NCBI GenBank assembly: GCA_030390025.1
Contig: JASTWF010000338.1
Coordinates: 248,001-312,000 of the forward strand
Length of the DNA stretch: 64,000 nt
From: Squalus acanthias
Lineage: Eukaryota
Direction: 5' to 3'
Shown here: positions 1 through 64,000 of the stretch, piece after piece
Position numbering within the stretch: the first letter of the stretch is position 1
How the letters are laid out: each line of letters starts with the position of its first letter
The notes under the pieces: generated by a model
Told to the model about the DNA's origin: nothing
The model's database searches: none
The model's input: the letters and a program-made list of their open reading frames with translations, nothing else
Translations under genes and position numbers: made by a program

Positions 1-697
1 ATGCTGGCGAACACCTCTCCACCGTCGTCCAGCTGGGTGGGACTGCACTTGCCTGGTTCCATTCTTATCTATCTAATAATCGTAGCCAGAGAATCACCTG
101 CAATGGCTTCGCTTCCCACTCCTGCATTGTTACCTCTGGTGTTCCCCAAGGATCTATCCTTGGCCCCCTCCAATATCTCATCTACATGCTGTCCCTCGGT
201 GACATCATCTGAAATCACAGCGTCAGTTTCCACATGTACGCTGATGACACCCAGCTCTACCTCACCACCACTCCTCTCGACCCCTCCACTGTCTGTAAGT
301 TGTCAGTCTGCTTGTCCGAAATCCAATACTGGATGAGCAGAAATTTCCTCGAACTAAATATTGGGAAGACCAAAGCCATTGCCTTCGGCCTCCACCACAA
401 ACTCTGCTCCCTAGCCATCAACTCCATCCAAATCTCTAGCCTCTGTCTAATACTGAACCATACTGTTCGCAACCTTGGTGTCATATTTGACCCTGAAATG
501 AGCTTCTGACTACATATCCACACCATCACTAAGACCAACTATTTCCACCTCCGTAACATTGCCTGACTCACTCCTGCCTCAGCTCATCTCTGCTGAAACC
601 CTCATCCATGCTTTTGTTACCTCTAGAGTTGACTATTCCAATGCACTCCTGGCTGGTCTCCCCCGTTCTACCCTACATAAACTGGAGGGCATCCAAA
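1..697 (+). mobile_element. L2-clade LINE fragment (RT region), decayed; its 3' tail resumes at ~1555-1727 after a CR1 insertion
   Basis: ORF 234-509 reads MYADDTQLYL...WMSRNFLELNIGKT...VRNLGVIFD, typical L2 RT. The 3' end at ~1700-1727 ends in (GTT)n. Confidence 0.85.
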
Positions 698-1552
698 ACA
701 TAAGAACATAAGAAATAGGTGCAGCAGTAGGCCATTTGGCCCTTCGAGCCTGCTCCGCCATTCAATAAGATCATGGCATATCTTCTACCTCATCTTCACT
801 TTCCTGAACTATCCCCATATCCTTTGATTCCCTTAATATTCAAAAATCTATCGATCTCTGTCTTGAATATACTCAACGACTGAGCCTCTACAGCCCTCTG
901 GGGTAGAGAATTCCAAAGATTCACCACCCTTTGAGTGAAGAAATTTCTCCTCATCTCAGTCCTAAATGGCCGACCCCTTATTCTGAGACTGTGACCCCTG
1001 GTTTTAGACTCCCCAGCCAGGGGAAACATCCTCCCTGCATCGACCCTGTCAAACCCTGTAAGAATTTTATATGTTTCAATTAGATCACCTCTCATTCTTC
1101 TAAACTCTAGAGAATATAGGCCTAGTCTACTCAATCTCTCCTCAATCCCCCAACCCAGGAACCGGTCTGGTGAACCTTCGTTGCACTCCCTCTGTGACAA
1201 GTATATCCTTCCTTAGGTAAGGAGACCAAAACTGTACACAATACTCCAGGTGTGGTCTCACCAGGGCCCTATATAATTGCAGTAAGATGTCTTTGCTCTT
1301 GTACTCAAATCCTCTTGTAATAAAGGCCAACATACCATTTGCTCTCCTAAATGATTGCTGTACCTGCATGTTAACTTTCAGTGATTCGTGTATAAGGACA
1401 CCCAGGTCCCTCTGAACACCGACATTTCCCAATCACTCACCATTTAAAAAATACTCTGCTTTTCTATTTTTCCTGCCAAAGTGGATAACTTCACATTTCT
1501 CCACATTATATTCCATTTGCCATGTTCTTGCCCACTCACTTATCCTGTCTAT
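698..1552 (-). mobile_element. CR1-clade LINE, 5'-truncated
   Basis: ORFs read RDLGV...LYRALVRPHLEYCVQFWSP and LEFRRMRGDLIETYKI...RVVNLWNSLP. The tandem 3' tail appears as AACATAAGAACATAAGAA on the plus strand. Confidence 0.92.
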
Positions 1553-2089
1553 ACCCTCCTTTAAAATGCTCCTCAAAACCGATCTGTTTGACCAAGATTT
1601 GAATCAACTGCCCGAATTTCTCCTTCTGTGGCTCGGCATCAAATGTTGTTTTATAACATCCTGTGAAGCACCTTGGGACGTTTCACTGTGTTAAAGGTGC
1701 TACATCAATACAAGTTGTTGTTGTTGCCCCCTGATTGGCCGCTCACTCAACCTGTCTATACTTTCCCACCTAGCTTTGTATCTTCAGCAAACCTGGATAC
1801 CTTGCACTCCATCCCTTCAATTGTTTCTTATAGTCTTTGTTCTTCTGATATAACATCCCCCATCTGCCTATTTATTCCTTTAAACAGTCCCTTTAATTGC
1901 TTGAACATTGTTTATCATGTTCCCACATTCTCTTTATGTCAATTCACCTGGTTTTCACCCCGAATTGCTCTTAGTAAAATCGTGTACCATTTCTCTTAGC
2001 ACTGGATGATGAAATTCTACAATCACACGGTTACATCAATCGGAAAACAAAGGTACTGAAGAAAAATTTAACAGAGGAGGAAAATTTGC

Positions 2090-2405
2090 GTGACATCAAT
2101 ACTTTCAAACACAGTTCCTCCAATTGCCATCAAACTCAGGGGTATTTTAAGATCTCAGTCTCACTGACTACTTTCTCCAACATAGTTTTAACTGCTCGAT
2201 TTGTTCTTTCCACCACTTGCGGGTGTTATGGGATGTGGAAATTCTGTTCTATCCCGAACATTGTGCACATTTCTTTCATGACCCAGCCCACAAAGCATTG
2301 TCCATTATCACCAGCGATCGCCTCCAACTCCCGACTTCAAAAGAACTTGTTCCACAAGAACTTTCGCAGTAGTGAGCGTGGTGGTATCACTCCGAGCTGA
2401 AACTT
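2090..2405 (-). pseudogene. Decayed retroviral/LTR integrase core fragment
   Basis: Manual minus-strand translation gives ...GDNGQCFVGWVMKEMCTMFGIEQNFHIP*HPQVVERTNRAVKTML, matching the D..E region of DDE integrases. Confidence 0.65.
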
Positions 2406-2727
2406 AAAAACCGAATACAGCTTGTCTTTCCATTCAGCAATTCAATGTGGCAAATAGAAGTAAGGGGTTAATTACTTGTTCACTGTGAAAAACCCTTGGG
2501 GGTGGGGAGGAGTCAGCCAGCACAATGGCAGTTTCAGACCTGCTGTTTAATCAATAAAAAATGCATTAAAAGTTCAAATTGTAACTTTGTAAATCTCCAA
2601 AGCTGCTTTAATCCTCTTTAAAAAAAAGTCTTTGTTTGTTTCAACAGTGGAATAAAATAAATTTCATTCAGAATAAATCCACAGCAGCGTCTTGAATTTA
2701 AAATGTCCACTTTTCATTAAAGCACAA

Positions 2728-3267
2728 GGGGGGAATATTGAGTCGCGCCACCTTTGGGGCGCTAACTTCGCCGGGGCGGTCATTTTAGAGCCCCAAAAAA
2801 ATTAGCGCCCCCACAGCTGAAATTGAATGTTAGCGCCCCAAGAGGGAAGCGGGGTGCGACTAGAACAGCCCCACCTCCCTCTTGGGGCGCTGCGAGGGAA
2901 TATCGCGGTGCTACGTGGCGCTGCGGCACGTCGCTCCGCGTTACTACAGGCCCAGCTGGGCCACCAGGGATCGGGAGTGGCGGCAAATGGAGAGCAGCCG
3001 GCACCCCACGGGGGGGTTTCACGGGGGCCGGGGACGGCAACGGGGGCAGGTGCTGACAGGCGGCCAGCAACAAAAATGTCCGCCCACCACCTCTCCTTTA
3101 ACTAGCGCTGCCCTGGCCGCAGGTAGGCCCCCCTGACCCCGTCGGCCATAGCGTCGGTAAGTCAGGGGGGCGCCACCGAAGATCGCGGCCGGGGCGCTGC
3201 GCACGGCGATGACATCATCAGCGGTGGCGCAGCGCTGCGGGGTGCTAACGGTTACAGCGTAACACTC
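2728..3267. mobile_element. GC/CpG-rich Harbinger-like MITE fragment (one end only)
   Basis: Begins GGGGGGAATATTGAGTCGCGCC, similar to the TIR of the adjacent element, and shares its GGCGC-rich subterminal motifs. Confidence 0.5.
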
Positions 3268-3270
3268 CAG

Positions 3271-4170
3271 GGGGGAAAAATTCAGTTTCGCCCCGTTTGG
3301 GGCGCAATTATCGGCCGGGCGCAAAGATTAGCGCCTGCCGCTAATTATCGCCACCGACTGCAAACCTGACTTTTATCGCCCCTGGAGGTGATTGGAGCGC
3401 TAAATCAGGCGCTACACATCTGTCTTAAGGCGCAAATGCCGAGGAGCGAGGCGCTAACTCAGAGCGCTGGCGAAGCTCATATGATGTCAGTCAGCAATGG
3501 AACACAGACACAATGGCCCCGGCCAGTTCTTAAAGGGGAGGGTTGATCTTGCTTTCCATCCACACCCTGCTCATTGCAGCCTTGAATCTCGGCCTGGAGA
3601 GACCTGTACATCAAATCTGCTGGAAAGATCAATGGAGAGAACCAGGGAAAGAGCTCAGAGTGCAACCCCTACAGTCTCTTCTAAATCGATACAAGGAAGG
3701 CAAATCAAAATGACCCTGCAAAGTGCTGCTCAGTACCCAAAACTCCTTCACACAGCGTTGAATCTCTCCAGAAGTCTCTCTCTCTCTCTGTCTCTCTCTC
3801 AGAATGCGTAGTTCAAAAATGTCACCAACAAAAAAAGACAGGAAGCGGTTGCCTTTAAATAGCGCTCCCCCAGTCCCTTCCTGACTGCAAAACGCTCCCC
3901 TCAACCTGTCGTTCCTAGCGGCAGGCGGTAAGGCAGGGGGCGCCACTCAATATCCGCTCCGGGGCGCTACCGGGGCGTTGCTCACTCGACTGACGTCACG
4001 ATCTGCCGGCGCAGGAGATCGTGGCGGTAGTGTTTAGCGCCGCCGCAAAATGTCTAGTTAATTTCGCGAGTGGCGCAAACATCGCCGCGCCCGGGCGCTA
4101 GTTGCTTTGCGCCCCATTAGCGCCCTCTTAAGGCGCTAATGGGAGGCGCAACCAACTGAATTTTTCCCCC
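3271..4170. mobile_element. Non-autonomous PIF/Harbinger element (MITE), 900 bp
   Basis: Perfect 17-bp TIR GGGGGAAAAATTCAGTT/AACTGAATTTTTCCCCC with 3-bp TSD CAG. A close inverted copy lies at 43501-44312 next to Harbinger transposase sequence. Confidence 0.85.
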
Positions 4171-4351
4171 CAGGTACCTCAAACACACTCAATCACTGAA
4201 TAATTATTTGCTCTCATCCACCTTAAAAAAATATATGAATCCCCTGTAAAGGTTCTGAACTCACAGGTCGTAGGCCCAAGGAACATCAACATAGTTTAAA
4301 TAGCGAGATGTCTGTCGTGGCCCTCCACAGAAAACCGGTATTATAATTTGA

Positions 4352-4530
4352 TATAACAACAGAAAACGCTGGAAAAACTCAGCAGTCCAGGCAACATCCG
4401 TGGAGAGAGAAAGAGAGTTAACGTTTCAGGTCGAAACCCTTCGTCGGAACTGAAAGAGCAGGAAATAAACAGATAAAAATGCAAGGGGGAGGCTGGGGGG
4501 AGGAATAAAAGAACAAAAGGGATGGTCTTT
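4352..4530 (-). mobile_element. Penelope pLTR fragment with degenerate hammerhead motif (4416-4451)
   Basis: Near-identical to 9295-9410. The core reads CCGACGA instead of CTGATGA. Confidence 0.7.
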
Positions 4531-4769
4531 AGTGATTATAATTTGATAATTTGGTCAGACACTCAGCCTGTCAACTTAAAAACTCATGTGAGAAAGACCT
4601 TTAGTCAGACTTGTATTGGCTCCTGTTTAAAAGTGTTCTCCTTCTCATCCGTTGCTGGAAGGACGGGGTGTAGTGAATGGAAAGGGGCTCCTGGGGAGTG
4701 TAAATTGTTGTTGCTGTTGTTGAAGTACATGAATGCATTCTGGGAAGTGTATGAATGTGTTCTCGAATC

Positions 4770-5430
4770 ATTGAATCAAGCAGAACAGAAGGAGGCCGTT
4801 TGGCCCATCGAGCCGGTGCTGCCTCTGATCAATCTACCAATTAGGACCACTCTCCGCTCTTTCCCCATAGCCCTGCAAATTGTTCCTTTTTAACTCGCGA
4901 TCCTATTCCCAATTTAAAAGTTACGATTGAATCTGCTCCCACCACCCTTTCAGGCAAAGCATTCCGGATCAGAACAACTCTCAGGGTAAAAATAAATTCT
5001 CCTCATCTCCCCCCTGGCTTTTTTGACAATTATTTTAAATCTGTGTCCTCTGCTAACCGACTCTCCTGCCAGTGGAAACAGTTTCGCCCTATCGACTCGA
5101 TCAAAACCCCTCACAAACACTTTTATTAAATCTCCCCTTAACATTCTCTGCTCTAAGAAGAGCAATCCCAGCTTCTCTGGTCTATCCCGATAACTGAAAC
5201 CCTTCATCGCTGGAACCATTCTAGTTAATGTCCTCTGCACCCTCTCCAAGGCCTTGACCCCTTTCTAAATTCTGGTGCCCAGATTTGTGAGCAATCCTCT
5301 AGCTGAGGTCTAAACATTGATTTATTAAGGTTTAGCATAACATCCTTGCATTTGTACACTAAGCCGCTATTTATAAAACCAAGGATCCCTTCTGCTTTTT
5401 TAACAGCTTTATCAACTTTTTCTTCCATGT
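4770..5430 (-). mobile_element. CR1 LINE 3' fragment inserted in a degenerate ~21-bp minisatellite (4725-4765, 5440-5570)
   Basis: ORF MERVQRTLTRMVP...LEQRMLRGDLIKVF. The flanks repeat GTATATGAATGTGTTCTGGGA-like units. Confidence 0.8.
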
Positions 5431-6067
5431 TCAAAGCTTTATGTATGTGAACACCCTGTATATCTGGAGAGTATCGGAATGTGTTCTGGGAAATACATGG
5501 ATGTGTTTTGGGTCGATGAATGTGTGCTGGATATATAAATGTGTTTTGGGAGTATATGAATGTGTTCTGAGACATTACATCATTGAAGGCCATGGGATTA
5601 AAGGGCCAGTGGCAGCGTGGATACAAAATTGTCTGAGGGACAGAAAGCAGAGAGCAGTGGTGAACGGGTGTTTTCGAGTGATGAGCCCAGGGGTCGCTAT
5701 TCAGACCACTGCTCATTTTGATAGATATCAATGACCTGGAATTGGATATACAGGGCATCATTTCCTACTTTGCAGATGACACGAAACTCCTGTTTAGTGA
5801 GGAGGATAGTAGCAGACTTCAGGAGGACTTAGACAGACTGGTGAAATGGGCCGACACATGGCAAATGGAATTTAACGCAGAGAAGTGTGAAGTGATACAT
5901 TTTGGAAGGAAGAATGAGGAAAGGCAACATAAACAAAATGGTCCAATGTTAAAGGGAGTTCAGGTACAGAGAGACCTGAGGGTTTAGGTACAAAAATCTT
6001 TGTAGCTGGACGAACCAGTTAATCAGATTGTGAAAAAGCAAACGGGATCCTTGGCTTTATAAATCGA

Positions 6068-6849
6068 TGCGGAGATGCCGGTGTTGGACTGGGGTGGACA
6101 AAATTGAGAGGTCGCACAACACCAGGTTATAGTCCAACAGTTTTATTTGAAATCACAAGCTTTCGGAGCTATCGATTGCTCCTTCCTCAGGTGAAGTAAA
6201 TTGGATACAGAATCGCCAGAGCATATATAGATGGAAAACAAAGCATGTGTACTTTACAATTGCAGACCAATAAATTAAATCATCCTGACTATCTGCCGAG
6301 GTGTGATAAAGTTAATTAAGTCAGCCAGGAAGGTACCACATCAAAAGACATAGCAAGATACAACTGAGACAATGAGGTGTAGTCGCAGGGGTTCTAACGT
6401 GTCAAAAGCTGCCGTCTGTATGTAAAACGAAAAGCTTTAAAAAAAATTTAATCACAGATGTGATTCCCAGTAAAAAAGTAAAAATTTTCCCAGTAAAAAA
6501 GTAATTTTTTTTTAAAGCTTTTCGTTTTACATACAGACGGCAGCTTTTGACACGTTAGAACCCCTGCGACTACACCTCATTGTCTCAGTTGTATCTTGCT
6601 ATGTCTTTTGATGTGGTACCTTCCTGGCTGACTTAATTAACTTTATCACACCTCGGCAGATAGTCAGGATGATTTAATTTATTGGTCTGCAATTGTAAAG
6701 TACACATGCTTTGTTTTCCATCTATATATGCTCTGGCGATTCTGTATCCAATTTACTTCACCTGAGGAAGGAGCAATCGATAGCTCCGAAAGCTTGTGAT
6801 TTCAAATAAAACTGTTGGACTATAACCTGGTGTTGTGCGACCTCTCAAT
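6068..6849. mobile_element. Penelope-type inverted pseudo-LTR insertion forming a ~350-bp-arm palindrome
   Basis: Arms 6100-6448 and 6503-6852 are reverse complements. There is an unpaired 32-bp tail at 6068-6099, a TSD TTTATAAATCGA (6056-6067/6850-6861) and a hammerhead motif in each arm. Confidence 0.8.
6758..6799 (+). ncRNA. Minimal type I hammerhead ribozyme (Penelope-associated); mirror copy at 6153-6194 (-)
   Basis: TCAC-CTGAGGA-A-GGAGC(AATCGATA)GCTCC-GAAA-GCTT-GTGA gives stem I TCAC/GTGA, a CUGANGA core, a 5-bp stem II, GAAA and a palindromic AAGCTT stem III. Confidence 0.75.
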
Positions 6850-7560
6850 TTTATAAATCGAGGCAGAGTAAAAAAGCAAGGAAGTTATGTTAAAGTATTT
6901 ACCAGGGAGACTAACAAGATGAACAAGACATTAGAAGAAGAGGTCAAAAAAGGTAAAGACATTTAAGATAGAAAGAGGGGAGATAATTGATGAACGAATC
7001 AAACTTAGGGAGGATAAAACCCCTGGTATGGAGGGATTGCATCCGCAAATACTAAAAGAAACAAGGGGAGAGATTGCAGAGGCACCATTATATATTGATA
7101 AAAATTCACACATATACACACAGATAAAAGAGAATAGTGCCAGAGGACTGGCGGACAGCTAATGTGATTCCTGTATTAAACAGGGAGATAGAACAAGACC
7201 ACGGAACTGAAGACCAGTTAGCTTAACGTCGGTGGGAGGAAAGTTAATGAATCTTTACTGATTGGGCAGGGCCTCCCCCAGTGGGTAATGGGGTTCCAGC
7301 GTGCTGGTAATAATCGTCCGGTGGATCCTGTGGTCATTAATGGAGGCCAGCGACAGACAATGCTTGTGGACACTGGTTGAACTATTACGATTATACACAC
7401 CCCATGCCCTGAGCGCCACCCTCTGGCCACAGTGAAGCTTATTTCTTTAATCCACTGGCAGAATGAAGGACAGCTGCCAGCTTCTAGGAGGAAAAAAAAG
7501 GTGGGGGGGGACAAATAAAAGGGTGGATAAAATAAAATATAAATGTGATTGGAGCTGAGG

Positions 7561-9095
7561 TTATGATCTAAAATTGTTGAACTCGATATTGAGTCCAGAG
7601 GGCTGTAGCGTGCCTAAACGAAAGATGAGGTGCTGTTCCTCGAGCTTACGCTGAGCTTCCGTGGAACAGTGTAATAGGCCGAGGACGGTGAGGTCAGAGT
7701 GGGAGTGAAGCGGTGAATTAAAGTGACAGGCCACCGGGAGCTCGGGGTCCCCCTTACGGACTGAACGGAGGTGTTCCGCAAAGCGGTCACCCAATCTGCG
7801 TTTGGTCTCCCCAATGTAGAGGAGTCCACATCGTGAGCAGCGAATACAGTATACTAAATTGCAGGAAGTACAAGTAAATCGCTGTTTCACCTGGAAGGGG
7901 TGTTTGGGGCCCTGGACAGTGGGAAGAGGGGAGGTATAAGGGCATGTGTTGCATCTCCTGCGCGTGCACGGGAAGGTGCCGGGCGAAGGGGAAGGGGTGC
8001 TGGGGGTGGTAGAGGAGTGGACTAGGGTGTCGCGGAGGGAGCGGTCCCTACGGAATGCTGAAAGGGGAGGTGAGGGGAAGATGTGTTTAGTGGTAGGATC
8101 ACGCTGGAGGTGGCGGAAATGGCGGAGGATGATCCGTTGAATGTGGAGGCTGGTGGGGTGAAAGGTGAGGACAAGGGGAACCCTATCGTGGTTCCGGGAG
8201 GGAGGGGCAGGGGTGAGGGCAGATGTGCGGGAGATAGAACGGACACGGTCGAGGGCCGTGTCGACCACGGTAGAGGGGAATCCTCGGTTGAGGAAAAAGG
8301 AAGACATGTCGGAAGCACTGGTATGGAAGGTGGCATCATCAGAGCAGATGCGGCGGAGACGGAGAAACTGGGAGAATGGAATAGAGTCCTTACAGGAGGC
8401 GGGGTGGGAGGAAGTGTAGTCCAGGTAGCTGTGGGAGTCGGTGGGCTTGTAGTGAATGTTAGTCAATAACCTATCCCCAGAGATGGAGATGGAGAAGTCG
8501 AGGAAGGGAAGGGAAGAGTCGGAGATGGACCATGTGAAGGTGAGGGAAGGGTGGAAATTGGAAGCATAGTGAATGAAATGTTCTAGTTCAGGGCGAGAGC
8601 AGGAGACGGCACCGATACAGTCATCAATGTACCGGAAAAAGAGGTGAGGGAGGGGACCCGAGTAGGACTGGAACAAAGAGTGTTCCACATATCCCACGAA
8701 AAGGCAGGCATAGCTAGGACCCATGCGGGTACCCATAGCAACACCTTTAATTTGGAGGAAATGGGTAGAGTCAAAGGAGAAGTTGTTCAATGTGAGAACA
8801 AGTTCAGCCAGGCGGAGGAGGGTGGTGGTGGATGGGGACTGGTTGGGCCTCTGTTCAAGGAAGAAGCGGAGCGCCCTCAGGCCATCCTGGTGGGGAATGG
8901 AGGTGTAGAGGGATTGTACGTCCATAGTGAAGAGGAGACGGTTGGGGCCGGGAAACTGGAAACTGTTAAAATGGCGGAGGGCATCGGAAGAGTCGCGGAT
9001 GTAGGTGGGAAGAGACTGGACAAGGGGAGAAAAAATAGAGTCGAGATAGGAAGAGATAAGTTCCGTGGGGCAAGAACAGGCTGAAACGATGGGTA
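7561..9095 (-). CDS. Penelope RT + GIY-YIG endonuclease; ORF open but N-terminal part deleted (probable native start near 9223 in another frame)
   Basis: Motifs PIVS, MDVQSLYTSI, GVAMG, RYIDD and NLVYCIRCSRCGLLYIGETKRRLGDRFAEH...GLN. The expected PKIHK...GR before PIVS is missing. Confidence 0.9.
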
Positions 9096-9358
9096 AACCG
9101 AGTCTTGGCAGATACCTGATCAAACACGAGAAGGGAAACTGAAATCAATGAAGATGAACAAGGTTGAAGAGCCAAACGGAAATCCCGTCGAAGAGAAGAG
9201 CAGAACTTCTTCAAGGTAGGCATTCCAAGAAGAGAGGTGGCAGTGAACCAAACACTAATACGATAGCAAAATACTGCGGATGCTGGAAATCCGAAATAAC
9301 AACAGAAAACGCTGGAAAAACTCAGCAGGCCAGGCAGCATCCGTGGAGAGAGAAAGAG

Positions 9359-9395
9359 AGTTAACGTTTCAGGTCGATGACCTTTCATCAGAACT
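9359..9395 (-). ncRNA. Minimal hammerhead ribozyme in Penelope pLTR
   Basis: Minus strand reads AGTT-CTGATGA-A-AGGTC(ATC)GACCT-GAAA-CGTT-AACT. Confidence 0.8.
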
Positions 9396-11377
9396 GGGAA
9401 GAGCCGGAAATCAAATAGATTTAAGGCCAGGGTAAAGCTGGGAAAAGGGGGAGGGGATAAAGGAACAAAGGGGGAGATGGAGAGACATTAAGAGATATGC
9501 AAGGTAAAGCTTATTTCTTTAACTGCCTTTGAATGATCGATGCAAAAGACAACTGAGATAAAGGAGGGAGGGTTTAAATTTGGGCTGGTGGAAGTTCGAG
9601 GCCGGTTGTGATGAACTTAATGAGCGAGGAAGGTATTTTGGGGTCAGTTTTCATCGATAAATTTGGTGTAATTGTGGATTATGCGAATGATCTGTTGTGT
9701 TTGTGAAAGGACACTATCACGGCAGAGTGGTATCGGACACGCATGCTGTTTCTGTGATTGAGGATCCCGAGACATACGAGTAGTTACACACAGACCCGGA
9801 CACACAAGCTCTGTTAACACAGTATCGGGCCGCGCTCGCTACTCACAAGCACGATGGCGGGCGCTGATAGAGGAGGAGGTGGTGAACGGGCCGGCCCATG
9901 TTAAAGTAAAACAGTTCCCCATTCCAGCTGAGAGTCCGTTAGCGCTACAAACCACCATAGACACATTGCTGCAGCAGGGCGTTATACGGCCGGACACTTT
10001 TACAACTAATTCACCAATTTGGCCAGTTAAGAAACTAGATGGATGTTGTCAACTCTCGGTCGATTACCGAACCTGAAGCATGGTAACGCCGGCACGTGCC
10101 CACATAGAGCGAGAGACGCCCACATTACTGCCCCAAATACCAAGGAAAACCAGGTAGCTCTTCAACCTGGACATTGTAAATGGTATTTGGAGCATTCCCA
10201 TCTGGCAGAAAGTGCAGAGCACTGATCAGCACAAGGTGGACATTATTCAAAGACTTCCCCTACCAGTTTCAAAGACAGCCCTGAGGTCACTCCTCGGATT
10301 AGTGGGGTACCAGCGATCCTTTATTCCCCACTTCGCAGAGGGAGCAAAACCATTGTAGGAATTTTTGAACTTACCGAGTGACGAGATAAAGGCACACAGT
10401 TTGCTGCCGTGTTTGTGCCAGCTCATTTTACTTTTGTCGCTAAGAGACAGAAGGACATTTTGTCAGTGCTTGTTTGATGATCACGTTTGATTTTGTGTCT
10501 TGTGGAAATATTTGAGTTGTGTTTTACTGAAGGTTAAGAAATACCTGCTTTAAGAAAGTTTATTAAAATTTACCTCATGTGCCAAAAAGATCTTTAATCT
10601 TACATTCCTGTTGTCCATTAAAAAAGAGGCTTGATACAGTCCCATCATTAAATAATCTTCACAATGATTCCCATAATCAGTGATGTGTATCCGGAAATTG
10701 AAGTCTGATAGCTTCATACATTGACTTCTCGGGGATTTATGTTCAGTTTACATGGTGTTTTTAAAGTGTCAGTCAGGGGAAGAGATGTCAGTGCTGGGGG
10801 CTGGAATGTTCTCCACATTTCAGATGCCCCCCAGTCAGCATCAAGTACTCCTGGACCGAGTGTAGCACAGACAGCTGCAGAGTAAAGTCCCATATGGAAC
10901 CTCAGCCCAAAGCTCACAAGAGCAATCACTCCTCCACCAGTTGGACACTTCCATTTCCCACACCACTTGATCTTTTCCCCACTCGGAGTCAGATTACCAA
11001 TGAGCGGACAGTTACAGCCATCCTTTGAGATGAAAGGATCATTTCCTGTCCACTTTACCACCCGTCCCACAGCTGATCTCACTCGTCTCAGGCAAGTCAA
11101 AGCTTCAACACTGTTCCCCAGTGGTTGATGCTCAGAAATATTGGGGTGGAAATTATTTATGGCCCGTTTTTGCGCCATAACCAGCGGTGCACCGACAGCG
11201 CATGTCCGAAGCCTGAGGCCGGCCTGAAATTGGTCCTCGAGCCTCATTCACATTTTATTCATGAGCTGCCATCGTCTGTTTGGACTCCACAGGCAGCTTG
11301 CACATTTTACAAAGAGGAATATCGGGAACCTTACCTCACCGGCAGGGACCCAAAGCTAAATCCTGGAAGTGGGGTTG

Positions 11378-12304
11378 TGTAAGGGGTTTTTGTCTCGGGC
11401 TTATTTGTAGGTCAGCCAGTTATGTTTTCCTGCACTGTCCTGCCCGCTATGCGGTTGCGAATCGCTATCCCCTTTATTAGTTCTGAGCCCAGGACTTATC
11501 GAGCGGTGATAAGGACAAACGAACAGACCCGTGGATTGGTGCGAGGAAAACCAATGTTTATTTACAGAAGTAAAACTACAGAGAAACAGTATCATATGAA
11601 AACGGTTTTACACTTAGCATGGGAAGAGAACGGACACATCGAGGGAAAATCCTAAAATTACAGTTTTAGCAATATCCCCATTAATCCCCACCCTTATGCC
11701 TAACTAAAATTGTCTTGCGACAGCCAGAAGAAAGATAATGCTCACCGGTGAAATGGATGGAAAAACCTGGCCCTGTGCTCTGTTTCTGCCGTCGACACGT
11801 GGCGTTTCTGGTAGTCTTCTTTCTGGGCTGCTGGCAGACAGAGCGAACTGGGTCCAGGCAGAGAGAGCGAAAAATGGCTGGGTCTTCCCATTTATACCCC
11901 TCCTGGACGCCCTAATCTTCCCACCGATCAGCACATTTCTATTGTCTGATCTGGGCATGATGAATTTTAACAAAAGGTACTGGTCTCGGCCCATCATGCT
12001 AGATGGCCGGTAATGGTGTGATACCAGTTCTTCAACTACCACCCTATTGTTCGACAGGTTGGATGATTGTCCAGAACAGTTCTGTTGATGGGCCCAGCGC
12101 CGTCTCAATGTCCCCGCCGATTACTTGAGCAAACACCTTGAAAGCCTTATGCATAGACCTGATTGTATTGCATAAGGAAAGGTCCTGTCCTGTTGCAGAC
12201 ATCGGAATACACAAGCTGACACGAGGTCCGACCGCGGCCATTTTATGCCCTGGATTTTAAAACTCAGTCTGACCAGGGTTTCTTTATTAATAAGTCCAAC
12301 AACA
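11378..12304 (-). mobile_element. Probable solo LTR
   Basis: TGT...ACA termini. On the minus strand TATAAA (~11890) lies upstream of AATAAA-type signals (~11560, ~11475). No TSD found. Confidence 0.45.
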
Positions 12305-13564
12305 AACATCTTCGGGGGGCGGGGGGGGGGGGGAACACATGAAATTTTGCAAATCTTTTCAGGAGTCACCGATACTGAGTGAATGGGGTTGGGAGGGAGT
12401 CACCTGTACTCAGTGAATGGGGTTGGGAGGGAGTCAGCTATACCGAGTCAATGGGGTTGGGAGGGAGTCACCTATACTCAGTGAATGGGGTTGGGAGGGA
12501 GTCACCTATACTCAGGGAATGGGGTTGGGAGGGAGTCACCTATACTGAATGAATGGGGTTGGGAGGGAGTCACCTATACTGAGTCAATGGGGTTGGGAGG
12601 GAGTCACCTATACTGAATGAATGGGGTTGGGAGGGAGTCACCTATACTCAGGGAATGGGGTTGGGAGGGAGTCACCTATACTGAGTGAATGGTGTTGGGA
12701 GGGAGTCACCTATACTGAGTCAATGGGGTTGGGAGGGAGTCACCTATACTGAGTCAATGGGGTTGGGAGGGAGTCACCTATACTGAATGAATGGGGTTGG
12801 GAGGGAGTCACCTATACCGAGTGAATGGGTTTGGGAGGGAGTCACCTATACCGAGTGAATGGGGTGGGGAGGGAGTCACCTATACTCAGTAAATGGGGTA
12901 GGGAGGGAGTCACCTAAACCGAGTGAATGGAGTTCGGAGGGAGTCACCTTTACTCAGTGAATGCGGTTGGGAGGGAGTCACCTATACTGAGTGAATGGGG
13001 TTGGGAGGGAGTCACCTATACTCAGTGAATGGGGTTGGGAGGGAGTCACCTATACAGAGTGAATGTGGTTGGGAGGGAGTCACCTATACTGAGTGAATGG
13101 GGTTGGGAGGGAGTCACCTATACTGAGTGAATGGGGTTGGGAGGGAGTCACCTATACTGAGTGAATGGGTGGGAGGGAGTCACCTATATCTGAGTGAATG
13201 GGTTGGGAGGGAGTCACCTATACTGTGAAATGGGTGGGAGGGAGTCACCTATACTGATTGAATGGGGTTGGAGGGAGTCACCGATACCTGAGTGAATGGG
13301 GTGGAGGGAGTCACCTATACTGAGTGAATGGGGTTGGGAGGGAGTCACCTATACTCAGTGAATGGGTTTGGGAGGAGTCAACTATACTCGACTGAATGGG
13401 GTTGGGAGGGAGTCACCTATACCGAGTGAATGGGTTTGGAGGGAGTCACCTATACTGAGTGAATTGGGTTGGGAGGGAGTTACCTATACCGAGTGATTGG
13501 GGTTGGGAGGTAGTCACGTATACCGAGTGAATGGGAATGGGAGGGAGTCACCTATAGTGAGTGA

Positions 13565-13780
13565 CATGAATCTGTTATTCATGACTTATGAAATAATACT
13601 CAGTGGCCTGTGGGTAGCGCTGTCCAGGGAGAGTATAAATACTCGGGCACGGGCCCAGCTTGCGCAGGACATTCTTAACAGGAACCAGTGAAGGATACAA
13701 CTGGACCTCCATGTTGAAAAACAGTAGATTAAAGCTTTGCTTAACCCTTAGACCAAGTGCCGAGTAGTTTTCTTCCGTCG
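13565..13780 (+). mobile_element. 216-bp LTR-like insert within satellite (copy 1)
   Basis: Non-satellite sequence with TATAAATA and ATTAAA, flanked by GTGAGTGA direct repeats. Confidence 0.5.
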
Positions 13781-16700
13781 GTGAGTGAATGGGGTTGGGA
13801 TGGAGTCACCTATTCCGAGTCAATGGGGTTGGGAGGGAGTCACCTATTCCAAGTCAATGGGGATGGGAGAGAGTCACCTATTCCGAGTCAATGGGGTTGG
13901 GATGGAGTCACCTATTCCGAGTCAATGGGATTGAGAGGGAGTCACCTATTCCGAGTCAATGCGGTTGGGAGGGAGTCACCTATACCGAGTCAATGGGGTT
14001 GGGAGAGAGTCACCTATTCCGAGTCAATGGGGTTGAGAGGGAGTCACCTATTCCGAGTCAATGGGGTTGAGAGGGAGTCACCTATTCCGAGTCAATGGGG
14101 TTGAGAGGGAGACACCTATTCTGAGTCAATGGGGTTGGGAGGGAGTCACCTATTCCGAGTCAATGGGGTTGAGAGGGAGTCACCTATTCCGAGTCAATGG
14201 GGTTGGGAGGGAGTCACCTATTCCGAGTCAATGGGGTTGGGAGAGAGTCACCTATTCCGAGTCAATGGGGTTGGGAGAGAGTCACCAATTCTGAGTCAAT
14301 GGGGTTGGGAGAGAGTCACCTATTCCGACTCAATGGGGTTGAGAGGGAGACACCTATTCTGAGTCAATGGGGTTGGGAGGGAGTCACCTATTCCGAGTCA
14401 ATGGGGTTGGGAGGGAGTCACCTATTCAGAGTCAATGGGGTTGGGAGGGAGTCACCTATTCCGAATCAATGGGTTGGGAGGGAGTCACCTATTCCGAGTC
14501 AATGGGGTTGGGAGGGAGTCAACTATTCCGAGTCAATGGGGATGGGAGGGAGACAGCTATTCCGAGTCAATGGGGTTGGGAGGGAGTCACCGATACTGAG
14601 AGATTGGGGTTGGGAGGGAGTCACCTATACTGAGTGAATGGGGTTGGGATGGAGTCACCTATATCGAGTCAATGAGGTTGGGAGGGAGGCATCTGTACCA
14701 CGTGATAGAGGTTGGGAGGGAGTCACGTATACTGAGTGAATGGGGTTGGGAGGGAGTCACCTATACTGAGTGAAGGAGGTTGGGAGGGAGTCACCTATAC
14801 TCAGGGAATGGGGTTGGGAGGGAGTCACCTATACTGAGTGAATGGGGTTGGGAGGGAGTCACTATACCGAGTCAATGGGGTTGGGATGGAGTCACCGACA
14901 CTGAGTGAATGGGGTTAGGAGGCAGTCACCTATACCGAGTGAATGGGGTTGGGAGGGAGTCACCTGTACTGAGTGAATGGGGTTGGGAGAGAGTCACCGA
15001 TACTGAGCGATTGGGGTTGGGAGGGAGTCACCTGTACCACGTGATTGAGATAGCGAGGGAGTCACCTATACTGAGTGAATGGGGTTGGGAGGGAGTCACC
15101 TATACTGAGTGAATGTGGTTGGGAGGGAGTCACCTATATTGAATGAATGGGGTTGGGAAGGAGTCACCTATTCCGAGTCAATGGGGTTGGGAGGGAGACA
15201 GCTATTCCGAGTCAATGGGGTTGAGAGGGAGACACCTATTCTGAGTCAATGGGGTTGGGAGGGATTCACCTATTCCGAGCCAATGGGGTTGGGAGGGAGT
15301 CACCTATTCCGAGTCAATGGGGTTGGGAGGGAGTCACCTATTCCGAGTGAATGGGGTTGGGAGGGAGTCACCTATATCGAGTCAATGAGGTTGGGAGGGA
15401 GGCACCTGTACCACGTGATAGAGGTTGGGAGGGAGTCACGTATACTGAGTGAATGGGGTTGGGAGGGAGTCACCTATACTGAGTGAAGGAGGTTGGGAGG
15501 GAGTCACCTATACTCAGGGAATGGGGTTGGGAGGGAGTCACCTATACTGAGTGAATGTGGTTGGGAGGGAGTCACCTATACTGAATGAATGGGGTTGGGA
15601 GGGAGTCACCTATACCGATTGAATGGGGTTGGGAGGGAGTCACCAATACTGAGTGAATGGTGTTGGGAGGGAGTCACCTATACTCAGGGAATGGGGTTGT
15701 GAGGGCGTCACCTATACTGAGTAAATGTGGTTGGGAGGGAGTCACCTATACTGAATGAATGGGGTTGGGAGGGAGTCACCTATACCGATTGAATGGGGTT
15801 GGGAGGGAGTCACCAATACTGAATGAATGGGGTTGGGAGGGAGTCACCTATACTCAGTGAATGGGTTTGGGAGGGAGTCAACTATACTCATGAATGGGGT
15901 TGGGAGGGAGTCGCCTATACCAAGTGAATGTGGTTTGGACGGGAGTCACGTATACTGAGTGAATGGAGTTGGGATGGAGTCACCTATGCTGAGTGAATGG
16001 GGTTGGGAGGGAGTCACCTATACTCACTGAATGGGGTTGGGATGGAGTCAACTATATCGAGTCAATGAGGTAGGGAGGGAGTCACCTGTACCACGTGATT
16101 GAGTTTGGGAGGGATTCACCTATACTGAGTGAATGCGGTTGGGAGGGAGTCACCTATACTCAGTAAATTGGGTTGGGAGGGAGTCACCTATACCGAGTGA
16201 ATGTGGTTTGGACGGGAGTCACGTATACCGAGTGAATGGGGTTGGGAGGGAGTCACCGATACCGAGTGAATGGGGTTGGGAGGCAGTCACCTATACCGAG
16301 TGAATGGGGTTGGGAGGGAGTCACCTATACTGAGTGAATGTGGTTGGGAGGGAGTCACCATTACTGAATGAATGGGGTTGAGAGGGAGTCACCTATACCG
16401 ATTGAATGGGGTTGGGAGGGAATCACCAATACTGAGTGAATGGGGTTGGGAGGGAGTCACCTATACTCAGGGAATGTGGTTGTGAGGGAGTCACCTATAC
16501 TGAGTGAATGTGGTTGGGAGGGAGTCACCTATACTGAATGAATGGGGTTGGGAGGGAGTCACCTATACCGATTGAATGGGGTTGGGAGGGAGTCACCAAT
16601 ACTGAGTGAATGGGGTTGGGAGGGAGTCACCTATACTCAGTAAATTGGGTTGGGAGGGAGTCACCTATACTCAGGGAATGGGGTTGTGAGGGAGTCACCT

Positions 16701-19051
16701 ATACTGAGTGAATGTGGTTTGGACGGGAGTCACATATACTGAGGGAATGGGTTTGGGAGGGAGTCACCTTTGCTCAGTGAAAGGGGTTGCGATGGAGTCA
16801 CCTCTATCGAGTCAATGAGGTTGGGAGGGAGGCACCTGTACCACGTGATAGAGGTTGGGAGGGAGTCACATATACTGAGGGAATGGGGTTTGGAGGGAGT
16901 CACCTATACTGATTGAAGGAGGTTGGGAGGGAGTCACCTATACTCAGGGAATGGGGTTGGGAGGGAGTCACCTATACTGAGTGAATGGGGTTGGGAGGGA
17001 GTCACCGATACCGAGTCAATGGGGTTGGGAGGGAGTCACCTATACTCAGTAAATTGGGTTGTGAGGGAGTCACCTATACCAAGTGAATGTGGTTTGGACG
17101 GGAGTCACGTATACTGAGTGAATGGGGGAGGGAGTCACATATACCGAGTGAATGGGGTTGGGAGGGAGTCACCTATACTCAGTAAATTGGGTTGTGAGGG
17201 AGTCACCTATACCAAGTGAATGTGGTTTGGACGGGAGTCACGTATACTGAGTGAATGGGGTTGGGAGGGAGTCACCTATACTGAGTGAATGTGGTTGGGA
17301 GGGAGTCACCCATACTGAATGAATGGGGTTGGGAGGGAGTCACCTATACCGAGTGAATGGGGTTGGGAGGGAGTCACCAATACTGAGTGAATGGTGTTGG
17401 GAGGGAGTCACCTATACTGAGTGAATGGGGTTGGGAGGGAGTCACCTATACTGAGTGAATGGGGGTGGGATGGAGTCACCTATACTAAGTAAATTGGGTT
17501 GGGAGGGAGTCACCTATACTGAGTGAATTGGGTTGGGAGGGAGTCACCTATACTGAGTGAATGAGGTTGGGAGGGAGTCACCTATACTGAGTGAATCGGG
17601 TTCGGAGGGAGTCACCTATACCGAGTGAATCGGGTTGGGAGGGAGTCACCTATACCGAGTGAATGGTGGTGGGATGGAGTCACCTATACTAAGTGAATTG
17701 GGTTTGGATGGAGTCACATATACCGAATGAATGAGGTTGCGTGGGAGTCACCTATACTGAGTGAATGGGGTTGGGAGGGAGTCACCTATACTCAGTAAGT
17801 GGGGTTGGGAGGGAGTCACCGATACTGAGCGATTGGGGTTGGGAGGGAGTCACCTATACTGAGTGAATGGGGTTTGGGTGGAGTCACCTATATCGAGTCA
17901 ATGAGGTGGGGAGGGAGTCACCTGTACCACGTGATTGAGGTTGGGAGGGAGTCACCTATACTGAGTGAATGGGGTTGGGAGGGAGTCACCTATACTGAGT
18001 CAATGGGGTTGGGAGGGAGTCACCTATACTCAGGGAATGGGGTTGGGAGGGAGTCACCTATACTGAATGAATGGGGTTGGGAGGGAGTCACCTATACTGA
18101 GTCAATGGGGTTGGGAGGGAGTCACCTATACTGAATGAATGGGGTTGGGAGGGAGTCACCTATACTCAGGGAATGGGGTTGGGAGGGAGTCACCTATACT
18201 GAGTCAATGGTGTTGGGAGGGAGTCACCTATACTGAGTCAATGGGGTTGGGAGGGAGTCACCTATACTGAGTCAATGGGGTTGGGAGGGAGTCACCTATA
18301 CTGAATGAATGGGGTTGGGAGGGAGTCACCTATACCGAGTGAATAGGTTTGGGAGGGAGTCACCTATACCGAGTGAATGGGGTGGGGAGGGAGTCACCTA
18401 TACTCAGTAAATGGGGTAGGGAGGGAGTCACCTAAACCGAGTGAATGGAGTTCGGAGGGAGTCACCTATACTGAGTGAATGGGGTTGGGAGGGAGTCACC
18501 TATACTGAGTGAATGGGGTTGAGAGGGAGTCACCTATACCGAGTGAATTGGGTTGGGAGGGAGTCACCTATACTGAGTGAATGGGGTTGGGAGGGAGTCA
18601 CCTATACCGAGTGAATGTGGTTGGGAGGGAGTCACCTATACTGAGTGAATGGGTTGGGAGGGAGTCACCTATACTCAGGAATGGGTTGGGAGGGAGTCAC
18701 CTATACTGAGTGAATGGGGTTGGGAGGGAGTCACCTATACTCAGTGAATGGGTTGGGAGGGAGTCACCTATACTGAGTGAATGGGGTTGGGAGGGAGTCA
18801 CCTATACTGAGTGAATGGGTTGGGAGGGAGTCACCTATACTGAGTGAATGGGGTTGGGAGGGAGTCACCTATACTGAGTGAATGGGGTTGGGAGGGAGTC
18901 ACCTATACTGAGTGAATGGGGTTGGGAGGGAGTCACCTATACTGAGTGAATTGGGTTGGGAGGGAGTTACCTATACCGAGTGATTGGGGTTGGGAGGTAG
19001 TCACGTATACCGAGTGAATGGGAATGGGAGGGAGTCACCTATAGTGAGTGA

Positions 19052-19268
19052 CATGAATCTGTTATTCATGACTTATGAAATAATACACAGTGGCCTGTGG
19101 GTAGCGCTGTCCAGGGAGAGTATAAATACTCGGGCACGGGCCCAGCTTGCGCAGGACATTCTTAACAGGAACCAGTGAAGGATACAACTGGACCTCCATG
19201 TTTGAAAAACAGTTGATTAAAGCTTTGCTTAACCCTAAGACCAAGTGCCGAGTAGTTTTCTTCCGTCG
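19052..19268 (+). mobile_element. LTR-like insert within satellite (copy 2)
   Basis: Near-identical to 13565-13780, with the same flanking unit variants, 5487 bp downstream. Confidence 0.5.
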
Positions 19269-22200
19269 GTGAGTGAATGGGGTTGGGATGGAGTCACTTA
19301 TTCCGAGTCAATGGGGTTGGGAGGGAGTCACCTATTCCAAGTCAATGGGGATGGGAGAGAGTCACCTATTCCGAGTCAATGGGGTTGGGATGGAGTCACC
19401 TATTCCGAGTCAATGGGATTGAGAGGGAGTCACCTATTCCGAGTCAATGCGGTTGAGAGGGAGACACCTATTCTGAGTCAATGGGGTTTGGAGGGAGTCA
19501 CCTATTCCGAGTCAATGGGGTTGAGAGGGAGTCACCTATTCCGAGTCAATGGGGTTGGGTGGGAGTCACCTATTCTGAGTCAATGGGGTTGGGAGAGAGT
19601 CACCTATTCCGAGTCAATGGGGTTGGGAGGGAGTCACCGATACTGAGAGATTGGGGTTGGGAGGGAGTCACCTATACTGAGTGAATGGGGTTGGGATGGA
19701 GTCACCTATATCGAGTCAATGAGGTTGGGAGGGAGGCACCTGTACCACGTGATAGAGGTTGGGAGGGAGTCACGTATACTGAGTGAATGGGGTTGGGAGG
19801 GAGTCACCTATACTGAGTGAAGGAGGTTGGGAGGGAGTCACCTATACTCAGGGAATGGGGTTGGGAGGGAGTCACCTATACTGAGTGAATGGGGTTGGGA
19901 GGGAGTCACCTATACCGAGTCAATGGGGTTGGGATGGAGTCACCTATACCGAGTGAATGGGGTTGGGAGGGAGTCACCTGTACTGAGTGAATGGGGTTGG
20001 GAGGGAGTCACTATACTGAATGAATGGGGTTGGGAGGGAGTCACCGATACCGATGAATGGGGTTGGAGGGAGTCACCAATACTAAGTGAATGGGGTTTGG
20101 AGGGAGTCACCTATACTCAGTGAATGGTTGGGAGGGAGTCACTATACTCGAGTGAACGGGTTGGGGAGGGAGTCACCTATACTGAGTGAATGGGTTTGGA
20201 GGGAGTCACCTATCTCAGGTGAATGGGGTTGGGAGGGAGTCACCTATACCTGAGTGAATGTGGTTGGAGGGAGTCACCTATACTGAGTGAATGCGGTTGG
20301 GAGGGAGTCACCTATACTGACTGAATGGGGTTGGGAGGGAGTCACCTATACTGAGTGAATGGGGTTGGGAGGGAGTCACCTATACTCAGTAAATTGGGTT
20401 GGAGGGAGTCACCTATACCAAGTGAATGTGGTTTGGACGGGAGTCACGTATACTGAGTGAATGGGGTTGGGAGGGAGTCACCTATACTGAGTGAATGGGG
20501 TTGGGAGGGAGTCACCAATACTGAGTGAATGGTGTTGGGAGGGAGTCACCTATACTCAGGGAATGGGGTTGTGAGGGAGTCACCTATACTGAGTAAATGT
20601 GGTTGGGAGGGAGTCACCTATACTGAATGAATGGGGTTGGGAGGGAGTCACCTATACCGATTGAATGGGGTTGGGAGGGAGTCACCAATACTGAGTGAAT
20701 GGGGTTGGGAGGGAGTCACCTATACTCAGTGAATGGGTTTGGGAGGGAGTCAACTATACTCACTGAATGGGGTTGGGAGGGAGTCACCTATACCAAGTGA
20801 ATGTGGTTTGGACGGGAGTCACGTATACTGAGTGAATGGAGTTGGGATGGAGTCACCTATGCTGAGTGAATGGGGTTGGGAGGGAGTCACCTATACTCAC
20901 TGAATGGGGTTGGGATGGAGTCAACTATATCGAGTCAATGAGGTAGGGAGGGAGTCACCTGTACCACGTGATTGAGTTTGGGAGGGATTCACCTATACTG
21001 AGTGAATGCGGTTGGGAGGGAGTCACCTATACTCAGTAAATTGGGTTGGGAGGGAGTCACCTATACCGAGTGAATGTGGTTTGGACGGGAGTCACGTATA
21101 CTGAGTGAATGGGGTTGGGAGGGAGTCACCGATACCGAGTGAATGGGGTTGGGAGGCAGTCACCTATACCGAGTGAATGGGGTTGGGAGGGAGTCACCTA
21201 TACTGAGTGAATGTGGTTGGGAGGGAGTCACCCATACTGAATGAATGGGGTTGAGAGGGAGTCACCTATACCGATTGAATGGGGTTGGGAGGGAGTCACC
21301 AATACTGAGTGAATGGGGTTGGGAGGGAGTCACCTATACTCAGGGAATGTGGTTGTGAGGGAGTCACCTATACTGAGTGAATGTGGTTGGGAGGGAGTCA
21401 CCTATACTGAATGAATGGGGTTGGGAGGGAGTCACCTATACCGATTGAATGGGGTTGGGAGGGAGTCACCAATACTGAGTGAATGGGGTTGGGAGGGAGT
21501 CACCTATACTCAGTAAATTGGGTTGGGAGGGAGTCACCTATACTCAGGGAATGGGGTTGTGAGGGAGTCACCTATACTGAGTGAATGGGGTTGGGAGGGA
21601 GTCACCTATACTCAGTAAATTGGGTTGGGAGGGAGTCACCTATACCAAGTGAATGTGGTTTGGACGGGAGTCACGTATACTGAGTCAATGGGGTTGGGAG
21701 GGAGTCACCTATACTGAGTGAATGTGGTTTGGACGGGAGTCACATATACTGAGGGAATGGGTTTGGGAGGGAGTCACCTTTGCTCAGTGAAAGGGGTTGC
21801 GATGGAGTCACCTATATCGAGTCAATGAGGTTGGGAGGGAGGCACCTGTACCACGTGATAGAGGTTGGGAGGGAGTCACATATACTGAGGGAATGGGGTT
21901 GGGAGGGAGTCACCTATACTGAGTGAAGGAGGTTGGGAGGGAGTCACCTATACTCAGGGAATGGGGTTGGGAGGGAGTCACCTATACTGAGTGAATGGGG
22001 TTGGGAGGGAGTCACCGATACCGAGTCAATGGGGTTGGGAGGGAGTCACCTATACTCAGTAAATTGGGTTGTGAGGGAGTCAACTATACCAAGTGAATGT
22101 GGTTTGGACGGGAGTCACGTATACTGAGTGAATGGGGGAGGGAGTCACATATACCGAGTGAATGGGGTTGGGAGGGAGTCACCTATACTCAGTAAATTGG

Positions 22201-24486
22201 GTTGTGAGGGAGTCACCTATACCAAGTGAATGTGGTTTGGACGGGAGTCACGTATACTGAGTGAATGGGGTTGGGAGGGAGTCACCTATACTGAGTGAAT
22301 GTGGTTGGGAGGGAGTCACCCATACTGAATGAATGGGGTTGGGAGGGAGTCACCAATACTGAGTGAATGGTGTTGGGAGGGAGTCACCAATACTGAGTAA
22401 ATGTGGTTGGGAGGGAGTCACCTATACTGAATGAATGGGGTTGGGAAAGAGTCACCTATACCGATTGAATGGGGTTGGGAGGGAGTCACCAATACTGAGT
22501 GAATGGGGATGGGAGGGAGTCACCTATACTCAGTGAATGGGTTTGGGAGGGAGTCAACTATACTCAGTAAATTGGGTTGGGAGGGAGTCACCTATACCGA
22601 GTGAATGTGGTTTGGACGGCAGTCACGTATACTGAGTGAATGGGTTTGGGAGGGAGTCACCTTTGCTCAGTGAATGGGGTTGGGAGGGAGTCACCAATAT
22701 CGAGTCAATGAGGTTGGGAGGGAGGCACCTGTACCACGTGATAGAGGTTGGGAGGGAGTCACCTATACTGAGTGAATGTGGTTTAGACGGGAGTCACGTA
22801 TACTGAGTGAATGGGGTTGGGATGGAGTCACCTATACCGAGTGAATGGGGTTGGGAGGGAGTCACCTATACCGATTGAATGGGGTTTGGAGGGAGTCACC
22901 AATACTGAGTGAATGGGGTTGAGAGGGAGTCACCTATACTCAGGGAATGGGGTTGTGAGGGAGTCACCTATACTGAGTAAATGTGGTTGGGAGGGAGTCA
23001 CCTATACTGAATGAATGGGGTTGGGAGGGAGTCACCTATACCGATTGAATGGGGTTGGGAGGGAGTCACCAATACTGAGTGAATGGAGTTGGGATGGAGT
23101 CACCTATACTGAGTGAATGGGTTGGGAGGGAGTCACCTATACTCAGTGAATTGGGTTGGGAGGGAGTCACCTATACCAAGTGAATGTGGTTTGGACGGGA
23201 GTCACGTATACTGAGTGAATGGGGAAGGGAGGTTGTCACCGATACTGAGTGAATGGGGTTGGGATGGAGTCACCTATACTCACTGAATGGGGTTGGGATG
23301 GAGTCAACTATATCGAGTCAATGAGGTAGGGAGGGAGTCACCTGTACCACGTGATTGAGTTTCGGAGGGATTCACATATACTGAGTGAATGCGGTTGGGA
23401 GGGAGTCACCTATACTCAGTAAATTGGGTTGGGAGGGAGTCACCTATACCGAGTGAATGTGGTTTGGACGGGAGTCACGTATACTGAGTGAATGGGGTTG
23501 GGAGGGAGTCACCGATACCGAGTGAATGGGGTTGGGAGGCAGTCACCTATACCGAGTGAATGGGGTTGGGAGGGAGTCACCTATACTGAGTGAATGTGGT
23601 TGGGAGGGAGTCACCCATACTGAATGAATGGGGTTGAGAGGGAGTCACCTATACCGATTGAATGGGGTTGGGAGGGAGTCACCAATACTGAGTGAATGGG
23701 GTTGGGAGGGAGTCACCTATACTCAGGGAATGTGGTTGTGAGGGAGTCACCTATACTGAGTGAATGTGGTTGGGAGGGAGTCACCTATACTGAATGAATG
23801 GGGTTGGGAGGGAGTCACCTATACCGATTGAATGGGGTTGGGAGGGAGTCACCAATACTGAGTGAATGGGGTTGGGAGGGAGTCACCTATACTCAGTAAA
23901 TTGGGTTGGGAGGGAGTCACCTATACTCAGGGAATGGGGTTGTGAGGGAGTCACCTATACTGAGTGAATGGGGTTGGGAGGGAGTCACTTATACTCAGTA
24001 AATTGGGTTGGGAGGGAGTCACCTATACCAAGTGAATGTGGTTTGGACGGGAGTCACGTATACTGAGTCAATGGGGTTGGGAGGGAGTCACCTATACTGA
24101 GTGAATGTGGTTTGGACGGGAGTCACATATACTGAGGGAATGGGTTTGGGAGGGAGACGCCTTTGCTCAGTGAAAGGGGTTGCGATGGAGTCACCTATAT
24201 CGAGTCAATGAGGTTGGGAGGGAGGCACCTGTACCACGTGATAGAGGTTGGGAGGGAGTCACATATACTGAGGGAATGGGGTTGGGAGGGAGTCACCTAT
24301 ACTGAGTGAAGGAGGTTGGGAGGGAGTCACCTATACTCAGGGAATGGGGTTGGGAGGGAGTCACCTATACTGAGTGAATGGGGTTGGGAGGGAGTCACCT
24401 ATACTCAGTAAATTGGGTTGTGAGGGAGTCACCTATACCAAGTGAATGTGGTTTGGACGGGAGTCACGTATACTGAGTGAATGGGG

Positions 24487-24686
24487 NNNNNNNNNNNNNN
24501 NNNNNNNNNNNNNNNNNNNNNNNNNNNNNNNNNNNNNNNNNNNNNNNNNNNNNNNNNNNNNNNNNNNNNNNNNNNNNNNNNNNNNNNNNNNNNNNNNNNN
24601 NNNNNNNNNNNNNNNNNNNNNNNNNNNNNNNNNNNNNNNNNNNNNNNNNNNNNNNNNNNNNNNNNNNNNNNNNNNNNNNNNNNNNN
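24487..24686. other. Assembly gap (200 N)
   Basis: Run of Ns. Confidence 1.
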
Positions 24687-25274
24687 TAGTTGAGGCCTGT
24701 TCATTCCATTGTCTTAGTTTTGCGGGCTTGTTAAGTTTTGATGGTTTTAACTTGGTGTTAATTTGTCCTGATGGCTTCCGATGTCTCCCATTTAGGCAGG
24801 GCCTTTATCTACGTGCCAAATCTTGTCCCTACAGATACCTGGCTGATTGGTTTTTGATGAAGTAATGGCTGTACTAGATGTTTTATTGTTTACAGGCTTC
24901 TGGCATCCTGTTTGGGCCTGGGGATATTCAAAAGGTGTCTTGAATTATTCAATTTTGGATGTGTTGTGAGGTTTTGGGTGAGGTTCTTCCTCCTGCCTGG
25001 ATTGCAGTGCAAACAAATTCCAGACAGCTTGACTGCAAAAGTTGTCCACTGCCTCGCCACACCCCTTCGCAAAGGTGGTTTTTTTTCCATAGTCATTTTC
25101 GAAAGTCATTTTTCCTCAGGTTTTTTTCTTCCCTGATCTTTAAAATGTCCAAAACTGAGGTTTTTACCTCAAATCACTTCACTTATTTCCCATCATCCCA
25201 AATCCGTAGGAAAAATCCAAAAATCACCCCTTTTAGGGTTCTATACGAGTTTCTGGGGAATTTTGCAAAGCTTA

Positions 25275-26240
25275 CAGGGAACTAGATGTAATATCTCCAA
25301 GTTTGCAGATGACTCAAAGTTGGGTGGGCGTGTGTGTTGTGTGGAGGATGCAGAGAAACTCCAGTATGATTTGGACAAGTTGGGTGATTGGGCAGGTGCA
25401 TGGCAGATGCAGTATAATGTGGATAAATGCGAGGTTATCCACTTTGGTGGCAAAAACAGGAAGGCAGATTATTATCTGAATGGCAATAGATTGGGAAAAG
25501 GGGAAGTGCAACGAGACCTGGGGGTCCTTGTGCACCAGTCGCTGAAGGTAAGCATGCAGGTGCAGCATGCGGTTAAGAAGGCAAATGGAATATTGGCCTT
25601 CATAGCGAGAGGATTCGAGTACAGGGGCAAGGATGTCTTGCTGCAGTTGTACAGGGCCTTGGTGAGACCACACCTTGAGTATTGTGTGCAGTTTTGGTCG
25701 CCTTATCTGAGGAAGGACGCTCTTGCCATGGAGGGAGTGCAGCGAAGATTCAGCAGACTGATGCCTGGGATGGCAGGAATGACGTATGAAGAGAGATTGG
25801 GACGATTGGGCTTGTATTCGCTAGAGTTTAGAAGAATGAGAGGGGATCTCATTGAAACTTATAAAATTCTAACAGGACTAGACAGACTAGATGCAGGAAG
25901 GATGTTCCCGATGGCGGGGGAGTCCAGAAACAGGGGTCACAGTCTAAGGATAAGGGGTAGGCTATTTAGGACTGAGAGGAGGAGGAATTTCTTCACCCAG
26001 AGAGTGGTGAACCTGTGGAATTCTCTACCACAGAAGGCAGTAGAGGCCAATTCATTAAATATATTCAAGAAGGAGATAGATATATTTCGTAAGGCTAAAG
26101 GGATCAAGGGATATGGGGAGAAAGCAGGGACAGGGTACTGAATTTGGATGATCCGCCATGATCTCATTGAATGGCGGAGCAGGCTCGAGGGGCCGAATGG
26201 CCTACTCCTGCTCCTATCTTCTATGTTTCTATGTTTCTAT
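25275..26240 (+). mobile_element. CR1 LINE, 5'-truncated, young (ORF2 C-terminus uninterrupted)
   Basis: 292-aa ORF SKFADDSKLGG...IKGYGEKAGTGY with a (TTCTATGT)n tail. Confidence 0.95.
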
Positions 26241-27722
26241 CCCCATGATAGAGTGATTGGAACGCCCACAATCTACTGGGACTGGGTAGGCTTCAGTGGC
26301 TAGGCGGAGCTGACACAGGCTCAGTGAATTGCTGAACGGGTGGAGGGCTGCGAGGTGTTTGTTGCTAATCCAGGAGGGGACTAAACCTTGTTTTAAATCC
26401 TCCAGGTTGCTGCAGCCCTCGCCCAGCAACCATGCCCCGTGTAGCACACACACCTCATTCTGTGCAGCCTGATCCAAAGCATTCCTATCCTCCCGTATGA
26501 GTGCATTTACTGTTTTAGCGTGTCTCTCTAGCTCAGCAATGATCTCCTTTAAATGGACCGTCATAGCTTGGTCCTCGTGTAGCTTTGAGCCTACCGCTTT
26601 GTTTTCTTCCATTAGGATCTTTCGTAGTTGGGTTTTTAGACCATTTATCTGTGTTTGTAGTTCTATATCGTCCAGGCTATTTATTACAGAGGATCCTGTA
26701 TTGTAGGTAGTGAAAATATCGTTCCAGGTCCCCCTTCTTTGTCTCCCTGCGCCCATAGTGTGCTCTGCGTGTAGTTTGTACAGCTCTGCTTTGTCTATGT
26801 TGGCAAAGTCAAATTCGTAGAATTTCCTAAACATTTCTTTCAGCAGGGCCTGGTGTAGCTGTTCTGTCTCCTTAGGACACCATTCAGGTAAGTGTACCTC
26901 GGTAAGGTTTAAAATAACTGAAGCTGCTGCATAGTGTACCCCCTGGTAGAGTACCTTTTCGGTCGGCACTAGCACTAGCCCATTCTCTGGTCCCTTGGTG
27001 GTGGAAGGACACCTCTCTATCACTGTCTGTGATGTCGTGGTCGTGGGCAGGGGCTTTCGGGGGCGTGCTACTAGTTTGGTGACGTTGACTGGAATCGGGG
27101 AGTGTGGGAGCGCGCACGCATGCAGGCTAGAGTCCCACCCCATCCCCTTCCCGGTGTCTTGTCATTGTCTGGAGAAGATGATGGATATGCCTGTGGGGCA
27201 GGCTCTCTCTGATCCCCACATACAGACATAGATTCCCTGTTCCGACTCCCACCACTTATTCCAACACACACCCACTCCCCCTTGGGTCCCTGTGATCGTC
27301 CAGTAGGTGTCGTTCCCCAGTCGTTCCCAGTCAGCTGTACGGTCCCCTATGTCCCTGCTCAGCTTCCTGAGCCACCACCACCTATCCAGGGGAATCCGTC
27401 CCTTGCAGGTGAGACACACACGTTTCCCCTCAGTGACGCTGACCCTTGTAGCAACGACCTGTACCCTGGGGCACGAGATGGAGGCCTCCCCGTAGGTGAA
27501 CCCGGTCTGGCTGGAGTATTTTGTGGAGTTCGACCCCAGCCACCCTGGCCAGCTTCCCTCATGGAAGTAAATAGCGAGCTCCTCCACACCCGGTTTGCCA
27601 CCCCCAGCGGTAACGATCGGCGCTCTCTCTCCCGAGCACCCATAAATGTGGGAGTCCTCCACGTCACCTCGGTCACCAATGCTCACCCCTACCAGGGCGA
27701 GCAGGAGCAGAACCCTTGTCAT
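26241..27722 (-). pseudogene. env: env: signal peptide + Ig-like domain + class I fusion-like protein; one in-frame TGA (27162-27164), C-terminus truncated by CR1
   Basis: MTRVLLLLALVGVSIG; VSVTEGKRVCLTC...WWW...GIYVC; furin site RQRR|G followed by heptad IELQTQINGLKTQLRKIL. ORFs 27162-27749 and 26229-27143 are in the same frame. Confidence 0.75.
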
Positions 27723-27735
27723 GCCGATTTCCTCT

Positions 27736-27760
27736 CTGTAGGGACACACAAAACAGATAG
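27736..27760 (-). promoter_or_regulatory. Putative env splice acceptor
   Basis: Minus strand CTATCTGTTTTGTGTGTCCCTACAG|AGAGGAAATCGGC-ATG, with the acceptor 13 nt before the env ATG. Confidence 0.6.
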
Positions 27761-27924
27761 CCCTGTCCCGAGAAGGTTCTCTGGCTTGACAGGTGATCGA
27801 GTCTCGAAAATTTACTTACTTAAGTAAAAATAATTCACTAAAACTAAAACTACCAAAAACTGTAAAACACACCTAAAATACCTAAAAACTCTGTACATCT
27901 GCCGCCCGTCTCCGGACGGCCAGG

Positions 27925-30900
27925 CTAATTCCTGTATGGCCTCTGCCTTGGGCAGCCTCTCAGCAGCCTGTACGCCTGGGCGTAAGGTGGCCTGTACCGC
28001 AGGACCCGGAGAGTCCTTCTTAAAACGGCTGAGGGTTTCCCTGAATCCCTGATAATCCGGGGAGTGTCCCCTCCTGTGCTACAGCACACTACCCCCTTTG
28101 GTGTGGCTGCTGAGTCCCTGTCCTGTCCTGTGGGTTCCCCGCAGCCTGAGGCTGCAGGCTGGGGATCCCTCTTCTTAGAATGACCCCTGACTTTGGGTAT
28201 TCTCTTTCGGGTTGTGGCCCTTGCTGGGCTGAAGCACTGAAACTCTGGTGACCACGGTCGTTTTGGCTGTGGTGTGCGAGGAGACCTTCTCAGGACTCTG
28301 GCTACCGGGGGTGCGTCCGAGTCCCACATAATTGGTGGGGTAGCCCCTCCGGTGACACAAGCCACTGCCCCTACCGGTGCGGTCTGTGAGTCTGCCACAG
28401 CTGCTGGCTGAGGCTCTCTAACTTTAGGGCGGTTCGCCCTTGCTGGCTGTTCCCCTTTGGATTTAAACAGCTTACACTGCTTAATGTGGAACCACTTGGT
28501 GCGGCGGGGCATCATTATGGCGTAGACCATGGGGCTTGCCTTGTCGACAATGCTGTACGGCCCCATGTACAGTGGTTCAAAACTCCCTACCCGGGCAAAA
28601 TTCCTAACCATGACCTGATCCCCTATCTCCCACTCGTGGTGCTTGCGGGGTTCTAGCAGCAGTCGGTTACTCCGATGCTGTTTTCCCATGTTGCTAGCAG
28701 CCTGCCAGTGAACCTGTTTAAGGTGTTCAAACAGATTCCTGACAAAGCTGTCCCAGTTGACCTCACTGAGCTGACCCTCCGTGAGCAATGGGGCTAGCAC
28801 ATGGGTGGGGGTCCGCATAATCCTACCAGTCATAAGCTGGTGTGGGGAATACCCCGTGCTTTTTGACTGGCTGGCTCGGATCCCCATTAGGACCAACGGT
28901 AAGACTTCTACCCACTTCTTGGGTGAGTCTCCCGTTTCCTTCCGTAGCCTTTCCTTAATGGTACGGTTTAAACGCTCCACAGGACCCGATGACTGCGGGT
29001 TGTGGGCGACGTGCCAGTTCCCTTCAATGCCGAGTACGCTGAGGGTCTCTTGCATGACCTGCCCGGTAAAATGACTCCCCTGGTCGGACTCCACATACTG
29101 CGGTAGACCCCATCATGAGAACACTTCCCTGACCAGGATCCTAGCCATACCCAATGCGGTAGCAGTACGGCATGGGAACGCTTCCACCCACTTTGAGAAC
29201 ACATCCACCAGGACTAGGCAGTACTTAAAGCCTCCCTGGGCGGTGGGTAGGGGCCCAATGTAATCGACCTGGATCGACTGCCATGGTCCCTCTACCCTCC
29301 TGATGTGTCCCATAGATACCTTCCTTTTCTGGGGGTCTGGGTTGTTAGCAGCACACACCAAACAGCCGGCACAAAACTCGCGGACCTCTTCCCTGAGTCC
29401 TGGCCACCATCCTGTCTGTTCCACCCGTTGCCAGGTGGTCTCAGGTCCGGGATGCCCCGCTCCTGGACCCTCATGGGCCAGTTGGAGGAATTCCCTTCGG
29501 TGCTGCTGCGGCACCATCCACTGCTCCCCCCTGAACAGCATGCCTTCCTTAACGGTGATGGCTGCTGTGCCGTACGGGCCCTCTATCTTTTCCCCTTTTA
29601 CCAGGGTGTTCAGGACGGCCTTGAGGACGGTATCCTGGGCTTGGGCCTGCTTTAAGTCCGGGGCCAAGGCTACCCACTGGGTGCCTCCCTTGCTCCGGAT
29701 TGCGGCTACCGGACCTGTTTGGTACGCATCCCAGAATACCCCTTCCCTGGCCCCCTGTTTGGCCAGCTTGTCTGCCTTACAGTTACTCTCCCACCTGGGC
29801 TCTGTTTTTGAATGGGCCTTGACCTTATGGATATAGACCTTCCCTTCCTCCTCCACGGCCGCCATGATTTTCTCCAACAGGGGCTTTATGGTGAGGGGTC
29901 TCCCATCAGCGGAGGTATATCCGCGACGGGACCAGATGGCCAGGTACTCCGTACACGAATTGCATGTGAACATGCTGTCCGAGCAAATCGTGTATGGGGT
30001 AGGGAACTTCTCGGGGTGTGTAACCACGTACACTACCGCAGACAGTTCAGCCTGCTGGGCGCTCATGGTGCTGGGGAGTTTAATTGCCAGGGCAATGCCT
30101 GCCTCCTGGTCATAAACTCCACACCCGGTGAGTCGCTCGCCAGCAGATACTGTGCTCGAACCGTCCACATAGATTTCGCGGCGTGTGGGGTGTATCCCGG
30201 CCCGAAAACCTATGTTGACTTCCCATACCCCTTCAATGGAACACCGGTGGGCAGTCCCTGGGTAGATCATGTTGGCTGCGAGCTTCGGCTCGCAGAGACC
30301 TTTCACCCTTAGGTCCATCTGGGAGAGAAGCAGGGTCCAGCGAGCAATGCGGGCACTGCTCACTGTCCAGACTTTGATTCTCCCATCTAGGAGCATCTGC
30401 GTGGGCGTGTGATGGGTGAGCAGGGTGATGGGAGATGTTCCTGTGAAGATCAATGATCTTTTCACAGCCCAGTGAGTGGCAAGGAGGTGCCTCTCACAGT
30501 TGGAATAGCCCTTCTCCACATCGGTGAGTATCCTGGAGGAGTAAACCACTGGTCTCAGCCGGTCGTGCCTCTCTTGGAGCAGCACGGCACTGAGACTGTC
30601 CCCGCTGGCTGCCACCTCCAGGAAAAACTCCCTCTCCCCATCAATGGCCCCTAGAGCCGGCGCGGTCTGCAGATCTTTCTTTAACTTGAGAAATGCTGCC
30701 TCGCAACCCTCGTCCCAGATCCACTCCACACCCTTGTGTAGGAGTCGGAGCAGAGGGGCTGCGGTGGCTGCGTAATCCTCAATGAAATCTCTGCAGTACC
30801 CGGTTAACCCTAGAAAGGATCTCACTCCTGTGACTGTGTTGGGGGCTGGTAACTCCTGCACTGCTTCCCTCCTAGCTTTGTCGATGGCCCGTTCCCCAGC

Positions 30901-32123
30901 GCGCACAGTTAGTCCGAGGAATTTTACTTCCTGTTGGCCGATCTGTACCTTCTTTGGGTTCACTTTGAAGCCTTCTTGCCGGAGCAGCTCCAGCAGTTCA
31001 GCCAGTAGTGGACCGTGTTCCTCTCCCTCATCGGTGAACAGGAGTAGGTCATCCACATACTGTACCAACTGCCGGGGCCGGCTGAAGCCCTTCAAACAAT
31101 TCGCCATGCATTGGTGAAAAATGCTAGGGCTGTTGTGGAAGCCCTGAGGTAGGCAGTTCCAGGTGTACTGTTGGCCTTTAAAAGTGAAGGCGAACTTGTA
31201 CTGGTCCTCTCTTCATAAAGGGATGGACCAAAACCCGTTGGAAATGTTCAGCACTGTGAAAGTGGTCGCGGATGCTGGGATACTTCCGATGAGGTCGGTG
31301 ATGGCTGCTACCGTGGGTGCACAGGCGGGGATGTTACGGTTGAGTGCCCGATAGTCCACTGTGGCCCTCCAGGAGTTGTCCGGTTTTCTAACCGGCCACA
31401 GTGGAGAGTTTACGTGGGTGGCTATCGGTCTCAATACCCCCTGTGTTACTAAAGAAGCCATGGCCTTTTCCATGTCTGCTTCCGCCTCCCTGGGGAAATT
31501 GTATTGCTTCTGTGGTCGGGTCATGGGATCCCCACTGACACTAACCTCAACCCCGTTTACCCTCCCACAATCGTGCTTGTGAGTGGCAAATGCTGCGAGA
31601 TGTGCTTGCACAAATGCCTGGTATGCCATCGGAGTGTTACTGACCATTTGTTCGAGGTCATAACCTTCCTTTGGTTTCAGGGTGCACAAGGTCCCCTTGC
31701 CCTGTTTCCCTGGGATGACTGCCACTTCACTTTCTCTGCCAGTACATGCTCCCCACTGACAATGGTTCCTAAGATCCACTAGAATCCTGTGGCCTGTGAT
31801 AAAGTCGGCCCCCAGGATCCCCGTCCCTTCCCGCTCCCATTTCATCAGGACACAGGTCCACTTGGTGTGGAGTGCTCCTAAATGAATGGACAGCGGGATG
31901 GAGAACGAGCCAGCCTGCTCATTACCTGTAAACTCCACTAATCTGTACGGGAGCCGTTAGACAGAGGTGAGGCGGCGGGGTTGGCTGAATAGACTATGGT
32001 GCTGGAAGCTCCAGTATCTAACAGATAAGTCCCTTTCACCTTCTCCACCTCCATCCTAACGAGTGTTCTCTTCCATGCGTCGTACTCCAGGGGACACAGG
32101 TAGACAGGCTGCGCTGGCTCTAG
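27925..32123 (-). pseudogene. pol: pro-pol (protease, RT, tether, RNase H, integrase); one frameshift (~31950) and two in-frame TGA (31213, 29113)
   Basis: LLDTGASST; ILGADF; NSPLWPVRKP..W.ATVDYR; LPQGF; YVDD; IYVDGSS/SAQQAEL/SDS/KVKAH; HHCC; VDYIGP; SDQG; VERLNRTIK; GPY. Confidence 0.9.
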
Positions 32124-32888
32124 TCATAAGTCTGCGTTAGGGGGGGCAGATGGGGTTAAAGCAGCAGTGGCGGTGGCTACTTTCCCCGGGCCGTTTACTA
32201 GAGCTCGGATCGCAGCCATGACCGAGTCTAATGTGGGGGAAGAGGTCAGTGCTTCGGTGCTTGGGGCAGGAGCTGGAGAGTTCTTCCCTATGTTATCCTT
32301 CCACAGATTCCTGCAGTCTTTTCTCCAATGCCAACTCTTCCCGCACCAGAAGCAGTTACGCTTCGTGTCGGAAGGGTTACCCCCTTCCTGGTGCCACTCT
32401 TTCTTTTTGCTAGGCCTTATTTCATGTACCTTTCCCTTAGGTGGGTGCTCTTCTGTCCCTCTACCATTCCGGTAAGCCAGGGTCAGTTGTCTGACCACTG
32501 TCTCCTCGGTGACCCGGGGGTCTTTCGGGTCAAACCACAGCTCAGCCTTGGCCCTGATCCGTGGCAAGCTGTTTGCCACTAGGCTTCGGAGCCAGTGGGC
32601 CAGCTCATCCTGATTCAGGTGAGCCCGGTCGAGAACTCCAATACAGGCACTCCTGTACACAGGCCACAGTCGGTCTGCGAAAGCCTGTGGGGTCTCCCCT
32701 ACAAGCTGGGTTGTCTTCTCCACCCGGGAGAAGGGACTACCATCATTCATTCCCATGGCCTCCAGAACTCCCTCCCGGATAGTGGCATATCCACCCTGAC
32801 CTCTTTTACTCTCTGCGGAGAGGGACTGGTAGATTTTGCTATCTAGGAAGAACAGGAGCATCTTTGCCATCTCGGCATCATCGCAATC
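32124..32888 (-). pseudogene. gag: gag C-terminal portion with zinc knuckle, 5' part lost at a CR1 junction
   Basis: QLVGETPQAFADRL (MHR-like) and CFWCGKSWHWRKDC, directly upstream of protease. Confidence 0.85.
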
Positions 32889-34089
32889 GTGGTGTATTTG
32901 GACTTTCAGAAGGCTTTCGATAAGGTCCCGCATAAGAGATTAGCGTGCAAAGTTAAAGCACATGGGATTGGTGGGGGTAAGGTACTGACTTGGATAGAAA
33001 ACTGGTTGGCAGACAGGAAGCAAAGAGTTGGAATAAAGGGGTCTTTTTCCGAGTGGCAGGCAGTGACTAGTGGGGTACCGCAGGGATCGGTGCTAGGACC
33101 CCAGCTATTCACAATATATATTAATGATCTAGACGAGGGAACTAGATGTAATATCTCCAAGTTTGCAGACAACACAAAGCTAGGTGGGCGTATGTGCTGT
33201 GAGGAGGTTGCAGAGAAACTGCATTATGATTTGGACAGGTTGGGTGATTGGGCAGATGCATGGCAGATGCATGGATAAATGCGAGGATATCCACTTTGGT
33301 GGCAAAAACAGGAAGGCACATTATCTGAACGGCAATAGATTGGGAAAAGGGGAAGTGTAACGAGACCTGCGTGTCCTTGTGCACCAGTCGCTGAAGGTAA
33401 GCATGCAGGTGCAGCAGGCGGTTAAGAAGGCAAATGGTATGTTGGCCTTCATAGCGAGAGGATTAGAGTACAGGAGCAAGGATGTCTTGCTGCAGTTGTA
33501 CAGGGCCTTGGTGAGACCATACCTTGAGTATTGTGTGCAGTTTTGGTCGCCTTATCTGAGGAAGGATGCTCTTGCCATGGAGGGAGTGCAGCGAAGATTC
33601 ACCAGACTGATACCTGGGATGGCAGGAATGACGTATGAAGAGAGATTGGGTCGATTAGGCTTATATTCGCTAGAGTATAGAAGAATGAGAGGGGATCTCA
33701 TTGAAACTTATAAAATTCTAACAGGTCCAGACAGACTAGATGCAGGAAGGCTGTTCCCGATTGCGGGGGAGTCCAGAACCAAGGGTCACAGTCTAAGGAT
33801 AAGGGGTAAGCCATTTAGGACTGAGAGGAGGAGGAATTTCTTCACCCAGAGAGTGGTGAACATGTGGAATACTCTACCACAGAAGGTAGTTGAGGCCAAT
33901 TCATTAAATATCTTCAAGAAGGAGTTAGATATATTTCTTAAGGCTAAAGGGATCAAGGGATATGGGGAGAAAGCAGGGACAGGGTACTGAATTTGGATGA
34001 TCAGCCATGATCACATTGAATGGCGGAGCAGGCTCGAGGGGCCGAATGGCCTACTCCTGCTCCTATCTTCTATGTTTCTATGTTTCTAT
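32889..34089 (+). mobile_element. CR1 LINE, same subfamily as 25275-26240
   Basis: VYLDFQKAFDKVPH...GVPQGSVLGP, and a nearly identical 3' end and tail. Confidence 0.95.
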
Positions 34090-34935
34090 GACAGTCACTC
34101 TCACCTCACCTCTGGAATTCAGCTCTTTTGTCCATGTTTGGACCAAGGCTGTAATGCGGTCAGGAGCCAAGTGGTCCTGACGGAAACCAAACTGGTCATC
34201 GGTGAGCTGGGTATTTGTGCCTTTGTTAGTGCCGCTTGATAGCATTGTCGATGACAGCTTCCATCACTTTGCTGATGATGGAGAGATGGCTGATGGGATG
34301 GTAACGGGCTGTCGGATTAGTCCAGCTTTTTGTGGACTGTACATACCTGGCCAATTTACCACTTTGTCGGGGCGATGCCAGTACGGGAACAGCTTGGATA
34401 GTGTTGCAGCTAGTTCTGGACACAGGTCTTCAGCACTGCAGCCGCGATGTTGTCAGAACCCATAGCCTTTGCTGTATCCAGTGCCCTGTACCGTTCTTGA
34501 TATCACATGGAGTGAAGTGAATTAGCTGAAGACTGGCTTCTGTGAGGGTGGGACCTCAGGAGCAGGCCAAGATGCATCATCCACTTGGCACTTGTGACTG
34601 AAGATGGTTGCGAAGGCTTCAGCCTTGTCTTTTTCACTCAGGTGCTGTGCTCCGCCATCATTCAGGATGTGGATGCCCAGTTTTGAGCTGCTAGATGTGC
34701 TCTGAATCTATTCCATTTATCACGGTGGTAGTGTACAGAACACGATGAAGGGGTGTCCTCAGTGACTCGGTAGTACCATGATTGACCAAGCTGGCTGAGT
34801 CCTGAAGGACATAGCAGCCAGACTGGCTCACGGCAGGTGGTGAGAGAACAAACACGAGCCACTACCATGCCACACTTGGTGATGGACATTGAAGTCCCCC
34901 ACCCAGAGTACATTCTGTGCACCAGCAGCCACAGT
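34090..34935 (-). mobile_element. Deleted fragments of the LINE family at 61050-64000
   Basis: Collinear similarity with parts of 62170-63465, including LWVGDFNVHH. Confidence 0.8.
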
Positions 34936-34959
34936 GCGCCTGGTGAGGAGGGAGTAAAT

Positions 34960-37900
34960 GTTTAAGATGGTGGATGTTATGCTAAACTTGAATCGAACCT
35001 GGTTGGACCACACTTGGAGTACTGCATACAATTCTGGACACCATATTATAAAAAGGATATAGAGGCACTGGAGAGGGTGCAAAAAATGATGAGTAAAACA
35101 TTAGAGCTGAAGGACAGGCTAGGGGGTGTGGCCCAAATAAGGGTTCTTTACAAAAATGCACGGAGTAGAAGGAATAAATTGAATGAACTGCAGGCATGAA
35201 TTCAAATTGGAGGGTTTGACATTGTAGCTATTACTGAGACATGGCTGCAAGACGGTCAGGACTGGGAACTAAATATACCAGGTTATAAGGTCTTCAGGGA
35301 AGATAGGGAAAATGGCAGAGGGGGAGGAGTAGCCTTAAGTGATTAAGGATGAAATCACTTCAATGATAAGAGAGGATTTAAGGAGAGGTAAGCAGGCAGT
35401 GGAGACGTTATGGGTTGAATTATGAAATAAAGGATCTAAGACTGTAGTGGGAGTTGTGAAGTGCTAGATTGTATAAATGAAGAGATTAGACAATCGTGTA
35501 GCAATGGCAGAGTGTTTTTAATGGGGGATTTTAACTTTCATACAGATTGGGAAAAGCAGACTCGCACCTGTCAGAAAGGTAGTGAATTTCTTGAGTGTGT
35601 CCGGGATAGTTTTCTACAACAATATGTCCTAGAGGCAACAAGGGGGCAAGTCATATTAGATTTAGTAATGGAGGCGGTGCAACGAAGGTTCACTAGATTG
35701 ATTCCTGGGATGAGAGGGCTGTCCTATGATGAGAGATTGTGTAGAATGGGCCTATACTCTCTGGAGTTTAGAAGAATGAGAGGTGATCTCATTGAAACAT
35801 ACAAGATTCTGAAAGGGATTGACAGGGTAGATGCTGAGAGGTTGTTTCCCCTGGCTGGAGTGTCTAGAACTAGGGGGCATAGTCTCAGGATAAGGGGTCG
35901 GCCATTTAAGACTGAGATGAGGAGGAATTTCTTCACTCAGAGGGTTGTGAATCTTTGGAATTCTCTGGCCCCAGAGGGATGTGAATGCTGAGTCTTTGAG
36001 TATATTCAAGGCTGCGATCGATAGATTTTTTAGACTCCAGGTGAATCAAGGGATATGGAGATCGGGCGGGAACGTGGAGTTGAGGTCGATGATCAGCCAT
36101 GATCTTATTGAATGGTGGAGCAGGCTCGAGGGGCCGTATGGCCTACTCCTGCTCTTATTTCTTATGTTCTTATGTTCTGCCTGGAGGTGGTTGCGAAAGA
36201 AGGAGATGAGGAGAGAGAAAACACAATACAAAAGCTAGAGCTGATTTTAATCATTTATAAAATTGGGCCAAATATAACACTAACCGTTTACATATTTTGT
36301 TAATGGACAAACAAAATGCTGCCAATTAATTCTCCCCTGAGGCTAACGGAACAGACTGCTGCTGATTGGAGACAAAGAGCTCGTGACACTTTCAGAATGA
36401 GACCTGTATGGGAGGGGAAGGCGATGCCATGTGACCCAGGCAACTCCTGGAGGGCACTGAGTTCAAAGGACGGTGAACCCAAGGTCTCTTCCTCCTCCCG
36501 TCTTCCCTCCGTCCCGTCCTCTCCCCATTTTAGATGCTGTCTTATTACAGATGTTAAAATATGAGGACGTTCACTGTATTTCCCACTCCATGAAAAAAAA
36601 ATAACAATGTGGGATTTTAAACATCTTTCGGTGTTGCATTTCATACTTCATGTACAGATTGTGGACTTTGAGAAATACTTCACTGTAAAAATCTGTTTCA
36701 TGTAACAATTAAAAAATTGTATTTACCTACTTGTTGGTCAATGTTTTCATTTCATACATTCATCTCATCAACTTATGTAAATATTCAATATTTATCAACA
36801 CAGATAAATGTGAGGTATTACATTTTGGTAAGAAAAATGAGGTCACATATTGGAAATAACTAATCTAAATGGGGTAGAAGAGCAAAGGGATCTCGGAGTA
36901 CAAATACACAAATCACTGAAAGTAGCGACACAGGTTAACAGGGCCATAAAAAACGCAAGCACTGGGGTTTATTTCTAGAGGTATTGAATTGAAAAGTAGT
37001 GAAGTTATGCTAAACTTGAATCGATCCTTGGTTGGACCACACTTGGAGTACTGCATACAATTCTGGACACCATATTATAAAAAGGATATAGAGGCACTGA
37101 AGAGGGTGCAAAAAATGATGAGTAAAACATTAGAGCTGAAGGACAGGCTAGGGGGTGTGGCCCAAATAAGGGTTCTTACACGAATGCACGGAGTATAAGG
37201 AATAAATTGAATGAACTGCAGGCATGAATTCAAATTGGAGGCTATGACATTGTAGCTATTACTGAGACATGGCTGCAAGACGGTCAGGACTGGGAATTAA
37301 ATATACCAGGTTATAAGGTCTACAGGGAAGATAGGGAAAATGGCAGAGGGGGAGGAGTAGCCTTAGTGATTAAGGATGAAATCACTTCAATGATAAGAGA
37401 GGATTTAAGGAGAGGTAAGCAGGCAGTGGAGACGTTATGGGTTGAATTATGAAATAAAGGATCTAAGACTGTAGTGGGAGTTGTGTATAGGCCCCCTGGT
37501 AGCAGCTCTGAAGTGCTAGATTGTATAAATGAAGAGATTAGACAATCGTGTAGCAAAGGCAGAGTGTTTTTAATGGGGGATTTTAACTTTCATAGATTGG
37601 GAAAAGCAAACTAGCACCTGTCAGAAAGGTAGTGAATTTCTTGAGTGTGTCCGGGATAGTTTTCTACAACAATATGTCCTAGAGGCAACAAGGGGGCAAG
37701 TCATATTAGATTTAGTAATGAGTAATGAGCCAGATTTAGTTAACAGCCTAACTGTGCGTGAACATTTATCCAATAGCGATCATAACATGATCGAGTTCAA
37801 AGTAGTGTTTGAAGGGGAGAAACACAAAACAGCCACTAAGATTCTAGATTTAGGTAAGGCCGACTTCAACAGGATGTCCACAGTAAAGTGGGCAAATCTG

Positions 37901-39875
37901 TCACTGGGTAAAACGACAGAAGATCAGTGGAAGATGTTTAAAAAATAATTTAAGGTGTTACAGAACCAGTTTATACCCCTGAGGGGCAAGAGCTCTACTT
38001 GCCAAAAAAGCCCATCCATGGACAACTAAAGAGGTAAAGGCCAGCATAAAACTATAAAGGAAAGGGCATACAAAAATGCAAAAAATAGCACAGATCCTGG
38101 CGAATGGGAAAGATACAAAGAACAGCAAAGGGTCACACAACAGTTAGTAAGAGCTACAAAAAGGGAGTATGAAAAGAAACTTGCAAGGGATATCAAAATC
38201 AATGCGAAGAATTTTTACAATTACATTGGGAAAAAGAGGGTGGTCAGGAGCAAAGTTGGCCCCTTAAAAACAAAGTGGTGATATTGTCAATGACAATGGG
38301 GAAATGGCAGGCATGTTGAATAATTACTTTGCGTCAGTATTTACAGTAGAGAGAGGACAGCATGCTGGAAATCCTAAAGAAGCTAATATTGAATCTGGGA
38401 CAGGGACTCAATAAAATTAACATAAGTAAAGCAACAGCGATGAAGAAAATAATGGCACTAAAGAGTGACAAATCCCCAGGACCAGATGGTTTCCATCCCA
38501 GGGTTTTAAAGGAACTAGGAGCACATTGCAGATGCCCTAACTATAATCTTCCAAAGTTCTCTAGATTCAGGAACCGTCCTTTCTTTTGGAAAATTGTACA
38601 TGTTACTCCGCATTTTAAGAATGGCGAGAGAGGGAAACCAGTGAATTATAAACAGTTAGCCTAACATCTGTTGTCGGGAAATTGCTAGAGTCTATAATTA
38701 AGGATAGGGTGACAGAACACCTCGAAAATTTTCAGCTGATCAGAGAGAGCCAGCATGGATTTGTGAAAGGTACCATTAATTGGAGGGAAACTAAAATAAA
38801 TCAAGGGAATGCACTTATTGTATTCAATATTAGTAATAAAATGGTAATGGAGAAAATAATGGGACTAGGATAGATAAATCACCAGGACCTGATGGTTTCC
38901 ATCCCAGGGTATTAAAAGAAGTGGGGAAATTGCAGAAGCATTAGCTATAATCATTCAAACTCTTGATTTGGGAACTATGCTGTTAAACTCAAAAATTGCA
39001 AATGTCAGTCCATTATTTAAGAAGGGTGGGAGAGAGAAACCAGGTAACTACAGGCCTGTGAATTTAAAATCAATTGTGGGGACGCTACTAGAATCTCTCA
39101 TTAGAGATCGAGTGACTGAGCACTTGTCCAAATATGAGCTGATCAGAGAGAGCCAGCATGGTAACACTTGGGTTGGAGATTGGTTGGGAGGTAGGAGACA
39201 GTGATTGGGGATAAAGGGTTTGTACTCAGATTGGCAGAACGTGACAAGTGCATCTGTTCTGGAGCCTCAACTTTTTCCCATATTTATTACTCACTTGGAT
39301 CAAGGAATAGAGCTGTATATCCAAGTTTCCAGATGACACTAAAGTCAGAGACACAGTAAGTAGTGCAGCTGGGAGCAGGAAGTTGCAAAACTATGACAGA
39401 TGGACAAGTGTGAGGTCGTCCACTTTGGACCTAAGAAAATGACATTTTCCAAATGTTGGGAAACTTGGAACTGTAGAGGAGCAAAGAAATTTGGGAGTCT
39501 AACTCCACAAACCATTTAAAATTAGTCGACAGGTACAAAAAGCAATAAATAAGGCCAATGGAAATTTGGCCTTTATCTTAAGATGGCTGGATTACAAATA
39601 GGAAGAGTTGTAATCTTAAAATTTGAACCATTTAGGATGAAAATCATGAAGTACCTTTTCACACAAGTTATTAGAAATCTGGAATTCTCTCCCCAAAGGG
39701 CTGTGGATTCTAGGACAAGTGGAGCTTTTAAGACTGAGATCGATAGATTTTAGTTGGGAAAGGCTAACAAGGGACATGGAGCAAAGGTGGGTAAATAGAT
39801 TTGAGGCACAGATAAGCAATGATCTAATTGAATGGCATTGGAGGCTCGAGGGGCTGAATGGCCGACTCCTGTTCC
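34960..39875 (+). mobile_element. Patchwork of CR1 LINE fragments (APE endonuclease and RT regions), with unique sequence at ~36180-36800
   Basis: IVAITETWL, MGDFN, LSNSDHNMIEF, KSPGPDGFHPRVLK, PGNYRPV and LIRESQHGF. 3' tails at ~36175 and ~39870. Confidence 0.85.
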
Positions 39876-41186
39876 GATCTTCCTTTCAATCTGCTTGGTT
39901 TCCAGTCAGATTTTGTCAGGAGCAATAAAAATTCTTCATTCTTAATTCTGCTGCAGGGATTTCAAAAACATCGGTCATTTTCACGAAGGACTCGTCGCAG
40001 AATTCATTAAGATCTTGGAGCAAGACAATCGATCCTTCAATAAGAGTTCCTTTTACATCTATTTTTCCAGCTTATGTGGGTTAGTTGCCTTTTTAAAGAA
40101 AGATGAATGAAACTTTTCTGAAAGGTTCTGTTACCGTTACAGACATCAAACAGTGAGATGTACTTAACTCTATTCTTAACCTCCTTTGACCTCCCACCTA
40201 GTACACATTGGATTTAACCCTGTGCATGTGGCAGTGTTGGGATTTTGAACGATTCCCCCCCGGTCCCATCTCCAGAGCCCTGTGCATGGTGACCCTGTTT
40301 ATAAATACTGCCCTCTACTGGCAGTTGCCAGTTTTTGTCTCCCACCCACACTGCTGCATTGTGAGGTGGAGCTTCTTCATTCACAATTAGTCAGCTCCGT
40401 TAACTCCAACACTGAGGTTTTCTTTCCCATTTTCTGGTCTGTATTTTACATTCAGTGTTCACATTATTTGGTTTTGTGCGATGAGTCTAAACAACGGCTC
40501 TTTCCAGGTGCCCAGTTCAATGTATCACCTCTTATCGTCCTGTGGCAGATAGTCCCTGGTTTTCACCAGGGGGTGGATCTCCTTGTCATTCCCCAGATGA
40601 AATATGTTGGGGAGCCACGTGGTCTTCCACCCACACGTGAACCAGACATTCGGCTCCGGCCCTGGCAGATCTGACTGCCCCGGCAGAGGAGTCCTGGCTG
40701 CTGTTGTTCCTTTTAATATTGTTTAGAATTAGGTGCCCCCTTCAATTCCAAGTTATTTGCCAATGTCCCAGATTCATTGCTGACCGACCACCTCTGAGGG
40801 GCAGCTTTGGTGATCTACCAGTTGTGTAAGTGCGGAGAAACCACACTGAAGGATAAAGGAGAATTACTCAGCCAGTAATAGGAAGCTCCACATTTAACCA
40901 TTTCTGGTTAGAAACCTGGGGGTTTTGAAAAAAGAGCCATCAAGTCACAGATATTTGTTTAAAGTCTCCATATTGCACATACACAGGGCTAAACCCAGTT
41001 GTACATGGGTGGTCAGCCCTCCTTTGGGCAACAGGGATTAATCACTGCAGTAATTTCCCTTTTCTGTAACCTTGCTTTAAATGAATCGTGCACAGACTGA
41101 GATTGAGATGGTTTTGTTGCCAGATGTAATTCCAGGATGTTCTACCTACAGGCAGCAATGGATTATGTTTATGTTTATCACAGTCA

Positions 41187-41818
41187 GGCTGATCAGAACA
41201 TTTAAAGGTGATGTGAAAAGAGTCAATAGAAAATGGAAAGTGTTGCAGAGCACAGAGTATTGAAGTTGTGAAATGTGAAATCATGGAGTGATCAGCGTGG
41301 GATCGTACCTGGGCTCTCTCACTCTGAGTTAGTTCCAGATTGAATTATTTAATTACAAGGGAATGTCTGAACTATAAAGACACAGTGTGTTCACCATTTG
41401 TAAAACTTTGAGGCTTGAAAAATGTCCTGCCGTGTTTAAATTGTTGTGTCTCCTGTACTGTGAAATATAATGGGAATGGACTGTATAACAGACAGTGTCG
41501 ACTGCACGCTGTGCCCTGCAGGAAAAGCAACACATTCACTGGAGAAACCTGCTAATGGGGACACCCTGTGTGTGGAGTAAAGTATTCCCTTTTCCTGCCA
41601 TTCCTGATAATCAAACACTGGACATTGTGATGGGGATGAGTAGAAAGGTTGTTTCTCAATCCAGTTTGGTTTTATGGAGAATGTATCCCATTGACAGACA
41701 CAAATATTCACAGAGTGAGAGAGCTCAGGTACGATCCCACATCAATGCTCTGTGCTCGGCAACACTTCCCATTTTCTATTGGCTCTTTTCACATCATCTT
41801 TAATTGTTCTGATCAGCA
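41187..41818. repeat. Degenerate long inverted repeat (arms ~41187-41327 and ~41710-41818); possible old foldback/MITE
   Basis: GCTGATCAGAACA.TTAAAG.TGATGTGAAAAGAG.CAATAGAAAATGG...GTGGGATCGTACCTG.GCTCTCTCACTCTG occurs on both strands. The left arm has a ~30-bp insertion. Confidence 0.75.
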
Positions 41819-41819
41819 T

Positions 41820-42563
41820 GATCCATATCTGCCTCCTCCTGAGGTCCCCACCATCACAGAAGCCAGTCTTCAGCCAATTGATTCAATCCTCGTGATATCA
41901 AGAAACAGCTGAGCGCACTGGATACAGCAAAGGCTATGGGCCCCGAAAACATCCTGGCTGTCGTGCTGAAGACTTGTGCTCCAGAACTAGCCGCACCTCT
42001 AGCCAAGCTGTTCCAGTATAGCTACAACACTGGCATCTATGTGAAAAATTTCCAAGGTATGTCCTGTCCCCAAAAAAAAGGACAAATCCAACCCAGCCAA
42101 CTTTTTTTTAAATTCATTCATGGGATGTGGGCGTCGCTGGCAAGGCCAGCATTTATTGTCCATCCCTTACTCACCAATAACCTGCTCATCAATGCTCAGT
42201 TTAGGTGTACAAAATTATGAGGGGCATAGTGGGTAGAAAGGAACTTTTCCCCTTAGTAGAGGGGTCAATAACCAAGGGGCATAGTTTCAAGGTAAGGGGC
42301 AGGAGGTTTAGAGGGGATTTGAGGGAAAACTTTTTCACCCAGAGGGTGGTTGGAATCTGGAACTCACTGCCTGAAAGGGTGGTAGAGGCAGGAACCCTCA
42401 CAACATTCAAGAAGCATTTAGATGAGCACTTGAAACGCCATAGCATACAAGGCTACGGACCAAGTGCTGGAAAATGGGATTAGAATAGACAGGGCTTGAT
42501 GGCCGGCACGGACACGATGGGCCGAAGGGTCTCTTTCTGTGCTGTATAACTTTATGACTCTAT
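41820..42563 (+). mobile_element. LINE fragments (Crack-like piece, then a CR1 3' end)
   Basis: GPENILAVVLKTCAPEL and YKIMRG...RVVGIWNSLP, with a (ACTCTATG)-like tail. Confidence 0.8.
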
Positions 42564-44312
42564 GGGGGAAAAATTCAGTTGGTTGCGCCTCCCGTTAGCG
42601 CCTTAAGAGGGTGCTAATGGGGCGCAAAGCAACTAGCGCTTGGGCGCAGCGATGTTTGCGCCGCTCGCGAACTTAACTAGACATTTTGCGGCGGCGCTAA
42701 ACTTTACCGCCACGATCTCCTGCGCACGCAGATCTTGACGTCATACGAGGGTGCAATGCCCTTGTGGCGCCCCGGAGCGGAAATTGAGTGGCGCCCCCAT
42801 CCTTTCCGCCTGGCGCATCCAACGACCGGAAGACTGGAACGCTATCAGTCGCTGTGAGGCTGGGGGGGGCGCTATTTAAAGGGGGCCTCTTCCTGTCTTT
42901 CTCTGTGGTTGACATTTTTGCACCACTCATTCTGAGAGAGAGAGAGAGATTCGGAGAGAGAGAAAGAGAGACTTCTGCATTGAGTCAACGCTGTGTGAGG
43001 TAGTTTTGGCTACTGATCATAACTTGGCAGGTACTTTGGTTTTTGGCCTTCATAACTTTGCTTGCTAAGAGACTATGGGGGCTGCACTGATTGGGGGCGT
43101 CGTCCTGCGCCAGCTGAATCGGAGGACACAGAGACGCAGAGAGAGAGTGGCAATCATGGCCAGACGGAGGAGGGCCAACAGGCGTCTGTACAGGAGAGCT
43201 TACCCTCCCAGGGTATATCGTCAACAGCTCTCCTACATTCATATGTCTGAGGAGCAGTGTTTGCGAAGGCTGCGCTTCAGCAAGGAGGTGGTCACTGAGC
43301 TCTGCCACCTGCTGCAGCCAGATCTGCAGCCTCAACTGAGGTCCAGGCCGTCTCTGTCGGTGGCAGTGAAGATCACAGTGGCTCTGTACTTTTATGCTAC
43401 TGGCTCATTTCAATCTGCTGCTGGGGACATCGCCAATATCTCCCAGTTCGCGGTGCATTGCTTAATCCGTCAGGTCACAAATGCCCTCTTTAAAAGGAGA
43501 TGAGATGTTTGCGCCGCTCGCGAAATTAACTAGACATTTTGCGTGGCGGCGCTAAACACTACCGCCACGATCTCCTGCGCCGGCAGATCGTGACGTCAGT
43601 CGAGTGCGCAACGCCCCGGTAGCTCCCCGGAATGGATATTGAGTGGTGCCCCCTGCCTTACCGCCTGCCGCTAGCAACGACAGGTTGAGGGGAGCGTTTT
43701 GCAGTCAGGAAGGGACTGGGGGAGCGCTATTTAAAGGCAACTGCTTCCTGCCTTTTTTTGTTGGTGACATTTTTGAACCATGCATTCTGAGATGAGAGAG
43801 AGAGAGACTTCTGGAGAGATTCAACGCTGTGTGAAGGAGTTTTGGGTACTGAGCAGCACTTTGCAGGTTCATTTTGATTTGCCCTTCCTTGTATTGATTT
43901 AGAAGAGACTGTGGGGGCTGCACTCTGAGCTCTTTCCCTGGTTCTCTCCATTGTTCTTTCCAGCAGATTTGATGTACAGGTCTCTCCAGGCCGAGATTCA
44001 AGGCTGCAATGAGCAGGATGTGGATGGAAAGCAAGATCGACCCTCCCCTTTAAGAACTGGCCCGTGCCATTGTGTCTGGGTTCCATTGCTGACTGACATC
44101 ACATGAGCTTCGCCAGCACTCTGAGGTAGCGCCTCGCTCCTTGGCCTTTGCGCCTTAAGACAGATGTGAAGCGCCTGATTTAGCGCTCCAATCACCTCCA
44201 GAGGCGATAAAAGTCAAGTTTGCAGTCGGAGGCGATAATTAACGCCAAGCGCTAATCTTTGCGCCCGGCCGATAATTGCGCCCCAAATGGGGCGATACTG
44301 AATTTCTCCCCC
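42564..44312 (+). mobile_element. PIF/Harbinger composite element with truncated transposase
   Basis: TIRs GGGGGAAAAATTCAGT/ACTGAATTTCTCCCCC. The segment 43501-44312 is the reverse complement of ~3271-4080. Confidence 0.85.
43075..43503 (+). pseudogene. Harbinger (HARBI1-like) transposase N-terminus, truncated before the DDE core
   Basis: MSEEQCLRRLRFSKEVVTELCHLL...LSVAVKITVALYFYATGSFQSAAGDIANISQ..V...IRQVTNAL. Confidence 0.88.
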
Positions 44313-45050
44313 AATATCTTTTAAATCGTGAGAAACTTTTAAATGTTGGTGTTCAGAGAGATGTGCGTGTCCTCGTGCAAGAAACACAGAAAGCTAGCAT
44401 GCAGGTACAGCAAGCAATAAGGAAGGCAAATTACATGTTGGCCTTTATTGTAAGGGTGTTGGAGTATAAGAGTAAGGAAGTCTTGTTACAATTGTACAGG
44501 GCCTTGGTGAGACCACACCTGGAGTACTGTGCACTGTTTTGGTCTCATTATCTAAGGAAGGATATACTTGCCTTGGAGGCGGTGCAACGAAGGTTCACTA
44601 GATTGATTCCTGGGATGAGAGGGCTGTCCTGTGATGAGAGGTTGTGTAGAATGGGCCTATACTCTCTGGAGTTTAGAAGAATGAGAAGTGATCTGAAGGG
44701 GGTTGACAGGGTAGATGCTGAGAGGTTGTTTCCCCCTGGCTGGAGTGTCTGGAACTAGGGGGCATAATCTCAGGATAAGGGGTCGGCCATTTAAGACTGA
44801 GATGAGGAGGAATTTCTTCACTCAGAAGGTTGTGAATCTTTGGAATTCTCTGCCCCAGAGGGCTGTGGATGCTGAGTCTTTCAGTATATTCAAGGCTGAG
44901 ATCGATAGATTTTTGGACTCTAGGGGAATCAAGGGATATGGAGATCGGGCGGGAAAGTGGAGTTGAGGTCGATGATCAGCCATGATCTTATTGAATGGCG
45001 GAGCAGGCTCGAGGGGCCGAATGGCCGACTCCTGCTCCTATTTCTTATGT
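44313..45050 (+). mobile_element. CR1 LINE 3' fragment
   Basis: LYRALVRPHLEYC, and a 3' UTR near-identical to 35670-36178. Confidence 0.9.
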
Positions 45051-45240
45051 TCACCCCTCCACCCTCCTTTATCCCTCCAGCCCTCCACCCTCTCCACCAC
45101 TCCACCCTCTGCCACCCTCCATCACCCCTCCTCCACCCTTTTCCACTCTCCTTCACCCCTCCATCCTCCTCCACCCTCCTCCACCCCTTCACCCCTCCAT
45201 CCTCCTCCACCCTCCTCCATCCCTTCACCCCTCCATTCCC
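45051..45240. repeat. C-rich pyrimidine low-complexity tract (CCTCCA/CCCT)n
   Basis: Seen directly. Confidence 0.9.
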
Positions 45241-45378
45241 ACATCATATTAAAAGCTAGCTTTCGAATTGTTGTCAAAAGCAGGAACCATTTGGAGTAAG
45301 ATTTATGATCTAAAATGGCGAGACTGATTGTAGACCCAGTTAAATACATGGGGCTGCATTTATTTTGAAGTGTGAGTA

Positions 45379-48300
45379 TGTTGAGGCTGCCGCGAAACAC
45401 GAATTAAGACTGAATCCATGTGTGGAAAACAAAGGCTTTTTAATACAACTGCATGGTCAAAGATGGCTGAAACAAACTGCTCCCAGAATTCTCTGGAAAA
45501 TCCTGAGGCCCCGCCCACTCCTTTTCTCCTGCCTTAAAGGCAAGGTGCCTTAAAGGCAAGGTGCCCGATTTATTGTCCACGGACGGAAGAGTGGATTGCG
45601 CCCGTTTAGGTGGCGATCCGCCACACAGCTCCCCCCAGAATCTGCTTAGGAGGTGTGGACGAGACGGTGCGGCGGTCTGATGGGCCGGCCGGAGCGGTTC
45701 TTGTAGGATGCCGGTGGACGTGGAACGGCCGGGCGTGGAGCAGCCGGGTGAACCGGCTTGAGGGCAGGTCGGCCGCGTGGAGGTGGACGAATTACATGGA
45801 CCTGCTCACCGGGCTCCGAGTGTGCTGGCTTGAGTTGGTCAACCGACACTTTTTCGGTCCTGTCGCTCACTTGCAGGGTGAAAAATTTGTCCCCAGCCTG
45901 TAGCACCTTGTAGGGCCCGTCGTACGGGGGTTGAAGGGGTCCGCGGTGGGCGTCGTGCCGGACGAAAACGAACCGTGCCTGGTGCAGGCTTAGTGGGACG
46001 TGTGAGGTGGATTCGCCGTGTCAGGCAATGGGCACCGGGGCGAACTGCAGCGCCGGTGAGGCGAAGTCGTGGCGTTGCTGGTCGGCTGACCAGGGTGTCG
46101 TGGCGGTGGGCAGGAACTCGCCGGGTACGCGCAGCGGCTGACCGTACACGAGCTCTGCTGCCGATGCGTGGAGGTCTTCTTTAACCGCGGTGCGCAGGCC
46201 GAGGAGGACCCACGGAAGTCGGTTGGTCCAGGCGCCGTCCTGGAGGCTGGCTCGAAGAGATGCCTTCAAGGATCTGTGGAACCGCTCACACAGTCCGTTG
46301 GCTTGGGGGTGGTATGCTGTGGTGCGGTGAATGGTCATCCCGAGATTGCGTGCGACTGCGGTCCAGAGTTCAGAGGTAAATTGCGGACCTCTGTCCGACG
46401 TCATGTCGGAGGGGACGCCGAACCGTGCGACCCAGGTGCTGACGAAGGCTCTGGCGATGTCGGTGGTGGTGGTAGAGGTCAACAAGTGCGTGTGGCCTTG
46501 CGACGGCGGCAGGGGCCCGACGATGTCCACGTGGATGTGGTCGAATCTACGCGAGGGGACGGTAAACTCCTCGAGGGGTGCTTTCGTGTGTTGCTGTACC
46601 TTGGCCCGTTGGCAGGCTAGGCAGGAGTTGGCCCAAGTACGCACATCCTTGCGAAGGCCGCGCCAGACAAAGCGGTTGGCTGCCAATTTGATGGATGCGC
46701 GGGCGCCGGGGTGGGATAGGTTGTGGAGAATCTCGAATACCCGGCGGCGCCAGGACGCTGGGACGACGGGCCGAGGTTGACATAGGGATATGTCGCACTT
46801 GACCATGACTGCGGTCGGGCCACAGGCGACGTCGGCCAGGCGTAGCCCTGGTAGGTTGGTGGGTGCGGAGAGCAGATCAGGGTCGGTGATCTGGTCTGCT
46901 GCGAGTTGAGCGTAGTCGACGCCAGGTGTGCGGCGTTGATTTGCGGCGGGAGAGGCAGTCGGCTAACACATTGTCTCGGCCAGAGACGTGTTGGATGTCC
47001 GTGGTGAACTCGGACACTGCCGCGAGCTGGCGCTGCTGCCTGGTGGACCAGGGGTCGGTTGTCTTTGCCATTGCGAATGTCAGGGGCTTGTGGTCGACAA
47101 ACGCAGTGAAGGGGTGGCCCTCCAGCAAAAAACGAAAATGGCGGACCGCCAGGAACAGCGCGAGGAGCTCGCGGTCGAAGGTGCTGTACTTGACCTCCGG
47201 GGGGCGTAGTTGGCGGCTGAAGAAGGCAAGTGGTTGCCAGGCGCCATCGACCCACTGCTCATACACGGCGCCGACCGCGTGGTCGGAGGCGTCCGTGGTG
47301 AGCGCTACCCTGGCATTGGGCCGTGGGTGCGCGAGCAGGGTGGCGTTGGCGAGCGCGGTCTTGGTGGAGTCGAAGGCGGCGGACGCGTCTGCCGTCCATT
47401 CGACCGCCATCTTGCCGCCCCTGCCCCGGAGGGCTTCATACAGGGGCCTCATGAGGGACGCCGCTTTGGGGATGCAGCGGTTATAGAAATTCACCATCCC
47501 GAGGAACTCCTGGAGGCCTTTGATGGTGGTGGGGCAGGGAAATTGTTGGACGGCCTGCACCTTGGTGGGCAGGGGAATGGCCCCAGCATGGGTGATGTGG
47601 TGGCCGAGGAAGTCGATCTTGTCCAGGCCAAACTGGCATTTGGCTGGGCTGAGGATGAGCCCGTGGTCGCTGAGGCGCCCGAACAGGATGCGAAGGTGTT
47701 CGAGGTGCTCCTGCTTGGAGGAACTGGCTACCAGGATGTCGTCCAGGTAGACGAACAGGAACTTCAGGTCCCGAAGGACCGAGTCCATGAGCCGTTGGAA
47801 TGCCTGGGCCGCGTTTTTGAGGCCGAAGGGCATCCGCAGGAACTCGAACAGGCCGAAGGGGGTGATTACGGCCATCTTGGGGACGTCCGCAGGGTGGACG
47901 CGACTTGGTGGTAGCCGCGCACCAGGTCGACCTTGGAAAAGACTGAGCGGCCGGCCAGTCTAGCCGAGAAGTCCTGAATGTGCGGCACGGGGTACCGATC
48001 AGGGGTGGTGGCGTCATTGAGGCGGCGGTAATCCCCGCAGGGGCGCCAACCCCCGCTTGGTTTGGGGGCGATGTGGAGTGGGGAGGCCCAGGGACTGTTG
48101 GAGCGGCGGATGATGCCGAGCTGTTCCATGGTGGCAAACTCGGTCCGCGTGATCTCCAGTTTGGCTGGGTCCAGCCTGCGGGCGTGGGCGTACACTGGGG
48201 GGCCTTTGGTGGGGATGAAGTGTTCCACCCCGTGTTTGCCGGCCTCCGCGGAGAAGGTCAGATTGGTAAGGGCCGGGAATTCGGCCAGGAGTGCCGAGTA

Positions 48301-49698
48301 GTCATCCGTGGCCCGGGCGTGGCACTGTGACGCCATGTTGGCGGGTTGACGGGGGGCCATGGCGCCCAGGATGGGGGACATGGTGTTCATGTCCACGAGG
48401 CGGTGACGAGGGATGTCTACCAGTAGGCTGTGGGCGCACAGGAAATCTGCGCCGATGAGAGGGGAGAGCACCTTGGCAGTGATGAACTCCCATCGGTAGC
48501 GGCGACCAGCGAGGTCGAGGGTGACTGTCCGGGTGCCATACGTCCAGATTTCCGAGCCGTTAGCAGCAGCCAGCGCCGGTCCTTGTTCGCCCTTTTGTAT
48601 GTCGAGGGAGGAGGCCGGGATGATGCTGTGCTGAGCTCCAGTGTCGCACAGGAACTGGCGGCCGGTTTTGTCATCCGTGACGTACAGCAGGGAGCCCGCG
48701 TGGCCCACGGCCATCGCGGGGGCTGGTACAGGGGCGGACTTGAAAGAGCAGGGAGGTGTGCACCGTTGTGCCCTGGCGCCGAACCGTGCGTGGGAGTAAC
48801 AGTGGCCCGGGTTAGTGGGGCGTGAAGGCCCCGTGGGCCTGGTGACAGGCCCTTGTGGCCGCAGGCTGGATGGTGAGGGGCGCGCCCAGGCATTGGCTGC
48901 CAGGTCCGGAGTGACGTCACGGCTGGAGTGAGCGGACAGCAGCTTGTCGGCCTCATCGACCAGGGCTTCCAGGTTCGTGAGGCCGGACGCCACGATCGCT
49001 GGGCGGATGCTGAGAGGTAGCTGGCGGATGAACAGCGTGCGGAAGAGGGATCCGGGTGGGCTGTCGTCGGTGAGGGAGAGCATGTGGGAGAGGAGGTCTG
49101 ACGGTGAGGCATCACCGAGGCCTGGAAGGTCGAGGAGGTGGCAGTTTCGCTGGTATGCCAAGGCCGTAAATTTTTTAAGGAGCGCTGCCTTAAGATGTGC
49201 GTACTCGCCTTCCTCTGGTGGGTTCTGCAGCGCTGTCCAAACCTCCGAAACTGTGGCGCTACCGAGTGATGTGACGAGGTAGTCGTACTGCGTCCCATCT
49301 GTGGTGATATTTCGCAGCCGGAAGCGGGATTCAGCTTGGAGAAACCAGGCTTCGGGCTGGTTTTCCCAAAACTCCGGCAGTTTCACGGAAACTGCGTTCG
49401 TGTCCGCCATTGCAGTGCTCGGAATACGTTCTGAGCGTCGGGGTCACCAATGTTGAGGCTGCCGCGAAACACGAATTAAGACTGAATCCATGTGTGGAAC
49501 ACAAAGGCTTTTTGATACAACTGCCTGGTCAAAGATGGCTGAAACAAACTGCTCCCAGAATTCTCTGGAAAAATCCTGAGGCCCTGCCCACTCATTTTCT
49601 CCTGCCTTAAAGGCAAGGTGCCTTAAAGGCAAGGTGCCCGATAGTTTGTCCACGGACGGAAAAGTGGATAATGCCCGTTTAGGTGGCGATCCGCCACA
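45379..49698 (-). mobile_element. Full-length Gypsy LTR retrotransposon, CsRN1-like
   Basis: LTRs 45379-45625 and 49451-49698 (TG...CA), 4-bp TSD AGTA, PBS TGGTGACCCCGACG (tRNA-Trp type) and PPT GGGGGGAGCTG. Confidence 0.95.
45646..49410 (-). pseudogene. Gypsy gag-pol, with frameshifts (~47890, ~46930, ~46020) and a short deletion in integrase
   Basis: VKLPEFW...WF.QAE; FLCDTGA; WRPCGDYRRLN; YLDD; TDASD; HVDIVGP; SDRGPQF; YDGPY. Confidence 0.93.
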
Positions 49699-49894
49699 AG
49701 TACATGAAAGTTGTACTTTTTAATGAAATGAGCAAAACCTGGTTCGCATACTGCAGTTTGCAGAATTTCTTTAGCAGTGTTTTTACATCAGTTTCAGAAG
49801 GTATAATTTTTTTTAAATAGCTAAGCTATGTTTAAGTCATCAAATAACTACTGGTGAATTTAAACACTGTCTTAAATTCACAAAGATAAGTACA

Positions 49895-50375
49895 GATGTC
49901 AGGGAACACCATCATCTTCAAGTTCCCTTCCAAGTCACAGACTAACCTGACTTGGACACAGATCATCACTTCATCGCCACTGGGTCAAAATCCCGGGATT
50001 CGCTGATTCCCTCCCGAACACTGCAGCAACACTCCAAGGCTTCTTCAGCAGCACCTCCCAAACCCGCAACCTCTTCCACCTAGAAGGACAAGGGCAGCAG
50101 GCGCATGGGAACACCACCACCTCCAAGTTCCCCTCCAAGTCACACGCCATCCTGACAGCACTGTGGGAGCACCTTCACCACACGGACTGCAGCAGTTCAA
50201 GAAGGTGGCTCACCGCCACCTTCTCGAGGGCAATTAGGGATGGGCAATAAATGCTGGCCTTGCCAGCGACGCTCACATCCCATAAACGAATAAAAAAAAC
50301 ATCACTGTGGGAGCAGTACCGCCATAAAGACTGCAGCAGTTGAAGAAGCAGGCCAATGACCACCTCTTCAGGGCC
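49895..50375 (+). mobile_element. 3' fragments of Crack-like LINE
   Basis: Ends GGGCAATAAATGCTGGCCTTGCCAGCGACG...AATAAAAAAAA. An inverted copy lies at 51540-51860. Confidence 0.75.
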
Positions 50376-50519
50376 TCGCGAGCACTGCACGTATTCCCAA
50401 GAACAAATATATAAGAAAAGGACAGAGGCCTTTTGGTCCATCTAACTCATCCTTCCAGAGAAACCGAAAATTTCCCTCCACCACAGCATCCAACTGCTTC
50501 TTGAATGACTCCATAGATT

Positions 50520-51540
50520 GTGGGTTCGAGCTCCACTCCAGGACTTCAGCACATCGGGGTAGAGTTTCCGGGGCGCGAATTGCGCTGAAAATCGCGCAAG
50601 TTTCTCGAAGTGAGGTTATGGTTCAAGCTTCCGCTCAAACCTATTTGCATAATCACAAACGTAAAATCTTCCATGAACCAGCTCAATCGGGCAGCGTTTT
50701 AGAACATAATGTTTATTTTCCCTTGCATTAAAAAATATTCCTTGATATATTTAAGAGCGGTAACCTGGTGCAGTTTGATTAATACAGCTGACAGTGGGTT
50801 AATCACAAAAAATAAGCACTTTTAATCAGTCCACCACCTGTGAGTTAGCCGATTTTAAATGACTGAAAATGACTTTAAAAACTCTACAGAACCATTGACT
50901 AGTTTCATTGGTGTACACTAGTCAGTTTCTTAGTAAATGACATGTTTTTAATGTTTAAAAGATTTGAAAGGTGCCTATTCGTGTCCTTGCGCTTAAAAAA
51001 AGGCTTAATTTTAAGAGCCTCCTCGAAGGGCCACAAACAGGCACAATTAGCGGAAACTCGCCCTGCTGACTCATTCGATCTGGAGGCGTGGCCAGTTTTG
51101 TGGGCGGGGCCAACTTCCAACGATATGTTTCTTAAACCAGCGCAAAAGATCGCAGAAACGGCACGTAACTTGTGCTTGAAATTCCTCGATCTTTTGCGCT
51201 GGTTTGGCCGATTTGAGGCAAAACTCTACCCCATAATCCAAACTGACACTTCAGTGCCGTACTGAGCGAGTTTGCATTGACGGAGATTTTGTATGTTGGA
51301 TAAGTCATTAAACCATTTGTTTGCAAAAAGAAATCCCATGAAATTATTCGAAGAAGAGCAGGGGAGTTGTCCCGGTGTAATGGCCAACATTCACTCTTCA
51401 ACCAACACTACCGAAAACTGATTAACTGGTTAATTAATCTGGTTGTTTGTCGGACCTTGCTGTGCGTAAAGTGACAACACTTCAAAATTAATTCTTTGGC
51501 TTGGGACATTCTCAGGACATGAAAGGCACTATATCAATTT
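50520..51540 (+). mobile_element. DeuSINE-like (SacSINE1/AmnSINE-type) SINE interrupted by a MITE
   Basis: B-box-like GGGTTCGAGCTCC, then CTGACACTTCAGTGCCGTACTGAG and an L2-like 3' end GAAAGGCACTATAT. Family recognised from memory. Confidence 0.55.
50556..51232. mobile_element. Harbinger-like MITE
   Basis: TIR GGGGTAGAGTTT/AAACTCTACCCC; it splits the SINE. Confidence 0.75.
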
Positions 51541-53094
51541 TTTTTTAATTTATTCATTCATGGGATGTGGGCGTTGCCGGCAAGGCCAGCATTTATTGCC
51601 CATCCCTAATTGCCCTTGAGAAGGTGGTGGTGAGCCGCCTTCTTGAACCGCTGCAGTCTGTGTGGTGAAGGTACTCCCACATTACTGTCAGGAAGGAGTT
51701 CCAGGATTTTGACCCAGCGACGATGAAGGAACGGCGATATATTTCCAAGTCAGGATGGTGTGTGACTTGGAGGGGAACTTGGAGGTGGTGGTGTTTCCAT
51801 GTGCCTGCTGCCCTTGTCCTTCTAGGTGATAGAGATCGCGGGTTTGGGAGGTGCTGCCGAAGAAAAATGCAAGTTCTTTCGCTCTGTAGCAGAGACAGTG
51901 GCCACTCTTTAAAGTGCTTGGATGGGTGACGGTGACTCTTTGTTGGCTTTGCTTACGCCTCCATTGCTGACCTTGTTGAGGTTCAGACCTGTCTCGGAAG
52001 CATTGACTCTGTCAGTGCAATATAGCCAAGGCTCCTTCCACAGACAGACTAATCAATGCAGAATTTCGCACCCGTACCAGAATTTCTACTGTCATTCTCC
52101 CCACCCCTTGTTATACTTCCTCAAATAGTTTTTCCTGCTGTAATTAGTTTGGAGCCAGTGCTTGATGTACCAATCCCATTATCTAATCGGAATCCAAATG
52201 GTGTCAGGATACCAAGGATAGGATTCTCCTCTTCACTGGAGTATGACGGTTGAGGTGGGCCGTGGAGGGACCCTGTACCCTGAGACCGCTCAATCCCCCA
52301 CCCATTTTGTTTGCAAGGCATTCTCCAGGGAGGGATCGCCACCACGAGAGAGCCTACAAACTATCAGCAACCTGAAGATGTGGTAGTGCTGCAGCACCAG
52401 AAGATGTGCCAAGGGACCTTAAGAGGCAGAAGAACCAAAAGGTGAAGAAACCTACCAGTCTTGTAGGCCTCAGCAGATTGAGGCCTACAAAGGCAAGTGC
52501 TGGGTCTGAACAGGAAGTAGAGGAGGCCTCTCCTAGGCCCCCTCCCTCCATTTAGAGAAATCGGGACCTTTTTCACAGCTACCCCGAGCCTACTAACACC
52601 TTTCACCATGCAGTCCCGGGGAGCAGCAGTAACAGGGATGGCTGCAGGAAATCCACTGGGAACTCGAGGCCCAGGACCCGGCTCTCATTTACATGCGGCA
52701 GGTGGGGAAGAGCAGCCAGTGGGGGTCCTGGCGGAGGCAAGGGGTCGGGGCAGGAGCACAGCAAAAGGCTTTACCACCAATTTTGCCCCTTTTCTGCTGC
52801 TATCCTGGCCCATTAGGGAGTAGAAAGCAGAGGAAACCCCAATCTCAAGCCTCTAATCCCCATTATGTGCATATTGTTAATCACCATTCATTTCACACCT
52901 TGTGCACTGAATAGTGTTGAAAGGTGAAATGCACAGGGACTCTGTAACACCACCATTGGCAGCTCCTTAACCAACTGGTTTTTGCAATTTGGCAGGCTAA
53001 TAAGCAAGGTGTCAAATGCATGAGGATTACTGAGCTCTAAATCAATGAAGATTAGTGTCACATTCAGATGCAGAACACCAATGACTGGTTTTGG

Positions 53095-53262
53095 GGTTTT
53101 TGAAACAATCCAACAGCTTCATGGTCAGCTTTTCATTGCCAGATTTTTTAAAATTGAATTCAAATTCTCGAACTGCCACTCTGGGATTTTAACTCACTTT
53201 CACTGGATTATTAAACCAACCTCTGGATTACTAGTCCAGTAACATAACCATTGCACTACCAT
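53095..53262 (-). mobile_element. tRNA-derived SINE head
   Basis: Minus strand GGTAGTGCAATGGTTATGTTACTGGACTAGTAATCCAGAGG...GAGTTAAAATCCCA (A- and B-box-like). Confidence 0.5.
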
Positions 53263-54402
53263 TCTCTTGGCAGGACTGGCTTTGGTACATCGGGTATTGG
53301 TTACTACTATTGAAGATCTAGTTGCCACGTATCACCGAACTATCTCACTTTGCTCGGTGAGACAGCCACCTGTTAAACCACAACTATTACTGCAAGCATC
53401 TGAGCAGTACATTTGGCATAGAGGCGAAACACAGCAAATTGCTTTTAAACATTTTTTTTTCTAAACAGCCACCAGTTAACTGATGTTTTTATACAGTATC
53501 TTTTTAAATATATTTATTGTACTGAGATTGGGATGTTTCCAAATCCCGAGCAGGTTTGCTGCAGGAACAACATTCTCATGCCACAGAATTTGGTCCGTTT
53601 TTAGTGCAGAAAGGGACCTTGAGCTGACGCAGAATTTTAGGGACCTTGACTGTTTGCTTGGGAGCGCCTCTCTCCGACAGCCCAGAATCCTACACACACG
53701 AGCCTGCCTAATGAAGGGTGACACCAGCGGTGTTGGAGGGAGTAGCACATCTTTGTCTTGCTGTCTCCGCTCCACGGCAAAGTCCTTTGTCCTTTCCCGC
53801 CGACTTCTCAAGGATGTTAGGGCTCAAGACATTTCACATCCAGTCAAGTCAAGAGAGACAGGTCAGCATGTCCCCCAGAGTAGCAGTGGATACAGTGGCT
53901 TGAATCTATAAGTTTCTTTATGCTTAACCTTACAACTAGCACACTCATGCTCTGCCAGGGCTCTGTCCGTCCGGCCAGAGGCAGAAACCCCTGGAGTCAA
54001 CCACATCTTTGGAAGGTAATTGGGAGTTGGAGTCCAACTGTGCCATTCAAGAGGTGGTAAAGAGTGAGTCTGCCCTTTTGAAATACCACTCGATCAGGCT
54101 GCCTGGATGTTTGAAACCATCGATTCAAGGGTCCCAGAGAATTAAATGGGGCAGCTCCCAATACCCTTGCTTTATGGTGGAGCCCTTTGCTCTGGATTTC
54201 TCGAAAGTCACATTATTCAACTTTTGTGGGATTTGTTTTGCACTTCACCCCTTTGAGGAGCTTACAAGGATGTCTGCCCAGATTTGCACAAGGGTTCCAT
54301 TCATAAATGAACCTTATCGGTAGGTAGGTGGGACAGTCCAACTTTCTAGTCAAGTGTTTGGAGGAACGGGTCTCTGCTGACACGAGTCTGATGGTAACAT
54401 AC

Positions 54403-54562
54403 CTGAGGGCTGGTCTGCGGTCAGTTTGGTCACAGAGACCTGTAAGGCAGAGAGCTTGGCTTTCATGTTGCAGATCCCATCAGTAAAACGGTTTTCCTGT
54501 CCTTTTAGGAATTGTTGCATTTGTCGGATGGCAGTTAGGACCTTCTGTCTGTTCAGGCAACC
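54403..54562 (-). CDS. fbln7: Fibulin-7 (or fibulin-7-like paralog) coding exon, N-terminal coiled coil
   Basis: ttttcattgtgtag|GGT...TCA G|gtatgt, 160 nt, phase 0-1. Translates GCLNRQKVLTAIRQMQQFLKGQENRFTDGICNMKAKLSALQVSVTKLTADQPS, matching recalled human FBLN7 NCLSKQQLLSAIRQLQQLLKGQETRFAEGIRHMKSRLAALQNSV. Confidence 0.9.
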
Positions 54563-54895
54563 CTACACAATGAAAATAGGAGTGAATTGGAGGTTAGTTC
54601 TGACATTAACTGATTTCTCTGCAGCCTTTGACACGGTTGACCACATCACCCTCCTCCAATGCCTTTCCTCCTTGGTTCCACTGTTACCGATCGAATCGTA
54701 GCCAGAGCATCTCCAGAAATAGCTTCTCTTCCCTTCCCTAAAATATTACCTCAGAGTCCTCCAAGGATCGATCCTTAGACCCCTCCTCTTCCTCACCTAT
54801 ATGGTGCCCCAGGTGACATCATCCAAAGACATAGGATCAGCTTCCACATGTATGCTGACGACACCCAGTTCTTCTTCTCCACCACCTGTCTTGAC

Positions 54896-55058
54896 CAATG
54901 TTCCCTTTAGTATTTTTTAGGTGCGCGGGCCCTTTAAGGGGCTGCGCAGCCCATTCATAATACCACACATGCGCGGTTTTTCCCCTTTAAAAGCCGGTGA
55001 GCCGGCTGCGCGGGAGTTCCAGAGCGTTGCACGGCCGCGCAGCTTAACGGGAACGTTG
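54896..55058. mobile_element. hAT-type MITE, 163 bp
   Basis: TIR CAATGTTCCC/GGGAACGTTG and an 8-bp TSD GTCTTGAC/CTCTTGAC (7/8 match). Confidence 0.7.
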
Positions 55059-55640
55059 CTCTTGACCCCTCCACTGCCCCTCTGTTGTCAGACTGCTTGT
55101 CCAACACCCAGTCTTAGATAAGCCTTAATTTCCTCCAGTTAAACATTGGGAACAAAGCCATCATCTTAGGCCTCCAACCAGAAATGTTGTACCCTTGTCA
55201 CAAATTCCATCCCCCTCCCAGGCCACTGACTATTCGCAACATCAGATTCCCAAGCTGAGCCTCTAACCCCATATCCTCTCCATTGCAAAGACCGCCGCTG
55301 ACCTCCATCTCCACCTCCATCATATACCTGCCTCCTGCCCTAACTCAGCCCACCTGTCACTGAAACCCGATTCCATCTCTTTGCCAGCTCCAGCTTTAAT
55401 TGCTCCAATACTCTGCTGGCCGGCCTCCCTCAAATCCTCCACTCTTTGTAAACTTCAGCTGCCCATGTCCTATCCTGTATCAAGTCCCGCTCACCCATCA
55501 CTCTTGTCCTTGTCTACCTACATTGGCTCCCAGTCCTCCAATTTAAAAGCAAAATATGCGGATGCTGGAAATCTGAAATAAAAACAGAAGATGCTGGAAA
55601 CACTCAGCAGGTCAGGCAGCATCTGTGGAGAGAGAAACAG

Positions 55641-55677
55641 AGTTAACGTTTCAGGTCGATGACCCTTCATCAGAACT
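55641..55677 (-). ncRNA. Minimal hammerhead ribozyme in Penelope pLTR fragment (55545-55735)
   Basis: Minus strand AGTT-CTGATGA-AGGGTC(ATC)GACCT-GAAA-CGTT-AACT. Confidence 0.75.
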
Positions 55678-55754
55678 GCCTGACCTGCATCTGCATATTT
55701 TGTTCCAGCCTTTTCTGTTTTTACCTCCAATTTAATATTCTCATCCTTCTGTTT

Positions 55755-56570
55755 ACATAAGAACATAAGAAATAGGAGCAGGAATAGGCCAATTGGCCCC
55801 TCGAGCCTGCTCCGCCATTCAATAAGATCATGATCTGATCCTAACCACCAATCGACTATCACAGAACCATCTCCTGAACCTAACAGAATTGGACACACGA
55901 CATAGGAGCAGGATCAGGCTACACGGCCCCTGGGCCCGCTACGCTACCCACAGGGCCATGACCGATCCGAACCTAGACTCATGTCCAAATTCCTGCCTGC
56001 TCCCCGTAACCTTTAATTCCCTTTACTTCTAGGAAACTGTCTATTTCTGTTTTAAATTTATGTAATGATGTAGCTTCTACAGCTTTTTGGGGCAGCATAT
56101 TCCATGGACCTACCACCCTCTGAGTGAAGTAGTTCCTTCTCATCTCAGTTTTGAAAGAGCAGCCCCTTATTCTAAGACTATGCCCCCTAGTTCTAGTTTC
56201 ACCCATCATCGGGAACATCCTCCCCGCATCCACCCGATCCAACCCCTTCACAATCTTATATGTTTCAATAAGATCGCCTCTCATTCTTCTGAACTCCAAT
56301 GAGTATTGTCCCAATCTACCCAACCTCTCCTCATATGTCCATCCCCTCATCCCCGGGATTAACCGAGTGAACCTTCTTTGTACTGACTCGAGAGCAAGTA
56401 TGTCTTTTCTTAAGTATGGACACCAAAACTGTATGCAGTATTCCAGGTGCGGTCTCACCAATACCTTGTACAACTGAAGCAATACCTCCCTATTTTTATA
56501 TTCTATCCCCCTAGCAATGAAAGCCAACATTCCATTGGCCTTCTTAATCACTTGCTGCACCTGCATACAT
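55755..56570 (-). mobile_element. CR1 LINE 3' fragment
   Basis: 195-aa ORF2 C-terminus and a CATAAGAA tail. Confidence 0.92.
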
Positions 56571-58589
56571 GTTTAAATCCATTTATGACTTTCTTCTCCC
56601 TCTCTATGTATCCTCCTCCAGCCCTACAGCCTCTTCCCTACCCGAACTCTCCGTTACTCTGACTCTGGCATTTTATTCATCCCCCTCCCCTTTGCCCCAC
56701 CATTGGAAGCTATGCCTTTACCTGCCTGGGCTCCATGCGCTGAAAACCCACCTCTTTGACCAAGCTTTTGGTCACCCCCCATCCTAATATCTCTTTCTCT
56801 GGCGGGACCCATTTTTGTCTGATTATACCTTTGTGCAGCACCTTGGGATGTTTATCTACATTAAAAGCACTATGTAAATGCAAGCACACACATTAAGAAG
56901 AGTACTATTTATTTTAACAATTTCATCGAAAAAAATTAAATAGTCACCAGAATTTTGCCTGTTGTTTTGGTAAAGATACTTATTTTATTATCCTCATGAA
57001 GACGGTCCTTCCCTGGCAGAGCTGCCATTGACGGGGAGTATCCTGTGCTCCTCTGTAGGAAACATCAGAAGCCACAACTTCAGACTAGCTTGGGAGCCGC
57101 CAGATCCCATGGATGGATCTATAAACTGTAGCAGGCCCATATGGCTGTGGGCAGCTCTCAGGCTGGTTTAACGGTGCATCTCTTCCCCCAGGGTTTTCTT
57201 TGTCAGTGAGGTTACCATCCAGCCTAACAAGGAGCAATCTTCAACCTGAGGTCTCCAGGCGCATAATAAAAGCGAGAGAAAATTCTGCTGAAACGTAGAA
57301 AGGCCATTTGACCCATCGCGCCCATTCCTTCCACAGCCCACTTACAATCTGCCCAATCATGGAATGCCCCACAACAGGTTAACCTTCTGTGGCATTAATT
57401 CAGCACAATTACTCCCAGATTCATAAAAGTGATCGAGTGAAACTCCAGAATGTTTATCTATCCTCAAATATCAACTCCTCAATCCTGACCTGCTGCCCTC
57501 TCAAGCAACAATACTCCCCAGCTCCCCAATCCCAGCTCCAACAGCAGAAGATCTATACGTATCTCATGGAGAATTTGCTCATCTCAGTTCATCACCAGAC
57601 GTTTTTCCAATTCTTTTTTGGAGGACTGATTAACACAGCAGCCTCTGTATTTTCTGGGAGTCTTTCTGTGGGGCAGAAAGAAAACCACCTGAGGGGGGAA
57701 AAAATGACCACTGCCTCTGTCTCATATGTATTTGCACAGGCTGCTTTTAATGCCATTCCATATCAACAGCAAGAATAGATGGCAGGAAGGATGCGGTTGA
57801 CAGGACAGTGGGTTGTCTGTACAGGGCGGGATGTGGCATCAGATGCTGACAAAATCCAGCAGCAAGTTTGCCAGCAGTTTACACTGGCACATGGCTGCTA
57901 TGGGGCTCGGGGCTGGCGCTGATTAGTGCCAACTTAGAATATGTCATTCAGGCAATTTATACTAGTAAACCCAGGGTAGATTTCAGTAAGACGGACTCAA
58001 CTCCATTTACCATTATTAACATACTGTAAATTGCTCTGAGAATACAGTTAAACTCCAGTCTCAGTACCGTAGCCACTACAACAACAACTTGTATTTATAA
58101 TAGTGCCTTTAAAGTAGTAAAACGGCCCAAGGCGCTTCACAGGAGCGTTATCAAACAACATCTGACTAAAGCACCAGAGTGTCCCAGATTGTTTATCTTT
58201 ATTGTCTTTTTAGCTTTCAGGATTCCTGAATTAATGTCAATTCATAGAATCATAGAATAGTACAGCACAGAAGGAGGCCATTCGGCCCATCGAGTCTGCG
58301 CCAAGCAGATTTGCTGACAAGTCAGTGCTGTGGGCTGATAGGTTGAAACGCTCTGAAACTCATTTTATAAGACACCTGGCAGCTATTAGAGAGAAGAGTT
58401 TCAACCCGTTTGCCTGGGCTGGATTGACGTAGCGCACTCCCGATACGTTTCCTTGTAAGTGGTGAAGGAATATGGTGGAGGACTTGCAAATTAAAAATTG
58501 GCAATTGAAAATAAGAAAGTAAGCACATTGTTAATGTTTACATTCAGGAACAGTAAGGCAGTGATTAATTGGGTTCCTTTTGTTTGATG

Positions 58590-59221
58590 TCAGCTGAAGT
58601 GATGATGCTGAGAGCTCGCTGATAGGGGTGTAAGGTCAGGGGTTGATCAGGTCAAGTGATGATGCTGAGAGCTCGCTGATAGAGGTGTAAGGTCAGGGGT
58701 TGTTCAGGTGAAGTGATGATGTTGAGAGCTCGCTGATAGGGGTGTAAGGTCAGGGGTTGATCAGCTGAAGTGATGATGCTGAGAGCTCGCTGATAGGGGT
58801 GTAAGGTCAGGGGTTGATCAGCTGAAGTGATGATGTTGAGAGCTCGCTGATAGGGGTGTAAGGTCAGGGGTTGATCAGCTGAAGTGATGATGTTGAGAGC
58901 TCGCTGATAGGGGTGTAAGGTCAGGGGTTGATCAGCTGAAGTGATGATGCTGAGAGCTCGCTGATAGGGGTGTAAGGTCAGGGGTTGATCAGGTCAAGTG
59001 ATGATGTTGAGAGCTCGCTGATAGGGGTGTAAGGTCAGGGGTTGATCAGGTCAAGTGATGATGTTGAGAGCTCGCTGATAGGGGTGTAAGGTCAGGGGTT
59101 GATCAGGTCAAGTGATGATGTTGAGAGCTCGCTGATAGGGGTGTAAGGTCAGGGGTTGATCAGGTGAAGTGATGATGTTGAGAGCTCGCTGATAGGGGTG
59201 TAAGGTCAGGGGTTGATCAGA
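58590..59221. repeat. 57-bp minisatellite, ~11 copies
   Basis: Unit GTGATGATGTTGAGAGCTCGCTGATAGGGGTGTAAGGTCAGGGGTTGATCAGCTGAA. Confidence 0.95.
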
Positions 59222-59859
59222 TGCAATTGAAAGGAGACAGGCAGCAAAGCAGCATCCCTCTAAGAATGGACAGTAATGGAATGATACAAAGATACAAAAT
59301 GATTGTGTGCGACCAGCAGGTGGAAACGGTGGGACCTTGAGGAATGGGGAACATGAGGAGCAACAGTGGGAGCAGTAGAAGGGGACAAAAGAGAACAGAA
59401 AGGTTACCACACAAGGGGTGGACATTCCGAGACTGGTCAGAAGGTGGAAAAATGGGTGTCCTCAACGCATATGGTCTTCAGTTATATGGACGAGGAAGTA
59501 CCCAGGTTCAGTACCTGGTCTGTGCTGAGTTAACGGATTTCAGCCAGGTTGGTCTCAGTACCACCAGACTGAGGAGAGGAAATACAGCCAGGTTTCCCCC
59601 ACTTCAATGCTTTCCACTTGTCCCGGCTGGGAAGTGCGCATGTGTGTATGTTGCTGGAAGACAGGATCGAGCTTGTGTGTGCTGTCCCCACAGTAAAATA
59701 GCCTGCCGCTACACACTGCCCAGGCTTGTACTCGGGCGACGTAAAGGACAATAGTCGATAAGGTATTCCCTCATGAGCTAACATCTTCAGTAGAGGAGGG
59801 GAGAAATTGGGGGTGGAATATGGAAAGCAGAGAGAAGAAAAGTAAGAAGAAGCATTAAA

Positions 59860-60706
59860 TTACAAAGCGATATTAACCGATTAAGTGAATGGGCAAAACT
59901 GTGCTAAATGGATTTCAATATAGGCAAGTGTGAGGTCATCCACTTTGGACCTAAAACGTATAGATTAGAGTACTTTCTAAATGGTGAAAGGCTAGAAGCA
60001 GTGGCGGTCAAAGAGACTTGGGGGTCCATGTACGTAGATCATCAACAGGTCATGGACAGGTACAACAAATAATCAAAAAGGCTAATGGAATGCTGGTCTT
60101 TATATCTAGAGGACTAGAAACCAAGGGGTTAGAAGTCATGCCACAGCTATACAAAGCCCTGGAGCACTATGTTCAGTTCTGGGCACCACACCTTAGGAAG
60201 GATATATTGGCCTTGGAGGGAGTGCAGTGTAGATTTACCAGAATGATACCTGGACTCCAAGGGCTTATGTTACGAGGAGAGGTTACACAAAGTAGGGTTG
60301 TATTTCCTAGAAATTAGAAGATTAAACAACAATTTGATCATCGTTTTCAAGATATTAAGAGGAACTGACAGGGTAGATAGAGATAAACTATTTCCACTGG
60401 TTGGGGAATCTAGGACTAGGGGACATAGCCTTATAATTAGAGCCAGATCTTTCAGGAGTGAAGTTAGGAAATACTTCTACATGCAAAGAATGGTAGAAGT
60501 TTGGAACTCTCATCCGCAAATGACAGTTGATGCTGGGTCAATTATTAATTTAAAATCTGAGATTGATAGATTTCTGTTAACCAGGGTATTAAGGGATATG
60601 GGGCAAAGGCGGTTATGAAGAGTTAGGTCGCAGATCAGCCATGAGCTCATTGAATGGAGGAACAGGTTCGAGGGGCTAAATAGCCTACTCCTGTTCCTAT
60701 GTTCCT
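59860..60706 (+). mobile_element. CR1 LINE 3' fragment, decayed
   Basis: IIKKANGML...VQFWAPHLRKDILALEGVQ with a TTCCTATG tail. Confidence 0.88.
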
Positions 60707-61049
60707 AGAAGAGAGAGAACAGGAAGTAACCTGCTGATAGAAAAGAGGTCAGGAGATCTGAGTCAGGAAGAACCTGTCAAAGGAACAGAAAAAACAGAAT
60801 TACAGTTGACCTGTGGAAGATCAGGAAAGAATATTTCCAGCAAAAGTGCAAACTGAGGTGTCCTCATCCACTGTCTTAACATCCACTCCCTCTACCTCCA
60901 GCACACCGTGGCTGCAGTGTGTACCATCTACAGGATGCACTGCAGAAAGTCGCCAAGGCTTCTTCAGCAGCACCTCCCAAACCCGCGACCTCCACCACCT
61001 AGAAGGACATGGGCAGCAGGCGCATGGGAACACCACCACCTCCAGGAAA

Positions 61050-64000
61050 GACTGGCATTTATTGCCCATCCCTAGTTGCCCTTGAAAAGGTGGCGGTGAG
61101 CCTTCTTCTTGAACCGCTGCAGTCCATGTGGTGAAAGTTCTCCCACAGCGCTGTTAGGTAGAGAGTTCCAGGAATTTGACCCAGTAATGATGAAGGAACG
61201 ATGATATATGTCCAAGTCAGGATGGTGTGTGACTTGGAGGGTAACTTGAAGGTGGTGGTGTTCCCATGCGCCTGCTGCCCTTGTCCTTCTAGGTGGTGGA
61301 GGTAGTGGGTTTGGGAGGTGCTGTCGAAGAAGCCTTGGCGAGTTGCTGTAGTGCATCTTGTAGATGGTACACACTGCAGCCACGGTGCACCATTGGTGGA
61401 GGGAGTGAATGTTTAAGGTGGTGGATGGGGTGCCAATCAAGCGGGCTGCTTTGTCCTCGATAGTGTCGAGCTTCTTGAGTGTTGTTGGAGCTGCACTCAT
61501 CCAGGTAAGTGGAGAGTATTCCATCACATTCCTGATTTGTGCCTTGTAGATGGTGGAAAGGCTTTGGGGAGACAGGTGGTGAGTCACTCGCCACAGAATA
61601 TCCAACCTCTGACCTGCTCTTGTAGCCACAGTATTTATGTGGCTGGTCCAGTTAAGTTTCTGGTCAATGGTGACCCCTAGGATGTTGATGGTGGGGGATT
61701 TAACGATGGTAATGCTGTTGAATGTCAAGGGGCGGCGGTTAGACTCTCGCTTATTGGAGATAGTCATTGCCTGGCACTTGTGTGACGTGAATGTTACTTG
61801 CCACTTATCAGCCCAAGCCTGAATGTTGTCCAGGTCTTGCTGCATGCGGGCATAGACTATTTCATTATCTGAGTAGTTGGAACTGAATACTGTGCAATCA
61901 TCAGCGAACATCCCCACTTCTGATCTTATGATGGAGGGAAAGTCATTGATGAAGCAACTGAAGATGTTTGGGCCTAGGACACTGCTCTGAGGAACTCCTG
62001 CAGCGATGTCCTGGGGCTGAGATGATTGGCCTCCAACAACCACAGCCATCTTCCTTTGTGCCAGGTATGATTCCAGCCAGTGGAGACTTTTCCCCCCAGT
62101 TCCCATTGACTTCAATTTTACTAGGGCTTCTTGATGCCACACTCGGACAAATGCTGCCTTGATGTCAAGGGCAGTCACTCTCAACTCACTTCTGGAATTC
62201 AGCTCTTTTGTCCATGTTTGGACCAAGGCCGTAATGAGGTCTGAAGCCGAGTGGTCCTGGCAGAACACAAACTAAGCATCGGTGAGCAGGTTACTGGTGA
62301 GTAAGTGCCGCTTGATAGCACTGCCGACGACACCTTCCATCACTTTGCTGATGATTGAGCATAGACTGATGGGGCGGTAATTGGCCGGATTGGATTTGTC
62401 CTGCATTTTGTGGACAGGACATACCTGGGCAATTTTCCACTTTGTTGAATAGTGCTGTAGCTGTACTGGAACAGCTTGGCTAGAGGCATGGTTTGTTCTG
62501 GAGCACATGTCTTCAGCACGATAGCCAGGATGTTGTCAGGGCCCACAGCCTTTGTTGTATCCAGTGCGCTCAGCGGTTTCTTGATATCACGTGGAGTGAA
62601 TCGAATTGGCTGAAGACTGGCTTCTGTGATGGTGGGGACTTCAGGGGGAGGCCGATATGGATCATCCACCTGGCACTTCTGGCTGAAGATGGTTGCAAAC
62701 ACTTCTGCCTTGTCTTTTGAACTCGCGTGCTGGGCTCCACTATCATTGAGGATGGAGATGTTCATGGAGCCTCTTCCTCCCGTTAGTTGTTTAATTGTCC
62801 ACCACCATTCACGACTGGATGTGGCAGGACTGCAGAGCTTTGATCTGATCCATTGGTTGTGGGATCACTTAGCTCTTTCTATAGCATGCTGCTTCCGCTG
62901 TTTAGCATGCATGTATCCTGTGTTGCAGCTTCACCAGGTTGCCACCTCATTTTTAGGTACACCTGGTGCTGCTCCTGGCATACTCTTCTACATTCCTCAT
63001 TAAACCAGGGCTGGTCCCCTGGCTTGATGGTAATGGTCGAGTGAGGGATATGCCAGGGCATGAGGTCACAGATTGTGGTGGAGTACAATTCTGCTGCTGC
63101 TGATGGCCCACAGCGCCTCATGGATGCCCAGTTTGAGCTGCTAGATCTGTTCTGAATCTATCCCATTTAGCACGGTGGTAGAGCCACACAACACGATGGA
63201 GGGTGTCCTCAGTGTGAAGATGGGACTTCGTCTCCACAAGGACTGTGCAGTGGTCACTCCATGGACAGATACATCTGCGACAGGTAGACTGGTGAGGATG
63301 AGGTCAAGTAGGTTTTTCCCTCGTGTTGGTTCTCTCACCACCTGCTGCAGGCCCAGACTGGCAGCTATGTCCTTCAGGAATCGGCCAACTCGGTCAGTAG
63401 TGGTGCTACCGAGCCACGCTTGGTGATGGACATTGAAGTCCCCCACCCAGAGTACATTCTGTGCCCTTGCTACCCTCAATGCTTCTTCCAAATGTTGTTC
63501 AACGTGGAAGAGTACTGATTCATCAGCTGAGGGAGGGCGGTAGGTAGTAATCAGCAGGAGGTTTCCTAGCCCATGTTTGACCTCATGCCATGAGACTTCA
63601 TGGGGTCCAGAGTCAATGTTGTGAACTCCCAGGGCCACACCCCACTGTGTCAGCACCTCTATTGGGTCTGTCCTGCTGGTGGGACAGGACATACTCAGGG
63701 TTGGAGATGGAAGAGTCTGGAAGGTATGATTCTGTGAGTATGACTATGTCAGGTTGTTGCTTGACTAGTCTGTGGGACACTTCCAATTTTGACACAAGTC
63801 CCCAGATGTTATTGAGAAGGACTTTGCAGGGTCGACTGGGCTGGGTGCGCCTTTGTCGTGTCCGGTGCCTAGGTCGATGCCGGGTGCTCCGTCCGGTTTT
63901 ATTGTTAATGTACTTCTTTGTCGGGGTTTGGTACAATTGAATGGCTTGCTCGGTTATTTCAGAGGGCAGTTAAGAGTCAACCACATTGCTGTGGGTCTGG
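61050..64000 (-). mobile_element. LINE ORF2 (APE + RT), CR1/L2 group (Crack/Daphne-like), decayed; tail-to-tail short copy at 60866-61045
   Basis: PDIVILTES, YRPPS, WVGDFNVHH, NYRPISL, ALDIKAAF, GVPQ.SVLGP and FADD. Confidence 0.9.

Follow-up and report, generated by a model that had tools for sequence, protein, structure and literature searches.

Snakehead retrovirus (SnRV)-like endogenous retroviruses (ERVs) are reported to be the major class in the coelacanth and to occur in the elephant shark too (PMC4977317, PMC4422223). A dual RNase H is found in all retroviruses, in Odin elements and in plant Tat elements (PMC7947760, PMC9040795), and for the F-type envelope independent gain has been the preferred scenario (PMC9040795). 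The window analysed here, a 64,000-nucleotide stretch of Squalus acanthias DNA (GCA_030390025.1, contig JASTWF010000338.1, positions 248,001 to 312,000), contains what is quite probably a defective, LTR-less ERV remnant of the early-branching canonical Retroviridae (SnRV-like or class III, clade Huo sensu lato). Among the sequences sampled, ERVs of frogs and coelacanth are nearest to it. SnRV itself falls outside the query clade in free trees, and "SnRV-like" therefore denotes a grade.

Structure of the element and its ends

Retroviral open reading frames of the minus strand span positions 32888 to 26241 of the window in the order gag-pro-pol-env, between two LINE fragments that we take, from sequence features, to be of CR1 type:

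32889-34090, plus strand: LINE 3' fragment B, which removes 5' gag, the primer-binding site and the 5' LTR
32127-32888, minus strand: gag fragment, comprising the C-terminal part of capsid and the nucleocapsid
32124-32126, minus strand: gag-terminal TGA, in frame with protease, context TGA-CTA-G
31801-32123, minus strand: aspartic protease (DTG at 32010-32018, ILGADF at 31801-31818)
30715-31506, minus strand: reverse transcriptase (RT; LPQGFHNSP, YVDD; Pfam RVT_1)
30319-30717, minus strand: tether, a degenerate Ty3/Gypsy-type RNase H (Pfam RT_RNaseH/RT_RNaseH_2)
29749-30177, minus strand: catalytic-type RNase H, acidic residues present (Pfam RNase_H, E 6e-20)
28471-29514, minus strand: integrase with HHCC zinc finger, DDE core, GPY-like motif and SH3-like C-terminal domain
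27925-28470, minus strand: low-complexity tail of the pol frame, from the integrase end to the stop codon
26241-27722, minus strand: env, the 5' part (about 60%), with the 3' part gone and a TGA at 27162-27164
25276-26240, plus strand: LINE 3' fragment A, its tail adjoining the cut end of env

The gag fragment has no match in Pfam; its Atlas features are Retrotrans_gag/zf-CCHC (0.94), and matches of the nucleocapsid, which has one CX2CX4HX4C zinc knuckle (gag-fragment residues 179-192), are weak. The TGA behind it, the fourth in the element, is probably the natural gag stop. TGA-CTA-G is a leaky stop context, which suggests that this codon was probably read through. A frame change near 31950 disrupts the protease, RT is interrupted by a premature TGA at 31213-31215 and integrase by another at 29113-29115; together with the TGA in env, these are the one frameshift and three internal TGAs that a sequence-only reading of the locus had counted. 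The YVDD of RT is located at 31045-31059, and Asn occupies the catalytic position of motif A (31246-31248), as that reading had suspected.

In the tether, whose motif quoted earlier lies at 30574-30627, an alignment shows all three carboxylate positions of Ty3 RNase H to be substituted, and the motifs of the RNase H that follows are located at 30154-30171, 30037-30057 and 29974-29988. The succession of a degenerate tether and a second, catalytic-type RNase H is therefore borne out by both Pfam and alignment. As a retroviral hallmark the dual RNase H is present; it cannot serve to diagnose lokiretroviruses (Loki), since it is common to all the groups named above. Integrase matches Pfam Integrase_H2C2 and rve, and env does follow it, as had been claimed.

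The description of the element as a near-intact provirus had to be abandoned: neither LTR survives, 5' gag and some 40% of env have gone, and the ends are cut by the two LINEs. Self-BLAST of 24687-34500 against the window gave no LTR pair, only matches of LINE repeats, and the missing 5' gag and 3' env were found nowhere in the window. LINE fragments A and B, one at each end of the ERV, lie on the same strand as each other and are 93.8% identical; B terminates in a (TTTCTATG)n tail. No target-site duplications were found at the ERV/LINE borders. The junction of LINE A with env is also present in a public-run contig (227 letters, 2 differences). Movement of LINE A, ERV and LINE B as a single unit with a 4-bp target duplication was rejected, because the letters that match are part of another LINE, at 34092, and the left flank does not correspond to the upstream part of that LINE. 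A 34-bp satellite dominates the repeat search of 15000-45000. Rfam gave no match in the window, and of 37 and 2 pattern matches in metagenome and viral contigs, respectively, none was confirmed as a relative.

The envelope and its relatives

The features of env, all on the minus strand, are:

27736-27755, minus strand: candidate env splice acceptor (pyrimidine tract and CAG), 14 nt before the env ATG
27189-27470, minus strand: predicted Ig-like domain of Env (Pfam Ig_3, E 0.006-0.075, below the curated cut-off)
26733-26744, minus strand: furin-type cleavage site RQRR

Env is laid out as a signal-peptide-like start, an Ig-like domain, a Thr/Pro-rich stalk, an F2-like segment, the furin site and a fusion-peptide and heptad region. 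It ends at residue 494, some 300 residues short of its full-length relatives, and the transmembrane helix has been lost by this truncation. In line with the candidate splice acceptor, one gene model of a sawshark (P0132) has host zinc-finger exons fused to the beginning of the homologous env. The N-terminal segment is probably an Ig-like domain, a weakly supported prediction: its best matches, all weak, are basigin and antibody chains, and it has no significant pairwise match (E 0.72) with the relative P0128. Searches of PDB sequences with Env and with the Env alignment returned weak Ig matches and no fusion protein.

Env is probably F-type, as suggested by the fold of a low-confidence model of P0128, a relative only 22-25% identical to the window Env. 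That model has 40 PDB matches at E<=0.001, and those listed are all pneumovirus or paramyxovirus F or foamy Env; walleye epsilonretrovirus Envs were also among the structural matches. The Env models have pLDDT values of 46 and 43 and TM-scores of 0.10-0.19. The model of the window Env itself gave no structural match at E<=0.001, and VIA-align recovered only generic helical bundles with it (Z<=7.4). PF00523 (Mononegavirales F) matches neither P0002 nor any of the 22 relatives nor P0249, and CX6CC and ISD, which mark a gamma-type Env, are absent from all six Env sequences checked, full-length relatives included.

Of the 22 Env relatives, 17 were looked up, and all 17 come from sharks or skates, which fits an elasmobranch host. 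P0128 falls in one Atlas cluster at 0.82. From 8000 candidates an Env profile search retrieved only two proteins, neither of them a Loki Env; such a negative does not prove absence. One distantly related Env, itself intact, has 85-88% identity across three shark orders (bamboo shark, catshark and horn shark; proteins XP_072333160.1, XP_067889054.1 and GCC29952.1). This conserved protein could be a domesticated gene, maybe an undescribed one; if it is a domesticated viral gene, it would outweigh the ERV finding itself.

Phylogenetic placement and alternative origins

The query RT carries LPQG, the canonical form, and lacks all of the four Loki RT motifs, whereas 27 of the 140 RTs listed carry three or four of them. 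The query shares with SnRV the motifs PTVA, ISNGFW and LPQGFH in RT and a YLA-W-RRG...ADG stretch in RNase H. RT identity is 50-53% to frog and coelacanth ERVs, 43% to SnRV (the highest to any named virus in the set), 33-36% to Loki and 32-35% to FFV/SFV. By eye, P0147, the anchor for SnRV, agrees almost letter for letter with the RT published for that virus; the Loki anchors are 10 (or 4) proteins, teleost where named, recognised by motifs from published alignments.

In RT trees drawn without ERV-L, CmiERV lineage I, class II, fish FLERVs, Odin and all non-teleost Loki, the query groups with the frog and coelacanth ERVs (88/95 with 73 rows; 96/97 with 40 rows under a mixture model). It lies inside the canonical retroviruses in all anchored trees, in a clade that excludes Loki (100/99 with 73 rows; 99/97 with 40 rows under the mixture model). 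In the free trees SnRV groups with foamy viruses and class I (93/88, 96/94), outside the query clade; the AU test did not reject union of the 10-row clade with SnRV (0.38) and rejected its union with Loki (p 0.025). A grouping of the query RT with Loki was rejected twice (p 0.00135 and 0.0055) and was borderline under the mixture model (0.047). The element is a true retrovirus, as had been recognised, and not Gypsy: it has two RNase H domains where Gypsy has a single catalytic one, and AU rejected query plus Gypsy (p 0.0125). Placement with gamma/epsilon (class I) retroviruses was likewise rejected (p 0.011).

In the RNase H tree the query is on the side that holds Loki and foamy virus (99/94), not inside Loki. 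Its integrase scores 197-215 bits against Loki integrases; AU did not reject query plus Loki (0.219), and the integrase tree does not settle the position of the query. Loki is monophyletic in both trees (100/98 and 100/100). The NYNRIN/CGIN1 integrase nests among the frog and coelacanth ERVs that are the RT sister group of the query (98/90); the NYNRIN branch is long, and NYNRIN plus Loki was not rejected (AU 0.086).

The conflict among RT, RNase H and integrase trees over the position of Loki relative to the query would fit a recombinant, in which a canonical-type RT had been joined by RNase H, integrase and/or env acquired laterally from lokiretroviruses instead of retained from an ancestor, and retroviral domains are often replaced (PMC7947760; 10.1101/2021.11.23.469661). 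Such an origin is unlikely, given that the query is nested in Loki in neither tree, that its frog and coelacanth kin have the same pattern, which fits old common ancestry, and that the Env searches gave no sequence-level match to a Loki Env.

Quite unlikely is an element basal among the foamy-like ones (clade Tu) and close to CmiFLERV/XtrFLERV or to the cartilaginous-fish endogenous foamy virus. A published frog-plus-shark FLERV cluster (PMC5512871) mirrors the hosts of the query clade, foamy Env is F-type, the RNase H group is common to the query and foamy virus, and AU did not reject RT query plus foamy (0.076 and 0.113, the anchors being two mammalian foamy viruses only), but this grouping was never recovered in free RT trees. 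By eye, the query RT is also unlike the published RTs of AciFLERV, AliFLERV and ZFERV-2, and its low identity to FFV/SFV points the same way. Spumaviruses have a Gag without a Cys-His zinc knuckle and express Pol apart from Gag; the CCHC knuckle of the query Gag argues against them, as do a protease in frame behind gag and the absence of a match to the Spuma A9 protease family.

Very unlikely is the proposal of the sequence-only reading, a genuine lokiretrovirus that would widen the host range of the group to cartilaginous fishes: it could draw on the dual RNase H, on an env whose product is probably F-type, on the RNase H and integrase results and on the gap left by publication of Loki from none of six chondrichthyan genomes, but the RT motifs, RT identity, anchored trees and three AU tests speak against it, Pol lacks by eye the long pre-RT insert of published Loki-Lch Pol, and F-type Env occurs in foamy viruses too (PMC11468914), with walleye Envs among the fold matches.

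Implications and comparison with known systems

As an early-branching canonical retrovirus, the ancestor of this element would have made Gag-Pol by read-through of the gag stop, with an RT followed by tether and second RNase H and with a DDE integrase. Env may have been translated from a spliced mRNA and then cleaved by furin; its N-terminal Ig-like module would be the likely attachment part, and membrane fusion would have been carried out by an F-type class I machine, resembling those of paramyxoviruses, pneumoviruses and foamy viruses, if this copy's Env folds as predicted. After germ-line entry both ends may have been lost to LINE insertion and deletion or recombination. Due to this loss and to the inactivating lesions in protease, RT, integrase and Env, the copy is incapable of autonomous replication.

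By itself the copy is a dead ERV of an ordinary kind, and cartilaginous fish were already known to carry SnRV-like ERVs. It is of value because pol and env survive in one piece, tying an apparently Ig-headed, F-type envelope to a canonical RT and not to Loki. Taken with foamy Env and the walleye fold matches, F-type Env looks widespread at the base of the retroviruses, and one versus several Env origins becomes a testable tree problem. As a caution, a dual RNase H together with an F-like Env is not enough to call an element a lokiretrovirus. A tentative scenario, doubtful as a whole, is that the shark-frog-coelacanth clade is a very early canonical branch that kept an ancestral Loki/foamy-type RNase H, CGIN1-type integrase and F-type Env; that the common ancestor of Retroviridae and Loki already had an F-type envelope, which, if true, would run against independent gain; that the Ig-like head was gained and env domesticated in elasmobranchs; and that the wider clade gave rise to mammalian NYNRIN.

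The SnRV-like group or clade Huo (snakehead retrovirus, CmiERV lineage I, coelacanth and amphibian ERVs; PMC4422223, PMC6001957, PMC4977317) is like the query in its canonical RT, SnRV-type motifs, basal position and known chondrichthyan host. In contrast, the query belongs in free trees to a separate shark-frog-coelacanth clade without SnRV, and its Env is probably F-type with an Ig-like head, whereas no F-type Env is described for the group in the literature searched, SnRV Env being outside the comparison.

Lokiretroviruses (Wang and Han, PMC7947760) share with the query the gag-pol-env order, tether and RNase H, furin site, probable F-class Env, an RNase H on the Loki/foamy side and an integrase perhaps near the CGIN1 type; for Env class, RNase H group and integrase, "Loki-like" is loosely apt. 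In Loki itself, Env is similar to Mononegavirales F, with signal peptide, RXKR-type site, fusion peptide, coiled coil and TM, the integrase is closest to CGIN1, and RNase H groups with foamy viruses. Unlike them, the query has an RT outside the Loki clade with LPQG in place of the Loki motif, a compact protease-RT junction, a predicted extra N-terminal Ig-like module in an Env without a Pfam PF00523 match, and no smc-like gene in its surviving portion.

Spumaretrovirinae and the fish and shark FLERVs (PMC5512871; Env, PMC11468914) resemble the query in the F-type (subclass Ib) Env, probable in the query, the YVDD of RT and the RNase H group. The query differs in having a CCHC nucleocapsid, gag and pro in one frame and an RT of low identity to theirs, and its putative attachment module is N-terminal, whereas theirs is inserted between the subunits. 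NYNRIN/CGIN1, the domesticated RNase H-integrase of therians, is unlike the query a host gene, fused to KH/NYN domains.

Structure and decay of the provirus

The minus-strand element at 26241-32888 is a real endogenous retrovirus (ERV), placed in the wrong family and described as more intact than it is by the sequence-only reading. Its genes lie in the order gag-pro-pol-env from 32888 to 26241. In Pfam searches, pol matched reverse transcriptase (RT), two RNase H domains, the first of tether type and the second with E 6e-20, and the HHCC finger and core of an integrase; alignment showed that the carboxylates of Ty3 RNase H are absent from the tether; the tether and second RNase H proposed earlier are thus borne out, and the motifs quoted in support were found in their places. 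The count of one frameshift and three internal TGA codons was also accurate, as was the proposed substitution of Asn for Asp in RT motif A:

Inactivating lesions of the element
near 31950, minus strand, frame change inside protease
31213-31215, minus strand, TGA in RT
29113-29115, minus strand, TGA in integrase
27162-27164, minus strand, TGA in env
31246-31248, minus strand, Asn in place of the catalytic residue of RT motif A

A further TGA, in frame with protease, closes gag in the context TGA-CTA-G, a type of context that is leaky for termination, and is probably the natural read-through stop. In the ancestral virus, Gag-Pol would have been produced by read-through of this stop, reverse transcription would have been standard and integration of the DDE type, and an F-type, furin-cleaved Env would have been translated from spliced mRNA, its N-terminal Ig-like module probably binding the host cell.

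This copy is dead, with four genes broken and both ends lost. The claim of a near-intact provirus fails because the LTRs, the 5' part of gag and the 3' part of env are absent within the 64-kb window, and LINE 3' fragments directly flank the element on both sides (32889-34090 and 25276-26240). These two fragments are 93.8% identical, and no target-site duplications were found at their borders with the element; the ends were probably lost through LINE insertion, then deletion or recombination between LINE copies. Env stops at residue 494, about 300 residues shorter than its relatives of 739-754 amino acids, and the truncated protein has no transmembrane helix. The LINE/env junction was recovered in a contig from a public sequencing run (227 letters, 2 differences), and many contigs 85-99% alike to the element were present in all four runs examined, covering all 30 bins; the element therefore occupies a genuine locus and belongs to a multi-copy family, for which contig depths yield no copy number. 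The proposed shark host is consistent with the 22 Env relatives found: all 17 identified by source are from sharks or skates, the best being a sawshark protein (79%).

Other repeats occupy the window. A second LINE family, which carries an RT frame open for 399 aa and another frame resembling an endonuclease, is present at 61072-63743 (minus strand) and at 34092-34487, where the edge of the fragment adjoins the LINE at 32889-34090. The GC-rich Ty3/Gypsy element at 46021-49443 (minus strand), which encodes gag-pro, an RT with YLDD, a single RNase H and integrase in three frames, is probably young because its CpG is not depleted (observed/expected 0.91). Other retroviruses have left decayed pieces of RT and integrase at 9727-10370 (plus strand) and 2089-2420 (minus strand); the best matches of these pieces are X. 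tropicalis-type Pols (48%) and Pols of other basal ERVs, and at the DNA level they do not match the main element. Tandem arrays consist of a 34-bp repeat (12362-24486, about 356 copies, strong GC skew) that reaches a 200-N gap at 24487-24686, and a 57-bp repeat (58590-59220, 11 copies, 97% matches).

Phylogenetic position of pol

RT anchors were taken from two Pol searches (108 matches among 8000 candidates; the best 120 of 332 matches among 3086). P0163 and P0147 are, by eye, close matches to published Loki-Lro and snakehead retrovirus (SnRV), respectively; the RT of P0147, nearly letter-for-letter identical to that of SnRV, served as a tree anchor, and two foamy Pols and one gammaretrovirus were named by their source records. 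Trees were built from 73 chosen rows (10 lokiretroviruses), then from 40 rows (4 lokiretroviruses; mixture model), within a set without ERV-L, class II, FLERVs, Odin and non-teleost lokiretroviruses. In both, lokiretroviruses were sister to a canonical clade holding the query (100/99 and 99/97); the query's partners there were Pol P0004 (80% identical) and ERVs of frogs and coelacanth (88/95 and 96/97). RT identity was 50-53% to the frog/coelacanth group, 43% to SnRV, 33-36% to lokiretroviruses and 32-35% to foamy viruses. Three or four lokiretrovirus motifs, derived from published alignments (PMC7947760 supplement), were present in 27 of the 140 RTs listed (210 extracted) and none in the element's RT. 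With AU tests also against a grouping of query and lokiretroviruses (p 0.00135 and 0.0055; only 0.047 under the mixture model), the lokiretrovirus assignment is not upheld. A published survey reports lokiretroviruses in none of six chondrichthyan genomes (PMC7947760).

Among the other placements, the RT does not fall within Gypsy (p 0.0125), as the sequence-only reading had held. Its proposed separation from epsilonretroviruses and spumaviruses stands only in part: grouping with class I is rejected (p 0.011), and grouping with foamy viruses is not (p 0.076 and 0.113, with two mammalian foamy Pol anchors). The element's gag has a single CCHC knuckle, which spumaviruses are not known to have; an endogenous foamy virus of cartilaginous fish has reportedly been described and may bear on the foamy alternative. 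For the 10-row clade of the element and its RT kin, AU tests gave p 0.025 with lokiretroviruses and p 0.38 with SnRV. Because SnRV lies outside the query's group in the free trees, joining foamy viruses and class I, 'SnRV-like' names a basal grade.

RNase H and integrase lean towards lokiretroviruses without entering them. The RNase H tree (58 rows) placed the query with frog, coelacanth and turtle ERVs, on the side of lokiretroviruses and simian foamy virus (99/94); the integrase tree (62 rows) gave no firm placement (AU 0.219 for query with lokiretroviruses). The mammalian NYNRIN/CGIN1 integrase (P0054) nested, on a long branch, among the frog/coelacanth ERVs of the element's RT group (98/90); its published placement, with sparser sampling, is with lokiretroviruses, a grouping that the AU test does not reject (0.086).

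The envelope and its relatives

Downstream of a candidate splice acceptor, env opens with a signal-peptide-like start; next come an Ig-like segment and a stalk rich in Thr and Pro, then a furin site and heptad helices. PF00523 matched neither this Env nor any of its 22 relatives. The model of full-length P0128, a relative with 22% identity across 241 residues, had a mean pLDDT of 46 and 40 PDB matches at E<=0.001; every listed match was a fusion protein of a pneumovirus, paramyxovirus or foamy virus, and TM-scores were low. Among its 27 BFVD matches were F0 proteins, the F of a baculovirus, the Env of feline foamy virus and those of the walleye epsilonretroviruses (A4GTG3 and Q9WHI8; WDSV, WEHV-1), a hint from a low-confidence model that epsilonretrovirus Env may also be F-type. 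The model of the window's own Env (pLDDT 43) had no matches at E<=0.001; those listed above this threshold were antibody and basigin Ig-type chains, in agreement with Pfam Ig_3 (E 0.006-0.075). By these models the Env is probably F-type, and its N-terminal segment may, tentatively, be Ig-like.

P0128 (GCC29952.1, Chiloscyllium punctatum), P0249 (XP_072333160.1, Scyliorhinus torazame) and P0250 (XP_067889054.1, Heterodontus francisci) are Env-like proteins encoded outside the window. They are intact (739-754 aa), colinear and 85-88% identical, with a furin site and a transmembrane helix. Their hosts, a bamboo shark, a catshark and a horn shark, represent three orders whose splits date back well over 100 million years. 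Judged from sequence, they are candidate products of an F-type env gene domesticated in galeomorph sharks; the alternative is a virus that evolves slowly or has passed between species. Two Pristiophorus japonicus gene models, P0132 and P0113, join pieces of the element's Env family to a C2H2 zinc-finger gene and a Niban-like gene, and represent either the env splice acceptor in use or annotation artefacts. In literature mostly outside subscription journals, neither a domesticated shark env nor an F-type or Ig-headed Env on an SnRV-like ERV was found; the accessible text of 10.1101/2021.11.23.469661 mentions Envs of gamma- and beta-type only.

The element is best read as a basal class III/SnRV-like ERV, with an Env that is probably F-type and tentatively Ig-headed. 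In the elephant shark, ERV lineage I is reported to cluster with SnRV (PMC4422223). An F-type Env does not make it a lokiretrovirus, because foamy Env too is described as having an F core (PMC11468914). According to the same source, the F fold is a scaffold able to carry receptor-binding modules at its N terminus. The element's linked pol would put such an Ig-headed F-type Env on a canonical RT.

Follow-up and report, generated by a model that had tools for sequence, protein, structure and literature searches.

A candidate UGA-CUAG readthrough signal at the gag-protease junction of a snakehead-retrovirus-like endogenous retrovirus from Squalus acanthias

The minus strand of a 64,000-nucleotide stretch of Squalus acanthias DNA (contig JASTWF010000338.1, positions 248,001 to 312,000; referred to here as the window and numbered from its first letter) carries an endogenous retrovirus (ERV) in which the gag and protease coding regions lie in one frame with a TGA at 32126-32124 between them. 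This arrangement raises the question of whether the TGA is damage in a decayed provirus or the inherited end of gag and, if it is the latter, how the downstream protease and polymerase are reached. Here and below, statements about published work refer to the accessible parts of each source.

An in-frame TGA between gag and protease

The minus strand at the gag-protease junction reads GCA GAC TTA TGA CTA GAG CCA. The four bases 3' of the stop, CTAG at 32120-32123, give it the context of the type II readthrough motif, which is UGA followed by CUA or CGG (PMC3159437, PMC13517186). Behind the stop, 35 sense codons lead in the same frame to the protease DTG motif (GAT-ACT-GGA); the first base of this motif is 32018, and the distance from there to the T of the TGA is 108 nt. 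The original prediction had placed a UGA-CUAG stop 35 codons in frame ahead of this motif and had named UGA-CUAG as a known readthrough context; the minus-strand sequence bears out the first statement, and the published motif agrees with the second. CTAG follows 6 of the 2756 TGA trinucleotides in the whole window, and CTA-G comes directly 3' of 15 of the 2163 in-frame positions of the element; by hand arithmetic, the chance that at least one of the four in-frame TGAs of the element would have this context is about 3%.

The element extends over 32891-26232 in the order 3' gag, protease, RT, tether RNase H, second RNase H, integrase and an env-like frame, which is the Retroviridae order of gag-pro-RT-tether-RNase H-integrase-env with a weak env assignment. 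The remaining gag (32127-32891) comprises a capsid-like region, a single CCHC zinc knuckle (32313-32354) and a 62-residue tail; its 5' part is missing, with a CR1-type LINE piece in its place and LINE-like ORFs on the plus strand from 32847. An N-terminal protease segment at 31960-32123, with the DTG at 32018-32010, matches Pfam RVP at E=0.039, below the cut-off, and the protease tail, RT, tether RNase H, RNase H and integrase follow at 27928-31956. Self-BLAST found no LTR pair, and both ends of the element are cut by LINE-type repeats.

The env-like ORF (26232-27788), whose 3' end is cut by a repeat tail, gave weak domain matches. An Ig-like match at about 27470-27291 (Pfam Ig_3, E=0.018, below the cut-off) precedes a helical stretch that may be F-type, an arrangement that here sits on an SnRV-like pol. 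Atlas feature matches of this ORF to class I fusion protein clusters are weak, at 0.89-0.90, with that to the Fusion_gly cluster at 0.89 and of low recognition; a Pfam search gave no match to PF00523, the env piece had no sequence match in the PDB, and its single-sequence AlphaFold model is poor (pLDDT 36.7). The env of the elephant-shark relative CmiERV scaffold 2 looks gamma-type by eye (PMC4422223), unlike that of the window, and an env swap is possible. A frog gene model, P0037, has by eye an Ig V-type-looking domain at its C-terminus, after integrase; BLAST gave no match between this C-terminus and the Ig-like piece of the window.

By Pol identity, gene models of a frog (P0037, 41%) and the coelacanth (P0038, 40%) come closest to the element. 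In a quick tree built from 43 RT rows, from which SnRV, foamy virus, CmiERV and published lokiretrovirus RTs are absent and in which the group labels, including 'Loki-like' for P0039, were assigned by eye, the window, P0037 and P0038 stand beside gamma/epsilon-like rows (SH-aLRT 99) and P0039 falls outside. We dropped a strict lokiretrovirus identity for the element, as its RT lies inside the retrovirus branch and away from P0039 in this tree. The RT shares long motifs by eye with CmiERV scaffold 2, of lineage I, which has been placed with snakehead retrovirus (SnRV) (Han 2015, PMC4422223), and on account of these motifs we call the element SnRV-like. We assign it with moderate confidence to the SnRV-like ERVs, clade Huo in the naming of PMC6001957. 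A named catshark protein, P0010, is among its Gag relatives; no related loci were found among the viral contigs or metagenome contigs searched.

This copy of the ERV is dead. As had been predicted, three further TGAs interrupt its frames, at 31215-31213 and 29115-29113 in pol and at 27164-27162 in the env-like ORF, and in-frame TAA or TAG codons number zero across the 2171 codons of the element. A frameshift near 31953-31960, absent from the original prediction, breaks the protease after the DTG. These three TGAs, together with a CpG observed/expected ratio of 0.50 in this copy, favor an explanation in which the junction TGA is itself a decay mutation, perhaps a recurrent CpG change, in a naturally fused gag-pol, with CTAG behind it by chance; the roughly 3% estimate given above for such a context argues the other way.

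Other retroelement remains lie elsewhere in the window. A short protease relic of a different element, at 7259-7440 on the plus strand between LINE pieces, had been put forward as weak support for a stop at a similar distance from the DTG. Its TGA is 110 nt from the DTG and out of frame, at the boundary between the relic and a LINE-like piece, and we discarded it as evidence on the junction; the DTG frame of the relic is open from about 7222, and a stop stands directly after the DTG. With tblastn, degraded traces of RT, RNase H and integrase from further LTR elements came to light at 46096-48117 (minus), 9882-10367 (plus) and 2163-2324 (minus). The window also holds a satellite array of about 12 kb with a 34-bp period and a strong G skew (12200-24000), and an inverted repeat whose 351-nt arms match perfectly across a 51-nt spacer (6100-6852), arising either from a very recent inversion-duplication or from misassembly.

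Gag ends and junctions in related sequences

The ends of related Gag proteins provide a first view of whether the junction TGA is decay. A profile made from the related protein P0001 and the Gag-X-protease segment of the window matched 36 proteins, of which five combine a Gag match with a single knuckle; the remaining 31, either multi-knuckle proteins or fragments, fall outside the count. Gag ends 59-68 residues past the knuckle in four of these five and 39 residues past it in the fifth, compared with 62 in the window. P0001 is an unbroken Gag of 619 residues, 55% identical to the window over 32891-32136, and its end lies no more than two residues from the gag stop seen here; P0002, P0157 and P0158, from contigs of 13.1, 36.4 and 5.0 kb, share a common end residue. 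The ends compared here are those of protein records, which do not show stop codons, and three of the five come from short contigs, with those of P0001, P0028 and P0032 measuring 1.6-3.1 kb. A search for Gags of near length gave no match among 1176 candidates.

None of the 36 profile matches carries a protease D[TS]G motif. The lack of a fused relative among them, and the common end point of intact Gag frames of 619-653 residues, speak against the decay of a fused gag-pol. In the coelacanth gene model P0038, no stop separates a piece of gag from protease, which may reflect either a genuine fusion or an artefact of the model. As a fused form, P0038 would favor either decay in the window's copy or a mixed family, with a leaky stop in some lineages and a sense codon in others, as in alphaviruses, so that the stop would be optional; as a gene model, it may splice across a stop.

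Public contigs provide a second view of the junction. Contigs from 4 of the 21 listed runs, representing four organisms and four studies, were aligned to 31150-32420 (1271 bases) at 80% likeness; no RNA run was among those listed as carrying the sequence. Loose ends occur at 32127 in all four runs, where contigs diverge exactly behind this base, the one 5' of the TGA (3, 2, 4 and 43 contigs in X1, X10, X11 and X12, respectively), and, among the matches listed, at 32092-32094 in three of the four. Depth peaks in the bin 32096-32138 in every run. Translated by hand, the loose contig parts give three further gag tails that run unbroken and in frame to the stop; one of these tails resembles the end of P0001. 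Contig depth and loose ends thus mark an island at 32092-32127 (minus strand), composed of the stop and the first 11 or so protease codons, that is common to divergent subfamilies. Conservation of the junction in these contigs is read from clip positions and the absence of a variant row, not from printed letters. The T of the TGA is probably kept, since an alignment would not be expected to run a single base beyond a mismatch.

No variant at 32120-32126 appears among the best 40 of 338 variant rows. The rows listed all reach about 93% or more of the depth in at least one run, so that a smaller variant share at the junction is possible, and a minority variant beyond the best 40 would favor decay. 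The divergence of contigs one base 5' of the T in all four runs counts against it. The other lesions of the window's copy behave differently across runs: at the RT stop (31215-31213), another reading accounts for 82%, 93% and 98% of the depth in X10, X11 and X12 but for only 8% in X1, and contigs of X10, X11 and X12 carry an extra base near 31953-31960, so the frameshift is not common to them. In X1 the RT stop seems to be present in most of the depth, possibly through the spread of a defective lineage in the organism concerned.

Taken together, the sequence, the ends of related Gags and the contig junctions lead us to regard the TGA at 32126-32124 as very probably the genuine gag stop. We consider it very improbable that it is a decay mutation in a fused gag-pol. 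The caveat to this effect in the original prediction loses most of its weight, given where Gag relatives end, where the contigs rejoin the window, and the similar junctions of lokiretroviruses described below.

Published junctions with an in-frame stop

In the supplement to the lokiretrovirus study (PMC7947760), gag ends by eye in TGA-CTA, in frame with pol, in 7 of 24 sequences: as TGA-CTAG in Loki-Ofa, -Cne, -Pyo and -Sau, and as TGA-CTAA in Loki-Bsp, -Dcl and -Lro, with TGA-CTAGGC at three of the seven junctions. Loki-Tfu reads TGN-CTAA with a later frameshift. Ten of the 24 are fused gag-pols by label alone, and Bpe looks fused; Loki-Aro, -Lch and -Ape have no gag in the supplement stretches examined, and Loki-Lca and -Rca were left unassigned in this tally. 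CTA is one of six leucine codons, and its presence behind TGA at all seven clear junctions suggests selection on the nucleotides. The accessible main text of this study contains no mention of readthrough, stop, termination or frameshift. The comparison of the junction across copies and species that had been proposed as a check has two parts, contigs that rejoin the window at the stop in four of four runs and TGA-CTA in 7 of 24 published lokiretroviruses, and both favor a conserved stop.

The element resembles lokiretroviruses in its dual RNase H, the coiled-coil region in the Gag of its relatives, its possibly F-type env and the TGA-CTA itself. It differs from them in an RT that falls inside the retrovirus branch of the quick tree and in a Gag with a CCHC knuckle, none being seen in the Loki Gag ends examined. 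CmiERV scaffold 2 shares with it the long RT motifs, one CCHC knuckle and, by eye, an in-frame TGA-C at the gag-pro junction, 43 codons before a DSG; here the stop context is CATG, compared with CTAG in the window. The in-frame TGA is not discussed in the searched text of that report (PMC4422223).

Readthrough between gag and pro is established in gammaretroviruses, for example MoMLV with UAG and a pseudoknot, and has been predicted in WDSV, in SnRV (UAGGGC), SSSV (UGAAGA), ZFERV (UGACGA) and RMEV (UGAAGU) (PMC13517186). The original prediction had set the UGA of the window against the UAG and pseudoknot of gammaretroviruses; this description of gammaretroviruses stands, but three retroviruses of fish and frogs have already been recorded with UGA, followed by other bases. 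Like gamma- and epsilonretroviruses and these fish and frog viruses, the window has an in-frame stop between the Gag knuckle and the protease DTG. Unlike them it has UGA-CUA, which is in none of those listed, and shows no significant hairpin in a folding model that leaves pseudoknots aside. A gammaretroviral type III signal (UAG-G, 8-nt spacer, H-type pseudoknot) was rejected, as the stop is TGA-C. We count the difference between the UAGGGC of SnRV and the TGA-CTAG of the window against the readthrough reading.

The stop and its +4 to +7 context are identical to those of known type II sites. Readthrough of UGA-CUA occurs in alphaviruses and triatoviruses, and UGA-CUAG is found in AQP4, MAPK10 and OPRK1 (PMC13517186, PMC3159437, 10.64898/2026.07.14.738498); readthrough has been measured in these cases, while the signal in the window is a candidate read from sequence. 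By itself, UGA-CUAG gives at least about 1.3% readthrough (PMC13517186). Alphaviruses add a 3' stem-loop that raises this 3- to 14-fold (PMC3159437), for which the window has no significant counterpart; such a stem-loop accompanies many type II sites but is a conditional feature of those with UGA-CUA.

Fungal LTR retrotransposons provide further cases. The fission-yeast Ty3/gypsy elements Tj1, Tosmo1-3 and Tcry1 have gag-TGA-pol in one frame with TGA-CT(A/G), and in Tj1 the in-frame stop, in its TGA-CT context, is essential for transposition (10.1101/2022.12.06.519325). Candida Tca2 also has gag-TGA-pol, but a reporter carrying just its junction showed no readthrough; a minor promoter and non-canonical bypass were described (PMC2194720). 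Both Tca2 and the Tj1 group lack an env and a second RNase H, unlike the element in the window.

Routes to Pol and implications

On the strength of sequence, frame, common Gag end and common junction, we consider the original interpretation of UGA-CUAG as a readthrough site likely to be correct, and TGA-CTAG a good candidate for a type II signal that would feed Gag-Pro-Pol. As at other type II sites, UGA is followed by CUA in frame with a downstream ORF, and stop and context appear conserved, in the family as judged from clip positions and Gag ends and in lokiretroviruses by eye. In the mechanism we propose, the TGA at 32126-32124 would be the inherited gag terminator of an SnRV-like (clade Huo) ERV family. 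Most ribosomes would stop at the UGA and release Gag, while a few percent would misread it with a near-cognate tRNA, favored by the CUAG, and continue in frame to produce Gag-Pro-Pol. We infer the occurrence and rate of readthrough, the inserted residue and a limited need for 3' structure.

Gag and pro share one frame and no slippery heptamer is present from -200 to +110 of the stop, and on these grounds we rejected -1 frameshifting. The stimulatory hairpin that had been suggested for the region 3' of the stop did not materialize: folding of this one decayed copy was not significant over 161 nt (z +0.79) or 215 nt (z -1.59), and the best of 35 folding windows reached z = -2.83.

Pol could also be made by some other route from a true gag end. 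In foamy viruses, Pol is translated from a spliced pol mRNA. Such an mRNA, an internal promoter, reinitiation or a non-canonical bypass like that of Tca2 might serve here, with CTAG kept for the protease codons or present by chance. The lack of a significant 3' structure is in keeping with such a route, as are the ATG three codons past the stop in Loki-Lro (PMC7947760 supplement) and the behavior of the Tca2 junction, with its minor promoter and its lack of readthrough in a reporter. The common island also encodes the protease N-terminus, and protein constraint could account for it. Set against these points, the sole in-frame ATG between stop and DTG in the window is codon 24, and a start there would remove most of the residues ahead of the DTG; the seven lokiretroviral TGA-CTA stops, with the selection on nucleotides that they suggest, also count against this alternative. 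We judge another route to Pol unlikely.

A mixed family, in which the stop is optional, seems slightly more doubtful still. The fused P0038, the presence of both fused (by label) and stop-bearing states among lokiretroviruses, and the description of alphaviruses with a nonsense-to-sense change are all consistent with it, but close Gag relatives include no fused form and P0038 has the weaknesses of a gene model. A mixed family would be compatible with readthrough in the lineages that retain the stop.

Readthrough at gag-pol and the UGA-CU context, in yeast retrotransposons, are already known; what appears new is only the CUA(G) context in vertebrate retroviruses. Searches of the open literature, a scope that excludes subscription papers, Repbase and bioRxiv supplements, turned up no retrovirus described with UGA-CUA between gag and pol. 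Readthrough is unmentioned or off-topic in the accessible parts of PMC9040795, PMC12440569, 10.1101/2023.10.26.564294, PMC12193657, PMC5512871 and PMC10435555, and those of a 2026 review of readthrough in animal viruses (PMC13517186) list no UGA-CUA retrovirus and give no match for 'loki'. A speculative extension is that UGA-CUA readthrough is ancestral, present at the base of the retrovirus tree and passed to lokiretroviruses and SnRV-like elements, older than the systems based on frameshifting or on UAG with a pseudoknot; lineages would then have switched back and forth between leaky stop and fused frame. We regard this as rather unlikely, and convergence on a motif of 6-7 nt is an easy alternative.

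If confirmed, UGA-CUAG readthrough at this junction would constitute a third retroviral readthrough signal, one that uses the motif of alphaviruses and human genes and occurs in two deep lineages of aquatic retroviruses. These lineages would supply many natural variants for gauging the effect of the motif without RNA structure. For annotation, the junction stop would not be damage, and procedures that begin pol at the next methionine or filter out in-frame stops would misread these families.
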